64,000 bases of DNA from an uncultured Acidobacteriota bacterium (GCA_963708395.1 CAVPSG010000001.1:62406-126405); one strand, 5' to 3'; positions 1 to 64,000 are shown, numbered from the stretch's first letter. Notes: generated by a model not told the origin, from the letters alone. Translations and numbers: made by a program.

Positions 1-2
1 TC

Positions 3-95
3 TGGGGACCGCTCCCCGTCGCGGCCGCCGCGGTAGCGCTCCTGCTCTGGATCGCGGGCAACGTCGCCGCGTGGAGGAACTCGCATGGGTCTTGA
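3..95 (+). CDS. 3' end of a membrane protein truncated by the window edge
   Basis: Frame from nt 3 reads WGPLPVAAAAVALLLWIAGNVAAWRNSHGS*; hydrophobic helix; stop overlaps the start of the next gene. Confidence 0.5.
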   Translation, partial: WGPLPVAAAAVALLLWIAGNVAAWRNSHGS

Positions 96-1386
96 GGGAA
101 CGCTCAAGGCCTTCTCGCTCGGGGACATCTTTCAGGTCCTCGGGATGCAGCGAAAGAGCGGCGTGCTCACGGTCGAGAGCATCGACGACGCCATCACGAT
201 CTCGTTTCTCGGAGGGCAGATCGTGTCCGCCGAGTCGCGGATGCGCCGCCAGGACAACCAGATCGGGAAGCTGCTCCTGCGCGCGGGACGTCTCGGCGAG
301 GCCGACCTCGCCCGCGCCCTGGAGCTCCAGAAGGAAACGCGGCAGCGGCTCGGCTTCCTGTTGATCCGCGAGCGCATGGTCACGCCCGAGGACCTGAAGG
401 AAGCCTTGCGCCTGCAGATCTTCCGCACGCTGCAGATCGCCTTCCAGCTGACCGACGGCAACTTCCGCTTCAGTCAGGAAGGACAGATCGAATACGACGC
501 CGACCACATGGCGCCGGTGCCGACCGAGTCCGTGCTCATGGAGGCGGCACAGATCCACGACGAGCTCCCGCGGCTGAAGGAAAAGATCCGGTCGATCGAG
601 TCGGTCTATCGCCGCGCGCCCGGGAAGGAAGGCCTGCAGCTCGTCTCCGGCGAGGGCGCCGCGGTTCCGGAAGGCGCGCTGGCGGGCTCCCGTGCGGAGC
701 GCGAGGTCTGGCAATGGATCGACGGCAAGCGGCCCGTTTCGCAGATCATGGAGAACGCGTTCCTTTCGGACTTCGAGGTCCTGAAGGGGCTCTCGGATCT
801 GCTCGACCGCAAGATCGTCGTCGAGGGGCGCGCTCCCGATGCGGTTCCGGAAGAGATCCTCGCGCCGGCCGCTCCCGACGAGCCGTCGCCGTCACCGGCC
901 GTCATCGAGCGACCGCGCGGGATTTCTCTCGGCGCCATCGTGATGTGGGCCGCCGTCCTCGCGATCGGCGTCCTGGCGGTCTGGCGCGTGCCGCGCAATC
1001 CATGGAACGCGTTCTGGCGTCCCTCCGCGGAGGGCTCGCCGTTCGGCGTCCTCCTCAAGTCGGTCTCGCTCGATCGCCTCTCGGCGCTCGAGCGCGCGGT
1101 GCGCGTGTTCTACGACGCGACCGGCCGCTATCCGCGCGAGCTCGAGGAGCTCACGGCCAACGGCATTCTCGACGAGCGCGCGGTCCTGGATCCGTGGGGC
1201 CGCGCATACCGCTACATCCTGCGTCCCGAGCGGGGGAAGTTCGGGCTGTACGGGCGCGATGCTCGCGGGCAGATCGATCTCGATCTTTCGTTCGATCGCA
1301 CGCTCGCGCCCGTGGCCGAGGTGCGGCCCGGGCAGAGCCCCGCGAAACCGCCGGAGAGTCAGCCCTCCGTTCAGGTTGTCGAATAG
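85..1386 (+). CDS. DUF4388 protein with MshEN-like repeats, TM helix and GspG-like C-terminal domain
   Basis: N-term MGLEGTLKAFSLGDIFQVL..KSGVL (DUF4388); tandem (R/Q)(L/I)GxLL..L...L..Q motifs; TM AIVMWAAVLAIGVLAVW; C-term GRYP..LEEL...DPWGRAYRY; GGAGG upstream. Confidence 0.8.
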   Translation: MGLEGTLKAFSLGDIFQVLGMQRKSGVLTVESIDDAITISFLGGQIVSAESRMRRQDNQIGKLLLRAGRLGEADLARALELQKETRQRLGFLLIRERMVTPEDLKEALRLQIFRTLQIAFQLTDGNFRFSQEGQIEYDADHMAPVPTESVLMEAAQIHDELPRLKEKIRSIESVYRRAPGKEGLQLVSGEGAAVPEGALAGSRAEREVWQWIDGKRPVSQIMENAFLSDFEVLKGLSDLLDRKIVVEGRAPDAVPEEILAPAAPDEPSPSPAVIERPRGISLGAIVMWAAVLAIGVLAVWRVPRNPWNAFWRPSAEGSPFGVLLKSVSLDRLSALERAVRVFYDATGRYPRELEELTANGILDERAVLDPWGRAYRYILRPERGKFGLYGRDARGQIDLDLSFDRTLAPVAEVRPGQSPAKPPESQPSVQVVE

Positions 1387-1407
1387 ATTGAGTCTAATAG
1401 ACTTAGA
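1387..1407. promoter_or_regulatory. HAIR-like (HspR) operator
   Basis: ATTGAGT-N7-ACTTAGA versus consensus CTTGAGT-N7-ACTCAAG; lies upstream of the dnaK -35; hspR-like gene in the same operon. Confidence 0.65.
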
Positions 1408-1423
1408 TAGTAGTATCTAGAGC

Positions 1424-1452
1424 TTGACAATCTCTCACTAAGATCCTATAGT
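1424..1452 (+). promoter_or_regulatory. sigma70-type promoter of dnaK
   Basis: TTGACA-17 nt-TATAGT. Confidence 0.85.
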
Positions 1453-1514
1453 TCGCGGCTCCAGAACCGGGCCCGAAGGCTCGGCTTTTCGGGAGCGAAG
1501 GAGAGAGGTTGTCA

Positions 1515-3420
1515 ATGAGCAAGATCATCGGAATCGATCTCGGCACCACGAACTCGTGCGTCGCCGTGATGGAAGGGGGAAGCCCCGCGGTCATCCCCAA
1601 CGCCGAAGGAAATCGCACCACGCCGTCGGTCGTCGCGTTCTCGAAGACCGGCGAGCGTCTCGTCGGCCAGGTCGCCAAGCGCCAGGCGATCACGAATCCC
1701 GCCAACACGGTCTTTTCGATCAAGCGGTTCATGGGCCGCAAGTCTTCCGAGGTCACCGAGGAAATGAAGATGGTGCCGTTCAAGGTCGTTTCGGCGGCCA
1801 ACGGCGACGTCCGCGTCTCGGCAGGCGGCAAGGAGTATTCGCCGCCCGAGATCTCCGCGATGATCCTCACGAAGCTCAAGGAGGCCGCCGAGGCATATCT
1901 CGGGGAAAAGGTCACGCGCGCCGTCATCACGGTGCCGGCTTATTTCAACGACTCGCAGCGGCAGGCGACCAAGGACGCCGGACAGATCGCGGGTCTGACC
2001 GTCGAGCGGCTCGTCAACGAGCCCACGGCCGCGGCGCTCGCGTACGGGCTCGACAAGAAGAAGGACGAGACGATCGCCGTCTACGACTTCGGCGGCGGAA
2101 CCTTCGACATCTCGATCCTCGAGGTGGGAGAGGGCGTCGTCGAGGTGAAGTCCACCAACGGCGACACGCATCTCGGCGGCGACAACATCGATCAGCGAGT
2201 GATCGATTGGATCCTGGCCGAGTTCAAGAAGGACCAGGGCGTCGATCTGTCGAAGGACCCGATGGCCATGCAGCGGCTGAAGGAGGCCGCCGAGAAGGCC
2301 AAGATCGAGCTTTCGAACGTCGTCGAGACCGACGTCAACCTTCCGTTCATCACGGCCGACGCGTCGGGTCCCAAGCATCTGCAGCTCAAGCTCACGCGGG
2401 CGAAGCTCGAGCAGCTCGTCGAGGACATCATCACGAAGTCGGTCGGGCCCTGCAAGCAGGCGCTCAAGGACGCCGGCCTCACGGCCAAGGACATCGACGA
2501 GGTCGTGCTCGTCGGCGGCCAGACGCGCATGCCGCGCATTCAGGCGCTCGTCGAGGAGCTCTTCGGCAAGGAGCCGCACCAGGGCGTCAACCCGGACGAA
2601 GTCGTGGCGGTCGGCGCCGCGATTCAGGGCGGTGTGCTCGCGGGCGACGTCAAGGACCTGTTGCTCCTCGACGTCACGCCGCTGTCGCTCGGCATCGAGA
2701 CGCTCGGGGGCGTCACGACGAAGCTGATCGAGCGGAACACCACCATTCCGACCAAGAAGAGCGAGACCTTTTCGACCGCCTCGGACAACCAGACGTCCGT
2801 CGAGATCCGGGTGCTCCAGGGCGAGCGCGAGATGGCGCGCGACAACAAGACGATCGGCGTTTTCCACCTGGTCGGCATTCCGCCGGCGCCGCGCGGCGTC
2901 CCGCAGGTCGAGGTCGCGTTCGACATCGACGCCAACGGCATCATGAACGTGTCCGCCAAGGACCTCGGCACGGGCAAGGAGCAGAAGATCACGATCACCG
3001 CGTCGTCCGGCCTCGCCAAGGACGAGATCGACCGGATGGTCCGGGAGGCTTCCTCTCACGCCGACGAGGACCGCAAGCGCCGGGAGGAGATCGAAGCGAA
3101 GAATCGCCTCGACAGCCTGATCTACGCGACGGAAAAGTCGTTCAACGAGAACAAGGCGAAGCTCGACCCCGCCGACGTCTCGAGCCTGGAGTCCGCGATC
3201 GCGGACGCGAAGAAGGCGCTCGAGGCCGGCGGAACGGAGAACCTGAACGGCGCTGCGGAGCGGCTCCAGCAGGTTTCCCACAAGCTCGCCGAGGCCATGT
3301 ACAAGAGCGCGTCTTCGCGGCGGCGCGTCTTCGGGCGGCCCGTCCGGGCCGAGCGGCCCGGGCGCCGGCAAGGAAGACGAGGTCATCGACACGGAGTACG
3401 TGGACGCGGAAAAGAAGTAA
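1515..3420 (+). CDS. dnaK: Chaperone DnaK (indel near the C-terminus)
   Basis: [33 protein letters not shown]; the typical tail [15 protein letters not shown] is in another frame ending at TAA 3420. Confidence 0.97.
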
Positions 3421-3426
3421 CGAAGT

Positions 3427-3481
3427 TGTCAGTGGTCAGTTTTCAGTTCCAGAAACTGACAACTGAAAACTGTAAACTGAT
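3427..3481. repeat. Inverted heptamer tandem-repeat hairpin
   Basis: tgtcagt ggtcagt tttcagt followed by complementary aactgac aactgaa aactgta aactgat. Confidence 0.8.
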
Positions 3482-3490
3482 GGCTGATTC

Positions 3491-3943
3491 ATGACCGACT
3501 TTCGCTGGAACTCGCTCCAGGATCTCTTCGGGATCCAGGAAAAGATGAATCGCCTCTTCGAGGAGACGATTCATCGGACGGAGTTTCCCGACGAGGGCCT
3601 CTCGACGGCGCTCTGGTCGCCGGCGGCCGACGTGTACGAGACCCCGGACGAGATCATCCTCCACATCGAGCTGCCGGGCGTTCGGCTGGAGGACGTTCGG
3701 CTCGAGTCGGTCGAAGGCAAGCTGCGTGTGTCGGGCCACCGGCGGCCCGACAACGGCGTCGAGCCGAAAAACTTCGTGCGGATGGAGCGCATCTACGGGA
3801 GCTTTTCGCGCGAATTTGCGGTTCCCGCCTCGCTCGATCCCGGACAGATCAAGGCGACGCTCCGGGCCGGCGTGCTCAAGATCGTGGCCGCCAAGAGCGA
3901 TCGGGGGCAGGCGATTCCGGTCGAAGCGAAGAAGGCCCGGTGA
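3491..3943 (+). CDS. Hsp20/alpha-crystallin small heat-shock protein
   Basis: [39 protein letters not shown]. Confidence 0.93.
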
Positions 3944-4317
3944 GCTCCCGGACCAGGCCCGGCGTCTATCGGATCGGAGCGATCTCGGAGCGCTTCGGGA
4001 TCCACCCGCAGACGCTCCGCCTCTACGAGCGCGAGGGCCTGCTGCGGCCGGCCCGGACCGAGGGCAACACGCGTCTCTACGACACGAGCACGATCGAACG
4101 GCTCGAGATCATCCTGACCCTGACGCGCGACCTCGGCGTCAATCTCGCCGGCGTGGAGGTCATCCTCCACATGAAGGAGCGGATGGAGCACATGCAGGGC
4201 GAGGTCCACTCCCTGCTGTCGGCGATCCGCGAAGACGTCGGCGCGCGGCGCGGCCAGATCGACCGCCGGCTCGCCCTGGCGCCCCTCCCCAAGACCGGGC
4301 ATCCCTCCAAGAGATAG
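3940..4317 (+). CDS. hspR: MerR-family heat-shock repressor, HspR-like
   Basis: YRIGAISERFGIHPQTLRLYEREGLLRPARTEGNTRLY..LTRDLGVNLAGVEVIL; in the dnaK operon. Confidence 0.85.
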   Translation: MSSRTRPGVYRIGAISERFGIHPQTLRLYEREGLLRPARTEGNTRLYDTSTIERLEIILTLTRDLGVNLAGVEVILHMKERMEHMQGEVHSLLSAIREDVGARRGQIDRRLALAPLPKTGHPSKR

Positions 4318-4451
4318 GGCGGGCGTTCCGGCGGACTCGCGCCGCCGCACGACAGAATCTCTTCCTCCGGGCTCGCCGCAGAACGCCCGCCGGGAACGCC
4401 TCTTGCTTGGGGATTGGGGCTAGAATGCGCCCTCTCGAAGGAGGAGGTTCC

Positions 4452-6197
4452 GTGAAGAGATTCCTTTCGGCCGCCGCGGCGCTGCTCCTGGCCTCCGCCG
4501 CCTTCGGCCAGCTCTCCAAGTACAAGGACTGGGCCAAGACGCCGGAAGCCAGCTTCCTGACGCCGGCCGAGCGTCAGGCGTGGTCGAAGTTGGCCTCCGA
4601 CGCCGACGCCGAGAAATTCATTGCGGACTACTGGGCCAAGCGCGGCGGGGATCCATTCAAGCAGGAGATCGCGCGCCGGATCGCCGCGGCCGACCAGCAG
4701 TTCAAGCTCCGCTCGCAGAAGGGATCGGAATCGGCGCGCGGGCGCGTGTTCCTGACCCTCGGCAACCCCTCGCGCGTCATGGAGGCCCGGGCCGGGGGAG
4801 CCGATGCCCAGAGTCCTCCCGACGGGAGCGGCTCGAGCTCGGGCCTCGCGGCCCTGCAGGACCAGAACAGCGCCGCGGCCGTGGTGCAGACCTGGGTCTA
4901 CGACAAGTCGAAGTTCGACGCGTCCTGGGACGTCGGCGAAGTTCGCGCGCAGATCAACGTGGACCCGCAGCGGGGCCGCGACGATCTCGTCAACGCCGCC
5001 CTCGTGAACAAGGCGATCGACAAGGTCAATGAAGGACGGCTGGCCGAGGTCCAGAAGAAGATGGCCGCGGCCGGCGCGCCCGCTGGGGGAGCCCCCGCCG
5101 CACCCGCCGCCGCAGCGGCCCCGGCCCCCGCGGCGGCGCCTCCGCCGGCCCCTGCGGCTGCGGCCGCGCTTCCGGCGGCGACGCGAGCCTTGCTCGAGCC
5201 GATGTTGAAGGCGGAGGCGAAGCCCGTCGCCGGCTTCTGGGGCGGTGAGTTCCAGACCGTCACCGGGGATCCGTTCTATGCGTTCCAGCTCGTCAAGTTT
5301 TCGACGGCGACGGAGCCCGCTCCGGCCGTGATGAAGCTCGGCGGCGTCGTGACGAAGGCGGACGGAACCGAGGCGACGTCGTTCTGGGAAGACGCCGAGG
5401 CCGTCGACATGAAAGGCATCAACGGCGTGGACAAGGCCGTGGATCATTCGCTCTCGCTGCCCGCCGGCACCTACCGCGGTGCGTTCGGCCTCTTCTCGGC
5501 CGACGGCGCGACGGCCCTGACGTCGGCCTCGACGACCTTCACGATCTCGGAGAAGTCGAACGACTTCAAAGTCTCGCCGATGATCCTCGCGGCGACGCTC
5601 ACGCCTCTGACCAAGCGCCCGAACCCGACCGACGCCTTCGTCTTCGGTATGGACAAGCCGATCCGCGTCGAGCCGCGGGGCAACCACGACTTCTCGCGCG
5701 AGGACGGCCTCTGGTACTTCTACACGGTGGCGAATCCCGTCGTGCCGACGACGGCCGATGCCGCGCCGGCCGCCGGCCAGGCGGCACCCGCCGCCGCGAC
5801 TCCGCCGGCGCCCGCTTCGGCCGCGACGCCCTCGGCTCCCTCTGCAGCGCCGCCGCCTCCGCCCCCGGCGAAGCCGCGCATCATGACGCGCATCGGTGTG
5901 CTCCGCGACGGAAAGCCCGCCTTCCAGCCGGCGACGCTCCCGGCGGAGCTCCAGCCCCTCGGGACCAACTTCTACGGCAGCGGGAGCGAGATTCCGCTGG
6001 CGAGCTTCGAGCCCGGCTACTACACGTTCACCCTGAACGTGCGCGATCTCAACGCGCCGCGCGATTCGGCTTCCTTCAAGGGCATCGACCGCACGGGCGA
6101 CTTCGTCGTGCTCAGTCCCGACGGAAAGATGCCGCCGACGGCCACTCCGATTCCCCCGAAAGCGACGCCGACGCCGCGGCCGAAGAAGAAGGCCTAG
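4452..6197 (+). CDS. Secreted GWxTD-domain protein with degenerate motif
   Basis: GGAGG RBS and GTG start; signal peptide; FIADYWAKR..RRIAAADQQF..GSESARGRVFLTLGNP; Ala/Pro linkers; Ig-like C-terminal region. Confidence 0.8.
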   Translation: MKRFLSAAAALLLASAAFGQLSKYKDWAKTPEASFLTPAERQAWSKLASDADAEKFIADYWAKRGGDPFKQEIARRIAAADQQFKLRSQKGSESARGRVFLTLGNPSRVMEARAGGADAQSPPDGSGSSSGLAALQDQNSAAAVVQTWVYDKSKFDASWDVGEVRAQINVDPQRGRDDLVNAALVNKAIDKVNEGRLAEVQKKMAAAGAPAGGAPAAPAAAAAPAPAAAPPPAPAAAAALPAATRALLEPMLKAEAKPVAGFWGGEFQTVTGDPFYAFQLVKFSTATEPAPAVMKLGGVVTKADGTEATSFWEDAEAVDMKGINGVDKAVDHSLSLPAGTYRGAFGLFSADGATALTSASTTFTISEKSNDFKVSPMILAATLTPLTKRPNPTDAFVFGMDKPIRVEPRGNHDFSREDGLWYFYTVANPVVPTTADAAPAAGQAAPAAATPPAPASAATPSAPSAAPPPPPPAKPRIMTRIGVLRDGKPAFQPATLPAELQPLGTNFYGSGSEIPLASFEPGYYTFTLNVRDLNAPRDSASFKGIDRTGDFVVLSPDGKMPPTATPIPPKATPTPRPKKKA

Positions 6198-6229
6198 CCG
6201 GCTCGAACCACCCTCTCCGACTCTCGAGG

Positions 6230-6254
6230 AAGCCCCGCGTGAGCGGGGCTTTTT
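6230..6254 (+). terminator. Intrinsic terminator
   Basis: aagccccgc-gtga-gcggggctt followed by T run. Confidence 0.85.
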
Positions 6255-6413
6255 CATCTCATCCCTCGATTTGACCTCTTAATCACCATTTAATGTTGAT
6301 TCGTCCCTACGAAGGGCTGGACGAAGATTCAAAAAAACGGATCGAAATGCTCGAGCACATATTCTGAACAGTTATAACTTGTTTGTTTTCATATAAATAG
6401 GATGTTTGAGAGT

Positions 6414-6429
6414 TGGGACAATTCTTGCT
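6414..6429 (+). promoter_or_regulatory. Putative sigma54 (-24/-12) promoter of the TonB-dependent receptor
   Basis: TGGGAC-AATTC-TTGCT (GG-N10-GC), with an AT-rich tract upstream at 6372-6400. Confidence 0.55.
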
Positions 6430-6487
6430 TTGTGGCAGTGGGAATCGAGAACTGTTGGCCGCTCTCAAAAGCAAAGAAGGAGTCAGC

Positions 6488-9277
6488 ATGCGATCTAGAA
6501 GCTTCGCGACGTGCTTGATCCTGGCCCTCGTCTGCCTGATGGCGGCTCCCGCCCTCCTGGCCGACGGGACGCTGCTCGGCACCATCAACGGCCGAGTCGT
6601 GGATCAGGACGGGAAGGCGCTGCCGGGCGCGACCGTGGAAGTGACGAGCGCGGACAAGGGATTCCAGCGCACGGCGGTCTCGGACTCGGGCGGCGCGTTC
6701 AACTTTCCCCTCCTGCAGCCCGGGCCCTACATCGTCAGGATCACGCTGGCGGGGTTCCAGAGCTTCGAGTCGACGAACAACGTCGTTCAGCCGGAAAAGA
6801 CGACCTCGATCAGCGCGACGCTGAAGCTCGCGACGACGGCCGAGGCCGTGACGGTCATGGGCGAAGTGCCTCTCATCGACAAGCAGAACACGACGGCGAC
6901 GACGAACGTCGATTCGACGCTGACCCAGAAGCTGGCCGTCGGCCGTGGCTATCAGAACCTGATCTCCTTCGCACCCGGCGTGAGCAACAACTCGGGCGGC
7001 AACCCGAACGTCCACGGGTCGCTCTCGTCGACGAACCTGTATCTCTTCGACGGCGTCGACTCGACCGACCCGACGACGGGCACCTTCGGCCAGAACTTCA
7101 ACTACGAGGCCATCCAGGAGGTCAACGTCTCGACGACGGGGATCTCGGCCGAGTACGGCCGGTCACAGGGCGCCTACGTCAACGTCATCACGAAGTCGGG
7201 CACGAACCAGTTCCACGGATCGTTCAAGATGATCTTTACGAACGACGACTGGAACTCCCAGAACAAGGGCGTGAGCCCGATTACCGGGGCGTCCTTCGCG
7301 CGAACCAAGAACGACACGACGGTCAAGGACTACGCGTACACGCTGGGCGGGCCCTTCTGGCAGGACCATGTCTGGTTCTTCGGGGCCTACGAGACCACGA
7401 GCAATACGGCCGCGGCGGCCCAGACCTTCCAGTCTCCCGTGTATCCGAACAACACCGGCCAGAACTACACGCAGGTCACGGACGTCCGGCTCTGGGACGG
7501 CAAGCTCTCGGCGCAGATCACGCCCTCCCAGTTGTTCGTCGCGCAGTTCAACAGCGACCCGATCACGGGTTTCATCGTGGACTACTGGAACTACGCGCCT
7601 GGAATCGGCTCGGCCGAGCTGAACGCCTTGACGGCGCAGGGCCAGAACGATTGCGGCGGTTTCGGCTGCACGAAGCAGCTCCACTGGTCCGGCGTTTTCG
7701 GATCCTCGGTCTCGGCCGAGGCCGGATACTCGGTGGCCGGAGGCAACATCACGGTCGCGCCGTTGCAGGGCGACGGGGCTCCCTACTTCTCGCTGACGGA
7801 CGGGCTCTACTACAACGGCGCGACGTTCGACGGCCTCGTCTTCCGGCCGCGCACGCAGGCAAACGCCGCGGTGTCGATCTACCACGAGCTTTTCGGAAAC
7901 GCGGCGACGTTCAAGGGCGGCGTGGACTACCAGATCATCAAGTCCCTCGCGTCATTCAACTACCCGACGAACAACCTCTTCTACATCACCCAGTACAACC
8001 CGACCGTTTCGGCGGCCGACCAGCAGTTCGCGGTCGGCGACGAGTGGGACCAGTTCATCAACCCGCAGCCTTCGACGTCCCGCGGAAAGATCTGGGGGTT
8101 CTACGGCCTCGAGAAGCTCGAGGCGGGGCGCCTGAGCGCGAACCTCGGCGTCCGCATCGACCACCAGACCTCGACGAGCGACCTCGCCAACACGGTCATC
8201 GACGCGACCAACTGGTCTCCGCGCCTGTCCGCTGCCTATGACGTGATGGGCGACGGCAAGACGCTCGTGTCCGCGGGCTACGGCCGCTACTATCAGTTCC
8301 TCGTCCAGAACATCGCCGACTCGGTCTTCACGGGCGTCCCGCAGGAGTACAACAGGAACATCTATCTGTGGGACGGCTCGCAGTTTCAGTTCGACAAGAC
8401 GGTCACCGCCGGCGGCAACGCGCAGCCGATCAACACCGGACTCGACCCCTCGTACACGGACGAGTTCAACATCGCCTTCCAGCGTCAGATCGGAAGCACG
8501 ATGGCGGTCGGCGTCCGGGGCATCTACCGCAAGTGGTACAACCTCGTGGACGACGTCAAGACGATCGACGCCAACGACAACCTGATCCTGACGCCGTACA
8601 ACTTCGGCGGAGACGTCCTGAAGCGCAACTACAAGGCCCTCGAGTTCACCTTCGAGAAGCGCTTCTCCGGCAACTGGCAGGCCCTCGTCAACTACACGCT
8701 GTCGCGCGCACGGGGCAACCAGTTCTCCGACTTCGCGTCCCAGCAGCTCGATTGGCCGGGTGAGACCTGCAGTCCCAACCTCATCGGAGCGATCCCCTGC
8801 ACGGTGGCTTCGTCCACCAACCAGTATGGCATCGCGTCGTACGACCGGACGAGCGTGGCCAACGCCTTCATCGCCTACACGTTCAACCTGCCGATCGTGA
8901 ACATCACGGCGGCGCCCTCGGGCACGATCTTCTCGGGCCTGCCTTACCAGCAGCAGCAAACGTACGGCAACCCCGACGGCAGCCGCAGCACGTACTTCTA
9001 CACGCCGCGCGGCTCGTCGCGCCTTCCGACCGGGTATCAGGTCAACTTCGCGCTCGAAGCCACGTTCAAGCCGATCGGAAACCAGGGCCTCTGGCTCATC
9101 GGCGGACCGCTCGAGCTCGGCGTCAAGGGCGAAGTCTTCAACGTCACGAACCAGCAGCCGCAGATCAGCAACTCGCTCATCAGCCTGCTGCCCAATTCGA
9201 ACTTCGGACTGCCGACGTCGCGGAACTCCTTCCAGGCGCCGCGCAACTTCCGTTTCACGGGCCTGATCCGCTTCTAG
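6488..9277 (+). CDS. TonB-dependent receptor (Oar-like, N-terminal carboxypeptidase-regulatory-like domain)
   Basis: Signal peptide; GTINGRVVDQDGKALPGATV; EAIQEVNV..SAEYGRSQGAYVNVITKSGTNQFHGS; C-terminal PRNFRFTGLIRF. Confidence 0.93.
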   Translation: MRSRSFATCLILALVCLMAAPALLADGTLLGTINGRVVDQDGKALPGATVEVTSADKGFQRTAVSDSGGAFNFPLLQPGPYIVRITLAGFQSFESTNNVVQPEKTTSISATLKLATTAEAVTVMGEVPLIDKQNTTATTNVDSTLTQKLAVGRGYQNLISFAPGVSNNSGGNPNVHGSLSSTNLYLFDGVDSTDPTTGTFGQNFNYEAIQEVNVSTTGISAEYGRSQGAYVNVITKSGTNQFHGSFKMIFTNDDWNSQNKGVSPITGASFARTKNDTTVKDYAYTLGGPFWQDHVWFFGAYETTSNTAAAAQTFQSPVYPNNTGQNYTQVTDVRLWDGKLSAQITPSQLFVAQFNSDPITGFIVDYWNYAPGIGSAELNALTAQGQNDCGGFGCTKQLHWSGVFGSSVSAEAGYSVAGGNITVAPLQGDGAPYFSLTDGLYYNGATFDGLVFRPRTQANAAVSIYHELFGNAATFKGGVDYQIIKSLASFNYPTNNLFYITQYNPTVSAADQQFAVGDEWDQFINPQPSTSRGKIWGFYGLEKLEAGRLSANLGVRIDHQTSTSDLANTVIDATNWSPRLSAAYDVMGDGKTLVSAGYGRYYQFLVQNIADSVFTGVPQEYNRNIYLWDGSQFQFDKTVTAGGNAQPINTGLDPSYTDEFNIAFQRQIGSTMAVGVRGIYRKWYNLVDDVKTIDANDNLILTPYNFGGDVLKRNYKALEFTFEKRFSGNWQALVNYTLSRARGNQFSDFASQQLDWPGETCSPNLIGAIPCTVASSTNQYGIASYDRTSVANAFIAYTFNLPIVNITAAPSGTIFSGLPYQQQQTYGNPDGSRSTYFYTPRGSSRLPTGYQVNFALEATFKPIGNQGLWLIGGPLELGVKGEVFNVTNQQPQISNSLISLLPNSNFGLPTSRNSFQAPRNFRFTGLIRF

Positions 9278-9295
9278 GCGCTTCGGTCAAAGACG

Positions 9296-9331
9296 AAGGC
9301 CCCGGAGAAATCCGGGGCCTTTTCTTTTTTT
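9296..9331 (+). terminator. Intrinsic terminator
   Basis: aaggccccgga-gaaa-tccggggcctt followed by ttctttttt. Confidence 0.9.
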
Positions 9332-9366
9332 CGTCCGCCGTCCCCACGGAGGAGGAGAATCCGAAC

Positions 9367-10896
9367 ATGCTCGCACTCGCGCGGATGGGCGTGCTCCTGG
9401 TGGCTCTCATGGCGTTGGGCGCCGGCGTCTGGCCGGATCCCCGGAGCCAGGACTGGGCCGAGACTCCCGAGGCCTACTTTCTGACAGCGGACGAGCTGAA
9501 GGAGTGGAAGACCATCAAGACTCCCGAGGATCGCCGGGTGTTTCAGGAGCGCTACTGGCTCAAACGTGACCCGACTCCCGGGACGCCCCGCAACGAGTTC
9601 AAGGAAGCGGTCTTCGCCCGCATCAAGGCGGCCGACGAGCGGTTCCAGATGGAGGACACTCCGGGATCGCGCACCGCGCGCGGCATGGTTCTGATCGTTT
9701 TCGGCAGCCCGGCGCGCGTGCGGGACGAGCACGCACCGCCAGCTCCCGGTGGGACGGTCGGCGCGCCGGCCGGCTCGCTCGAGGGCAACGAGACCATCAC
9801 GCACTGGATCTACGACCGGGAGCGCACGCCGAAGGTTCTCGAGGCACTCAACCTTCCGTCGTTCGAAGTCCAGATCATCATCGAGCCCTTCCGGCATTCC
9901 GACGCCATCGAGAGCCCCGGCCTCGTGAAGGAGCTGCGCGAGAAGCTGGCGCGCCAGACGATCGTCAATCCCGACGCCGCCGTTCCTTCCGCCGCGGCCG
10001 CCCCGACCGCCGCCGAAGCCGCCCCTCCGGCGGCCGCCGCTCCCGCCGTTTCTGCCGAGGCGCCGGCGCCGGCTCCCGCGGGGCCTCAGCCCCTTCCGCG
10101 CGACGTCCTCGACTCCGGCCTCCGCGCTTCGCTCGATCAGGCGCCCTTAGTCACGCGGTCGGGCGAAGCCGTCTTCGGAGACGCCGTCCTCTGGCGCGAC
10201 GCCGGCGGCGCACGGACGCTGCTGTGGCTCTCGGTCCCCCCGGCGCCCGCGGGCTCGAAGCGGTCGTTCCAGGGCGTCGTTCGGAAGGAGAACGGCGGAG
10301 ACGATGTCGCGTCGTTCACCGACGCGTCGGGTCCCTCCGATGCGTTTTCGAGCACGGCGCCGCGCGACGTCTTCGTCCGCGCGCTCGATCTGCCCCCGGG
10401 AACCTACGACGCGTCCGTCGCGGTGACGGAGGCCGGCGGCAAGCCGATCGCTTCCGCCGGCGCGAAGATCTCTGTGCCGGACCTCTCGTCGGGATTCGCC
10501 GTCTCGCCGCTTCTCCTCACCCACGCGGCGGCCGCGCTCGCGTCGCAGAACGAGGGGTCGCCGTTCGCGATCGGGCAGGGAGTGCTGCCGCCTCGGGCCG
10601 ACGCGATCTTCGCAACGTCCGAGAGCCTCTGGTTCTACGTCGAGACGGCCAATCCACCCGACCCCGCGAAGGTGACGCTCGAACTGCGCCTGCGCCAGGG
10701 CAACGCGGCGGTCCGGACCCAGGCGCCGTTCCCCGCGCAGTTCACCTCCGTGGGACCGAATCGCTACATCGCGGGGTTCGAGATCTCGCTCGCGAAGATC
10801 GCGCCGGGCGATTACCGGCTCTACGTCCTGGTCCGCGACGGCGTCGCGCCGCCGGACCAGTACGTCCTGCGCTCGGCGGACTTTCGCGTCCGCTGA
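9367..10896 (+). CDS. Secreted GWxTD-domain protein with degenerate motif
   Basis: FQERYWLKRDPTPGTPRNEFK..RIKAADERF..GSRTARGMVLIVFGSP; paralogous to 4452..6197 (shared DWAxTPEAxFLT). Confidence 0.85.
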   Translation: MLALARMGVLLVALMALGAGVWPDPRSQDWAETPEAYFLTADELKEWKTIKTPEDRRVFQERYWLKRDPTPGTPRNEFKEAVFARIKAADERFQMEDTPGSRTARGMVLIVFGSPARVRDEHAPPAPGGTVGAPAGSLEGNETITHWIYDRERTPKVLEALNLPSFEVQIIIEPFRHSDAIESPGLVKELREKLARQTIVNPDAAVPSAAAAPTAAEAAPPAAAAPAVSAEAPAPAPAGPQPLPRDVLDSGLRASLDQAPLVTRSGEAVFGDAVLWRDAGGARTLLWLSVPPAPAGSKRSFQGVVRKENGGDDVASFTDASGPSDAFSSTAPRDVFVRALDLPPGTYDASVAVTEAGGKPIASAGAKISVPDLSSGFAVSPLLLTHAAAALASQNEGSPFAIGQGVLPPRADAIFATSESLWFYVETANPPDPAKVTLELRLRQGNAAVRTQAPFPAQFTSVGPNRYIAGFEISLAKIAPGDYRLYVLVRDGVAPPDQYVLRSADFRVR

Positions 10897-10927
10897 AGGG
10901 CGGCGCCTTGCGGCGGAGTCCCGCTCT

Positions 10928-12577
10928 CTACTCGATGTGGACGTCGGCGCGCGCGGTGCCCATCTTGCCCGTCGCTTTGTCGCGCACGTTCACCACGATG
11001 CGCGAGTTGCCCTTCCGCATCTGCAGCGTGATCGGGTACGCGAGCGCGGCCTCCTGGACGGCGCCGTTGGCGGGCTGCCGGAACGCGGCCTCTTCCTTGC
11101 CGATGTCGCTCGTGCGGCCGGTCTCGTCCACGACGCCGACGTAGATCTCGGCGTCGGCCTTGGACGAGTCTCCCTCGGGCAGGAAGGTCAGCGCCGCCGC
11201 CGGGATCAGCACCGTGATCGGCTGGTCGTACTGCTTCTTCGCCTTCGTGGCCGGGCCGACCTGGAGCTTCACCGGGAAGGCGCTGTAGGAGACGCTCGTC
11301 TTGAGCGCCGCCCGCGCGATGTCGCGCGCCCGGTCGTCGTGGGTGCGTGCCGCGTAGCCGCGCCGGTAGCGGACGGCCGTGCCCGGACGTGAGACCGTGA
11401 CCTCGATTTTCTGGTATCCGGTCGCGGGCAGGCTCGAGAGGTTCACGCCGATCGAGTAGTAGCTCGAAACGTCCGCGTACACCCGGGAGAACCCCTTCGT
11501 GAAGTCGTTCGAGTTGATGAGGGCGAGGCCGCCGGTCTCGCTCGCGAGCTCGAGCATTCCCGACTGCGCGTCCTGCCGGGCGATGAACGAGACGTTCGAG
11601 CGCATGGCCAGCGGGTCGTCGTTCGAGGCCGAGGCGCCTCCGGCGGTCAGGCCCTGGGCGTCCACGGTGTAGAACGTGACCTCGTCGGCGTTGGCCTGGC
11701 GCGCGAGGTCCGCGATCTGCTGGCCGATCTGGCGCGTGTCGAGCGAGGCGAAGGCCGCGGAGCCAAAGTTGCCCGCGGCGTACGTGTACATGGCGTAGCC
11801 CGGCATGGTGGAGAGGCCGCCCGAAACGTACAGGAATGCCTTCTTGCCCGGCAGCGGCGTCAGCGTCGAAAGCTGCACGCGCATGTCCTTGACCATGTTG
11901 TCGAGCTCGACCGCCGTCTCGTCGATGTAGGTGCGCGCGGCCCACTGGCGGCTGGAGCGCGAGCGCGTGGAGTCGATCGTCCGGAGCGTCATCATCTCGT
12001 TCTGGAGCCGCGACATCCCGACGCCCTTCTCCATCGAGTCCACCGCCGCCATCAGCGTCTCCTTGCTCGTCGTCCAGTCGGTCAGCTCCTTCGGCCGCCG
12101 GTCGAAGAGGACGATGCGTGCGGTGTCCGAGGGCCCGAGACGGGTGACGAAGTCCCGGAGTTGGTTGAGCGCGCGATTGCGCGTGAGCGGCGAGAGGTCT
12201 CCCGAGTCGACGTAGATCAGGAAGTGCCGCGGCACGAAGGCCTCGCCGCCCTTGCGGTAGACGTCGAGCACGCGATCGGGCGAGGCCGTCGAGAGGTCGG
12301 GCGCGTGGATCGTTCCGTCGTCCACGCGGGCGAAGTAGTCGATCGGCACGGGCTTGCCGTCCACGCGAACCGCGAAGTCCGGCCGTGTGAGATCGGAGAT
12401 CGACTGGCCCTTCGAATCCGTGACCACCACGTCGAGATCCATCACGCGGACTTCGACCGATTCCGTGAACGCCGGAAGCGGCGGCTGCTGTTGGGCCGGC
12501 GGAGGTTGCGGGGGTTGCTGCTGAGCCAGAGCCGCGGAGGCGGCCGCCAGAAGAACCGTAAGAATCGTCCGTTTCAT
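10928..12577 (-). CDS. VWFA-related acidobacterial domain protein
   Basis: Signal peptide; FTESVEVRVMDLDVVVTDSKG..DLTRPDF; PGKKAFLYVSGG; LASETGG; YYSIG; VRYRRGY. Confidence 0.88.
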   Translation of the reverse strand: MKRTILTVLLAAASAALAQQQPPQPPPAQQQPPLPAFTESVEVRVMDLDVVVTDSKGQSISDLTRPDFAVRVDGKPVPIDYFARVDDGTIHAPDLSTASPDRVLDVYRKGGEAFVPRHFLIYVDSGDLSPLTRNRALNQLRDFVTRLGPSDTARIVLFDRRPKELTDWTTSKETLMAAVDSMEKGVGMSRLQNEMMTLRTIDSTRSRSSRQWAARTYIDETAVELDNMVKDMRVQLSTLTPLPGKKAFLYVSGGLSTMPGYAMYTYAAGNFGSAAFASLDTRQIGQQIADLARQANADEVTFYTVDAQGLTAGGASASNDDPLAMRSNVSFIARQDAQSGMLELASETGGLALINSNDFTKGFSRVYADVSSYYSIGVNLSSLPATGYQKIEVTVSRPGTAVRYRRGYAARTHDDRARDIARAALKTSVSYSAFPVKLQVGPATKAKKQYDQPITVLIPAAALTFLPEGDSSKADAEIYVGVVDETGRTSDIGKEEAAFRQPANGAVQEAALAYPITLQMRKGNSRIVVNVRDKATGKMGTARADVHIE

Positions 12578-12659
12578 GGCTTTCACCATCCCGACTCTAT
12601 CCAACGTCGGCATGGCGCGGCCGATTCCGAAAGAGTCCTCCTTTTAGGACATCTTCACG

Positions 12660-12750
12660 GTGGGGGTCGCTTCTCGCGAGCGGCCGCAAGGGCCGCCCCT
12701 ACGCCGCACCATCAAACGCAATTCGTTGGGGCGGGGCTTGCCCCCGCCCG
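12660..12750. repeat. Cluster of GTAG-family REP-like palindromes
   Basis: Minus strand GTAGGGGCGGCCCTTGCGGCCGC (12680-12702); plus strand GTTGGGGCGGGGCTTGCCCCCGCCC and GTGGGGGTCGCT..AGCGGCC. Confidence 0.65.
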
Positions 12751-12757
12751 CGCTGCT

Positions 12758-14170
12758 CTACGTCGACTTCACTTCGACCGCCTCGAGCCCGAGGAAGTCG
12801 AAGACGACGTTCACTTCGTGCGCGATCTCGTCGGACCACATCGGCTCGACCGATTCGTGGGTCACGGCGCCGATGGCGCAGGACGGGACGGCGGCGCGCG
12901 CGGTCCGGACGAGCGCCGCGGCGGCCGAAGGCTCGGCGCCGTCGTCCGAGATGACCGACTCGAAGTCCTGCGGGAGCCCCCAGCTCTCCGCCAGCGCCGC
13001 GCCGAGCGCGGGTCGATACGACTCGAGGGCCGTGGCCCGGAAGGGACCCGACGGGAACTCGATCTGCCGGAGGAGCTCCAGCATCTCCGCGTACGCGACC
13101 GTATGGAGGAGCCCCAGCGTGTACCCGCGCTCGCGGGTGATCGAGTACCGCTCGGCATACCGCCCGGCGGCCACTGCGGCCGCGACCGCGGCGCGCCGCA
13201 GCACCGCGCCCGGCTTGTCCCCCTCGGGCAGGCGGGCGAAATCGGGGCCCGACAGCCGATCGATCAGGACCGTAACCGCCCGCGCGCCCACGCGCTGGAT
13301 GGCGTCGGGCGCCGTTCCGACGGAATTGTCCCGGTCGATCGACAGGGCATTGGCGAGGATGAGCAGATCGAGCGTCAGATAGGGATCGAGCGCCGCGACG
13401 GGGATGACGGCCGAGACGTCGATCGGCGACTTGCGGAGGATCTGCTGGAGGAGCTGTGCCGTGTCCTCGTGGATCGGGTGCATGACGACGTGGCGTGCCA
13501 CGCGCTCGCGCAGGCGCCGCGTGAACTCGAGGAACTGCCGGTGCGAGGCCCGCGCGTCTTCGGGCGCCAGGGGCGTTCCGAGCCGCTCGAGGACGTCCCA
13601 GAAACGCTCATCCGCCTCGGAGGCCTCGAAGGGGAGCGTCGGCGCCTCGGGGGCCGCGGCGCCCGCGCCCCGGCGGCGTCGGCGCGTGTTGTCGTCGAGC
13701 GCCTTGACGCCTTCGAACGCAAGCGCTTGTCCGCGGAGCGATAGCCCGATGCGGAGGATGGGCTGCACGCGAAACTCGGGGTCGTACTCGAACCGCGCTT
13801 CCTTCCACTCGAAGGTCTCGAACAGGAGCTTTCGGGCGAGCTCCTCGACCCGCAGCGACAGGCCGTCGAGCGTGTCGAAGCCCGCGTCGAGGATCAGGCG
13901 CGTCAGGTTCTCCTGGCTCGTGAAGTTCCGGGCGAGCAGCTCGTAGAGGGTGGCGGCCGGCAGGGCGCCGCTGCGCAGGAGGTGGACGCCCAGCCGATGC
14001 CGCGGCTGCGAGCCCGACACGTAGACGATCTGGCCCTCGCGCCAGTCGAGCACGCGGCGGTCGCGCCCGTGCTCGAGCGTCAACCGCCCCGTTCGGCGAT
14101 TGAGCTCCATCCATTGCAGGAGGTCGGCAAAGCCGAAGACCTCCAGCCGGCCTGTCAGTCTCGACGTCAA
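12758..14170 (-). CDS. DUF4388 plus HDOD-like signalling protein
   Basis: LTGRLEVFGFADLLQWM..RTGRL (DUF4388); DPYLTLDLLILANA..AIQRVG..GYTLGLLHTV..LAESWGLP (HDOD). Confidence 0.8.
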   Translation of the reverse strand: MTSRLTGRLEVFGFADLLQWMELNRRTGRLTLEHGRDRRVLDWREGQIVYVSGSQPRHRLGVHLLRSGALPAATLYELLARNFTSQENLTRLILDAGFDTLDGLSLRVEELARKLLFETFEWKEARFEYDPEFRVQPILRIGLSLRGQALAFEGVKALDDNTRRRRRGAGAAAPEAPTLPFEASEADERFWDVLERLGTPLAPEDARASHRQFLEFTRRLRERVARHVVMHPIHEDTAQLLQQILRKSPIDVSAVIPVAALDPYLTLDLLILANALSIDRDNSVGTAPDAIQRVGARAVTVLIDRLSGPDFARLPEGDKPGAVLRRAAVAAAVAAGRYAERYSITRERGYTLGLLHTVAYAEMLELLRQIEFPSGPFRATALESYRPALGAALAESWGLPQDFESVISDDGAEPSAAAALVRTARAAVPSCAIGAVTHESVEPMWSDEIAHEVNVVFDFLGLEAVEVKST

Positions 14171-14254
14171 TTTCGCGCCCTTGAAGCCTCTATTTTAGCC
14201 CCGGACGGGTGGCACTTCCGGGCGGAGACGGCCGCCTGTGCCAGAATCGTCGCC

Positions 14255-15855
<1,601 letters not shown>

Positions 15856-16158
15856 CGGGGGCTTAAGTGCGATCCCGCGAAGCGGTTGCCCGTGTGGAAA
15901 TCGACTTCCGGGCATCGAGTTCCGTTATCTCTTTCCGAGCGAAACTCCGGCGCAAGAGTCTAAATCACTCATGGGAAAGGCTGTTGTCCGTTCGCACAGG
16001 ACTCGGTGCAATTCGGTCGAGGACCGCTCGGTTTCGGCTTTTTTTGACCGCTTTCCACAGGCATTTCGACAGGGTTTTCCGCGACGTCTTCGGAAAACTC
16101 CCGGAGCGGCGAAATCGCACGGGTTCGGGGCATTTCGCGGCCCGATTCCGGCCGGGCC

Positions 16159-16725
16159 TCAGCCCTGCGGCGGAGGCTCGAAGCAGCGCCGGCAGCGCGC
16201 CTCGTAGACGCCCTGAGCGCCGACGACGACGCGTTCGCCGCTCGAAACCAGGCGCTGGGTGTTGTTGGCCGGGGCGCCGCATCGCATGCAGATCGCGAGC
16301 GTCTTCGTGACGTCCTCGGCGATCGCCATCAATGCCGGCACCGGCTCGAACGGCGCGCCGCGAAAGTCCTTGTCGAGCCCGGCCACGATGACGCGCTTGC
16401 CCTGATCCGCCATCCGCTGGCAGGCCTCGACGAGCCCCGGGTCGAAGAACTGCGCCTCGTCGATGCCGACGACCTCGGAGCGGTGGTCGAGCCGCGCGAG
16501 CAGCTCGGCGCTCGAGGGGACGGCGATCGACGGCAGCCGCATCTCGCTGTGCGAGACGATCTCCTCCACGCCGAATCGCGAGTCGATCGCCGGCTTGAAG
16601 ACCTGCACGCGCTGCTTCGCGATGAGAGCGCGGCGCAGTCTCCGGATGAGCTCCTCGCTCTTGCCGGAGAACATGCTCCCGCAGATCACCTCGATCCATC
16701 CGAGCTGCGTCTTGACGAGCGCCAT
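16159..16725 (-). CDS. tdk: Thymidine kinase
   Basis: [35 protein letters not shown]...YEARCRRC zinc motif. Confidence 0.96.
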
Positions 16726-16757
16726 ACAGGGGGGCGGATATTACACGAGGGAGGGCT

Positions 16758-16844
16758 GAGACGACGGACTCGGGACAACGGACCAGGGACTCATTCGGCC
16801 GGGTCTTTAGTCCTTAGTCCCTCGTCCCTTGTCTTTAGTCGCGG
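16758..16844. repeat. Inverted heptamer tandem-repeat hairpin
   Basis: cggactc gggacaa cggacca gggactc versus gtcttta gtcctta gtccctc gtccctt gtcttta. Confidence 0.8.
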
Positions 16845-17286
16845 CTAGGGATCGGCACAAGCCTTCAAAGTCTTCGAAGACCTCCTCGGCACAGGCCATC
16901 ACCCATCCCGACGCGTCTTCCCGCGGCATGCCGAGGACCAGATAGACCGGGCGGCCCCGTCGGAAGGCGAGCGTGATCTCGGCCGCGGTCCCGCCACCCC
17001 GCGCGGCCGCGCCGTCCCAGAAGGCGACCACCGCGTCGGTCTCCTTCTCGATGCGCTCGAGGTCCCAGGCGACGATCTTGCGGACCGCCGCCCGAAACCG
17101 CTCGGGGTCGGTCGTCTTCCAGCCCCGGAACTCGCGAAGCTCCTCGTCGGTCAGGTTCTTGCGCTCGTCGGCCGCCGGGTCGTACACCTCGTGGCCGAGC
17201 GCCTTCAGCCGGAGGGCGAGCCCGCGGCGCCAGTCCTTTCCGCCGTCGGGGCTGTGCTCGATGGCGCCGGAGAGATAGATCTTCAA
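16807..17286 (-). CDS. Nucleoside 2-deoxyribosyltransferase / nucleotide N-glycosidase-like protein
   Basis: KIYLSG..W..YDP..WDLERIE..DAVVA..GTAAE..GRPVY. Confidence 0.72.
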   Translation of the reverse strand: MKIYLSGAIEHSPDGGKDWRRGLALRLKALGHEVYDPAADERKNLTDEELREFRGWKTTDPERFRAAVRKIVAWDLERIEKETDAVVAFWDGAAARGGGTAAEITLAFRRGRPVYLVLGMPREDASGWVMACAEEVFEDFEGLCRSLAATKDKGRGTKD

Positions 17287-17314
17287 CCGAACAACCGCAA
17301 ACCCGATCAGCGGC

Positions 17315-18025
17315 TCAACCGACGCCGACCCGCGGGCAGAGCGGGAGCACCGGGCAGATCTCGCAGGCCGGCTTGCGCGCCTGGCAGACGCGGCGGCCGT
17401 GGAAGATCAGCCGGTGCGCCGCCAGCGTTCGCTTTCCCTTCGGCACGAGGGCGTTGAGGTCGTTCTCGACCTTGACCGGGTCGGTCTCCTTCGTGAGCCC
17501 CATCCGCCGGGAGAGGCGGCCGACGTGGGTGTCGACCACGAAGCCCTCGTCCTTGCCGAAGGCGTTGCCGAGGATGACGTTGGCGGTCTTGCGTCCCACG
17601 CCGGGCAGCGCGAGGAGCTCCTCCATCGTGTCCGGGACCTGTCCGCCGTGCTCCGCCGCGATCGCGGCGCCCGCGCGGCGGAGGCTCCGCGCCTTCGCGT
17701 TGAAGAAGCCCGTCTGCCGGATGTCGTCGCTCGAGCTCGCCCGGCTTCGCGCGCGCGTAGTCCGCCGCGGTGCGGTACTTCTGGAAGAGGGCCGGCGTGA
17801 CCATGGTTGACGCGCGCGTCCGTGCACTGGGCCGAGAGGATCGTCGCGACGAGGAGCTCCAGCGGGCTCCGGAAATCGAGCGCGGTGTGGGCGTCCGGGT
17901 AGGCGCGCGCGAGCCGCCGCAGGATCTTCGCCGCGCGCTTCTTCTTCTCCTCGAACGTCTCGCGAGGCGGCGCGGCGCGGGCCGCGCGCGGGCAGGATCG
18001 GCTTTGCTTTTGGGGAGGCCTTCAC
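17315..18025 (-). CDS. nth: Endonuclease III (indels)
   Basis: [45 protein letters not shown] [4Fe-4S] motif. Confidence 0.93.
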
Positions 18026-18055
18026 GCGGCGGCATTGTATAGAGTCGGTGCCTTC

Positions 18056-19721
18056 ATGAATCGCCGCATCTCTCGCGCGTCGTTCATGGTTCTCTCGGCG
18101 CCCTCGGCTTTCTCGTCGCCGCGGGCCCGGCGTTCGGCGCGCCGCCGACGGTCACGCTGACGATCCTCCACACCTCGGACCTGCACGGCCGCGTTCACCC
18201 GCAGGACGCGCTCGCGGACAAGGACTTCGGCGAGGGTCTGGCCCGGGTCGCGGCCGCCGCACGGAAGATTCGGGCGGAAGGGCGCCCGACGCTGCTCCTC
18301 GACTCGGGCGACACGATCGAGGGCTCTCCCGAGCAGGCGATCGCGTTTGCGCCGGAGAGCCACCGGACCCGATCCCATCATCGCCGCGATGAACCGCGTC
18401 GGTTACGACGCGATGGCCGTCGGCAACCACGAGTTCGACTTCGGCCGGGAGCGGCTCGAGCGCTCGCGCCGCGAGGCCCGGTTTCCGTTCCTGTCGGGGA
18501 ATATCGAAGAGGGCGGCCGGCCGGCCTTCGAACCGTACAAGGTCGCGACCGTCGGCGGCGTGCGCGTCGGCATCCTGGGCCTCACGACGCCGAACGTCGC
18601 CTCCTGGGAAACGCCGGCGCGCCTCGGCGGATTGCGGTTCACGGATTCGGTCGAGGCGGCCGCGAAGCTCGTGCCGGCGCTCCGCGAGCGCGAGCGCTGC
18701 GACCTCGTCGTCGTCATCGTCCACGAGGGCTTCGAGCGCGACCTGGAGACGGGCGCCGACCGCGGCTCCGGGGAGGAGAACCAGGCGTACGCGCTCGCGA
18801 CGACGGTCCCGGGAATCGACCTCTTGCTGACGGGCCACACGCACACCATCATCGATCCGCGAAAGCTCGGCGGCGCTTGGGTGTCGCAGCCCGGGCGCTT
18901 CGGAAACACGCTGACGCGATTCGACGTGACGCTCGCGCGGGCGAGCGGGCGATGGACGGTGACGGAGATCCGCGGGCAGAACCTGCCGATGAAGTTGGTC
19001 GCGGCGGACCCCGAAATCCTGGCCCTCGCCGCGCCGTCGCACGAGGCCGCGATGGCGGCGCTCGCGCAAGTCCGTGGCGCGCCTCGCGGCGCCGCTCTCG
19101 GCCCGATTCGCGCGGACCGAGGACACGGCGCTCCTCGACTGGCTGCACGCGCTGCAGCGGGAGAGAGGCAAGGCGGACCTCTCGTTCGCGTCGCTCCTGC
19201 CCGGAATGCTCCCGAACTGGCCGGCAGGAGATCTGACGGTCCGGCAGATCTGGTCGTTCTATCCGTACGAGAACACGCTCGTGACCATCCGCGCGACGGG
19301 GCGCCAGGTCCGTCAGGCCCTCGAGCGGGCGGCCCTCTGTTTCTCGGGGCTCGAGCCCGTCCGCGACGGCGTCGCCTGGCGCCGCAATCCGGCGGTCTGG
19401 GGTTACAACTGCGATTCGATGGACGGCGCGGAGTACGCCCTCGATCCGACGCGGCCGGAAGGGGAACGGCTGCTCTTCCTGCGGCGCAACGGGCGCGACG
19501 TCGCCGACGACGACACGTTTCTCGTCGCGCTCAATTCCTATCGGGCCTCCGGCGGCGGTGGATACGCGGTCTGGAGATCCTGCCCGCGCGTTTCCGAGTC
19601 GCGCGAGAGCCTGCGGGATCTCTTGATCGAGGACGCGCGGCGAAAGGGCGAGCTCGCGCCGAAGGCGGACGAGAACTGGTTCCTCGCGCCGTCGCTGCCG
19701 GAGGGGCCGATCCGGCCGTAG
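18056..19721 (+). CDS. Secreted bifunctional metallophosphoesterase / 5'-nucleotidase (indels)
   Basis: ILHTSDLHG, LLDSGDTIEG, YDAMAVGNHEFDFG, LLTGHTH, YPYENTL, NSYRASGGGGY across frames. Confidence 0.88.
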
Positions 19722-19729
19722 GAAACCGC

Positions 19730-20534
19730 CTAGGCGCTGCGGCGCTCGAACGAGACGACGTTGGCGGTGGCGCGCGTCACCTCTTCCAGGGCGAGGCGTC
19801 GCGCGCCGGCGACGGCGCCTTCGAGCGCGGCGAGCAGCCGGTCGATCTCGGAGGCGAGCACCACCGAGCCGCGGACTTCCGCGTCCTTGCGCTCGCCCTT
19901 GAGACGCCGTTCGAAGCGGCGCGCGGCGTGCCAGCGCTCGAGCGCGAGCTCCGCCGCCTGGTCCGCCTCCGCCGCTTCCGGCGGGACTCCGGACGCGGCC
20001 CGCGCGAGCGCGAGCTCCCGTGAACGCCGGCAGAGCTTTCGATAGCGGCCGAGATCGCGGTCGCCTTTTGCGCCGCGGGTCGGCCAGAGTCTCTCGACGT
20101 CGCGCCGCGCGGCCCCGTCGAGACGGGAATCGAGGGCGCGATTCCTCCTTCTCGCCCGGCGCGACACGCGCGTGGCGCAGGGCGCGCGTCGCGCGGCGGC
20201 CCGCGTCGCGCCGGAGGCTCTCGCGGCGTTCGCGCGCGCCTTCTTCCCAGCGCGCCTCGAGCCCCGCGGCCGTTTCCGGCGAGATCAGCCCGAGACGCGC
20301 GACGCGCGCGAGCATCGCGCGGTCGGAATCGAAGGCGAGAACGTGCGAGACGCCGCGCGCGAGGCCCCGGGCGCGACGCGCGAGCCGCCGATCGCCGACC
20401 GCGCGCGCCGCGGCGCCGATGCGCGCGAGCACCGCGCCCAGCTCCTCCGGCGCACCCGGCTGATCCTCCCGGGTCGCGCGGGTCGCCTGCCGGAGGCGTC
20501 GCTTCTCGGTTTCCCAGAAGGCGTTGCGGGGCAC
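19730..20534 (-). CDS. Degenerate CHAD-like helical protein (indels)
   Basis: Arg/Ala-rich all-helical sequence with CHAD-like periodicity; TATAAT 8 nt before the GTG; divergent from ppx. Confidence 0.5.
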
Positions 20535-20570
20535 GGGGCGCTATTATAAGAACATCGGAAACGCAATCGC

Positions 20571-20603
20571 CTTCAAGCGGAATTCACGTCGCCTTCAGGG
20601 CGG
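20571..20603 (+). promoter_or_regulatory. Pho-box-like array upstream of ppx-phoU
   Basis: Three 11-bp units CTTCAAGCGGA / ATTCACGTCGC / CTTCAGGGCGG; CAGAAT -10 at 20620. Confidence 0.7.
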
Positions 20604-20634
20604 TCCCTCGTCCCGGTCTCAGAATCCCCCGGTG

Positions 20635-22238
20635 ATGAGGCAGCTCGCCGCCATCGACATCGGAACCAACAGCATCAAGCTGCTGATCGCCTCCGTCGAA
20701 GAGGACGGATCGCTGCAGGTGATGTCGCGCGAGAAGTCCCTGGTGCGCCTGGGCAGCGAGACCCTCGCCACGGGCCGCCTGTCGGACGAGGCCATCGAGG
20801 CGGGGGTCGGAGGCCGTCGAGCAGTTCCTCCGTTCGATCCAGGCGGCCGGGGCGGATCTCGTCCGGGCCGTGGCGACCTGCGCCGTGCGGGAGGCCTCCA
20901 ACTCGGCGGCCTTCCTCGAGGCCGTCCGCCGGCGGACGGGCGTCACGGTCGACGTCGTCTCGGGCGAAGAGGAGGCGCGGCTCATCAACCTCGGCGTGCG
21001 CAGCGAGTTCCCGGCGCGTTTCGACCCGCTCTTCCTCATCGACATCGGCGGCGGCTCGACGGAATTCGTCATCTCGGAGGGCTCCCGGGTCCAAATGACG
21101 GAGAGCCTGCCGCTCGGCGTGGTCCGGCTGGCCGACCGGTACCTTCGCGACGATCCGCCGAGCGAGCGCGACCGCAAGGCGATCAAAAAGGCGATCCGCG
21201 CCGTCGCCAAGCGCGCGACCGACGCCGTCCGCAAGACCGGCTTCAAGACGTGCGTCGGCTCTTCGGGCACGATCCAGTCGCTCTCCCTGGTCCACGAGGC
21301 GGCGGTCCTGGGACGCGAGGCGACGCCCACGGGCCACCGGACGCTGACGCGCGATGGGCTGAGGAAGGTCAACCGCCTGCTGCGACGGACGACGGCGCGC
21401 GAGAAGCTGCGCATCCCCGGCCTCGATCCACGCCGCCGCGACATCGCCGTGCCGGGAGGGACGCTCCTGGCCTGGATCCTGAAGCGGAGCGGCGCCAAGG
21501 CGATCGTCGTCGGGCGAGCGGGGCCTGCGGGAGGGCATCCTCCTCGACCACGTCGCGCGGCAGGGACAGAAACGGGTCCTCGACCGGGACGTCCGGGCCC
21601 GCTCGATCGACCGGCTGCTCCGGCGCGGCAACGCCGAGGTGCTGCATGCGGCCCACGTGGCGCGGCTCGCGCTCGAGATCTTCGACCACGCCCACCCGCT
21701 CCATCAGCTGTCGGCGACCGAGCGGGAGTGGCTGCAGTACGGGGCGCTGCTGCACGACATCGGCTGCCACATCGGATACGCGAAGCACCAGCGGCACTCC
21801 TACTACCTCATCACGCACGGGGACCTGACGGGGTTCTCGTCGGACGAGGTCGAGGTCCTCGCCTCGATCGCGCGGTACCACAAGGGCGGCGGCCCGAAGG
21901 GACGCCACGAGAACTGGCGGCGCCTCGACCCGTACCTGCGGCCGGTGGTCGAGAAGCTGGCGGCGATCGTGCGCATCGCCGACGGCCTCGACCGCAGCCA
22001 CCGGCAACTCGTGACCGGCGTCGAGTGCCGACATCCGGCTCGCGGCGCGTCGAGGTGACCGCCGTCGGCCCGCGGCGACTGCGAGGCGGAGCTCGTCGGC
22101 CGCGCGCGACAAGGCGGATCTCTTCGAACGAGTCTTCGACCGGAAGATCGTCGTTCCGCGCCGATCCCGGCGGAGCGCGAGGAGAAGGTTCATCAGAAAG
22201 ACCTGGAAATCCTCTCGGCCGAGGCGCTCTGGGGCTAG
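20635..22238 (+). CDS. ppx: Exopolyphosphatase Ppx/GppA with HD domain (indels)
   Basis: AAIDIGTNSIKL, ATCAVREASN, SGEEEARL, IDIGGGSTEF, ALLHDIG, RIADGLDRSH. Confidence 0.92.
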
Positions 22239-22268
22239 GCGTCAGAACGTCATGAGCGGGGGAGCATC

Positions 22269-22937
22269 GTGAAAGAGCATTTTTCGGAGCAGCTCGAGGA
22301 TTTGCGGCGCAACCTGATTCTTCTCGGCGGCGAAGTCGAGCGCCAGATCCAGCACGCCATCGAGGCGCTGATCGAGGCCGACGAGAAAAAGGCGGAGGAA
22401 GTGATCGCCTCCGACGAGGAGATCGACCGGATGGAGATGATGGTGGAGGAGCAGGCGGTGCAGCTCCTCGCCCTCCAGCAGCCGGTCGCCGTGGACCTCC
22501 GATTCCTCGTCGCGGCGCTGAAGATCAACAACGACCTCGAGCGCATCGGCGATCACGCCGTCAACATCGCCGAGGGCGCGCAACGCCTCTCCGGCCAGCG
22601 GCCGTTCAAGCCCTTCATCGACATCCCGTACATGGCGGACGTGGCCATGTCGATGCTCAAGCAGTCGCTCGACGCCTTCGTCAACCGCGACGCCGAGCTC
22701 GCCAAGAAGGTCATCAAGAAGGACGACATCCTCGACGAGAAGAACGTCTCCATCATCCGCGAGCTCCTGACCTACATGGCGGAGCACCCGTCGCTCATCA
22801 CCTACTGCCTCGAGCTCATCTCGATCTCCAAGAATCTCGAGCGGGTGGGCGACCTCGCGACGAACATCTGCGAGGACACGATCTTCATCGCCGAAGCGCG
22901 GTGGGTGAAACACCACGCGACCGAGCTGACGCCCTAG
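22269..22937 (+). CDS. phoU: Phosphate signalling protein PhoU
   Basis: QQPVAVDLR..NDLERIGDHAVNIAE..NLERVGDLATNICE. Confidence 0.97.
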   Translation: MKEHFSEQLEDLRRNLILLGGEVERQIQHAIEALIEADEKKAEEVIASDEEIDRMEMMVEEQAVQLLALQQPVAVDLRFLVAALKINNDLERIGDHAVNIAEGAQRLSGQRPFKPFIDIPYMADVAMSMLKQSLDAFVNRDAELAKKVIKKDDILDEKNVSIIRELLTYMAEHPSLITYCLELISISKNLERVGDLATNICEDTIFIAEARWVKHHATELTP

Positions 22938-22966
22938 CCGGCTGCGGACGACCGCGCGGACGCTGC

Positions 22967-24253
22967 GTGACGTTTCTCTGGGGCGTCGCGACTTCCGCGT
23001 ATCAGATCGAGGGCGCTCCCGAGAACGACTGGACCGCCTGGGAGGCGGACGGCCGCCTGAAGCCGGGCGCCGCTCGGTGCGGCGAGGGGTCAGGCCACCG
23101 GAGGCGCTGGGAAGCCGACCTGGGCCTTCTTCCGTCGCTCGGGGCAAACGCCTATCGCTACTCCGTCGAGTGGAGCCGGATCGAGCCGCGTCCGGGCGAG
23201 TTCGACGCGCGCGCGCTCGAGGTCGAGCGGCGCCGCGTCCGGGTCCTCGAGCGTCTCGGCGTCGAGCCCGTCGTCACGCTTTCGCACTACACGCATCCGC
23301 TCTGGTTCTGGCGCGAAGGGGGATGGGAGAGCCGCGAGAGCGTCGGACGGTTCGCCCGCTTCGCGGCCCGCGTGGCGGAGGCGCTTTCGCCGCACGTGCG
23401 GATCTGGGTGACCCTGAACGAGCCGGTCGTGCTGCTCCTCGGCGGCTACCTGGCCGGCCTCATTCCGCCGGGACACCGCAGCTTCGCGCGGTCGGCGAAG
23501 GCGCTCGAGCACATGCTGACGGCGCACGTGGAGGCCGTGGCGGCGATCCGCGCCCGGGACGCCGGCGCCCGGGCCCTCATCGCGCACAACATGCTCGATT
23601 TTGCGCCGGACCGACCGGGCCATGCGGTGGACCGCCGCCTCACGTCGGAGGGCCGCGCGCTCTACAACACGATGCTCCTCGAAGCCCTCGCCACGGGGCG
23701 CGTGCGCTGGTCGTTCCCGGGAGAGGGCCGCGCCGTCTTCCGCGTCGATGGCCTGCCGGAGGCGAACGATTTTGTGGGCGTGAACTATTACAGCCGCGTG
23801 CACCTGCGTTTCCGCGGGCTGCCCGGCCGCGTCGGCGAGTTCTTCTACCGTGACCGGCGGGGGCGCGGGCTCACCCAGATGGGCTGGGAGATTCATCCCG
23901 AAGGCTTCGAGAGCGTCCTCTCGGCGGCTGCCGAGACCGGCCGCCCGATTCTCGTGACGGAGAACGGCGTCGCGACGGGCGACGACCGCGTCCGCCAAGA
24001 TTTCCTGCGCGAGCACGTCTTCGTCCTCGCTCACGCGCGCCGCAAGGGGCTCGACGTCCGCGGGTACTTCCACTGGTCCCTGCTCGACAACTTCGAGTGG
24101 CTCGAAGGCCTGCACCCCCGGTTCGGGCTCTTCGAAGTGGACTACGCGACGTTCCGCCGCCGGCGGCGCCCGTCGGCGGATCTCTTTGCGGCGCTCGGGC
24201 GCGAGCTCATTCCGGGAGCGGCCGGCGAATCATCCGCCGCTTCTCGAACGTGA
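22967..24253 (+). CDS. Glycoside hydrolase family 1
   Basis: FLWGVATSAYQIEG, YRYSVEWSRIEP, TLNEP acid/base, VTENG nucleophile, WSLLDNFEW. Confidence 0.93.
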   Translation: MTFLWGVATSAYQIEGAPENDWTAWEADGRLKPGAARCGEGSGHRRRWEADLGLLPSLGANAYRYSVEWSRIEPRPGEFDARALEVERRRVRVLERLGVEPVVTLSHYTHPLWFWREGGWESRESVGRFARFAARVAEALSPHVRIWVTLNEPVVLLLGGYLAGLIPPGHRSFARSAKALEHMLTAHVEAVAAIRARDAGARALIAHNMLDFAPDRPGHAVDRRLTSEGRALYNTMLLEALATGRVRWSFPGEGRAVFRVDGLPEANDFVGVNYYSRVHLRFRGLPGRVGEFFYRDRRGRGLTQMGWEIHPEGFESVLSAAAETGRPILVTENGVATGDDRVRQDFLREHVFVLAHARRKGLDVRGYFHWSLLDNFEWLEGLHPRFGLFEVDYATFRRRRRPSADLFAALGRELIPGAAGESSAASRT

Positions 24254-25028
24254 CGTAGGTCGCGACGCCGCATTCGCGCGCGAGCGCGAGCGTGCGCTCG
24301 TAGCCCCAGCCGACTTCGGCCGGCGCATGCGCGTCCGAGGAGAAAGTCACGGGCACGCCCGCCGCGACGAGGCGTTGCAGGAGTCGCGGCTCCGGATAGG
24401 CCTCGCCGACGGGCTTGCGCAGTCCCGCGGACGAGATCTCGACGGCGCATCCGGCCTCGCGGACGGCGGCGATCGCTTCGTCCTCGGCCTCCTCGAGCGC
24501 CCGCGCCGGGCGGTGGCCGTGCTTCTTCGGGAGGTCGAAGTGCGTCAGGACGTCGAAGAGACGCGTGCGCGCGGCCTTCGCGAGCAGGCGGTAGTACTCC
24601 GCGTACAGCCGCTCCGCGCCCTCGGAGGCGAAGCGGTGCGAAGCGGACTCGGGCGCATCGATCCAGTCGCCCGCGACCCAGTGGACCGAGCCGAGGACGA
24701 GATCCCAGTCGGCGCGCGCGAGCCATCCCGCGAGCGCTTCCTCGTGTCCCTCGGCGTAGTCGGCCTCGAGGCCGAGGCGGACCGGGATTCGCCCGGCAAA
24801 CTCGGCGCCGAGCGCACGGACCTCCGCGACGTAGCCGTCGAACTGATCCTCCCGCATCGCGAGCTTCGGATCGCGCGCGCCGGCCGGGAGGAAATAGAGC
24901 GGGACGTGGTCCGTGAACCCGATCTCGCCCAGCCCGCGCGCGATCGCCTTGAGGACGAAATCGCGCGAGGCGCCTCCGGCATGTCCGCACCGGAACGTGT
25001 GGACGTGGTAGTCGGGGAGGCCCTTCAC
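24207..25028 (-). CDS. Histidinol-phosphatase HisJ-type PHP protein
   Basis: DYHVHTFRCGHA, GFTDH, GLEADY, GSVH, THFDLPKK, SSDAH. Confidence 0.88.
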   Translation of the reverse strand: MKGLPDYHVHTFRCGHAGGASRDFVLKAIARGLGEIGFTDHVPLYFLPAGARDPKLAMREDQFDGYVAEVRALGAEFAGRIPVRLGLEADYAEGHEEALAGWLARADWDLVLGSVHWVAGDWIDAPESASHRFASEGAERLYAEYYRLLAKAARTRLFDVLTHFDLPKKHGHRPARALEEAEDEAIAAVREAGCAVEISSAGLRKPVGEAYPEPRLLQRLVAAGVPVTFSSDAHAPAEVGWGYERTLALARECGVATYVTFEKRRMIRRPLPE

Positions 25029-25043
25029 CGCTTGGAAGGCTGT

Positions 25044-25997
25044 TCAGCCGCGCTCGGCCAGGACCTGGCGCGCGAACGTCTTCGGATCGGCCTCGAAGAG
25101 GTTCGATCCGCGGTCGATCAGCTCGGCCGACCGCCCGGCGGCGAGGCCGCCGATCGTCGCGAGCAAGTGGGGCGCCGCGGGAATCGCGCCCTCGTCGCGG
25201 CGGCGTTCGATCTCGCGCGCCAGCACCGAGAGGTCGGTGACGTTCCCGAGATCGCGCGTGAGACTCCCGAGCGCCTTCTCCCGCGCCTGCAGCTCCCGCG
25301 TTCCCGCCGAAGCCACGAGCTCGACGGCGTACCGGAGCTCCTTCAGCCTCTTGCGCCACTCGTGGAAGTCCTCGACGGCGCGGCTTTCCTTCGCCTGCGT
25401 GAGAGCCCGGCGCTCTCGGCGCCGGAGCCGCATCAGGCCGCGCTCGAGGTCGTGGGCGGAAAACGCGGGCTCGAGGCAGGTGTCGAGAACCGCCGGCAGC
25501 GACGCCACTGACGCGAGGCCGCGCCGGAGCGCCTCCGAAGCGTCGCGGCGCGAGCGGCGCTGGTCGAGCTCGAACGACACCGCGATCGCGTGCCGGGCCA
25601 GATCGTCCTCCGGAACCGGGGGCAGCGCGGTGAGCGTGCTTTGCAGCACGTCGGCGTCGCGGAACGGCCCCGTGACCTCGAACGCCTCGCGAAGCTTGCG
25701 ACGCAGGCCCCGTTCGGCATGGCGGCCCAGCGCGGGGGAAAGCAGAGCGATCACCGCCCGGGCGCGGCGGAGCGACTTGCGGTACTCGTGAACGGCCTCG
25801 ACGGAGTCCTCGGCGGTGCGGCGGGCGACGCGCCGCGTCACCCCGAGCACGCGTGCGAATGCCGTCACGATCCCTTCCCGCAGGGGGCGCCGGCGCGGGA
25901 GCCGGAGCTTGCTCGCGGGCTTCCGACGCGCGGGCTTCGGATCGGCATCCCTGTCGGAGTGCGCCGGGTGGGCTCGGGGGACCTGCTCGCTCGCCAT
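25044..25997 (-). CDS. CHAD-domain (polyphosphate-binding) protein
   Basis: EAVHEYRKSLRRARA, RDADV, FHEWRKRLKELRYAVE, LGNVTDL. Confidence 0.9.
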   Translation of the reverse strand: MASEQVPRAHPAHSDRDADPKPARRKPASKLRLPRRRPLREGIVTAFARVLGVTRRVARRTAEDSVEAVHEYRKSLRRARAVIALLSPALGRHAERGLRRKLREAFEVTGPFRDADVLQSTLTALPPVPEDDLARHAIAVSFELDQRRSRRDASEALRRGLASVASLPAVLDTCLEPAFSAHDLERGLMRLRRRERRALTQAKESRAVEDFHEWRKRLKELRYAVELVASAGTRELQAREKALGSLTRDLGNVTDLSVLAREIERRRDEGAIPAAPHLLATIGGLAAGRSAELIDRGSNLFEADPKTFARQVLAERG

Positions 25998-26031
25998 GGC
26001 GACGGAATCTTATCGCCGGCCCTCGCGGGAA

Positions 26032-26053
26032 TTTCACCCGGCCTTCGATCCCC
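26032..26053 (+). promoter_or_regulatory. Pho-box-like pair upstream of the ABA-domain gene and sthA
   Basis: TTTCACCCGGC / CTTCGATCCCC with 11-bp period. Confidence 0.45.
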
Positions 26054-26101
26054 CCGAAACGCCGGCGTGGTTCGATTCGTTTCGATGCACAGGAGGCTGC
26101 G

Positions 26102-26428
26102 ATGCCCGCTTCCGCCGGTCCTGGACTCGATCTCGAGATTGCTTCGGGAGTTCTCGGGGACCGCACCCCGCGCGTCCCGGCGTACTCGACGGAAAACGCG
26201 GCGGCCGATCTTCTTCTGTGGCGTCTGGCGCAGGCGGGCGTCGCCTTCCGCGTCCAATGGCTCGACGGGAACCACTTCTGTGTTCTCTGGAAGGAGTCGC
26301 AGCGCGGCGCCGCAACGGGCAGCGCGGCCAGCCGGCCGCTCGCGATCTGCCGTGCGGCGCTTGAGCTCTTCCGCGGTTCCGCCGCGCCCGCGTCCGAAGA
26401 CTTTCCACTCGAAGCGCAGCGGTTCTGA
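26102..26428 (+). CDS. Small protein resembling the phage ABA-sandwich domain
   Basis: AGGAGG RBS; AGPGLDLEIA..PAYST..AAA..PLAICRAAL. Confidence 0.6.
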   Translation: MPASAGPGLDLEIASGVLGDRTPRVPAYSTENAAADLLLWRLAQAGVAFRVQWLDGNHFCVLWKESQRGAATGSAASRPLAICRAALELFRGSAAPASEDFPLEAQRF

Positions 26429-26467
26429 TCGCGGCCGGCTCGGATAGACTCCGCGCCGGTTTCCGCG

Positions 26468-27853
26468 ATGGACACGCAGAGCTTCGACCTCGTCGTCATC
26501 GGCTCGGGTCCGGCCGGGCAGAAGGGCGCCATCGCGGCCGCCAAGCTCGGCAAGCGCGCTGCGATCATCGACCGCAAGGAAATGATCGGCGGCGTCTGTC
26601 TCCACACGGGCACGATTCCGTCCAAGACGCTGCGCGAGGCGATCCTCTATCTCAGCGGGTTTCAGCAGCGATCCTTCTACGGACGCGATTACTCGCTCAA
26701 GGACTCGATCGCCATGTCGGATCTGTCGTTCCGGATCCAGACGGTGATGGCGCGCGAGCTGGAGGTCGTGCGCGCGCAGCTCAAGCGCAACGGGGTCGTC
26801 ACCTTCAACGGGACGGCATGCTTTGCGGATCCGCACACGCTGCAGGTGGAGAACAGCGAGGGCACGGTTCTGGTGAAAGCGGACCACGTTCTCATCGCCT
26901 GCGGCACCCGGCCGGCGCACAGCGCCGCGATTCCCCTGGACGGGAAGCGCGTCATCGATTCCGACCAGCTGGGTCAGGTCGAGCGCATGCCCCGCGACCT
27001 GATCGTCGTGGGTGCGGGAGTCATCGGCCTCGAGTACGCCTCGATGCTGACGGCGCTGAACATCAAGGTCACGCTCGTCGAGCAGCGTCCGACGATTCTC
27101 GATTTCGTCGACCGCGAGCTGATCGACGCGCTCTGCTATTTCATGCGGCAGCGGGGCGCGACGTTCCGCCTCGGCGAGAAAGTCGTCTCGGTTGGGACGG
27201 ACGCGAGGTCGCGGGTCGTCGCGTTGCTCGAGAGCGGAAAGGAAGTTCACGGCGACGCGCTGCTTTACACGGTCGGCCGCCAGACGAACGCGGACCTCCT
27301 GAACCTTCCGGCCGCGGGGCTTTCCGCCGACGAACGGGGCCGGATCGCCGTGGACCAGGGATTCCGAACCGCCGTGCCGCACATCTTCGCCGCAGGCGAC
27401 GTGATCGGGTTTCCGGCGCTCGCCGCGACCTCGATGGAGCAGGGACGGCTGGCGACGTGCTCGATGTTCGGCGTCGCCTGCAAGAGCTACCCGGACGTCT
27501 TTCCCTACGGCATCTACACGATTCCCGAGATCTCGATGGTCGGCGCCAACGAACAGCAACTCACGGAGAAGCGCGTTCCGTACGAGGTGGGCCAGGCCAA
27601 GTACGTCGAGCTCGCGAAGGGACAGATGGTCGGCGCCGAGGTAGGACAGCTCAAGGTGCTCTTCCACCGGGAGACGCTCAAGCTGCTGGGCGTCCATGCG
27701 ATCGGGGACGGCGCGACGGAGATCATCCACATCGGCCAGGCCGTGCTCTCGTTCGGAGGCACGATCGAGTACTTTCGCGACTCGGTCTTCAACTACCCGA
27801 CGTTCGCCGAGGCCTACAAGGTCGCCGGCCTGGACGGCCTGAACAAGCTCTAG
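26468..27853 (+). CDS. sthA: Soluble pyridine nucleotide transhydrogenase
   Basis: GSGPAGQKGA, GGVCLHTGTIPSKTLREA (CxxxxT), GIYTIPEIS, FNYPTFAEAYKVA. Confidence 0.93.
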   Translation: MDTQSFDLVVIGSGPAGQKGAIAAAKLGKRAAIIDRKEMIGGVCLHTGTIPSKTLREAILYLSGFQQRSFYGRDYSLKDSIAMSDLSFRIQTVMARELEVVRAQLKRNGVVTFNGTACFADPHTLQVENSEGTVLVKADHVLIACGTRPAHSAAIPLDGKRVIDSDQLGQVERMPRDLIVVGAGVIGLEYASMLTALNIKVTLVEQRPTILDFVDRELIDALCYFMRQRGATFRLGEKVVSVGTDARSRVVALLESGKEVHGDALLYTVGRQTNADLLNLPAAGLSADERGRIAVDQGFRTAVPHIFAAGDVIGFPALAATSMEQGRLATCSMFGVACKSYPDVFPYGIYTIPEISMVGANEQQLTEKRVPYEVGQAKYVELAKGQMVGAEVGQLKVLFHRETLKLLGVHAIGDGATEIIHIGQAVLSFGGTIEYFRDSVFNYPTFAEAYKVAGLDGLNKL

Positions 27854-27878
27854 AAGGCGCGTCTCGCGGCTCCCGCCG

Positions 27879-27911
27879 CTTCACCCGGATCTCACGCGAT
27901 CTTTCCGCGGC
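27879..27911 (+). promoter_or_regulatory. Pho-box-like array upstream of the PHP-GT21 operon
   Basis: CTTCACCCGGA / TCTCACGCGAT / CTTTCCGCGGC with 11-bp period. Confidence 0.65.
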
Positions 27912-27964
27912 CCTTTCGCGGACCTCGGCAAGTCTTCTCGCCCGGCGAGGACAATCCGAATCGG

Positions 27965-28684
27965 GTGGCGAGCATGTTGCTTTGCGATTTTCACGTCCAC
28001 ACGACGTACTCGGACGGGGTGCTCCCCTTGCCGGAGGTCGTCGACCTGTTCGGGCGCTCGGGCCACGACGTCATCGCAATCACGGACCACATCGTCAACC
28101 GGGACAACGGGCTCGGCCGCATCGCGCACGCCATGCGGCGGTCGCTCGATCCCGAGAGCTGGAAAAGGTACCGCGACGAGATCGCCCGCGAGGCCGATCG
28201 GGCGTGGAGGAGCTACGGGATGCTGGTCCTCCCCGGGGCGGAGCTGACCCGGAACACGATCAATCGCGACACGTCCGTCCATGTCCTCGCGCTCGGGCTC
28301 GGCGAGTACATGCCCGCCGACGGCGATCCGATCGAGATGCTCAAGGAAGTCCGGGCGCGCGGCGCCGTGTCGGTCGCGTGCCACCCGCACGAGATGAGCG
28401 AGTTCTACGCGAACACCTGGTACCTCTGGAATCGACGGCGGATCGTCGACAAGCTCGTGGACCTCTGGGAGGTCGGCTGCCGCTGGGACCTCTTTCCGGT
28501 GGTCTCGCGCGAGAAGCTTCCGCATCTCGCCAACAGCGACTTCCACCGGCCCGAGCATCTCTACGCCTGGAAGACGCTGCTCCGGGCGGAGAAGACGGTC
28601 GCGGGCGTCCTCTTCGCGCTGCGGCGCGCGACGGGGATCGGCGTGATGCGCCTGACGCCCGACGCCGTGGCGGCCTCGGCATGA
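27965..28684 (+). CDS. PHP-domain metallophosphoesterase
   Basis: CDFHVHTTYSDG, AITDH, GAELT, HVLA, CHPH, NSDFH. Confidence 0.88.
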   Translation: MASMLLCDFHVHTTYSDGVLPLPEVVDLFGRSGHDVIAITDHIVNRDNGLGRIAHAMRRSLDPESWKRYRDEIAREADRAWRSYGMLVLPGAELTRNTINRDTSVHVLALGLGEYMPADGDPIEMLKEVRARGAVSVACHPHEMSEFYANTWYLWNRRRIVDKLVDLWEVGCRWDLFPVVSREKLPHLANSDFHRPEHLYAWKTLLRAEKTVAGVLFALRRATGIGVMRLTPDAVAASA

Positions 28685-29877
28685 TGCCGGCCGCCTTCTT
28701 CCTCGCCGCGCTCGGGCTCTCGGTGCTTCTGCACGCCGTGGCGGTCGCCGCGCTCTTCCGGCATCGCCGCCGCGCACGCCGGCTCGCGTCTCCCCATCCC
28801 GCGCCGATGGTGTCGATCGTCAAGCCGCTCTGCGGGCTCGATGCGGAGCTCGAGGAGAACCTCGCATCGTTCCTCCGCCTCGACTATCCGTCCTTCGAGA
28901 TCGTCTTCTCTTTCGCCTCGGCCGAGGACCCGGCGTTCTCAACCGCACGGCGCATCGCCGATCGATTTCCGCTCGTTCCCACGGTGTTCGTCGTGGACGG
29001 ACGGGAGCCGGGGCGCAACGCCAAGGTCAATCGCCTCGACGCGGCGCTGCGGCGCGCCCGGGGAACACTCTTTCTCTTCTCCGACGGCGACGTGCGCGTC
29101 CGGCCGGATTTCCTTCGCCACGTCGTGCCGGAGATGGCGGATCCGTCGGTCGGGCTCGTGTCGTGCCTCTTCCGGTCGGTCCGCGCGGCGTCGCTCGCCT
29201 CTCGGCTCGAGTCGCTCTATCTCGACGGCGTGCTGCGGCCCGCGACCGCGGCCGTCGCCGGCGTCCTGCGGATGCCCTGCGTCGTCGGCAAGTCGATCCT
29301 GATCTCGCGCCCCGCGCTGATCGCGATCGGCGGCATGCGGCCGCTGCGCGACCACCTGGCCGAGGACTTTCTTCTCGGAAAGCTGACCGAGAAGGCGGGA
29401 TACCGCGCCGTCCTCTCGTCCGAGGAGATCCGGACCGTCGCCGGCGCGCGCACGCTCTCCGCGGTTTGGCAGCGGCACCGCCGCTGGTCCATCCTGAGGC
29501 AGCGCCTCGGCGGACTGTCCTACGTCTCGGAGCTCTTCTCGAGCCCGTTGCCCTTCGTCATCGGAGCCGCCGCGACGAGCGGCGGCGATCCGCGAATCCT
29601 CGCGGCGGTGCTCGGTCTCGGGCTCGCGCGCCTCGGAACGGAGGCGCTGGCGCTCGCGGACGGTCCGGAGCGAATCGGTCTCGCGCAGCTTCTCGTCCTC
29701 CTGCCGCTGCGCGACCTCGGCGCCGCGGCGCTCTTCTGGGCGGGACTCTTCGGCCGCCGCACGCGCTGGCGCGGACGGCGGCTCTGGGTGGGGAAGGAGA
29801 CCCTTCTGCGGGACGAGAAAGAAGGGAAGGGGACGGGACGCCGGGCGGCCGCCCTCGCGCCGATCGCGGCGCGCTAG
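28681..29877 (+). CDS. GT21/GT2 glycosyltransferase (ceramide glucosyltransferase / HpnI-like)
   Basis: N-terminal TM; KPLCGLD, NAKVNRL, SDGDV, LAEDF, RHRRW; C-terminal TMs; WRGRR; ATGA overlap with the PHP gene. Confidence 0.88.
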   Translation: MMPAAFFLAALGLSVLLHAVAVAALFRHRRRARRLASPHPAPMVSIVKPLCGLDAELEENLASFLRLDYPSFEIVFSFASAEDPAFSTARRIADRFPLVPTVFVVDGREPGRNAKVNRLDAALRRARGTLFLFSDGDVRVRPDFLRHVVPEMADPSVGLVSCLFRSVRAASLASRLESLYLDGVLRPATAAVAGVLRMPCVVGKSILISRPALIAIGGMRPLRDHLAEDFLLGKLTEKAGYRAVLSSEEIRTVAGARTLSAVWQRHRRWSILRQRLGGLSYVSELFSSPLPFVIGAAATSGGDPRILAAVLGLGLARLGTEALALADGPERIGLAQLLVLLPLRDLGAAALFWAGLFGRRTRWRGRRLWVGKETLLRDEKEGKGTGRRAAALAPIAAR

Positions 29878-32018
29878 ATCTTCTCGCCCGCCTCGCCGAC
29901 CGCCCGGAGCCCCCGGCGCGCCTGGCGGTCGATCAGCGCCTGCTGAGAGTCGTACGGCGCGTCTCCCGGGGCGGGCTTGCGGCGGACGTAGACGCCGTCG
30001 GGTCCGAGATCCCGCGCACGCGAGTTGTCGCGCTTCAGAGGCTCGAGGATTTCCTGCCGGACCTTCTCCTTCGCTTTCTCATCCAGGATCGGCACCATCA
30101 GCTCGACGCGGCGGAAGAAGTTGCGCGGCATCCAGTCGGCGCTCGCAATGTAGATCTCTTCCTCGCCGCCCACGCCGAAAGAGAACGTGCGGCTGTGCTC
30201 GAGGAAACGCCCGACGACGCTCGATACGGAGATCGTCTCGGAGACGCCCGGCACGCCGGGCCGCAGGCAGCAGATGCCGCGAATGGCGAGGGTAATGGGC
30301 ACGCCCGCGGCGGAGGCCCGGTACAGCGCCCGGATCGCCCGGGGATCCACGAGGGCGTTCATCTTGGCGACGATCGAGGCCGGCTTGCCCTCGCGGGCCT
30401 TCTGCGCCTCGCGGTCGATGAGGGAAACGACCTTCTCGTGGAGCGAGACCGGCGCCACGGTGAGCCGCTTGTAGCGCGTCCGCTTGGAAAAGCCGGTCAG
30501 GAAGTTGAAGAGCTGGGATGCGTCCTCGCCGAAATCCGCGCGCGCCGTGAAGAGCCCGAGATCCGTGTAGATGCGGCCCGTCAGGCGGTTGTAGTTTCCC
30601 GTGCCGATGTGCACGTAGCGCCGCATCGCGCTGCCTTCGCGGCGGACTACGAGCGTGATCTTGGCATGCGTCTTCAGTCCCTCGACGCCGTAGGCCACGT
30701 GGGCGCCGGCGCGCTCGAGCGACTGAGCCCACTGGATGTTCTTCTCCTCATCGAACCGCGCCTGGAGCTCGACGAGCACGGCGACCTGCTTCCCGTTCTC
30801 GGCCGCGCGGGCGAGCGCCGCGACGATCGGCGAGTCCGATCCCGTCCGATAGAGCGTCATCTTGATCGCGAGGACGTCCGGGTCGGTAGCGGCATCGTCC
30901 AGGAATCGGACGACGGGGTCGAACGAGTCGTACGGGAGGTGCAGCAGGATGTCGCGCTGGCGGATCTTCTCGAAGCAGTCGCCGGGCTGCGCGAAGAGCG
31001 AGCCGGCGGCCGGAAGGTACGGCGTGTCCTTCAGATCCGGACGGTCGAGGCGCTGCACCGCGAGGCAGTCCGAGACGGCGAGCGGTCCCGCGCTCTCGTA
31101 GACGTCCTCCGCGTCGAGCTCGAGCTGTGCGCGCAGCAGTTCGCGAACGCTCTCGGGGCAGCGGGCGTCGACCTCGAGCCGGATGGCCGCGCCGAATCGC
31201 CGCTGGCGGACGTTCTCGGCGACGGAGCGCAGGAGGTCGCCCGCCTCCTCCTCGCGAATGTCGATGTCGGCGTCGCGCGTGACGCGGAAGGAGGAGGCGC
31301 CCCGGATCTTCATCCCGGGGAAGAGCTGCGGCAGGTGCGCTTCGACGAGATCCTCCAGGAGCATGAACTCGGCGGAACGCGGCGAGTTGCCGGCCAGGGG
31401 CACGAAGCGCGGGAGCGACGGCGGCACCTTGACGCGCGCGAAGAAGCCGCGGCCATCTTCCTTCTCGGCGAGCTCGACGGCGAGCGAGAGCGAGAGGTTC
31501 GAGACGAAGGGAAACGGATGCGCCGGATCGAACGCGAGCGGCGTCAGGATCGGGAACACGACGCTCTCGAAGTACGCCGTCAGCTCCTTGCGGCGCTCGG
31601 CGTCCACGTCGGTCCAGCGCAGGATCCGGATGCCGGCCTCCGCCAGGTGCGGCAGCAGCTCGCCGTTCAGCAGCGCGTCCGCGGCGGCGAGATCGCGTCG
31701 CACCACTTCTCCGATCGCGCGCAGCTGTTCGTGGGGTGAGAGGCCGTCGGCGCTCCGCTCCGTCACCGCGGCCTCGAGCTGCTCGTGCAGGCCCGAAACC
31801 CGGATCATGAAGAACTCGTCGAGGTTGGAGTGGAAGATCGAGAGGAACTTCAGCCGCTCGAGAAGAGGCCAGGCGGAATCCTGCGCTTCTTCGAGGACGC
31901 GATGATTGAAGGCGAGCCAGGAGATCTCACGGTTGAAATAGAGAGATCGGTCCTGGAAAGTATCGTCCGGGACGAGGGACGAAGATTCTCCTGCGAGCTT
32001 TTCAGTCGCTTCGGTCAT
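29874..32018 (-). CDS. ppk1: Polyphosphate kinase 1
   Basis: NREISWLAFNHRVL, SNLDEFFMIRV, HPFPF, LKTHAK, GTGNYN, RFLEHSR, SADWMPRN. Confidence 0.97.
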   Translation of the reverse strand: MTEATEKLAGESSSLVPDDTFQDRSLYFNREISWLAFNHRVLEEAQDSAWPLLERLKFLSIFHSNLDEFFMIRVSGLHEQLEAAVTERSADGLSPHEQLRAIGEVVRRDLAAADALLNGELLPHLAEAGIRILRWTDVDAERRKELTAYFESVVFPILTPLAFDPAHPFPFVSNLSLSLAVELAEKEDGRGFFARVKVPPSLPRFVPLAGNSPRSAEFMLLEDLVEAHLPQLFPGMKIRGASSFRVTRDADIDIREEEAGDLLRSVAENVRQRRFGAAIRLEVDARCPESVRELLRAQLELDAEDVYESAGPLAVSDCLAVQRLDRPDLKDTPYLPAAGSLFAQPGDCFEKIRQRDILLHLPYDSFDPVVRFLDDAATDPDVLAIKMTLYRTGSDSPIVAALARAAENGKQVAVLVELQARFDEEKNIQWAQSLERAGAHVAYGVEGLKTHAKITLVVRREGSAMRRYVHIGTGNYNRLTGRIYTDLGLFTARADFGEDASQLFNFLTGFSKRTRYKRLTVAPVSLHEKVVSLIDREAQKAREGKPASIVAKMNALVDPRAIRALYRASAAGVPITLAIRGICCLRPGVPGVSETISVSSVVGRFLEHSRTFSFGVGGEEEIYIASADWMPRNFFRRVELMVPILDEKAKEKVRQEILEPLKRDNSRARDLGPDGVYVRRKPAPGDAPYDSQQALIDRQARRGLRAVGEAGEKI

Positions 32019-32052
32019 CGAAGGAAACGGAGGGTATCACCCCGTCCCGAAA

Positions 32053-32074
32053 TCAGTGTTAAAAGGACGGTAAG
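32053..32074 (-). promoter_or_regulatory. Pho-box-like pair upstream of ppk1
   Basis: Minus strand CTTACCGTCCT / TTTAACACTGA. Confidence 0.55.
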
Positions 32075-32529
32075 TCGCTCCTTTCGAGTCGTTTCGGGCG
32101 AGCGTCCTCGGCTGGCGCCCGAGGTCCCTCGCGACACCGCCGGTCGTCTGCGCCGCGTCCATTCGCGGACCTCGAGGCGGGGTCGCCCGCTCCCATTCGG
32201 TTGACGGCGCCCCGGCGGGCGTCTCATCGAAGCGGAGATCCGAGACGAGTGATCCAATGGCTCGCAGCGGCACCGATGTGCTCGAGCGCGATCTCTCGAT
32301 GCATGGCAGTCCCGAGGCGCGGCGGTCCCTCGCGATCGGCGGAGGTCGGGAATTGTCCGGCACTCATCCGAACGCCGACGGCTCCCCCCGGGAGACGCTC
32401 CGCGCCCGCCCGCCCGACTTCGGCGAACCGAGGTCCGTCCTGCATTTCGGCCCGAGTGCTCCGGACTCTTCTTGTTGTGCGGGGAAGAAGCCGCGGCGCG
32501 AGGCCTCTGGTGATCGCGGCCCGCGACCC

Positions 32530-32551
32530 GTTCACGAACTGTTGACCGCGC
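32530..32551 (+). promoter_or_regulatory. Pho-box-like pair upstream of the porin
   Basis: GTTCACGAACT / GTTGACCGCGC, with TTTACA at 32564. Confidence 0.6.
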
Positions 32552-32648
32552 CTACGCGCGGAATTTACATTCCGATCTTACGGTTCCCGGCCAGCTTGAT
32601 CGAACCGAAGACCATGGCACGAGCAACTCTTGTTTCGGAGGAGGCGCG

Positions 32649-34130
32649 ATGAAGAAGCTGGTGATCCTGGCCCTCTGTCTGGGGATGCTGTCCGTTCGCG
32701 GGTTGGCTCAGGACGCAACGGACAGCGCCAACAAGGAACCCGACGCCACCAAGAACGAACCGGATGCGACCAAGAAAGAGTTGTCCGCCAAACAGCTCGA
32801 GGAAATGAAGAAGGCCCTGGAGGAGCAGCAGAAGCAGATCGAGAGGCTCAAGCAGGAGGCGGCCGAGCGCGACCGCGCTCTCGGAGAGATGCAGAAGCAG
32901 GTCCAGGACGAGATCGACCGGCAGGCGGCGGCCAAGACGGCGGAGAAGCCCGGCTTCGTTCAGGCGTCGCTGACTCCGTCGCCGACCCTGAATCAAACCA
33001 CGGTCACGGTGAATCCCGCCACGGCCATGCCCTCGCAGCCCTGGGCGGTTCTGAAAGTCAGCGACACGATCAACTTCCGGTTCGGTGCGGTCGTTCAGGG
33101 GACCTACGAGGCAACCCAGGACCCCGTCAGCGAAGGCTACTCGCAGAATTTCTATCTGCGGCGGGCCCGATTCAGCATTCTGGGAACGATGCCCGCGGGC
33201 GTTTCCGTCTTTTTCCAGACCGACGATCCGCGCGTCGGCAACGCGGGGACCAATGGCGTGAAGGCCATCAACACGGGATTCCAGATTCAGGATTTCTACG
33301 TGCAGTGGGCCTTCGCCGGCAAGGCCGCGGCGCTCCAGGCGGGGTTGTTCCTCGTGCCGACGCTGCGGCAGACGCTCACGAGCGTTTCGACGTTCCTGTC
33401 GCTCGATCTTCCGACCTGGGGTCAGCAGGAGGGAACGATCGAGGAGCAGACCGGCGGGCGCGACTACGGCGTGGGCATGAACGGCGCGCTCTTCGACAGT
33501 CATCTGTCGTACCGCGTCGGGGCCTTCTCGGGCTTTCGCGCGCCGAGCGGCCCGAGCCTGACGCCACCGCTCGGAGTGGAAGCGGGATCGCGCAACCCGC
33601 TGCGCTTCGCCGGACGCATCATGTGGGACTTCTTCGACAGCGAGTACGGCTACTCCTACGCGGGAACCTATCTCGGCAAGCAGAAGGTCCTCGCCATCGC
33701 GGGATTCGGGGACGGGCAGGGCGACTACCAGTCCTACGGCGGCGACGCCTTCTTCAACTGGCCCCTCGACTTCGGAAGCGTCACGGCGGAAGCGGACTAC
33801 CGGAAGATCCACAGAAATTTCTTCATCTACAACGTCAACGGCACGCCGACGACGCTGCCCGGGCAGTACACGGTCTTCGGGAACGTCGGCGTCTACTTCG
33901 CCGACGCCAAGCTTCAGCCTTTCTTCCGTTACGAGGTGCTGAGGTTCTCCGACGCGATCAACGAGGTCAAGAACCAGACGCGCTTCGGCGGCGGGTTGAA
34001 CTTCTACATCCTGGGGCAGAACGCCAAGATCACGCCCTACTTCGAAAGGGTCCAGCCGAACGTCCAGCCGCTGACGGCCCAGCTGAAGGACTTCAACCGC
34101 TTCGTCTGCCAGTTCCAGGGCTCCTTCTAA
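32649..34130 (+). CDS. Outer-membrane porin, OprO/OprP-like, with N-terminal coiled coil
   Basis: Signal peptide; coiled coil; FYLRRARF, GRDYG, FFRYE; terminal Phe; Pho context. Confidence 0.75.
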   Translation: MKKLVILALCLGMLSVRGLAQDATDSANKEPDATKNEPDATKKELSAKQLEEMKKALEEQQKQIERLKQEAAERDRALGEMQKQVQDEIDRQAAAKTAEKPGFVQASLTPSPTLNQTTVTVNPATAMPSQPWAVLKVSDTINFRFGAVVQGTYEATQDPVSEGYSQNFYLRRARFSILGTMPAGVSVFFQTDDPRVGNAGTNGVKAINTGFQIQDFYVQWAFAGKAAALQAGLFLVPTLRQTLTSVSTFLSLDLPTWGQQEGTIEEQTGGRDYGVGMNGALFDSHLSYRVGAFSGFRAPSGPSLTPPLGVEAGSRNPLRFAGRIMWDFFDSEYGYSYAGTYLGKQKVLAIAGFGDGQGDYQSYGGDAFFNWPLDFGSVTAEADYRKIHRNFFIYNVNGTPTTLPGQYTVFGNVGVYFADAKLQPFFRYEVLRFSDAINEVKNQTRFGGGLNFYILGQNAKITPYFERVQPNVQPLTAQLKDFNRFVCQFQGSF

Positions 34131-34253
34131 CTCTGCGGATCGCGGGCGGCGGAGGCCTCCGACAGACCTTCGCCGCCCGGGCTTCGGGTTCCGGTGCGGG
34201 GAGGAGACTCCGGTCGATGGAAGGCGCCGGCCGGGATGGGTCGGCCGCGGGAA

Positions 34254-34281
34254 TTGACCTTCGGCGCGACCGGTTCATAAT
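34254..34281 (+). promoter_or_regulatory. Putative sigma70 promoter of the leader-RND operon
   Basis: TTGACC-16 nt-CATAAT. Confidence 0.55.
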
Positions 34282-34346
34282 CATCGCCAGCAGGTCAAGA
34301 GATTGGCGAGCGGCCCACACACCTTCATTCGAGCCAGTTTCCGGCC

Positions 34347-34748
34347 GTGGTGAGAAACCTCGGCGAGGGGGCTCCCGCGGGCGTCTCAGCGGTTTCTGCC
34401 GGGCGCCCCGGGCCCGGGCGTCGCGGGCCCTCGCTCCTCCTTCTTCGTTCGCTCGGCCTCGCGTTGACCCTCGTCGCGCTCCTGGTCGCGGCCTATCGAA
34501 GCCGCGTCGACTGGCGCTCGCGGGCCCGAGGCGTGTGCGAGCTCTCGAGCTCGACCTCGGATCCGGTCGGGGTTCCCATTCCGGAGGACCGGACGAGGGC
34601 GCCCCAAGACGTGATCACGATCGCGGTTCCGATCCTCGCGCCCCCGCCGGCGTTCCGTCTCCGATACGACGGGCGTCCCTCGCCCGGCGTCCTCGCGGCC
34701 CACACGCCCGACCACCGCCTCCGCGGTCCTCCGCAACTCCCGTCCTAG
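34347..34748 (+). CDS. Putative leader/arrest peptide (TM helix, C-terminal RGPP)
   Basis: Hydrophobic SLGLALTLVALLVAAY; ends HRLRGPPQLPS*; directly upstream of the RND operon; start codon uncertain. Confidence 0.55.
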   Translation: MVRNLGEGAPAGVSAVSAGRPGPGRRGPSLLLLRSLGLALTLVALLVAAYRSRVDWRSRARGVCELSSSTSDPVGVPIPEDRTRAPQDVITIAVPILAPPPAFRLRYDGRPSPGVLAAHTPDHRLRGPPQLPS

Positions 34749-34870
34749 GCGCCCGAGGGAATTTCCCCCCGGGCAACGAGGCCGCGACGCGGTCTCGGGG
34801 ACCGCCGATGCCTCTCGAGGCCTCCGGCGGCTTCCGGTTCACGCGTCGCGGCGCTTCGCAGAGGAGAGCC

Positions 34871-36034
34871 ATGGCTCTGGGGCGGAAAAAGGCATTGGCG
34901 CTTCTGGGCGCCGTGGCCGCGGTCGTTCTGATCGCGAGCCGATTCCTGCGGGGCGCTCCGGCCCGCGGCGTCGTGGCCGGCGGCGATTCGACTCTCCGCC
35001 CGGTGGCGGTCGCGGTGGCGAAGCGCGCCCCGCTCGCGAACACGCTCAGCCTGTCGGGTGAGTTCAAGCCCTTTCAGGACGTGGACCTCCACGCGAAGGT
35101 CGCCGGCTACATCCGGCGCATCTCCGTGGACGTCGGCGACCGGGTGCAGGCCGGGCAGGTTCTCGCGGTGCTCGAAGTGCCCGAGCTCGAGGCGGAAGCT
35201 CAGGGGGCCGCCGCGTCGCTCGAGCGGGCGAAATCGGCGTACGCCGCCGCGCACTTCGCCTACCTGAGACTCAAGCAGGCCTCCGACGCGCGTCCCGGCC
35301 TCATCGCGCCGCAGGAGCTCGACGACGCCCTCGCGCGCGACAAGGAGGCCGAGGCGCAGGTCGGCATCTCCGAGGCAACCCAGAAGCAGCAGGCCGCGCT
35401 CTCCGACTACACCCGCATCACGGCTCCCTTCACCGGCGTCGTCACGCGGCGCTATGCAGATACGGGAGCGCTCATCCAGGCGGGAACGTCCTCGAACACG
35501 CAGGCGATGCCGGTCGTTCGGCTCGCGGAGGACGACCGGCTCCGGCTGGTCCTGCCCGTGCCGGAATCGGCCGTTCCGCAGATCCATCTCGGGACCGAGG
35601 TCGAGGTCCGCGTCCAGGCGCTCGACCGGACCTTCCAGGGCCGCGTCGCCCGATTCAGCAGCGACCTCGATCGGCAGACCCGGACGATGGAAACCGAGAT
35701 CGACGTGGCGAACCCGGACGGCCGGCTCGTGGCCGGCATGTACGCCGAGACCGTTCTGGACCTCGGCCGGAAGGCGTCCGCCCTCACCATTCCCGTCGAG
35801 GCCGTGTCCCGCAAGGGATCGGAGAGCACCGTGCTCGTCGTTGGATCGAACGACCGCCTCGAAGAGCGGCGTGTCGGGCTCGGCATGGAGGGCACGAGCC
35901 GCGTCGAGGCGCTGACGGGAATCCGGGAGGGCGACCGCGTCGTGATCGGAAACCGCAGCGATTTCCGCGTCGGCGAGCAGGTCCAGCCGCGCCTGGTCGA
36001 GACGGCTCCGAGCGACGGGGGAGGGAATCCCTGA
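34871..36034 (+). CDS. RND efflux membrane-fusion protein
   Basis: GAGGAG RBS; LHAKVAGYI..VDVGDRV..ITAPFTGVVTRR..TRTMETEIDVANPDGRLVAGMY. Confidence 0.92.
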   Translation: MALGRKKALALLGAVAAVVLIASRFLRGAPARGVVAGGDSTLRPVAVAVAKRAPLANTLSLSGEFKPFQDVDLHAKVAGYIRRISVDVGDRVQAGQVLAVLEVPELEAEAQGAAASLERAKSAYAAAHFAYLRLKQASDARPGLIAPQELDDALARDKEAEAQVGISEATQKQQAALSDYTRITAPFTGVVTRRYADTGALIQAGTSSNTQAMPVVRLAEDDRLRLVLPVPESAVPQIHLGTEVEVRVQALDRTFQGRVARFSSDLDRQTRTMETEIDVANPDGRLVAGMYAETVLDLGRKASALTIPVEAVSRKGSESTVLVVGSNDRLEERRVGLGMEGTSRVEALTGIREGDRVVIGNRSDFRVGEQVQPRLVETAPSDGGGNP

Positions 36035-39000
36035 TGTCTCGCTTCGCAATCCGGAATCCCTACTTCATCGTCGTCGTCTGCCTGATCGTGGCCATCGTCG
36101 GCACCACGACGCTCGTGAGAATGCCGGTGGATCTCTTTCCCGCGATCAACATCCCGGTGGTCGTGGTCGCGACCTTCTATTCCGGAATGCCGCCGGAGCA
36201 GATCGAAACCGACATCACGGGCCGGTTCGAGAGGTTCTTCACTCTCGGAAGCGACATCGATCACATCGAGTCGCGGTCGCTGCCGGGCGTCAGCCTCATC
36301 AAGATCTACTTTCACGCCGGGGCGGATCCCAACGCCGCCCTGAGTCAGATCTCGAATCTCGCATTGGCCAACCTGCGCAAGCTGCCGCCCGGAACGCTAC
36401 CGCCCGTGGTTCTGAAGTTCGACGCCTCGAGCCTGCCGGTCTGCCTCATCACGCTCAAGGGGCAGGGCCTCGGAGAGACGGAGCTGCGCGACCTCGGGCA
36501 GTACGCCGTCCGCAATCAGGTGGCCAATGTCGCGGGCGCTTCCGTGCCCCAGCCCTTCGGCGGGAAGTACCGGCAAATCATGGTCTACGTGGATCCTCTG
36601 AAGCTCGATGCCCATCAGCTCTCGGTGATGGACGTGGTTCGCACGGTCAACGACAGCAACTTGATTCTCCCCGCGGGCGACGTCCGCATCGGACCGACGG
36701 ACTACAACCTGTACACGAACAGTCAACTGCCCACGACCGCCGAGATCAACCGGCTTCCCCTCAAGACCGTCAACGGTGCCTCGGTCCTGGTTCGGGACGT
36801 CGGGCAAGCCTCCGATGCGCACCAGATCCAGACGAACATCGTCCGAGTCGACGGCCAGCGCTCCGTCTATCTGCCGATCCTCAAGCAGGGGGGCGACACG
36901 AACACCATCGCCGTCGTCGACGGGATCCGGAAAGCCGTTTCGGGCCTGACGGACATTCCTCACCAGCTCGTCGCGAACGTGGTCTTCGACCAGTCGGTGT
37001 TCGTTCGCAAGGCAATCGAGAACCTTCTCCACGAGGGAGGGATCGGACTGCTCCTGACGGGAATCATGATTCTTCTCTTCCTCGGCAGCATGCGGGCGAC
37101 CGCGGCCGTGTTCCTCTCGATCCCGCTTTCGGCCCTGGCGGCGTTTCTGGCGATCAGCGCGGGAGGGGGCACCGTCAATACGATGGTGCTCGGCGGGTTG
37201 GCCCTCGCCTTTTCACGGCTGATCGACAACTCGGTCGTCGTGCTCGAGAACATCTTCCGGCACATGGAGATGGGAGAGGTCGCCGAGGAGGCCGCCGAGA
37301 AGGGGGGGCGCGAAGTGGCCCTTCCGGTTCTCGCGGCGACGCTGACGACCGTCGTCGTCTTTTTCCCCGTGGTGTTCCTCTACGGCGTCAGTCGCTTCCT
37401 TTTCCTGGCGCTCGCGCTCGCCGTGGTCCTGTCGCTGCTCGCGTCGTTCTTCGTGGCGATGACGGTCGTGCCGCTCTTCTGCGCCAAGTGGATGCGTCGG
37501 GCGCACCTCGAAGAAGACCACGTCGTGACGAAGTCCTGGGGCGGGAAGATCATCGCCCGCTTCAATCACCGGTTCGAACAGATGCTCAACCGGTACGACG
37601 CCGTTCTTGCGGGCGCCGTCGCGCGTCCGGGAGCGACGGTGGTCGGCGTGATCGCCATCTGCCTTCTGAGCTTTTCGCTGTACCCGTTGCTCGGCGTCTC
37701 GTTCTTTCCCCGCACCGATCCGGGCCAGTTCGTGATCAATCTGAAGGCGCCGTCCGGCACACGTCTGGACCTGACGGAGCAGATGATCCAGAGGGTCGAA
37801 GACGAGATCCGGAAGACGGTTCCACCGGGTGATCTCGGGATGATCGTCTCGAACATCGGAACGACTCCGGGATTTTCCTCGATCTACACGCCCAACTCCG
37901 CACCGCACACGGCATTCGTCCAGGTCAGCCTGAAGGAATCGCATCGGCTGGGCAGTTACGAGTACATGACGCTCGTGCGGCAGCGACTCCGCGAACAGCT
38001 TCCCGAATTGAGCGCCTACTTTCAGTCGGGCGGGCTCGTCGATGCGGTTCTCAACCTTGGGCTGCCGGCCCCGATCGACGTGCAGGTCAGCGGGATGAAT
38101 CTGGAGAGGACGTACGGCACCGCGACGGAGATCGCGGGCGAGATTCGGAAGCTTCGCGGGGTGAGCGACATGCTCGTTCCCCAGGACCTCAACTATCCCT
38201 CCCTGCGCCTCGATATCGATCGGACCAAGGCCAGTCTGGTCGGCCTCTCGCAGCGAGAGGTGGTCGACAACGTCATCACGGCCCTGACCTCGAATCAGAT
38301 GATCGCCCCGAGCTACTGGGTGGATCCGAAGACCGGCAACGACTACATGCTGACGGTCCAATACCCCGAGGACGGGATCCGCACTCTGTCGGATCTCCGC
38401 CAGATACCCCTGCGGGCCGCCGGCGGCTCGAATTCGACGCCGCTCGACGCCGTCGTGAAGATCCGGCCGATCGAAGCGCCGACCGAGGTGGACCACTATC
38501 AGCTGCGACGCGTCATCGACGTCTATGTGGCGCCGTCCGGCGAGGACCTCGGCCGCCTGAGCGCCGGCATCGACCGAATCGTCGCCCGCACGAAGCTGCC
38601 CGAAGGCGTCCGTGTGAATCTGCGGGGATCCGTACAGGGCATGCGATCTTCCTTCCGCAGTTTCGGGCTCGGTCTCCTGCTCTCGATCGTGCTCGTCTAC
38701 CTGATCCTCGTCGCGCAGTTCTCGTCGTTCCTCGACCCGTTCATCATCCTGCTGGCGATCCCGCCCGGCCTCGTGGGAGTCCTCCTCGTCCTGCTCGCCG
38801 CCGGTAGCACGCTGAATGTCATGTCCCTGATGGGGTTGATCATGATGGTCGGCATCGTAGTCTCCAACAGCATCCTGATCGTCGATTTCACCCGCATCCT
38901 TCGCCGCGAAGGTGTTCCCCTGGGCCAGGCGGTCGGGCAGGCCTGCCGGATCCGGCTGCGTCCCATCCTGATGACGTCTCTCGCGACCATCATCGGATTG

Positions 39001-39171
39001 ATTCCGATGGCGATGAAGCTCGGAACGGGGGCGGAGGCCTACGCGCCGCTGGCTCAGGCGATCATCGGAGGACTCCTCGTCTCCGTCGTCGCGACGGTGT
39101 TTCTCGTTCCGGCGGCCTATGTGCTCCTGCACCGCAAGGAGGAGCTCGTCACCGCGGAGGAGGTCCGATGA
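36034..39171 (+). CDS. RND efflux permease (AcrB/AcrD/AcrF family)
   Basis: 1045 aa; MPVDLFP, LIDNSVVVLENIFRH, GIVVSNSILIVD, RLRPILMTSLATIIGLIPMA. Confidence 0.95.
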   Translation: MSRFAIRNPYFIVVVCLIVAIVGTTTLVRMPVDLFPAINIPVVVVATFYSGMPPEQIETDITGRFERFFTLGSDIDHIESRSLPGVSLIKIYFHAGADPNAALSQISNLALANLRKLPPGTLPPVVLKFDASSLPVCLITLKGQGLGETELRDLGQYAVRNQVANVAGASVPQPFGGKYRQIMVYVDPLKLDAHQLSVMDVVRTVNDSNLILPAGDVRIGPTDYNLYTNSQLPTTAEINRLPLKTVNGASVLVRDVGQASDAHQIQTNIVRVDGQRSVYLPILKQGGDTNTIAVVDGIRKAVSGLTDIPHQLVANVVFDQSVFVRKAIENLLHEGGIGLLLTGIMILLFLGSMRATAAVFLSIPLSALAAFLAISAGGGTVNTMVLGGLALAFSRLIDNSVVVLENIFRHMEMGEVAEEAAEKGGREVALPVLAATLTTVVVFFPVVFLYGVSRFLFLALALAVVLSLLASFFVAMTVVPLFCAKWMRRAHLEEDHVVTKSWGGKIIARFNHRFEQMLNRYDAVLAGAVARPGATVVGVIAICLLSFSLYPLLGVSFFPRTDPGQFVINLKAPSGTRLDLTEQMIQRVEDEIRKTVPPGDLGMIVSNIGTTPGFSSIYTPNSAPHTAFVQVSLKESHRLGSYEYMTLVRQRLREQLPELSAYFQSGGLVDAVLNLGLPAPIDVQVSGMNLERTYGTATEIAGEIRKLRGVSDMLVPQDLNYPSLRLDIDRTKASLVGLSQREVVDNVITALTSNQMIAPSYWVDPKTGNDYMLTVQYPEDGIRTLSDLRQIPLRAAGGSNSTPLDAVVKIRPIEAPTEVDHYQLRRVIDVYVAPSGEDLGRLSAGIDRIVARTKLPEGVRVNLRGSVQGMRSSFRSFGLGLLLSIVLVYLILVAQFSSFLDPFIILLAIPPGLVGVLLVLLAAGSTLNVMSLMGLIMMVGIVVSNSILIVDFTRILRREGVPLGQAVGQACRIRLRPILMTSLATIIGLIPMAMKLGTGAEAYAPLAQAIIGGLLVSVVATVFLVPAAYVLLHRKEELVTAEEVR

Positions 39172-40468
39172 GGAGATGCCTTTCTCTGCTGGTCGCCGTC
39201 GCTCTCGGCTCGGCTTCGTCGGTGCGCGCGCAGGAGCCGCCGCCGGCCGCTCCGATCCGGCTCGCGGTCGCCGATGCCGAAGCGCTGGCCCTGAAAAACA
39301 ACCCCCAGATCACGGTCACCCGGCTGAACGCGCTGGCCTCGCAGCAGGTCTCGCAGGAGGTCCGGTCCGCGCGGTATCCCACGCTCACCGCCTACGTGAC
39401 CGGCGTCGTCGCCGAACAGGAGAGCCGGATCACCGCCGGGGCGATCAACAACCCCATCCTCTACGACCGCCTGGCGGGAGGCGCGGCCATCGGCCAGCTC
39501 ATCACGGATTTCGGCCGAACGGGCAACCTCGTCGAAAGCTCGAATCTCCGGGCGCAGGCCGAGGAGCAGAGAGCCGTCGCCACCGCCGCGCAGATCACTC
39601 TCGCCGTCGATCAGGCCTTCTATCGGGCCCTCGAGACGCGGGCCCTGCAGGAAGTCGCGCAACAGACCCTCGAGGCACGGCAGGCCGTGGCCGATCAGGT
39701 TCGGGCCCTGACCGAGAACAAGCTCAAGAGCGATCTCGACCTGAGCTTCGCCGAGGTCAACCTCGCCGAGGCGAAGCTGCTGCGGATCGATGCGGAGAAC
39801 AGCCAGAAGTCCGCGCTCGCCGTTCTCTCGGCGGTGCTCGGGTACTCGAGCGACCAGGCTTTCGAGCTGATCGACGAGGCTACGCCGATCGAGGCGCCGT
39901 CCCGGATCTGGATCGCTTGACCGCGCTCGCCATCTCGCGCAGGCCGGAGCTGGCGGCGCTGCAGCTCGAATCCCGCGCCCTCGAGAGGCTCCACGTCGCG
40001 GAGGAAGACCTCTCCCGGCCGAGCGTGAGGACCCTGGGCGTGATCGGCGGCGCGCCAATCCGAAACGAACACCTTTCGTCCTGGTACGGGGCGATCGGAT
40101 TCAACGTGGAGATCCCGGTCTTCAACGGGTATCTCTTCACGGCCCGCGCGAAGGAGGCGGATCTCCGCGCGCAGGCGGCCCGCGAGCAGCTGCGGGATCT
40201 CCAGAACACGGTGGCCCGGGACGTGCGCACGAGCTGGCTCGCCGCGAGCACTGCCTATGGCCGTCTTGCCGTCACGCGCCAGCTGCTCGACCAGGCCGGT
40301 CAGGCGCTCGATCTCGCGCGTACGCGATACACGCTGGGGTTGGGCTCGATCGTCGAGCTGACGCAGGCGCAGCTCCAGGCGACCCGGGCGCAGATCGGGG
40401 ATACCGACTCCCGATACCAGTACCGGCTTTCCCAGGCGGTCCTGAGGTTCGAGGTCGGCGGCTTCTAA
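39168..40468 (+). CDS. TolC-family outer-membrane efflux protein (indel near 39900)
   Basis: ALALKNNP, QLITDFGRT, RRPEL, RYTLGLGSIVELTQAQ in two frames. Confidence 0.9.
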
Positions 40469-40490
40469 CGTTCGGCCGCTCCCGCGGGGC

Positions 40491-41498
40491 TCAGAAGTTC
40501 AGGATGTAGTTGGCGCGAAAAACCGTGTGGAACGCGGGCGCGTGCGTGACCGGAAGATCCACGCCGAAGGTGAACGAGTTTTCGGGAATGAACCAGAACC
40601 GGATTCCCGGCGTCAGGCTCACGGTGGTCTTTCCCGAGCTCGCCCCGTCGAGGAGCGTCGTTCCGAAGGCCTCGAGGAAGGTCGTGAAGTTCCCGAAGAC
40701 CGGCGTCGTCGGCGCGGTCCAGGTTTCGGCGATCGAGAGGTCGTAACCGATGTCGCTCTGAGTGGCTCCCGACTTGTGCGGCCCGACGAAGTTGTCGTAC
40801 TGGAAGGATCCGTAGAGCCCGAAGCGACCCAGCGCGGGAATGAGGGCATGCATGTCCTGCCACCCGGCGAGCGAGTACGTGAGGGTCGTCTGCGTCTGTC
40901 CGATTCCTCTGTTGGCGGGCGAGACCCGCGTCTGAAACGAATAGGACTGGGTTGCGTTCTCGACGAGCTGGAAGCGCGCGAGGAATCCGCCGCCCGCGCC
41001 GTTGATCCGGGGGCCGGCGGGCGGCGTGTTCCACTGATAGTTCGAGATCACCTCGAGCATCAAACGCCGATTGAGGCCATAGGCGATGAGACCGTTCAGA
41101 AACTCGGTCGAATCGAGGGCCGGATTGTTGGCGGTGTTGGTGACGACGTAGTCGATACGGAACTCTCGTTCGAGGAAGTTGGTGGTCACGCGCAGCAGGG
41201 CCATGTCGGGCGTCGTCCGGCGCCACTTCTGCCACGGTTCGCTCCAGCCCCGCGAGAAGAAGTTACCCAAGCTCAGGTCCGCAAGATGCTGCGTGGCGCC
41301 TTCCTTGGCTTCCGCGGCCGTTGGGGGCGCCGGGTCGATGTCCGAGAGGGGTTCCGACGGCTCCGCAGGCGGCGCCAGGGGACTCGGCGAAGGCCCGGTG
41401 AGCGCCGCCGCGGCGGCGCAGACCATCGAAAATGCCAGCGCCAGGGCGGCGGCGGAGGCGGCTCTGGTGAGGGGGTCTGTTTGCGGTCGAAGTTTCAT
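40491..41498 (-). CDS. Uncharacterised putative outer-membrane beta-barrel, copy A
   Basis: Signal peptide; amphipathic strands; C-terminal FRANYILNF; close paralog of 41643..42659. Confidence 0.75.
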   Translation of the reverse strand: MKLRPQTDPLTRAASAAALALAFSMVCAAAAALTGPSPSPLAPPAEPSEPLSDIDPAPPTAAEAKEGATQHLADLSLGNFFSRGWSEPWQKWRRTTPDMALLRVTTNFLEREFRIDYVVTNTANNPALDSTEFLNGLIAYGLNRRLMLEVISNYQWNTPPAGPRINGAGGGFLARFQLVENATQSYSFQTRVSPANRGIGQTQTTLTYSLAGWQDMHALIPALGRFGLYGSFQYDNFVGPHKSGATQSDIGYDLSIAETWTAPTTPVFGNFTTFLEAFGTTLLDGASSGKTTVSLTPGIRFWFIPENSFTFGVDLPVTHAPAFHTVFRANYILNF

Positions 41499-41506
41499 GG
41501 GATCGA

Positions 41507-41556
41507 GAGCCAATCGGATTTCACCGATTGAGTCAACTCGAAACCGTACAGAATCG
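41507..41556 (-). promoter_or_regulatory. Conserved promoter/operator of barrel A
   Basis: 36/50 ungapped identity with 42667-42716; minus strand CGATTCT-gta-CGGTTTC-gag-TTGACT-17 nt-TTGGCT. Confidence 0.6.
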
Positions 41557-41642
41557 CCTAGATACGACTTTGAATCGTTTCCGCTCGACCCGGAGCCGAC
41601 TGCGAAAGCCGATATCCGAAGCGGGACGCCCGCGGCGCGGGC

Positions 41643-42659
41643 TCAGAAATTCAGGATGTACGTGGCGCGAAAAACCCGATGGAACGACGGGGCGTGCGTG
41701 ACCGGAAGGTCCAGCCCGAGGATCAAGGAGTGTTCGGGAAGGAGCCAGAACCGGACGCCGGGAGTCAGGCTCACGGCGGTCTTTCCCGGGCTCGACCCGT
41801 CGAGGACCGTTGTCCCGAAGGCCTCGAGGAACGTCGTGAAGTTCCCGAAGACCGGCGTCGATGGCGACGTCCACGTCTCGGCGATGGACAGGTCGTAGCT
41901 GATGTCGTTCCGGGCCGCGCCCGCCTTGTGCGGTCCGACGAGGCTCTCGTACTGGAAGGACCCGTAGAGTCCGAAGCGGCCGAGCGACCGGATGAGGGCG
42001 TGCATGTCCTGCCATCCGGCCACGGCATAGGTGAGAGAGGTCTGCGTCTGCCCGATCCCCGTGTTGGGAGGCGAGACCCGCGCCTGGAACGAGTACGACT
42101 GGGTCGGCGTATCGACGAGCTGAAACCGGGCGAGGAGTCCGCCGCCGGCGCCGCTGCTTCGCGGGCCGGCGGGCGGCGTGTTCCACTGATAGTTCGCGAG
42201 CAGCTCGATCATCAGCCGTCGGTTGAGGCCGTAGGCGATGCGAGCGCCCGCGAAATCGGTCGATTCGAGGGTGGTGTTGTTGGCGACGTCGGTTCGGACG
42301 TAGTCCGTCTCGAACTTCCGTGAGAGGAAATTCGTGGTCACGCGCAGGAGAGCCATGTCGGGTGTTGCCCGTGTCCTCTTCTGCCACGTCTGGTTCCAAC
42401 CCTCGGAAAAGAAGTTGTCGAGCGTCAGATTGGACGCCTGCGGCGTCGATCCGGCTCCGGCGCTGGCGTCATCCGGCGGGCGGCCGTTTGCCGGCAAGGC
42501 GTCGAGAGCCGGGGAAAGCGGGGCTTCGAGGAGGCCACCGGAAGTGTCCGCGAGGGCCGGAGCGGCGGGGGAGATCATCGAGAACGCCAGCGAAATCCCG
42601 GCAAGCCGGCGGCGGCCGCGGTGGGTCATCGCTTGCCCCACTTGCGAGCGGAGTGCCAT
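41643..42659 (-). CDS. Uncharacterised putative outer-membrane beta-barrel, copy B
   Basis: As copy A; shared TPDMALLRVTTNFL, NYQWNTPPAGPR, C-terminal FRATYILNF. Confidence 0.75.
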   Translation of the reverse strand: MALRSQVGQAMTHRGRRRLAGISLAFSMISPAAPALADTSGGLLEAPLSPALDALPANGRPPDDASAGAGSTPQASNLTLDNFFSEGWNQTWQKRTRATPDMALLRVTTNFLSRKFETDYVRTDVANNTTLESTDFAGARIAYGLNRRLMIELLANYQWNTPPAGPRSSGAGGGLLARFQLVDTPTQSYSFQARVSPPNTGIGQTQTSLTYAVAGWQDMHALIRSLGRFGLYGSFQYESLVGPHKAGAARNDISYDLSIAETWTSPSTPVFGNFTTFLEAFGTTVLDGSSPGKTAVSLTPGVRFWLLPEHSLILGLDLPVTHAPSFHRVFRATYILNF

Positions 42660-42666
42660 GTTTCGG

Positions 42667-42721
42667 GAGCCAATTCGATTTCGAAGCCCGGGTCAATTCG
42701 AAACCGCATGAAATCGATTTC
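42667..42721 (-). promoter_or_regulatory. Conserved promoter/operator of barrel B
   Basis: Minus strand CGATTTC-atg-CGGTTTC-gaa-TTGACC-17 nt-TTGGCT; palindrome GAAATCGATTTC. Confidence 0.6.
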
Positions 42722-42749
42722 GAGTCGCGGCGAGCCCGGGTCCCCAACA

Positions 42750-42782
42750 ATTAACGGGAGCTTCACCCCGAGTTAACGGCCA
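42750..42782 (+). promoter_or_regulatory. Pho box array upstream of pstS
   Basis: ATTAACGGGAG / CTTCACCCCGA / GTTAACGGCCA with exact 11-bp period. Confidence 0.8.
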
Positions 42783-42813
42783 AACTTCATCGTCCCCCCG
42801 CGAAGGAGAAGGT

Positions 42814-43837
42814 ATGAAGCGAACGCGATTCGGTTTCATCGGCGTGCTCGCCCTGCTCGCGACGATCCCGGCAGCGGCGCAAACTGCCCAGATCGACGGC
42901 GCGGGAGCGACGTTCCCGTATCCCATCTACTCGAAGTGGTTCTCCGAGTACAACAAGGTCCATCCGGACGTGCAGATCAACTACCAGTCGATCGGCTCGG
43001 GCGGAGGCATCCGCCAGCTCACGAACGAGACGGTGTTCTTCGGCGCCAGCGACGGTCCGATGACGGACGAGCAGCTCGCCGGGGCGCCGGGACACGTCCT
43101 CCATTTCCCCACCGTTCTCGGGGGCGTCGTGCCCGTCTACAACATTCCCGGCGTCGACGCCGAGCTGAAGTTCACCGGTTCCACGCTCGCGGACATCATT
43201 CTCGGGAAGATCACCAAGTGGAACGACAAGGCGATCGCGGCCACCAACGCGGGAGTCAAGCTGCCGGACACCGACATCACCGTCGTGCACCGCTCGGACG
43301 GCTCGGGCACGACTTACATCTTCGTGGACTACCTCTCGAAGGTCTCCCCGGACTTCAAGAAGACGGTCGGCGTTGCGACGTCGGTGAACTGGCCCGTGGG
43401 CCTGGGCGGCAAGGGCAACGAAGGCGTGGCGGGCCTCGTGAAGCAGACGCCGGGAGCGATCGGCTACGTCGAGCTCATCTACGCGCTGCAGAACAAGATC
43501 TCCTACGGATCCGTGCAGAACCAGGCGGGAGAGTTCGTGCGTTCGTCGATCGACTCGGTGACGGCCGCCGCGGCCGCCGCCGCCAAGCAGATGCCGGCGG
43601 ACTTCCGCGTCTCGATCACCAACGCCCCCGGCCCCGGCGTTTACCCGATCTCCTCGTTCACCTGGCTCCTCTTCTACGAGAACCCCAAGGACAAGGCCAA
43701 GGCCAAGGTCATGGTCGACTTCATGAAGTGGGCGCTGACGGACGGCCAGAAGTACTGCAAGGACCTGGGCTATGCTCCGTTGCCCGAGGGTGTCGTCGCG
43801 CTCGAGATGGAAGCCCTGAAGAAGATCTCGCCTCTGA
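42814..43837 (+). CDS. pstS: Phosphate ABC transporter substrate-binding protein (indel at the 3' end)
   Basis: GAGATFPYP, YQSIGSGGG, FGASD, HRSDGSGTT, GGKGNEGV, YPISSFTW. Confidence 0.96.
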
Positions 43838-43861
43838 TTCGGTGCGTTCGGAGGTTCGACG

Positions 43862-44837
43862 ATGAAGACCCCGTCCTCCCGCCGCGAGCGCCGACGATCG
43901 GCTGTTCCGGCTGGGGACGGGGTTTTTCGCTCTGCTCGTCGTTCTTCTCGTCGCTGGTATCGGCTTCGAGCTCTTCCGAAATTCGCGCCTCTCGATCGCG
44001 AAGTTCGGCCTCGAGTTCTGGCGCACGAAGACCTGGGACCCGGTCGCGGGAGATTTCGGCGCTCTCCCTTTCATCTGGGGCACGCTCTACTCGTCGTTCC
44101 TCGCGCTTCTGATCTCGACACCGATCGCGCTCGGCATCGCGATCTTCCTCTCGGAGCTCTCGCCGCAAGCCGCTCCGCACGCCGCTGGCGTTCCTGACGG
44201 AGCTGCTCGCGGCGATCCCGTCGATCGTCTACGGCCTCTGGGGCATCTTCGTTCTGGTTCCGGTCGGTCGCGCGCCTTCGAGAACGTCGCTGCCGGAATG
44301 GCTTCGCAAGACGCCGCTCTTTTCCGGTCCGCCCGTCGGAGTCGGAATGCTCGCGGCCGGCGCTGGTGCTTGCCGTGATGGTCATTCCGTTCACGTCGTC
44401 CGTGGCGCGCGAGGTCCTGCAAGGCGGTTCCCGCGACGCAGCGCGAGGCGGCCTACGCGCTCGGCGCGACGCGCTGGGAGGCGATTCAGGCGGCCGTCCG
44501 ATACGGACGCACGGGCATCATCGGCGCCGTCATCCTCGGGCTCGGCCGGGCCATCGGCGAGACGATGGCCGTCACGATGGTCATCGGCAACAACCCGCAG
44601 GTCTCCCTCTCGCTTTTCGCGCCGCAGTACACGATGGCGGCAGTCATCGCGAACGAGTTCACCGAGGCGGCCGACGACCTCTATCTGAACGCGCTGATCG
44701 AGATCGGCCTCGTCCTCTTCGTCGTCACGCTCATCATCAACGTGATCTCGCGCCTGCTCATCTGGAGCGTGAACCGCCAGGTGAAGGTCAAGGCGGCGGC
44801 GGCCGAGCCGCTCCAAAAGGCGAAGGTGGCCGCGTGA
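43862..44837 (+). CDS. pstC: Phosphate ABC permease PstC (indels)
   Basis: ELLAAIPSIVYGLWG; LGRAIGETMAVTMVIGN; IANEFTEA. Confidence 0.92.
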
Positions 44838-45685
44838 CGCAGGCCGGCCGGCGTCGCGCGCTCTCGAACGCCGTCGTGTTCCTGTGCGGCGCGGCGGTCG
44901 TCGTGGCGCTCGTGCCTCTGGTGCTGATCTTCTTCTACGTGATCAAGCAGGGGTTCTCGTCGCTCAACCTGGACTTCTTCACGAAGATGCCGAAGCCCGT
45001 CGGCGAGACCGGCGGCGGGATGGCGAACGCGATCGTCGGGACGCTGATTCTGATCGGCATCGCTTCGGCCGTCGCCATCCCGGTCGGATTGATCGCCGGA
45101 ATCTATCTTTCGGAGTACGGCTCCAAGCCGTTCGCCTCGCTCGTCCGGTTCACGGCCGACGTCCTGAACGGCATTCCTTCGATCGTCATCGGGATCTTCG
45201 CCTACGGGCTCGTCGTGATGCCGGTGAAGCGCTTCTCGGCGGTCGCCGGCGGCGCTCGCGCTCGGGTTCATGATGATCCCGATCATCACGCGGACGACGG
45301 AGGAGCTCCTGAATCTCGTGCCCTCGACCCTGCGCGAAGGAGCGCTGGCGCTCGGCGCGACGCGCGCCCGGGCCGCCTTCTCCGTCATGGTCCCCGCCGC
45401 GCTGCCCGGGATCATGACCGGCATCCTCGTGTCGCTCGCGCGCATCTCGGGCGAGACGGCGCCGCTCCTCTTCACGGCGTTCAACAACCGTTTCTTCTCG
45501 ATGCGCGCTCGATCAGCCGATCTCCTCTCTGACGGTGCAGGTGTACACCTACGCGATCTCGCCGTACGACGACTGGCACCGTCAGGCGTGGGCGGGCGCG
45601 CTCGTCCTCGTGGCGGTGATCTTCGTGTTCTCGGTGCTGGCGCGCGTGGTGACCAGAACGGCTCGAAAGGATGCACGCACGATGA
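44834..45685 (+). CDS. pstA: Phosphate ABC permease PstA (indels)
   Basis: [50 protein letters not shown]. Confidence 0.92.
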
Positions 45686-46547
45686 CGGACACGGTGATGA
45701 CCGGTTCCGATCTGCCGCCGTCGCCCATCCGGACCGAAGTGCCGGGCCGGCCCGCGGTCGAGACGAAGGGGCCTCCGCCGACCGCAACCTCGCGCACGCG
45801 CATGGAGACGAAGAAGCTGTGCTTCTTCTACGGGCGGAACCAGGCGCTCTACGAGATCTCCCTCGCGGTCCCCGAGAAGTCCGTCACGGCGTTCATCGGG
45901 CCGTCGGGCTGCGGCAAGTCGACGTACCTGCGGTGCCTGAACCGGATGAACGACATCATCCCGGACACGCGCGTCGAAGGCGACGGTCCTCCTCGACGGC
46001 AAGGACATCTACGGTCCGGGCACCGACGTCGTGGACCTCCGCCGGCGCGTGGGAATGGTGTTCCAGAAGTCCAATCCCTTTCCCAAGTCGATCTTCGACA
46101 ACGTCGCGTACGGCCTGCGGATCAACGGCGCTCGCCAGACGCTCGGAGCTGCCGTAGCGCGTCGAGAAGGCGCTGCGGGGCGCCGCCCTCTGGGACGAGG
46201 TGAAGGACCGCCTGGATCGTCCGCCTCGGGGCTCTCGGGCGGCCAGCAGCAGCGGCTCTGCATCGCCCGCGCGCTCGCCGTCGAGCCGGAGGTCGTCCTG
46301 ATGGACGAGCCGGCGTCTGCGCTCGACCCGATCGCGACGCAGAAGATCGAGGAGCTGATCTACGAGCTGAAGCGCGACTACACGATCGTCGATCGTGACG
46401 CACAACATGCAGCAGGCGGCGCGCGTCTCCGAGTACACGGCGTTCTTCATGATGGGCCGCCTGGTGGAGCACGACCGCACCGACAAGATCTTCACCAACC
46501 CGGGGCAGAAGATCACGGAGGACTACATCACCGGGCGATTCGGTTAG
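45682..46547 (+). CDS. pstB: Phosphate ABC ATPase PstB (indels)
   Basis: [52 protein letters not shown]. Confidence 0.93.
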
Positions 46548-46617
46548 CGGCAACATGAAAACTTCGACGAGCCGCGGAAAACCGCCGGCGCCGGCCGCGG
46601 GACGGGAAGCCGGCGCG

Positions 46618-47309
46618 ATGAAGCGCATCGCCCTCATCGAGGACGACGCGGACATCGCCTATACGATTCGCTTGAATCTGCAGAAGGAGAAGCGCTACCA
46701 GGTCGAGCACTACGTGCTCGGGAATCGCCGCGCTGGCGGCGCTGCAGGAGAAGCCCTTCGACCTCGTGATCCTGGATCTGAATCTACCCGACATCGACGG
46801 GCTCGCCCTCTGCCGAGAGCTCCGCCGCGTGGACGAGACGCGGCGCGTCCCGATCATCATGCTGACGGCCCGCGTCGAGGAGCGGGACAAGCTCCTCGGC
46901 TTCGAGATCGGCGCGGACGACTACATCACCAAGCCGTTCTCGATGCGCGAGCTGCTCGCGCGCGTCAACGCGCACCTCCGGCGTGTCGCGTCCTTCGAGA
47001 CTTCCGAGGAGGAGATGTTCGACGACGGCGATCTCCACGTCGACCGCGCGCGCTTCGAGGTGCGCCTCGGACGGCCAGCGGGTGCATCTGACGAAGAAGG
47101 AGTTCGACCTGCTCTGGCTCCTCATCCGAAACCGGTCCCGAGTCGTCACGCGCGACGCGATTCTCGCGCGGCTCTGGGACTACGACGCCGACGTGGAGAC
47201 GCGGACCGTGGACGTGCACATCCGGGCGCTGCGCCGCAAGCTCGGCGAGGATCGGATCGAGACCGTCGTGGGGCTCGGCTACCGATATCGCGATGCGCCG
47301 GGCAAGTAG
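46618..47309 (+). CDS. phoB: OmpR-family response regulator, PhoB-like (indels)
   Basis: [56 protein letters not shown]; follows pstB. Confidence 0.85.
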
Positions 47310-47372
47310 GGGACGACCTCTCTCCGGGCTTCGTCCTCAACGGCCGACATCCTCCGAACGCGGCGTTTTTGC

Positions 47373-49106
47373 ATGAGGCTCGGGTCCCGGTTCACGGCGC
47401 TCTTCGGCGTTCTGTCCGCGGCGGTCGCGGTCCTTCTCGTCGTCGTCCTCGACGCGACGCTTCGGCGAGCGTTGGACGAGCGCGTCATGGATCGCGTCGA
47501 GCACGAGCGCGACCACCTCGCGGGCGAGATCGATCGTTTCGCCGGCCAGCCGGAGGCGCTCGACTTCTTCCTTCGGCGCGCCGCGAAGGACTTCGACTGC
47601 CGCATCACGGTCATCGCTCCGGACGGCCGCGTGACGCACGAGACGGATCTCCTGCCCGCGGACGTGGCGGGGATGGAGAACCACGGAAGCCGGCCCGAGG
47701 TGGTGCAGGCGCGTGCGAGCGCCACGGGGACCTCGCGCCGCTTCTCGCCGACGGAGCGGGAGGACCGCCTCTACTCCGCGCGTCTCCTGCCGGACGGGGA
47801 CGTCCTGCGGCTCTCGGTCGCGGCCGCCCAGGTCCGGCAGATGGAGCAGTCGCACCTCTGGACCGCGCGTCTCGCGATCATCGGGGCTTGCCTCGTCCTC
47901 TTTCTGATCGGCCGGTCGCTCTCGCAGCGATTCTCGAAACCGATCGCGGGACCTGACCCGGGCCGCCTCCGCGATCGCGAGCGGAGAGACCGGACGGGAG
48001 CTCCCGGAGTCGGGCGGCGAGGAGGTGCAGCTCCTCGGCGCGTCGCTGAAGCGCATGAAGGAATCTCTCGTGAAGGCGGCCGAGAACGCGGACGCGGAGC
48101 GGCGCCTCGCGGCGATGGTGCTCGAGCAGCTGCCCGACGGGCTCGTCGTCGTGGACGAGAAGCTCCACGTTCTCGAATCGAACGCGCAGTTCGCGAAAAT
48201 GATCGGCCTTCCGGCGCCCGCCGGCCGCGCGCTCTACGATCTCCTTCGCAATCGCGAGCTCTACGAGCTCTTCGAGACGACGCTGAAGAGCCGGGAGACC
48301 GACGAGCAGCACCGTCCGGCTCGCCGACGATCTCGTCTGGCACGTGACCGTCGTCGCGCTGCCGCCGCGGCTCGCGGGCGGCGGCCGTCGGTGTTCTGCG
48401 CGACGTGACGCGCCTCGAGCGCACCGAAGGGATGCGCCGGACGTTCGTCGCGGACGTCTCGCACGAGCTCCGCACGCCGATCGCTTCGATCGCCGCGGCG
48501 GCGGAGACCCTCGCGGAGGGCGGCATGGACGAGGCGGACACCGAGCCAGCTCCTCGACATGATCCGGCGCCAGTCCGAGCGCATGCGCGAGCTCATCGAC
48601 GACCTCATGGACCTCGCGCAGATCGAGAGCGGCGCCGTGGAGCTTCGCAAGGAGGAGCTTTCGGTGTCGGACCTGCTGCGCGAGGTCGCCCGGGATCTCG
48701 CGCCGGCCGCCGCCGCGCGGTCGATCCGCGTCGTCGTGGACGCCTCCGCCGACGTGACGGTCGAGGCCGACCGACGCCGCCTGGGCCAGATCCTCCGCAA
48801 TCTGCTCGACAACGCGATCAAGTTCTGCCGCGAAGGCCGGAGCCGTTCGCCTGTTCGCGGGCCGGGAGGACGGGGAAGCCTACGTCGCGGTCGTCGACGA
48901 GGGCCCCGGCATCCCGCGTGCGGAGCAGGAGAAGATCTTCCAGCGCTTCTATCAGGTCGATCGCTCCCGTTCGAAGACCCGGCCCGGAACGGGGCTCGGC
49001 CTCGCGATCGTCAAGCACCTCGTCCAGCTCCATGGCGGCCGCATCGAGGTCGAGAGCGAAGCGGGGCGGGGCAGCACGTTCCGCGTGCGCCTCCCGCTCG
49101 CGCTAA
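47373..49106 (+). CDS. phoR: Sensor histidine kinase, PhoR-like (indels)
   Basis: Two TMs; [10 protein letters not shown]; HAMP/PAS; [12 protein letters not shown]; NLLDNAIK; [11 protein letters not shown]. Confidence 0.88.
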
Positions 49107-49165
49107 AGCCTCGCGTCAAATCCTTTTGAAGGCGGGATATCCTACCCGCCAACCACGGGGGCGCG

Positions 49166-49780
49166 ATGCTCAACCTGCTTCCGCGCGACGGGCGCTACTT
49201 CGACCGCTTCACCGACATGGCGCGGCGCATCCACGAGAGCGCCGTGATGCTCAACCGTTTCTTCGAGAAGGAGTCGCCGGTCGGGACGGTGGCGGATCAG
49301 ATCAAGCGCCTCGAGCACGAGTGCGACGAGATCTCGCACGAGATCCTGCGCGGAATCGATCAGACTTTCATCACGCCGATCGACCGCGAGGACATCCACC
49401 AGCTCGCCGTCCGCCTCGACGACGTGATCGACCTGATCGACGGGACCGTGCGGCGTCTGTCGCTCTTCCACGTCTCGGAGCCGACGCTCCTCTCCCGCCC
49501 GCTCTCGCGGATCATCGTCAAGGCGACGCAGGAGCTCGTCGAGGCCGTCTCGGCGTTGAGGAAGCAGAAGGGCGTGCCCGAGCACTGCATCCGGATCAAG
49601 AAGCTCGAGAACGAGGGCGACGTCGCCTACCACGAGGCGGTCGCCTCCCTCTTCTCGGACCCGATCGCCCCGATCGAGGTGATCAAATGGAAGGACATCT
49701 ACGACAACATGGAGCGCTGCATCGACGCGTGCGCGGGCGTGGCGCACGTGCTCGAGAGCGTCGTGTTGAAGCACGCCTGA
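49166..49780 (+). CDS. DUF47 / PhoU-like Pit accessory protein
   Basis: LEHECDEI, TFITPIDREDI, LENEGD, KWKDIY, VVLKHA. Confidence 0.92.
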   Translation: MLNLLPRDGRYFDRFTDMARRIHESAVMLNRFFEKESPVGTVADQIKRLEHECDEISHEILRGIDQTFITPIDREDIHQLAVRLDDVIDLIDGTVRRLSLFHVSEPTLLSRPLSRIIVKATQELVEAVSALRKQKGVPEHCIRIKKLENEGDVAYHEAVASLFSDPIAPIEVIKWKDIYDNMERCIDACAGVAHVLESVVLKHA

Positions 49781-49803
49781 GCGGCGTTTCGCCTCGCGCC
49801 GCG

Positions 49804-50840
49804 ATGTCCTACGTTCTCTTCATCATCGCCATCGCCCTCGTCTTCGACTTCATCAATGGGATGCACGACTCGGCAAACTCGATCGCGACCGTCGTCTCCA
49901 CGCGCGTTCTTTCGCCCCTCGTCGCGGTCTTCTGGGCGGCGTTCTTCAACTTCGCGGCGGCTTTCATCTTCGGTACGGCCGTGGCGAAGACCATCGGCGG
50001 TGGGCTGATCGACGTCGCGGTCGTGAACTCCGACGTCGTGCTCGGGGGGTTGCTCGGCGCGATCGTCTGGAACCTCATCACCTGGTATTTCGGAATTCCG
50101 TCGTCGTCCTCCCACGCCTTGATCGGCGGCTATGCCGGAGCGGCGGTCGCGCGCGTGGGCATCCGTGCGATCGTGCCCGGCACGGCGTGGGTCAAGACGC
50201 TCGCCTTCATCGTGATCTCGCCGCTCCTCGGCATGACCGTGGCCTGGGCCCTGATGATCGCGGTGTCCTGGATCTTCCGGAAGACGCCGTACGGATCGGT
50301 CGACCGCTGGTTCCGCCGCGGCCAGCTCTTCTCGGCGGCCGGATACTCCCTCTCGCACGGGGCGAACGACGCGCAGAAGACGATGGGCATCATCGCGAGC
50401 CTGCTCGTCGCGAACCGCGCGCTTTTTGCGGACCCGTCTTCTCGCCTCCACTTCATGCACATGCCGGAGCTGACGAGCGTGCCCTGGTGGATCATTCTGT
50501 CGGCGCACGCGGCGATCGGCCTCGGAACGCTGACCGGCGGCTGGCGCATCGTGCGGACGATGGGGAGCCGGATCACGAAGCTCAAGCCCTACAGCGGATT
50601 CTGCGCCGAGACCGGGGCCGCAGCCACGATCGCCCTCGCCTCGCTGACGGGCGTGCCCGTCTCGACGACGCACACCATCACGGGCGCCATCGTCGGCGTC
50701 GGCGCGACGCAGCGGTTCTCGGCGGTGCGCTGGGGCGTGGCGGGCGGATCGTCTACGCGTGGATCCTGACGATTCCGATGGCGGCGGCGATCGGCGCGAT
50801 CGCGTTCGGGATCCTGTCGGCGGCGGGGTCGGGCCGTTAA
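49804..50840 (+). CDS. pit: Inorganic phosphate transporter Pit (indel near the 3' end)
   Basis: FDFINGMHDSANSIATVVST, PSSSSHALIGG, HGANDAQKTMG, PVSTTHTITG. Confidence 0.93.
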
Positions 50841-51600
50841 CGCGCTCGCGCGGGCGGCGCTCGCCGCCGCGTTCTTCGCCTCTGCGGGACCGGCGGCGCT
50901 CTCCGCGGCCGGCGCTCCCCGACCCGGCGCCCTTCGATGCCGTCCTCGCGGCGCGGGTGCGGGACGGCGGCTTCGACTACCGGGCGCGCGACCGGCCAGG
51001 ACCGCAAGCGCCTCGCGGCCTATCTCGCGAATCTGGGCGACGCGCGCCCGGCGGAGATGACGACCCGACGGAGAAGAAGGCCTTCTTCCTCAACGCCTAC
51101 AACGCCTGGGCGATCCAGACCCTGCTCGACAATCCCGGCCGGAAGATCACGGACGTCGCGGGCGCGTTCGACCGCGCGGCGCATCGTATCGGCGGGCGGG
51201 CGATGACGCTCGATCAGGTCGAGAACGCCCTGCGGACCGCCGAGGACGCGCGCATTCATTTCGCGATCGTGTGCGCCTCGCGGTCCTGCCCGCCGCTCGC
51301 GCCGAAGGCCTACGGCGCGGACGGGCTCGACGAGGCGCTCGACCGGCAGGCGCAGCTTTTCGTCAACGACGCTTCGAAGAACCGGATCGACCGCGCGGCC
51401 GGGACCGTCGCGCTCTCGATGATCTTCCAGTGGAACCGAAAAGAGTTCGAGCGGGACGGTCGGAACGCTCAACCGATACGTGTCGCGATTCGTCTCCGAT
51501 CCGGAGACGGCCCACTGGCTCGCCGAGGCCGCTCCGGAGCCGACCTTCCTCGAATACGACTGGTCGCCGAACCAGCCCGAGACGTCCCGGTCAATCGCCG
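50841..51600 (+). CDS. DUF547-domain secreted protein (indels; both ends approximate)
   Basis: AFFLNAYNAW, TLDQVEN, DARIHFAIVCASRSCPPL, LSMIFQW, EYDWS. Confidence 0.8.
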
Positions 51601-52707
51601 CGAGCACGCGCGTCCACGCGCGCGAGCCCTTCGCGCAGGCGATCGACGTCGTAGCCGAATCCGAGCCGGATCGCGCGGCCGCCTCCGAGCATGTCACCGG
51701 GAACGACGAGCACGGACTGCTCGCGGCGGATGCGCTCGGCGAGCGGGGTCGGAGCGATCGGGAGACGGTAGGGGACGAAGGCAATCGCGCCCGCGCGCGG
51801 CGGAATCCAGTCGAAGACGTCCGGACGGCGGGCGACCCAGCCTTCGAGCTCGGGCAGTTGCCGCCGCAAGATGCCGCGCGTGCGCTCGAGAAGCGCCTCC
51901 CGGCGCGCCGGCTCCATCGCGATCGCGGCGAGCTTGTCCGACAGCATGCCGGGCGTCAGCGTCAGGTAGTCGTGGCGCCTCCAGATCTCGGCGATCGCGT
52001 ACTTCGGCGCCACGACCCATCCGGTGCGCAGTCCCGGCAGACCGAAGGCTTTGGAGAGACCCGACGTCACGATCGTCCGCTCGTAGCGGCCCCAGAAGGT
52101 CGGCGTCGTTCCGCCCGCGACCTCCGCGCCGCGGTAGATCTCGTCGGCCACGAGCCAGGCGCCGACACGCCGCGCGGCCGCGACGACCGCGTCCATCTCC
52201 TCTTCGGTGAACACGGCGCCGGTCGGGTTGTTGGGGTTCGTCACGAGCACGACTCTCGTCTTCTTCGTCACGGCCTTGCGCAGGCCGTCGAGGTCGAGCG
52301 CCCAGCGCTTGCCGCGCGCGGTCGTGCCGCAGACGGAAAGCCGTCGCGTCCGCCCAGTGGCGCGCGAGACCCCAGGCCTGCAGGTAGTTGGGAAGCAGGA
52401 TGGCGGCGCTCTGGCCGGGCTCGAGAAGCGACCAGAGGACCGCGTGATTCGCCTCCGCACCGCCGTTGACCACCGTCACGTTGTCGGCCGTCGCGTCGGA
52501 ATACCAGGCGGCGATGCGCTCGCGCAGCTCGCGCGAGCCGTCCGAGCGCGGATAGGCGAGGCGCGTCGCGAGGAATCGCTCCGGAGGCTCGCCGTCGAGG
52601 AGCTCCTGGACCGAAAGGGGAACGACGCCGCTCTCCGAGAGGTCGTAGGCGACCTCCTTCTCGTAGACGCACTGCATCCGCTCCATCCGGAAGGTCTCGA
52701 TTCGCAT
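51591..52707 (-). CDS. PLP-dependent aminotransferase class I/II (one indel)
   Basis: DLSESGV, NPNNPTG, ADEIYRG, SGLSKAFGLPGLRTGW. Confidence 0.9.
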
Positions 52708-52737
52708 GAGCGCCTCCGGAATCGAGCCTAGCAGACG

Positions 52738-52763
52738 AAAAAGAAAGCCCCCTCGCGGGGGCT
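52738..52763 (-). terminator. Intrinsic terminator on the minus strand
   Basis: Minus strand agccccc-gcga-gggggct followed by ttcttttt. Confidence 0.8.
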
Positions 52764-52892
52764 ACGAAAGAGGAGATCGGCGATTACTCGCCTTCTGATC
52801 TGTTCTTACGGCGCGGGAGACCCCGGCGTTGAGGCCGCGCAACGCTATCGAACGCTGGGACTTGCGTGTATTTTGTGCGACGCATGCCTCCC
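52738..52892 (-). ncRNA. Candidate structured RNA or attenuator leader (or 33-aa sORF at 52784..52885)
   Basis: Consecutive hairpins on the minus strand with G-U pairs and GNRA loops, ending in the terminator. Confidence 0.4.
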
Positions 52893-52906
52893 ATGGCCGA
52901 GGGACC

Positions 52907-54095
52907 TTGATCCGATTGACGCTCAAGCCCGGCCGCGACGAGTCGGTGCGGCGGCGGCATCCCTGGCTCTTTTCCGGGGCGGTGGCGTCGCGCGAGGGAG
53001 ATGGGACCGACGGGCTCGCGGAGGTGGTCGGGCCGAAGGGATCGGCGCTCGCGCGCGGCGTCTATTCTCCCGGCTCGCAGATCCTCGCGCGCCTCTGGAC
53101 CTTCGACGGCCGCGCCGTGGATGGCGCTCTCTTTCGCGAGCGGTTCTCGCACGCCTGGAGGCTCCGGGAGGCCGTGGTGCCGTCCGACACGACCGGCTTT
53201 CGCGCCCTGAATTCCGAGGGAGACCTCTGCCCCGGAGTTCTCCTGGACGTCTATGGCGACACGGCCGTCCTCGAGCTCCTGACGGAGGGCACCGAGAAAC
53301 AGCGCGCCGCCCTGGAGGAGGCCGCGCGGGGAATCGTCGGATCGCGCCGCCTCGTCGTGCGGTCGAGCGGAGCCGAGAGGGACTCAGGCCGAAAGCGCCC
53401 CTCACCCCGGCCCTCTCCCCGGGGGGAAGAGGGAGAAGAGGATCTCTCGTCGTTTCTGGAGAACGGTCTGCGATTTTTCGCCGACATCTCCGCCGGACAG
53501 AAGACCGGCTTCTATCTCGACCAGCGCGAGAACCGCGCGCGGCTGCGGGCGATCGCGCGGGAGAAGACGGTCCTCAACCTCTTCTCCTACTCCGGCGGCT
53601 TCTCGGTCGCGGCGCTCGCCGGGGGCGCGCGGCGCGCCGTGGACGTGGACTCCTCGGGCGAGGCGCTCGCCCTCGCGCGCGAGCATCGCCGCGCCAACGG
53701 CCTTCCCGCGCCCGACGCGGACTTCGCCGAGGAGGACGTCTTCGAGGATCTCCGGCGCCGCGTCGCGGCGGGGGAGCTCTGGGACGCGGTCGTGTGCGAC
53801 CCGCCGGCTTTCGCCAAGAAGCGCGCCGACGTGGACCGGGCCGCGCGCGGCTACAAGGACATCAACCGCCTCGCGATGAAGCTCGTCTCGCCCGGAGGGC
53901 TGGCTGCTGACGTGCTCCTGCTCCGGGCTCGTCTCGGCGGACCTCTTTCAGAAAATCGTGTTCTCGGCTTCCGTCGAGGCGGGCCGTCCGTTCGCGATCG
54001 TCGCGCGACAGGGCGCGGGGCCGGATCATCCCGTTTCGCTCGATTGCCCCGAAGGGGAATACTTGAAGGGTCTATGGCTCGCGGCCCGCTCCTGA
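52907..54095 (+). CDS. RlmI/RlmK-like rRNA methyltransferase (indel near 53905)
   Basis: RRRHPWLFSGA (PUA), NSEGD..PG, GQKTGFYLDQRENR, VLNLFSYSGGF, CDPPAFAK, DHPV..PEGEYLKG. Confidence 0.88.
53398..53435. repeat. Palindromic repeat element inserted in frame
   Basis: cccctcaccccggccctctccccggggggaagagggag, encoding PSPRPSPRGEEG. Confidence 0.7.
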
Positions 54096-54868
54096 TGCTG
54101 CTTTTCGCGGCGGCGTTCGGCTCCGCGAGTGATCGCGCGCCCCGGCCCGAAGCGCCCGCGAGCGGCTCTCGCATCCTCGTGTTCACGAAGACCGCGGGCT
54201 TCCGCCACGCGTCGATCCCCGATGCCGTCGCCGCCGTGCGACTTCTCGGCGCGGAGAGCGGTTTCGAAGTGGACGCCACCGAGGACGCCGCGACCTTCTC
54301 GGACGCCGCGCTCTCCGCGTACGACGCGGTCGTCTTCCTCCTGACGACGGGCGACGTGCTCGGAGAGGCCGAGCAGGCCGCCTTCGAGCGATACATCCGG
54401 AACGGCCACGGCTTCGTCGGGGTCCACTCGGCGACCGATACGGAATACGGGTGGCCGTTCTACGGCGAGCTCGTGGGCGCGCCGTTCGCCGGCCATCCGG
54501 CGATCCAGCCGGCCACGGTGCGCGTCGTCGATCACGTCCATCCGTCGACCCGGCCGCTCCCGGCGAGCTGGCCGCGCGTGGACGAGTGGTACAACTTCGC
54601 GTTCAACCCGCGGCCCAAGGTGCAGGTTCTCGCGACGCTCGACGAGACGACGTATTCCGGCGGCACGATGGGCGCGGACCACCCGATCGCCTGGTGCCGG
54701 TTCGTCTTCGGCGGCCGTGCGTTCTACACGGCGCTCGGGCACACGAGCGAGAGCTACGCGGAGCCGCTCTTCCTCGCGCACCTGCTGGGCGGCATCCAGT
54801 TCGCCGCGGGCTATCCGGACTGTGGAACGCCCGCCGCCCGCGTCCCGCGCGCCGTGCCGCCGCGGTGA
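54074..54868 (+). CDS. ThuA-domain secreted protein
   Basis: ILVFTKTAGFRHASIP, GFVGVHSATDTEY, DEWYNF, DHPIAW, RAFYTALGH. Confidence 0.9.
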   Translation: MARGPLLMLLFAAAFGSASDRAPRPEAPASGSRILVFTKTAGFRHASIPDAVAAVRLLGAESGFEVDATEDAATFSDAALSAYDAVVFLLTTGDVLGEAEQAAFERYIRNGHGFVGVHSATDTEYGWPFYGELVGAPFAGHPAIQPATVRVVDHVHPSTRPLPASWPRVDEWYNFAFNPRPKVQVLATLDETTYSGGTMGADHPIAWCRFVFGGRAFYTALGHTSESYAEPLFLAHLLGGIQFAAGYPDCGTPAARVPRAVPPR

Positions 54869-56001
54869 CGTCGCCGCGGCTCGCGATCCTCGGCCCGGCG
54901 CCTCCCGATCGGGGCGGCATCGCTCGGGAGACGTCGCTCCTGGCGCGCGCTCTCGGCGCGGGCGGGCCGGTCTCATACTTCACCTTTTCGCGGCCCTACC
55001 CGCGCTGGCTCGACCCGCGCCGCTTCGCCGACTTCTCCGACGCGGGGCCGTCCCCGGCCGTGCCGATCCTGGACTGGCGCTCGCCGCTCTCCTGGCGCCG
55101 GACGGCCGCTGCCGTCGCCGAATCCGGATCGTCCGCGCTGATCGTCCCGTGGTGGATCGCGTTCTGGGGCCTGCCGGATCGAGCCGTGCTGCGCCGCCTC
55201 GCGCGCCTCCGGCCGGGCATCGCGCGCGTCCTCATCTGCCACAACGTCGACGACCATGAGGCGACCGCGCTCCATCGTTTCCTCGCGCTCGGCGCGTTCC
55301 TCGCGGCCGACGCGTTCTTCGTCCATTCCGACGAGGCGCGCAAGAGAGTCGAGGCCCTCGTTCCCGGCCGCCCCGTCGCCGTTCATGCGCTTCCCGCCGC
55401 CGAATGGGCCGCGCCCGCGCGCGACGACGCGCGCCGCCGGCTGGGCATCGCCGGGCCTCTCGTGCTCTTCCTCGGGCTCGTGCGGCAGTACAAGGGCGTG
55501 GACGTGCTGCTCGAGGCGGCGCCGCGGATCTCGCGGGCGACCGGCGCCCGCGTGGCCGTCGTCGGAGAGAGCTTTCCGGACGCTTCGGACCTCGAGAAGC
55601 GTCTTGCCGAGGCGGCGGCGCGCGGCGAGATTCTCCGGCGCGACGCTTACGTCCCGGAGGCGGAGATGGACGACTGGCTCGCCGCCTGCGACGTCCTCGT
55701 GCTGCCGTACCGGAAGATCTCGGGCAGCGCGATCGCCGCGCGGGCCCTCGCGGCGCGACGCCCGATGGCCGCGGCGCGCGTCGGCTCGCTCGCCGAGACG
55801 GTCGTGCCCGGGCAGACGGGGGAGCTCTTCGAATCGGGGGACGCCGCCGGCCTCGCCGCCGCCGTCGGAACGATCCTCGCTCGCGGTGCGGAAATCTACA
55901 CGCCGGCCCTCGCGCGCGCCGCCGGCATCGCGACCTGGGAGAGCTATGCGCGGACGCTGCGGGCGCTCGCCGTTTCGGTCTCGACCCGAACGGACACCTG
56001 A
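54865..56001 (+). CDS. Glycosyltransferase family 4
   Basis: GPAPPDRGGIA, ICHNV, LFLGLVRQYKGVDVL, ACDVLVLPY. Confidence 0.85.
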   Translation: MTSPRLAILGPAPPDRGGIARETSLLARALGAGGPVSYFTFSRPYPRWLDPRRFADFSDAGPSPAVPILDWRSPLSWRRTAAAVAESGSSALIVPWWIAFWGLPDRAVLRRLARLRPGIARVLICHNVDDHEATALHRFLALGAFLAADAFFVHSDEARKRVEALVPGRPVAVHALPAAEWAAPARDDARRRLGIAGPLVLFLGLVRQYKGVDVLLEAAPRISRATGARVAVVGESFPDASDLEKRLAEAAARGEILRRDAYVPEAEMDDWLAACDVLVLPYRKISGSAIAARALAARRPMAAARVGSLAETVVPGQTGELFESGDAAGLAAAVGTILARGAEIYTPALARAAGIATWESYARTLRALAVSVSTRTDT

Positions 56002-56016
56002 TAACCTCTGCCCCGG

Positions 56017-57189
56017 ATGGATCTGGACCTCACCGAGGAGCAGTCCCTGCTCCAGTCCTCCGTGCGCCAGTTTGCCGAGGAGCGCGTCCGCCCGCAGGCG
56101 GCCTCGATCGACCAGAGCGGCCGCTTCCCGCGCGAGCTCTTCGCGGAAGCGGGAGAGCTCGGCCTCGCGGGTGTGTGCGTGCCCGCAGCCTCCGGCGGCG
56201 CCGAGATGGACACGGTGTCCTATGCCGTCGCGATCGAGGAGATCTCGCGCGCGTGCGCGAACCTCGGCGTCATCCTCTCGGTCAACAACTCGCTCGTCTG
56301 CGACCCGATCGATCGCTTCGGCAACGAGGACCAGAAGAAGCGCTTCCTGACGCCGCTCGCGAAAGGCGAGAAGCTCGGCTGCTTCGCGCTGACCGAGCCC
56401 AACGCGGGGTCCGACGCCGCCAACCAGCAGACGCGCGCCGTGCGAGAAGGCGACCACTACCGCATCTCGGGCCAGAAGGTCTTCATCACATGCGGCCAGG
56501 AAGCGGACGTCTGTCTGCTCTTCGCGATGACCGATCCCGCGAAGAAGGCCCGCGGCATCTCGGCCTTCCTCGTGGACGCGGACTCGCCCGGCTTCGACCG
56601 CTCGCGGCATCAGGTCAAGCTCGGCGTCAACGCCTCGGGGACGGTCGAGATCTTCCTGACCGACGTGCAGGTCCCGGTCGAGAACCGGCTCGGCCGCGAG
56701 GGGGACGGATTCAAGATCGCGATGGCGACGCTCGACGGCGGCCGGATCGGGATCGCGGCGCAGGCCGTCGGCATCGCGACGGAGGCCTTCGAAGCCGCGC
56801 TCGCTTACGCGAGGGCGCGCCGGGCGTTCGGCAAACCGATCTCGGATTTCCAGGTGATCCGCTTCTACCTCGCCGACATGGCGACGGAGCTCGACGCCGC
56901 GCGGCTCCTGACCCGGCGTGCCGCCGCGGCCAAGGACGCGTCGAAGAAGGGGACCGGCCGCTTCGGGTTCGAGGCCGCGATGGCCAAGCTCTTCTCCGCC
57001 GAGATGGCGCAGCGGGTGACGACCAAGGCGCTGCAGATCCATGGCGGGTACGGCTATACGAAGGAGTACCCGGTCGAGCGCAATTTCCGCGACGCGCGCA
57101 TCACGGAGATCTACGAGGGGACGAGCGAGATCCATCGGCTGATCATCGCGCGCGAGATCTTCCGGGACGCGGGCCTCGCGATCGGATGA
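56017..57189 (+). CDS. Acyl-CoA dehydrogenase
   Basis: CFALTEPNAGSDAA, TLDGGRIGIAAQ, QIHGGYGY..ERNFRDARITEIYEGTSEI. Confidence 0.95.
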   Translation: MDLDLTEEQSLLQSSVRQFAEERVRPQAASIDQSGRFPRELFAEAGELGLAGVCVPAASGGAEMDTVSYAVAIEEISRACANLGVILSVNNSLVCDPIDRFGNEDQKKRFLTPLAKGEKLGCFALTEPNAGSDAANQQTRAVREGDHYRISGQKVFITCGQEADVCLLFAMTDPAKKARGISAFLVDADSPGFDRSRHQVKLGVNASGTVEIFLTDVQVPVENRLGREGDGFKIAMATLDGGRIGIAAQAVGIATEAFEAALAYARARRAFGKPISDFQVIRFYLADMATELDAARLLTRRAAAAKDASKKGTGRFGFEAAMAKLFSAEMAQRVTTKALQIHGGYGYTKEYPVERNFRDARITEIYEGTSEIHRLIIAREIFRDAGLAIG

Positions 57190-57197
57190 GGGGCTCG

Positions 57198-57910
57198 ATG
57201 CCACAGACGCGGATGTTCCGGGACCGCGTGGTCTCGATGGAACAGACCCTCGAGGGGGGGGAGAAGCATCTGGAGCTCCTGAAGGCGCTCTGCCTCGAGG
57301 CGCTGCCCGGATTTCGCCTATCGCGAGCACGTCCTCGACCACGAGCGCGACCTCTTCGTCATGGTGCTCGAGGCCGCCGACGGCCGCCGAAAGAGCGTGA
57401 GCTGGACGCGGATGGTGCTCTTCGACGCGGAGCGCCTTCCCGCGATCGCCGCGGAGCCGTCCGCGGCGCTGCGCGCGAAGATCGTCGAGTTCCTCCGCGG
57501 GCGCGCGAGTCGGCCCGGAGATCGTGGTGACGTTCCGCCATCTCGAAGAAGGCTGGAGGACACGCCGGAGCCGAGGCCCTCGCGGCGGCGCCGGCGTCGC
57601 CGGCGACGCGGGGGAGCCCCGGACGGCCGCCCGAGCGCGGCGGCGCGCCCGGCCGGGCCCGGAGAGGGCGGGCCGGCGACGTCGCCGGCGGGCCGCGTCC
57701 CGCGCCGCCGCACGGCCGCCGCAGCCGGCGCGGCCGCCCGCAGTCCGCGCAGGGCGCCGGCCCCGGGCCCGCGGCCCGGGCCGCCCGGCGAGGCGCGGCC
57801 GCCCGGATCGCGCCGCCGGTTCCGCCGCCGCCGCCGGGGTCGCGGCGGGGCAAGCGGAGGCGGGCGCGGTGGCCCGCGTGGCGGCGGCGCCCGACGCCGC
57901 CGGGCGCGCA

Positions 57911-57914
<4 letters not shown>
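57198..57914 (+). CDS. Hypothetical protein with low-complexity Arg/Pro/Gly tail (indels; end approximate)
   Basis: Coding-like segments MPQTRMFRDRVV.., HVLDHERDLFVMVLE..WTRMVLFDAERLP.., VTFRHLEEGW between two ACAD genes. Confidence 0.55.
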
Positions 57915-59061
<1,147 letters not shown>

Positions 59062-59065
<4 letters not shown>

Positions 59066-59479
59066 GCGACGACGGAACGGACGACAAGCCCGACTTTCTC
59101 GCGCCGGACGAAGACGTTCTGGACGACACTGCACCGGAGACCCCGGCGCCGGCGCCCGCGGCTGCTGCACCCGCTTCGGCGCGGAGGGGCCCGCGCGTCG
59201 TCGGTCGAGAGTCGCGAGCCGCTCTACCGTGAGGCCGGCGGCTTCCGCCTGCGACTCGAGCCGGCCGACCTCGCCCGCCTGCGGGAGCTGCCGGGCTCGA
59301 AGGGGAAGAGCGATCGCGAGCTGGGGGAGGAGTTCTTCGAGAAGCTGGCGCCGCGTTTCGCGCTGTCGCTCGCGGAGGACGTCACGCCCCCGGCCGAGGT
59401 GCGCGTGGTCGTCGACCCCTATTCGCGCCAGGCCTTCCTGGCGATCGAGAGGACGATCCGATCGATAATGAGTTTCTAG
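59062..59479 (+). CDS. Small hypothetical protein (acidic N-terminus plus ~85-aa domain; one indel)
   Basis: ATGA overlap with the ACAD stop; frame from 59222 reads LYREAGGFRLRL...RSIMSF*. Confidence 0.65.
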
Positions 59480-59756
59480 ATGTCTGCCGAGAACAGCAGA
59501 TCGTCTCCCCGCCGGAGCTCCGTCTTCCTCTGATGGGTGTCGATGCGGATGAGGACCGGCCCGGGCGCCGCCCCGGCGTCGGACAGGTTCTCGGCCCAGC
59601 CGTCGGCCCGGAAGCGGAGGAACTCGTCGGCGATCGCGGGCTCCTCCTCGGTCTCGAAATCCGGCAGCGTCTTCAGCGCGCGATCTCGGTCCGCGGGCAG
59701 CTCGAATCGGAACCCGCCCCGCTCGATCGATAGGGACTCGTCGTGGGAGTATCCAT
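59476..59756 (-). CDS. Small hypothetical protein, homolog of 59062..59479 (indel near start)
   Basis: TAAAAT 7 nt before ATG 59756; LSIERGGFRFEL...LLFSADI*; absent from the ORF track. Confidence 0.6.
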
Positions 59757-59797
59757 TGCGGGAATTTTACCGGCTCCCGATCGTTTCCTCGCCTTCG

Positions 59798-60447
59798 ATG
59801 ACACGAAAGAACGTCTTTTTCGCGCTTCTCGCCGTCGGCCTCCTCGGCGCCGGCGCCGGCCGTCCGCGCCGAGAGGTGGCGCAATCACTTCGACGCCGAC
59901 GCGCCCTCCCGGCCGCCGGCCTTCTTCGACTTCGTCGTGATCGGGACTCCGGCCAGGGCCAACTGGCTCGTCGTCGCAGGACCACAATCCGCCCTCGGCG
60001 CCCAATCAGCTGTCGCAGGTCGTGGAGCAGCGCCCGGCCGACTCGATCGCCGTCGCCATCCGGCGCGGCGTGACGCTCCGGGACGGCATGATCTCGGTAT
60101 CTCTGAAGAAGCAGGCGGGACGCGCGGGCGTCGTCCTCCGGATGACCTCCTCGAAGGACTTCGTGACGCTGCTCCTCGACGGCTCGACCGGCGACGCCGT
60201 CCTGACTTCCTGGCGCGACGGCAAGCCGACGCCGATCGCGAGCGGCAAGGGCGTCGTCGACAACCTCTGGGGGCGCCTCGATCTGACGCTGTCCGGTTCG
60301 GCCATCACGGCGAGCTGGAACGAGAAGGAATTGCTGCACGGCGTCGACCCCAAGCCGGCGACCGGGCAGATCGGGTTGGCCACGCAGGGGCCCGGGTCGC
60401 GACGTCCTTCGACGAGTTCGTGATCGAACGACGGCCGAAGAAGCTAG
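59798..60447 (+). CDS. Secreted beta-sandwich protein (LamG/DUF1080-like; indels)
   Basis: Signal peptide MTRKNVFFALLAVGLL; strand-rich ..AGVVLR..WGRLDLTLSGSAITASWN..GQIGL..FDEF. Confidence 0.55.
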
Positions 60448-60455
60448 CCGGCCGG

Positions 60456-61612
60456 CTACGGCGCGGCCGGCGGCACGGACGTCACGTAGCGGAACTTCCC
60501 GCCCTTCACCTGGATGATCACCGTCGCCTTGACCGGGTTGCGGTCGGCGTCGAAGGAGATCGTCCCGGTGACTGCCAGGAAAGTCGGCCGTGGCGGCCAG
60601 AGCGTCGCGTACCCGCTTGCCCTCGGTCGAGCCGGCGCGCTTGATCGCGTCGGCGACGAGGCGCGCGGCGTCGTAGGACGTCGCGGCGATCGAGTCGGGC
60701 GCGATGCCGTAGGTCTTCTCGTAGGCCGCGGCGAAAGTCCTCACGGCCGGAGTCGGGTCCTCGGGCGAGTAGTGATTGGAAAAGTAGGCGCCCTCGATCG
60801 CGTCGCCTCCGATCTCGGTGAGCTTGGGCGAGTCCAAGCCGTCCGCGCCGAGGATCGCCGCGTTCAGCCCGAGGCCGCGGGCCTGCCGGGCGATCAGGCC
60901 GGCATCGGTGTAGTAGCCCGGGAGAAAGAGGATGTCCGGCTTGAGCGGGAGGATCGCGGTCAGCTGCGCGGAGAAGTCGGTGTCGCCTTCGGTGTACCGG
61001 GGTTGGGCGACGACGCGGCCGCCGGCCGCGGTGAAGTCGTGCGCGAACGCCTCCGCGAGACCGACGCTGTAGTCGCTGCGGGCGTCGATGAGGAGGGCCG
61101 CCGTGGCCGCCTTGAGGTTGCGGCGCGCAAAAGCGGCGAGTGCGCGGCCCTGCGACTCGTCGGTGAAGGAGACGCGGAAGATGTAGTCGCCCTTCTTCGT
61201 GACCTCGACGTTCGTCGACGAGGGCGAGACCATCGGAATCCGGTATCTCTGCGCGATGGGCGCCGCGGCGAGCGAGCGCGACGAGGCGTTCTCGCCGATC
61301 AGGGCGACGACGTGATCGCGGGTAATGAGCTTCGAGACGACCGAAGCGGCCTCCGCCGCCTCGTTGTGATCGTCTTCGACGCGAAGGTCCAGGCGGACTC
61401 CGAGCACGCCTCCCGACCGATTGATCTCGTCCACCGCAAGGCGGGCGCCGTTGCGCCCGGCCTGGGCGAAGGTGGCTTGCGGCCCGGTCAGTGCGCCGAA
61501 GAACCCGACGGGAATTCCCTGGCCCGTCGGTCCCTTCTCCGGCGACGCAGCCGGACAGGAGCGCGGCGAGCGCGGAGAGCGCAGCCAACACGTTCGAAGG
61601 GGACCGGCGCAC
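60456..61612 (-). CDS. Branched-chain amino-acid ABC substrate-binding lipoprotein (LivJ/K-like; indels)
   Basis: LSGC lipobox; LTGPQATF, AVDEINRSGGVLG, FRVSFTD, DTDFSAQLT, SYDAA. Confidence 0.9.
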
Positions 61613-61701
61613 GCGGCGATTCTAAGCGCACCGACGCGGCGCTCCGGCTTTTGGAGCGGCCTCATGCCTCCTGATAGGCTTTGGCGCTCTTCGGAGACCA
61701 C

Positions 61702-63114
61702 ATGAGCTCGACGAAAACCTACGACGTGGCGATCATCGGTTCGGGGCCGGGCGGTTACGTGGCCGCGATCCGGGCCGCGCAGCTCGGAATGTCCGTGCTG
61801 ATCGTCGAGCGCGAGTCCCGGCTTGGCGGCGTGTGCACGCTGCGCGGCTGCATCCCGACCAAGGCCCTGCTCCACACGGCGGACCTGCTGGAAGAGGCGC
61901 GACATGGCGCCGACGTCGGCGTCTCGGCGCGCGAAGTCCGTCTGGATCTGGCGGGCGCCATGAAGCACAAGGAGAAGGTCGTCCGCCAGAGCTCGAACGG
62001 CGTCTCCTACCTGATGAAGAAGAACCGCGTGGACGTCGCCGCGGGCTTCGGACGCCTCGCCGGCGCCGGCCGCGTATCGGTGACGGCCGCGGACGGATCG
62101 GAGACGGCGCTATTCGGCGAAAAACATGCTCTGTCGCCACGGGCTCGGCGCCGCGCGTCGCTGCCGGGCATCGAGATCGATCACAAGACGATCCTCTCCT
62201 CCGACTCGATCCTCGAGCTCACCGAGGTGCCGAAGTCGCTCCTCGTGATCGGCTCGGGCGCCGTGGGCGTCGAGTTCGCGTCGATGTTCGCCCGGTTCGG
62301 CTCCAAGGCGACGATCCTCGAGGTGCTGCCGCGGATCGTTCCGATCGAGGACGAGGACATTTCGCGCGAGCTCGCGGCCTCGTTCAAGCGGCAGGGCATG
62401 GCCGTGTACGTGGACGCGCGCGTCGAGCGCGTGACGAAGAGCGATGGCGGCGTCGAGGTGCTCGCCCGCACGTCGGCGGAGAAGACCGAGACGATGCGGG
62501 CCGAGAAGGTGCTGCTCGCCGTCGGCCGCAAGCCGCTCTCCGAAGGCATCGGGCTCGAGAGCGCCGGCGTCGAGACCGAGCGCGGCTACATCAAGGTCGA
62601 CAAGTTCATGCGGACCAACGTGCCCGGGCGTCTACGCGATCGGGGACGTCGTGCCGACGCCGTGGCTCGCGCACGTCGCGTCGGCCGAGGGCGTCGTGGC
62701 GGTCGAGCACATGGCGGGCCAGCCGACCCAGCCGCTCAACTACGACCAGGTGCCCGGCTGCACGTACTGCTCGCCGGAGGTCGCGTCGATCGGCCTGACG
62801 GAGGCGAGAGGCGCGGGAGCGCGGCTACGACGTCGCGGTCGGCAAGTTCCCCTTCACGGCGATCGGAAAGGCCCGCATCCTGAACGAGACGACGGGCTTC
62901 GTCAAGATCGTGGCCGAGAAGAAGTACGACGAGATCCTGGGCGTCCACATCATCGGGCCGTCGGCGACGGAGCTGATCGGCGAGGCCGGCGCGGCGATGA
63001 AGCTCGAGGCGACCTCGGAGGACCTCGTCCGAACGATCCACGCCCACCCGACGCTCTCCGAGGCGATCCACGAAGCCTCGGAGGCCGTCGCAGGGCCATG
63101 CAATCCATATCTAG
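61702..63114 (+). CDS. lpdA: Dihydrolipoyl dehydrogenase (indels)
   Basis: GSGPGGYVAAIRAAQLG, GGVCTLRGCIPTK, LAHVASAEG, IHAHPTLSE. Confidence 0.94.
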
Positions 63115-63190
63115 CCCGGGGCCGCGAGCGGGCGGACCCCTCAGCCCACCACCGTCCGAAGCGGCTGCCCGGCCCGGGAAAGAGAGCTAT

Positions 63191-63793
63191 TCAGTCTAGC
63201 CCGGCGAGGTGAGTCGCAGTGAGCTGCGGGTTCCGGCTCGGCGCGGGGCTCGCGGGAACGTCGCCCGGCGCGGCCTGGACCGACGGGGCGGCGGGTAGTG
63301 CGAAGGTCTTCCCTTCGACGTAATCGTTCGGCGAGTTCGGAAATCCCATCGTCTGTCCCGGCACGAGCTTGGAATCCCACGTCGGGTTGTAGGCGCGGTT
63401 GGGATCGAGGAGCGCCGACCCGTCCTTGTTCGCTCCGGGCTGAGGGCCGCCTCCGAGAGGCCGCACCGTCGACCCGGTCGCGACGCCGCCGCCGGTCGAA
63501 GGCAGGCCGCCTCCGGTCGCGCCGATCTCGACGACCTCGCCCGGCTTCAGCCGCCTGGCGGACTCGCTCGGGGCCCCGGCGACGATCTTCTTCACGTCGC
63601 TCGCGCGGACGCTCACCAGCGCCCCGTCCGGATAGTGTCGGAAGAGAACGAGCGCTCCGTTGGGTTGAGGCTTTCCCATCGCCCACGAGGACTGACCCCC
63701 GGCGAGCTCGATCCGATAGAGATGCGAGGCGGCCTCGGCGGAGGCGGCGGGCGTCGCCGTTGCCGCGGCCAGAAGAATGGCCAGGTGGATCAT
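63191..63793 (-). CDS. Hypothetical secreted Pro/Gly-rich protein
   Basis: MIHLAILLAAATATPAASA signal peptide; GGAGG upstream. Confidence 0.65.
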   Translation of the reverse strand: MIHLAILLAAATATPAASAEAASHLYRIELAGGQSSWAMGKPQPNGALVLFRHYPDGALVSVRASDVKKIVAGAPSESARRLKPGEVVEIGATGGGLPSTGGGVATGSTVRPLGGGPQPGANKDGSALLDPNRAYNPTWDSKLVPGQTMGFPNSPNDYVEGKTFALPAAPSVQAAPGDVPASPAPSRNPQLTATHLAGLD

Positions 63794-64000
63794 GAGCCGG
63801 CCCTCCGCGACGATTATCCTCCCTCCGGCGCGGCCCTGGCGCTCCCGGGGAATCGCGGACGGCCGAAAACCGTTGCGACTCACTGCCGTAGAAGAAGTTG
63901 GGCCCTTCGGGCGTCCCGCACGGAGCGAAATAGAATGACCCCGGAGCTTCATGCCGTGAGCCAAGAGAGGAAGAGTGTCGGCGACCTCGCCGCCCTTCGG

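Follow-up and report, generated by a model that had tools for sequence, protein, structure and literature searches.

The PlcP phosphoesterase has a calcineurin-like fold. In the classification of Sebastian et al. (PMC4796936, available part of the text), types 3 and 5 are operons joining plcP to a glycosyltransferase gene, and Supplementary Table S2 of that paper may bear on the glycosyltransferase held by these two types. The closest known system to the locus described here, missed by the initial annotation, is the Pho-boxed, processive GT21 glycosyltransferase Pgt of Agrobacterium and Mesorhizobium. In the accessible sections of two reports, Pgt is assigned to GT21 (PMC8231724) and given a predicted Pho box, with DAG favoured over ceramide (PMC3972451). 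Since Pgt is already known, the glycosyltransferase half of the present locus is of a known kind, and the new part is the PHP phosphoesterase encoded ahead of it. PlcP has been reported missing from verrucomicrobial methanotrophs (PMC9239053, accessible portion).

The locus lies in a 64-kb window, the whole stretch of DNA analysed, from a soil bacterium of the Thermoanaerobaculia (Acidobacteriota) whose 4.5 Mb assembly has a GC content of 69% and is rich in frameshifts. The nearest relatives of this assembly are labelled Thermoanaerobaculia or Acidobacteriota. The window constitutes a phosphate island, and those of its genes that are frameshifted in this assembly are intact in a genome of the same genus (G068). 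On the plus strand, ppx (broken by frameshifts in the assembly) and phoU (22269-22937) together span 20635-22937 and are followed by a GH1 beta-glycosidase gene at 22967-24253; a Pho box of 22.2 bits is predicted by a lineage matrix for this ppx-phoU-GH1 transcript at 20571-20603. Further downstream the gene order is sthA, a gap of 120 bp, the PHP ORF (27974-28684, plus strand), the GT21 ORF (28681-29877, plus strand) and, convergent on the minus strand, ppk (29874-32018), which with its own predicted Pho box (32053-32074) occupies 29874-32074. A predicted Pho box at 32552 precedes a porin gene (32649-34130, plus strand), and pstS (42750-43865, plus strand), with three well-formed 11-bp units upstream, is followed by frameshifted pstCAB and phoB/phoR-like genes; the porin and pstS promoters both belong to the training set of the matrix.

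PHP matches were present in 45 genomes of a class sample of 151 Thermoanaerobaculia, 38 of which are strong carriers. The loci of these relatives share ancestry, so the counts given here show conservation and are not independent trials. One of the 38 carriers, the unpublished genome G004, enters the tallies for PHP, shc, SPT, HpnI, LpxH, PlcP and the phylum, and no conclusion hangs on it. Judged from coordinates, GT21 lies directly downstream of PHP in 38/38 strong carriers. The GH1 gene, which the initial annotation did not report, is a third conserved member: it accompanies the pair at 41 of 47 loci of the host-family-like set, at 16 of 17 other loci and in 18 of the 20 regions fetched. The conserved module is thus the trio PHP-GT21-GH1, recurring in Pho islands. 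In the window GH1 is displaced 3.7 kb upstream, behind the Pho-boxed ppx-phoU, and its product is of the BGPh (long-alkyl glucoside) type, the best PDB match being 1VFF (E = 2e-80, the next at 6e-67), which we take to be BGPh. BGPh is membrane-associated and prefers long-alkyl beta-glucosides (PMC4687101, accessible portion).

Outside the host family a Pho gene was found in 14 of the 20 fetched regions, the genes varying with lineage among pst, phoA, phoX, porin O/P, pit, ppk and ppx, and in only 4 of 14 long loci taken with 6-kb flanks. A PAP2 phosphatase accompanies the trio at 7 of 17 loci; GDPD is a further neighbour, and the host family adds ppk, ppx and CHAD. Among 57 distant metagenomic PHP loci (GC about 0.30-0.71), GT21 occurred in 27, GH1 in 21 and a small GT2 in 17, with pstS, phoA and OlsB-like genes as neighbours, the last flanking four loci. 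Distribution of PHP across the wider phylum is patchy (21/401), and both glycosyltransferases are missing from 3 of 12 such loci; G189 and G277 carry PHP with no glycosyltransferase neighbour, and G103 carries GH1-GT21 without PHP. Because the GT21s of families f11 and f8, as well as that of G103, occur without a TM0559-type PHP, GT21 does not need PHP. A plasmid search with PHP returned two distant haloarchaeal matches only.

The PHP protein (236 aa) matches PF02811 (E = 9e-6) and PDB 2ANU (E = 1e-49), and with nine metal ligands and a seven-stranded barrel it belongs to the TM0559/2ANU type of metallophosphoesterase. All nine ligands are present; H7, H9, D14, H39, E90, H103 and H137 were invariant in 22/22 sequences, and D189 and H191 were retained in at least 90%. 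In PHP proteins nine ligands hold three metals (PMC3666897, accessible portion). The AF2 model (pLDDT 87) aligned to 2ANU with a Foldseek TM score of 0.86 and 38% identity in the structural alignment. The protein has no hydrophobic segment and its first barrel strand lies right at the N-terminus, so that a cytoplasmic location, as initially proposed, is reasonable. Helix 45-57 is basic and has a hydrophobic moment of 0.64 against 0.46-0.57 in the other surface helices, a difference so slight that membrane binding by PHP is unsupported. The fold search recovered nucleases, nucleotide phosphatases and histidinol phosphatase, with no lipid-acting enzyme among its matches; an ESM Atlas search yielded PHP clusters only, and the S. 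meliloti PlcP-like protein proved unrelated (E = 2.2). Papers naming TM0559 assign it no function in their accessible text, and one PHP-family phosphodiesterase, Sb-PDE, is on record (PMC5460133, accessible portion). Neither the operon nor a function for the TM0559 family is described in the literature searched (titles and the starts of abstracts, with supplements and most subscription journals outside its cover), in which no TM0559-family activity and no PHP phospholipase were found.

The GT21 start and the PHP stop share 4 bp (ATGA), in keeping with the translational coupling first proposed, and the GT21 stop is overlapped by that of ppk. The 398-aa product scores 136.9 bits against a PF13506 cut-off of 21.7 (E = 6e-40). 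The D, D, D, RxxRW motifs noted earlier are intact: D83, D135-G-D137, E228-D229 and R265-H-R-R-W269 align to human UGCG, the best solved relative (E = 3e-32). The membrane anchor is an N-terminal hydrophobic helix (residues 1-28), the C-terminal hydrophobic helices being weaker; by domain, by the D, D, D, (Q/R)xxRW pattern and by anchor, the protein is a member of GT21, the UGCG/Pgt/HpnI family. Its top NCBIfam match is TIGR03472 (HpnI), at 244.8 bits (E = 1e-72) and thus under the cut-off of 310, and it is 30% identical to HpnI proteins and 26% to Pgt-like proteins. Phylogeny against HpnI had been named as a test able to refute the initial reading, and its outcome is in favour of that reading: HpnI formed a 100/98 branch without the window GT21 in a careful tree search (28 of 84 sequences), the quick search giving the same split. 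Four of 88 sequences, each with a stop inside the extracted frame, had been dropped from the first tree. Falling short of 310 bits and lying outside the branch, the window GT21 is not an HpnI. The Pgt-like set, which was drawn from annotation, position and homology and does not include the characterised Pgt sequence, formed a separate 100/100 branch that also left out the window protein, which is accordingly not an ortholog of the alphaproteobacterial Pgt-like proteins. The trio GT21s have D-x-N and E-D in common with the Pgt-like set, and D-x-D and D-D occur in 13/13 Thermoanaerobaculia HpnI proteins; the window GT21 itself has D-G-D, not D-x-N. Monophyly of the trio GT21s is not claimed, the support for that branch being weak (68/78). 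By tree placement, the window GT21 belongs to a third GT21 group, within neither the HpnI nor the Pgt-like branch.

Three 11-bp Pho-like units had been described upstream of the pair. Their positions from 27879 (27879-27911, plus strand) hold, but only the first, CTTCACCCGGA, is strong at 12.9 bits, the units at 27890 (TCTCACGCGAT, 0.8 bits) and 27901 (CTTTCCGCGGC, 4.7 bits) being degenerate. An E. coli-type Pho consensus (CTGTCAT boxes) gave at best 6 mismatches of 14 at these units, and a matrix trained on the lineage was therefore used in its place. The pstS upstream regions of the lineage carry TT(C/A/T)AC every 11 bp, the same repeat type as that at 27879, which on this likeness is a predicted Pho regulon site; the repeat resembles the PhoP boxes of Bacillus and Streptomyces. 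The two-unit matrix, trained on 22 upstream regions of pstS, porin, phoA and phoX genes and on no PHP promoter, picked exactly 27879 at 13.6 bits. This places the site eighth among the 2489 upstream regions of the genome, in a ranking where the first and fifth places go to training sites and the seventh to ppk. A score this high came up in 1 of 2000 dinucleotide shuffles, and 18 of the 2489 upstream regions reach 10 bits. The 64-kb window holds nine sites of at least 10 bits, seven of them before ppx, PHP, porin, pstS or ppk.

Among the PHP upstream regions of 79 Thermoanaerobaculia loci, 50 scored at least 7 bits, 37 at least 10 bits and 29 below 7 bits. Control regions scored 4/71 (GH1), 1/80 (GT21) and 0/7 (sthA), and ppx, which is not in the training set, reached at least 7 bits in 40/43. 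No box stood upstream of PHP in the 16 Vicinamibacterales loci, where PHP is the second gene; upstream of a GT2 preceding PHP, at least 7 bits were found in 16 of 39 loci from all sources. Metagenomic upstream regions reached this value in 14 of 24 cases for PHP and 3 of 10 for GH1, rows L281, L269 and L245-GH1 having been left out of the GT2, metagenomic PHP and GH1 counts for faulty offsets. The GT21s of families f11 and f8 had a box upstream in 10/10 scored (of 14). A putative -10 element, GACAAT, lies at 27950-27955 (plus strand), 71 bp after the first unit, a spacing kept in 28 close relatives, where a GA(C/G/T)AAT-like hexamer stands 71-72 bp from the best site; a scan for the sigma-70 consensus and terminators yielded no full promoter and no terminator. 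For the regulator encoded next to pstB in G068 the top match is PhoB, under the cut-off (207 of 296 bits). Pho regulation of the pair is thus upheld as a prediction by the lineage matrix, the shuffles and the recurrence among relatives, with the repeats at 27879 as the predicted Pho box of the PHP-GT21 operon.

No PlcP ortholog was found in the 151 class genomes: a PlcP-like query matched at E <= 1e-10 in 19 of them (best 5.6e-15), at LpxH-like loci, and gave no match in G000 at 1e-5. That query was adopted since the LpxH profile, as a proxy for PlcP, was uninformative, with one weak match per genome in 142/151. A plasmid search with GT21 recovered alphaproteobacterial genes labelled 'ceramide glucosyltransferase' that are overlapped by an upstream 'UDP-2,3-diacylglucosamine diphosphatase'. 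The latter match S. meliloti (3e-39) and P. aeruginosa (1e-32) sequences and are probably PlcP-like; pairs that overlap in this way are found in Fuscovulum, Pannonibacter and Gemmobacter and correspond to the plcP-glycosyltransferase operons of PMC4796936. PHP is not a PlcP homolog. The window locus couples a phosphoesterase, behind a predicted Pho box, to an enzyme whose family points to synthesis of a non-phosphorus lipid.

The partner of PHP comes from different families and yet remains a glycosyltransferase, namely GT21, GT2 or a fused GT28. In Vicinamibacterales a 245-aa GT2 accompanies PHP at 16/16 loci, nine of which also carry a DAG-kinase-family gene. The GT2 encoded beside alphaproteobacterial plcP-GT21 was considered as an ortholog of this protein and rejected, the match covering only the first 89 residues. 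Long PHP homologs carry a UgtP/MGDG-type GT28 domain ahead of PHP in 112 of the 120 listed, of 955 matches (counted from the listing), and 117 of the same 120 keep all nine ligands; among the matches listed with a named organism, the GT28-PHP fusions are mostly from Verrucomicrobiota. The N-terminal part of one fusion matched UgtP-type diglucosyl-DAG synthase, under the cut-off, and PDB 9WDE and 4WYI. Apparent single-chain PHP-GT21 proteins (P0273, P0274, P0276, P0144 and L093) were not accepted as fusions, as a ligand is lost or absent in each of the three checked, which resemble read-throughs across frameshifts; cluster P0272, in which PHP is fused to alkaline phosphatase, may also be a read-through. 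That the PHP family travels with unrelated glycosyltransferase families, two of them known to glycosylate DAG, points to a role in DAG supply. Together with the plcP-like and GT21 pairs and the lack of a PlcP ortholog in the class sample, the fusions lend comparative support to the lipid-remodelling context and to the suggestion, both made by the initial annotation, that PHP may be a non-homologous stand-in for PlcP.

The mechanism proposed here builds on what was observed directly: the anatomy of the genes, their intact motifs, the conserved trio with its conserved upstream repeat, and the fusions within the family. When phosphate is scarce, the neighbouring PhoB-like regulator is predicted to bind the TT(C/A/T)AC repeats at 27879. 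The cytoplasmic three-metal PHP enzyme would then work on the inner face of the membrane as a diesterase of the phospholipase C type and so take the part that PlcP plays in Proteobacteria, this being the weakest step. The coupled GT21 would use a UDP-sugar to add glucose or galactose to DAG, with beta-glycosyl-DAG as the product, as in the case of Pgt, and the BGPh-like GH1 may remove or trim the sugar so that the lipid is recycled. That the module serves Pho-linked glycolipid remodelling in some form is quite probable, and if it does, a diesterase activity of PHP is mildly favoured; the full reading, in which PHP frees DAG from phospholipids as a diesterase, has about an even chance of being correct.

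The acceptor of GT21 had been suggested to be ceramide, DAG or a hopanoid. No hpn or shc genes are present among the genes called in the window, as previously stated, and the recommended check of the genome for shc and for SPT or ceramide synthesis located a frameshifted shc (C2:286k) and an SPT-like operon elsewhere. That the enzyme is an HpnI paralog glycosylating hopanoids could be argued from the HpnI family heading its matches, from its greater identity to HpnI than to Pgt-like proteins and from the shc in the genome. This is strongly disfavoured, however, since the genome has a separate HpnI (C2:1814397, 394 bits, over the cut-off), the HpnI branch excludes the sub-threshold window protein, 21 of the 38 pair-bearing genomes have no shc match, whereas HpnI is expected to co-occur with squalene-hopene cyclase, and none of the 12 HpnI upstream regions scored (of 16) carries a box; a hopanoid acceptor is unlikely. 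A dedicated glycosphingolipid pathway, with GT21 as glucosylceramide synthase, GH1 as glucosylceramidase and PHP removing the sphingolipid phospho-head group, would suit the closeness of the window GT21 to human UGCG and the presence of an SPT-like gene in the window genome and in all 36 other sampled genomes of its order. That gene resembles S. multivorum SPT (E = 1e-131), scores 563 bits against a cut-off of 640 for NF047600 and is flanked by an NAD-dependent reductase-like gene on one side and a gene with a weak likeness to GNAT on the other. The pathway nonetheless appears improbable: SPT lies at a locus with no linkage to the trio, fusions join the same PHP to DAG glycosyltransferases, and SPT, which every carrier should then possess, was found in 29 of the 38 pair-bearing genomes and not in the other nine. 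These nine, 94-99% complete, all belong to f5, a family in which SPT was seen in 0/35 genomes; the best matches to the SPT profile were of 321-332 bits in the five checked, and the three scanned were Kbl over the cut-off. With nine carriers devoid of an SPT-type gene, ceramide cannot be the universal acceptor; the same nine, taken with the 21 carriers without shc, make DAG the likely common acceptor, apparently the sole one open to all carriers, and ceramide may be an additional acceptor in SPT-bearing genomes such as that of the window.

A different activity for PHP within a Pho-regulated glycolipid module is that of a phosphomonoesterase, which would release DAG from phosphatidic acid, ceramide from ceramide-1-phosphate, or Pi from head groups such as glycerol phosphate. 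Solved PHP relatives include histidinol phosphatase and nucleoside bisphosphate phosphatase, the phosphatases releasing Pi from phosphoalcohols were described as unknown in the accessible part of a review (PMC3972451), P0272 joins PHP to a phosphatase if it is a genuine fusion, and joining a phosphatidic acid phosphatase to a DAG glucosyltransferase in one chain would make just as much sense. Against this, a PAP2 phosphatase already accompanies the trio at 7 of 17 loci, the diesterase step would be left with no PlcP ortholog found in the class sample, and the gene order mirrors plcP-GT21; a monoesterase is accordingly thought rather unlikely, if still a serious contender. A Pho-regulated role outside lipid metabolism, for instance a PHP that scavenges phosphate from nucleotides or polyphosphate and a glycosyltransferase that makes a surface glycan, would fit the ppk, ppx and CHAD neighbours in the host family and the resemblance of the Vicinamibacterales GT2 to the arsenosugar glycosyltransferase TIGR04283 (86.5 bits against a cut-off of 182), but is very unlikely in view of the fusion of PHP to a DAG glycosyltransferase, the DAG-kinase-family, PAP2, GDPD and OlsB-like neighbours and the BGPh-type GH1.

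On the remodelling reading, a broader proposal can be put forward tentatively, its chances lying somewhat below even: that the TM0559 family is a phospholipase C built on a PHP barrel, a fold for which such an activity is not known. It would drive remodelling under phosphorus starvation in PlcP-less lineages (Acidobacteriota, Verrucomicrobiota and others), with lipid glycosyltransferases of at least three unrelated families (GT21, GT2 and GT28) as its partners or fusion domains, and the swap would be reversible through GH1. Surveys of lipid remodelling count plcP, and if PHP does the work of PlcP, remodelling has been undercounted in abundant soil and sediment phyla. The structural-genomics orphan 2ANU, released in 2005, would then have a function, a lipid would join the substrates of the PHP fold, and members of the third GT21 group would no longer be read as markers of hopanoids or ceramide.

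Among known systems, Pgt of Agrobacterium tumefaciens and Mesorhizobium loti and the plcP-glycosyltransferase operons are alike in having a GT21, a predicted Pho box and an overlapping phosphoesterase gene directly upstream, and they share the D-x-N and E-D pattern common to most trio members; the window module differs from them in its PHP barrel, its glycosyltransferase of a separate branch, its attached GH1 and its non-proteobacterial lineage. PlcP-Agt of SAR11, Roseobacter, Agrobacterium and methanotrophs likewise combines a phosphoesterase with a lipid glycosyltransferase under predicted Pho control, whereas Agt is a GT4 making alpha-linked lipids and neither component is homologous to those of the window. 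HpnI and eukaryotic UGCG share the GT21 fold and its D, D, D, RxxRW motifs, but the window enzyme falls below the HpnI cut-off, lies off the HpnI branch and is independent of shc, and some carriers of its kind are without ceramide. TM0559 of Thermotoga maritima (2ANU) is of the same PHP subfamily as the window protein, and the membrane-bound beta-glycosidase BGPh of Pyrococcus horikoshii (1VFF) is the closest solved relative of its GH1, a likeness that consists in the best match only. The module is real, conserved and predicted to be Pho-regulated, a PHP-GT21(-GH1) unit that, to judge from its sequences, is plcP-pgt-like in its working, yet none of its proteins is a member of the PlcP or the HpnI family, and its GT21 stands outside the Pgt-like branch.

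Frameshifts split many genes of the window, among them ppx, pst and the phoBR-like genes (20635-22255, 44366-48800 and 56017-63200), which fits the low completeness, 58.7%, of the 4.5-Mb, three-contig assembly; they are probably sequencing errors. Within the phosphate island around the trio of PHP, GT21 and GH1 genes, the minus strand carries a CHAD-domain gene together with a second PHP gene, which encodes a histidinol phosphatase of the HisJ type (24207-25997). This second PHP protein is unrelated to that of the trio, and its gene is kept near the trio in several families. A Pho-like site of 10 bits precedes a 108-aa ORF that lies directly upstream of sthA (26032-26425); the counterpart of the site in the same-genus genome G068 reaches 15 bits, and sthA may be co-regulated in the genus. 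An RND efflux cassette (34871-40468) is inserted between the porin gene and pstS, a position at which G068 has none.

Elsewhere in the genome, a row of reductase-like, SPT-like and weakly GNAT-like genes (C2:2812554-2815988, equivalent to L165:6555-9989) is likely an operon for ceramide synthesis. Its SPT-like member was found in 78 of 151 class genomes. An shc gene, frameshifted in the assembly (C2:286306-287972), and a true HpnI (C2:1814397-1815515) occupy separate loci. The HpnI proteins of family f1 form two distinct sub-branches.

Predicted Pho boxes also precede GT21 genes that lack PHP (L151-L164, families f8, f11 and f15); these are often adjoined by an 'MGYGH' protein (DUF6938 in part) and, in one case, by an Agt-like GT4. 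In a Vicinamibacterales-type operon, PHP follows a gene for a 245-aa GT2 (L095-L110 and L210-L221), and the pair is often accompanied by a DAG-kinase-family gene and, in one case, by GDPD, PhoX and pst together.

The longer PHP homologs listed include a 946-aa candidate PHP-alkaline phosphatase chain (P0272, seven members, two contigs), which may be a real fusion or a read-through. They also include a large family of ~660-aa fusions of PHP to a UgtP/MGDG-type GT28 (P0275-P0390), mainly from Verrucomicrobiota among the listed matches with a named organism. The GT domain is degenerate in some GT28-PHP representatives, where the GFGDGH motif is missing (P0134, P0143). The GT28-PHP fusion offers a one-gene system for testing the hypothesis of PHP-glycosyltransferase lipid remodelling.
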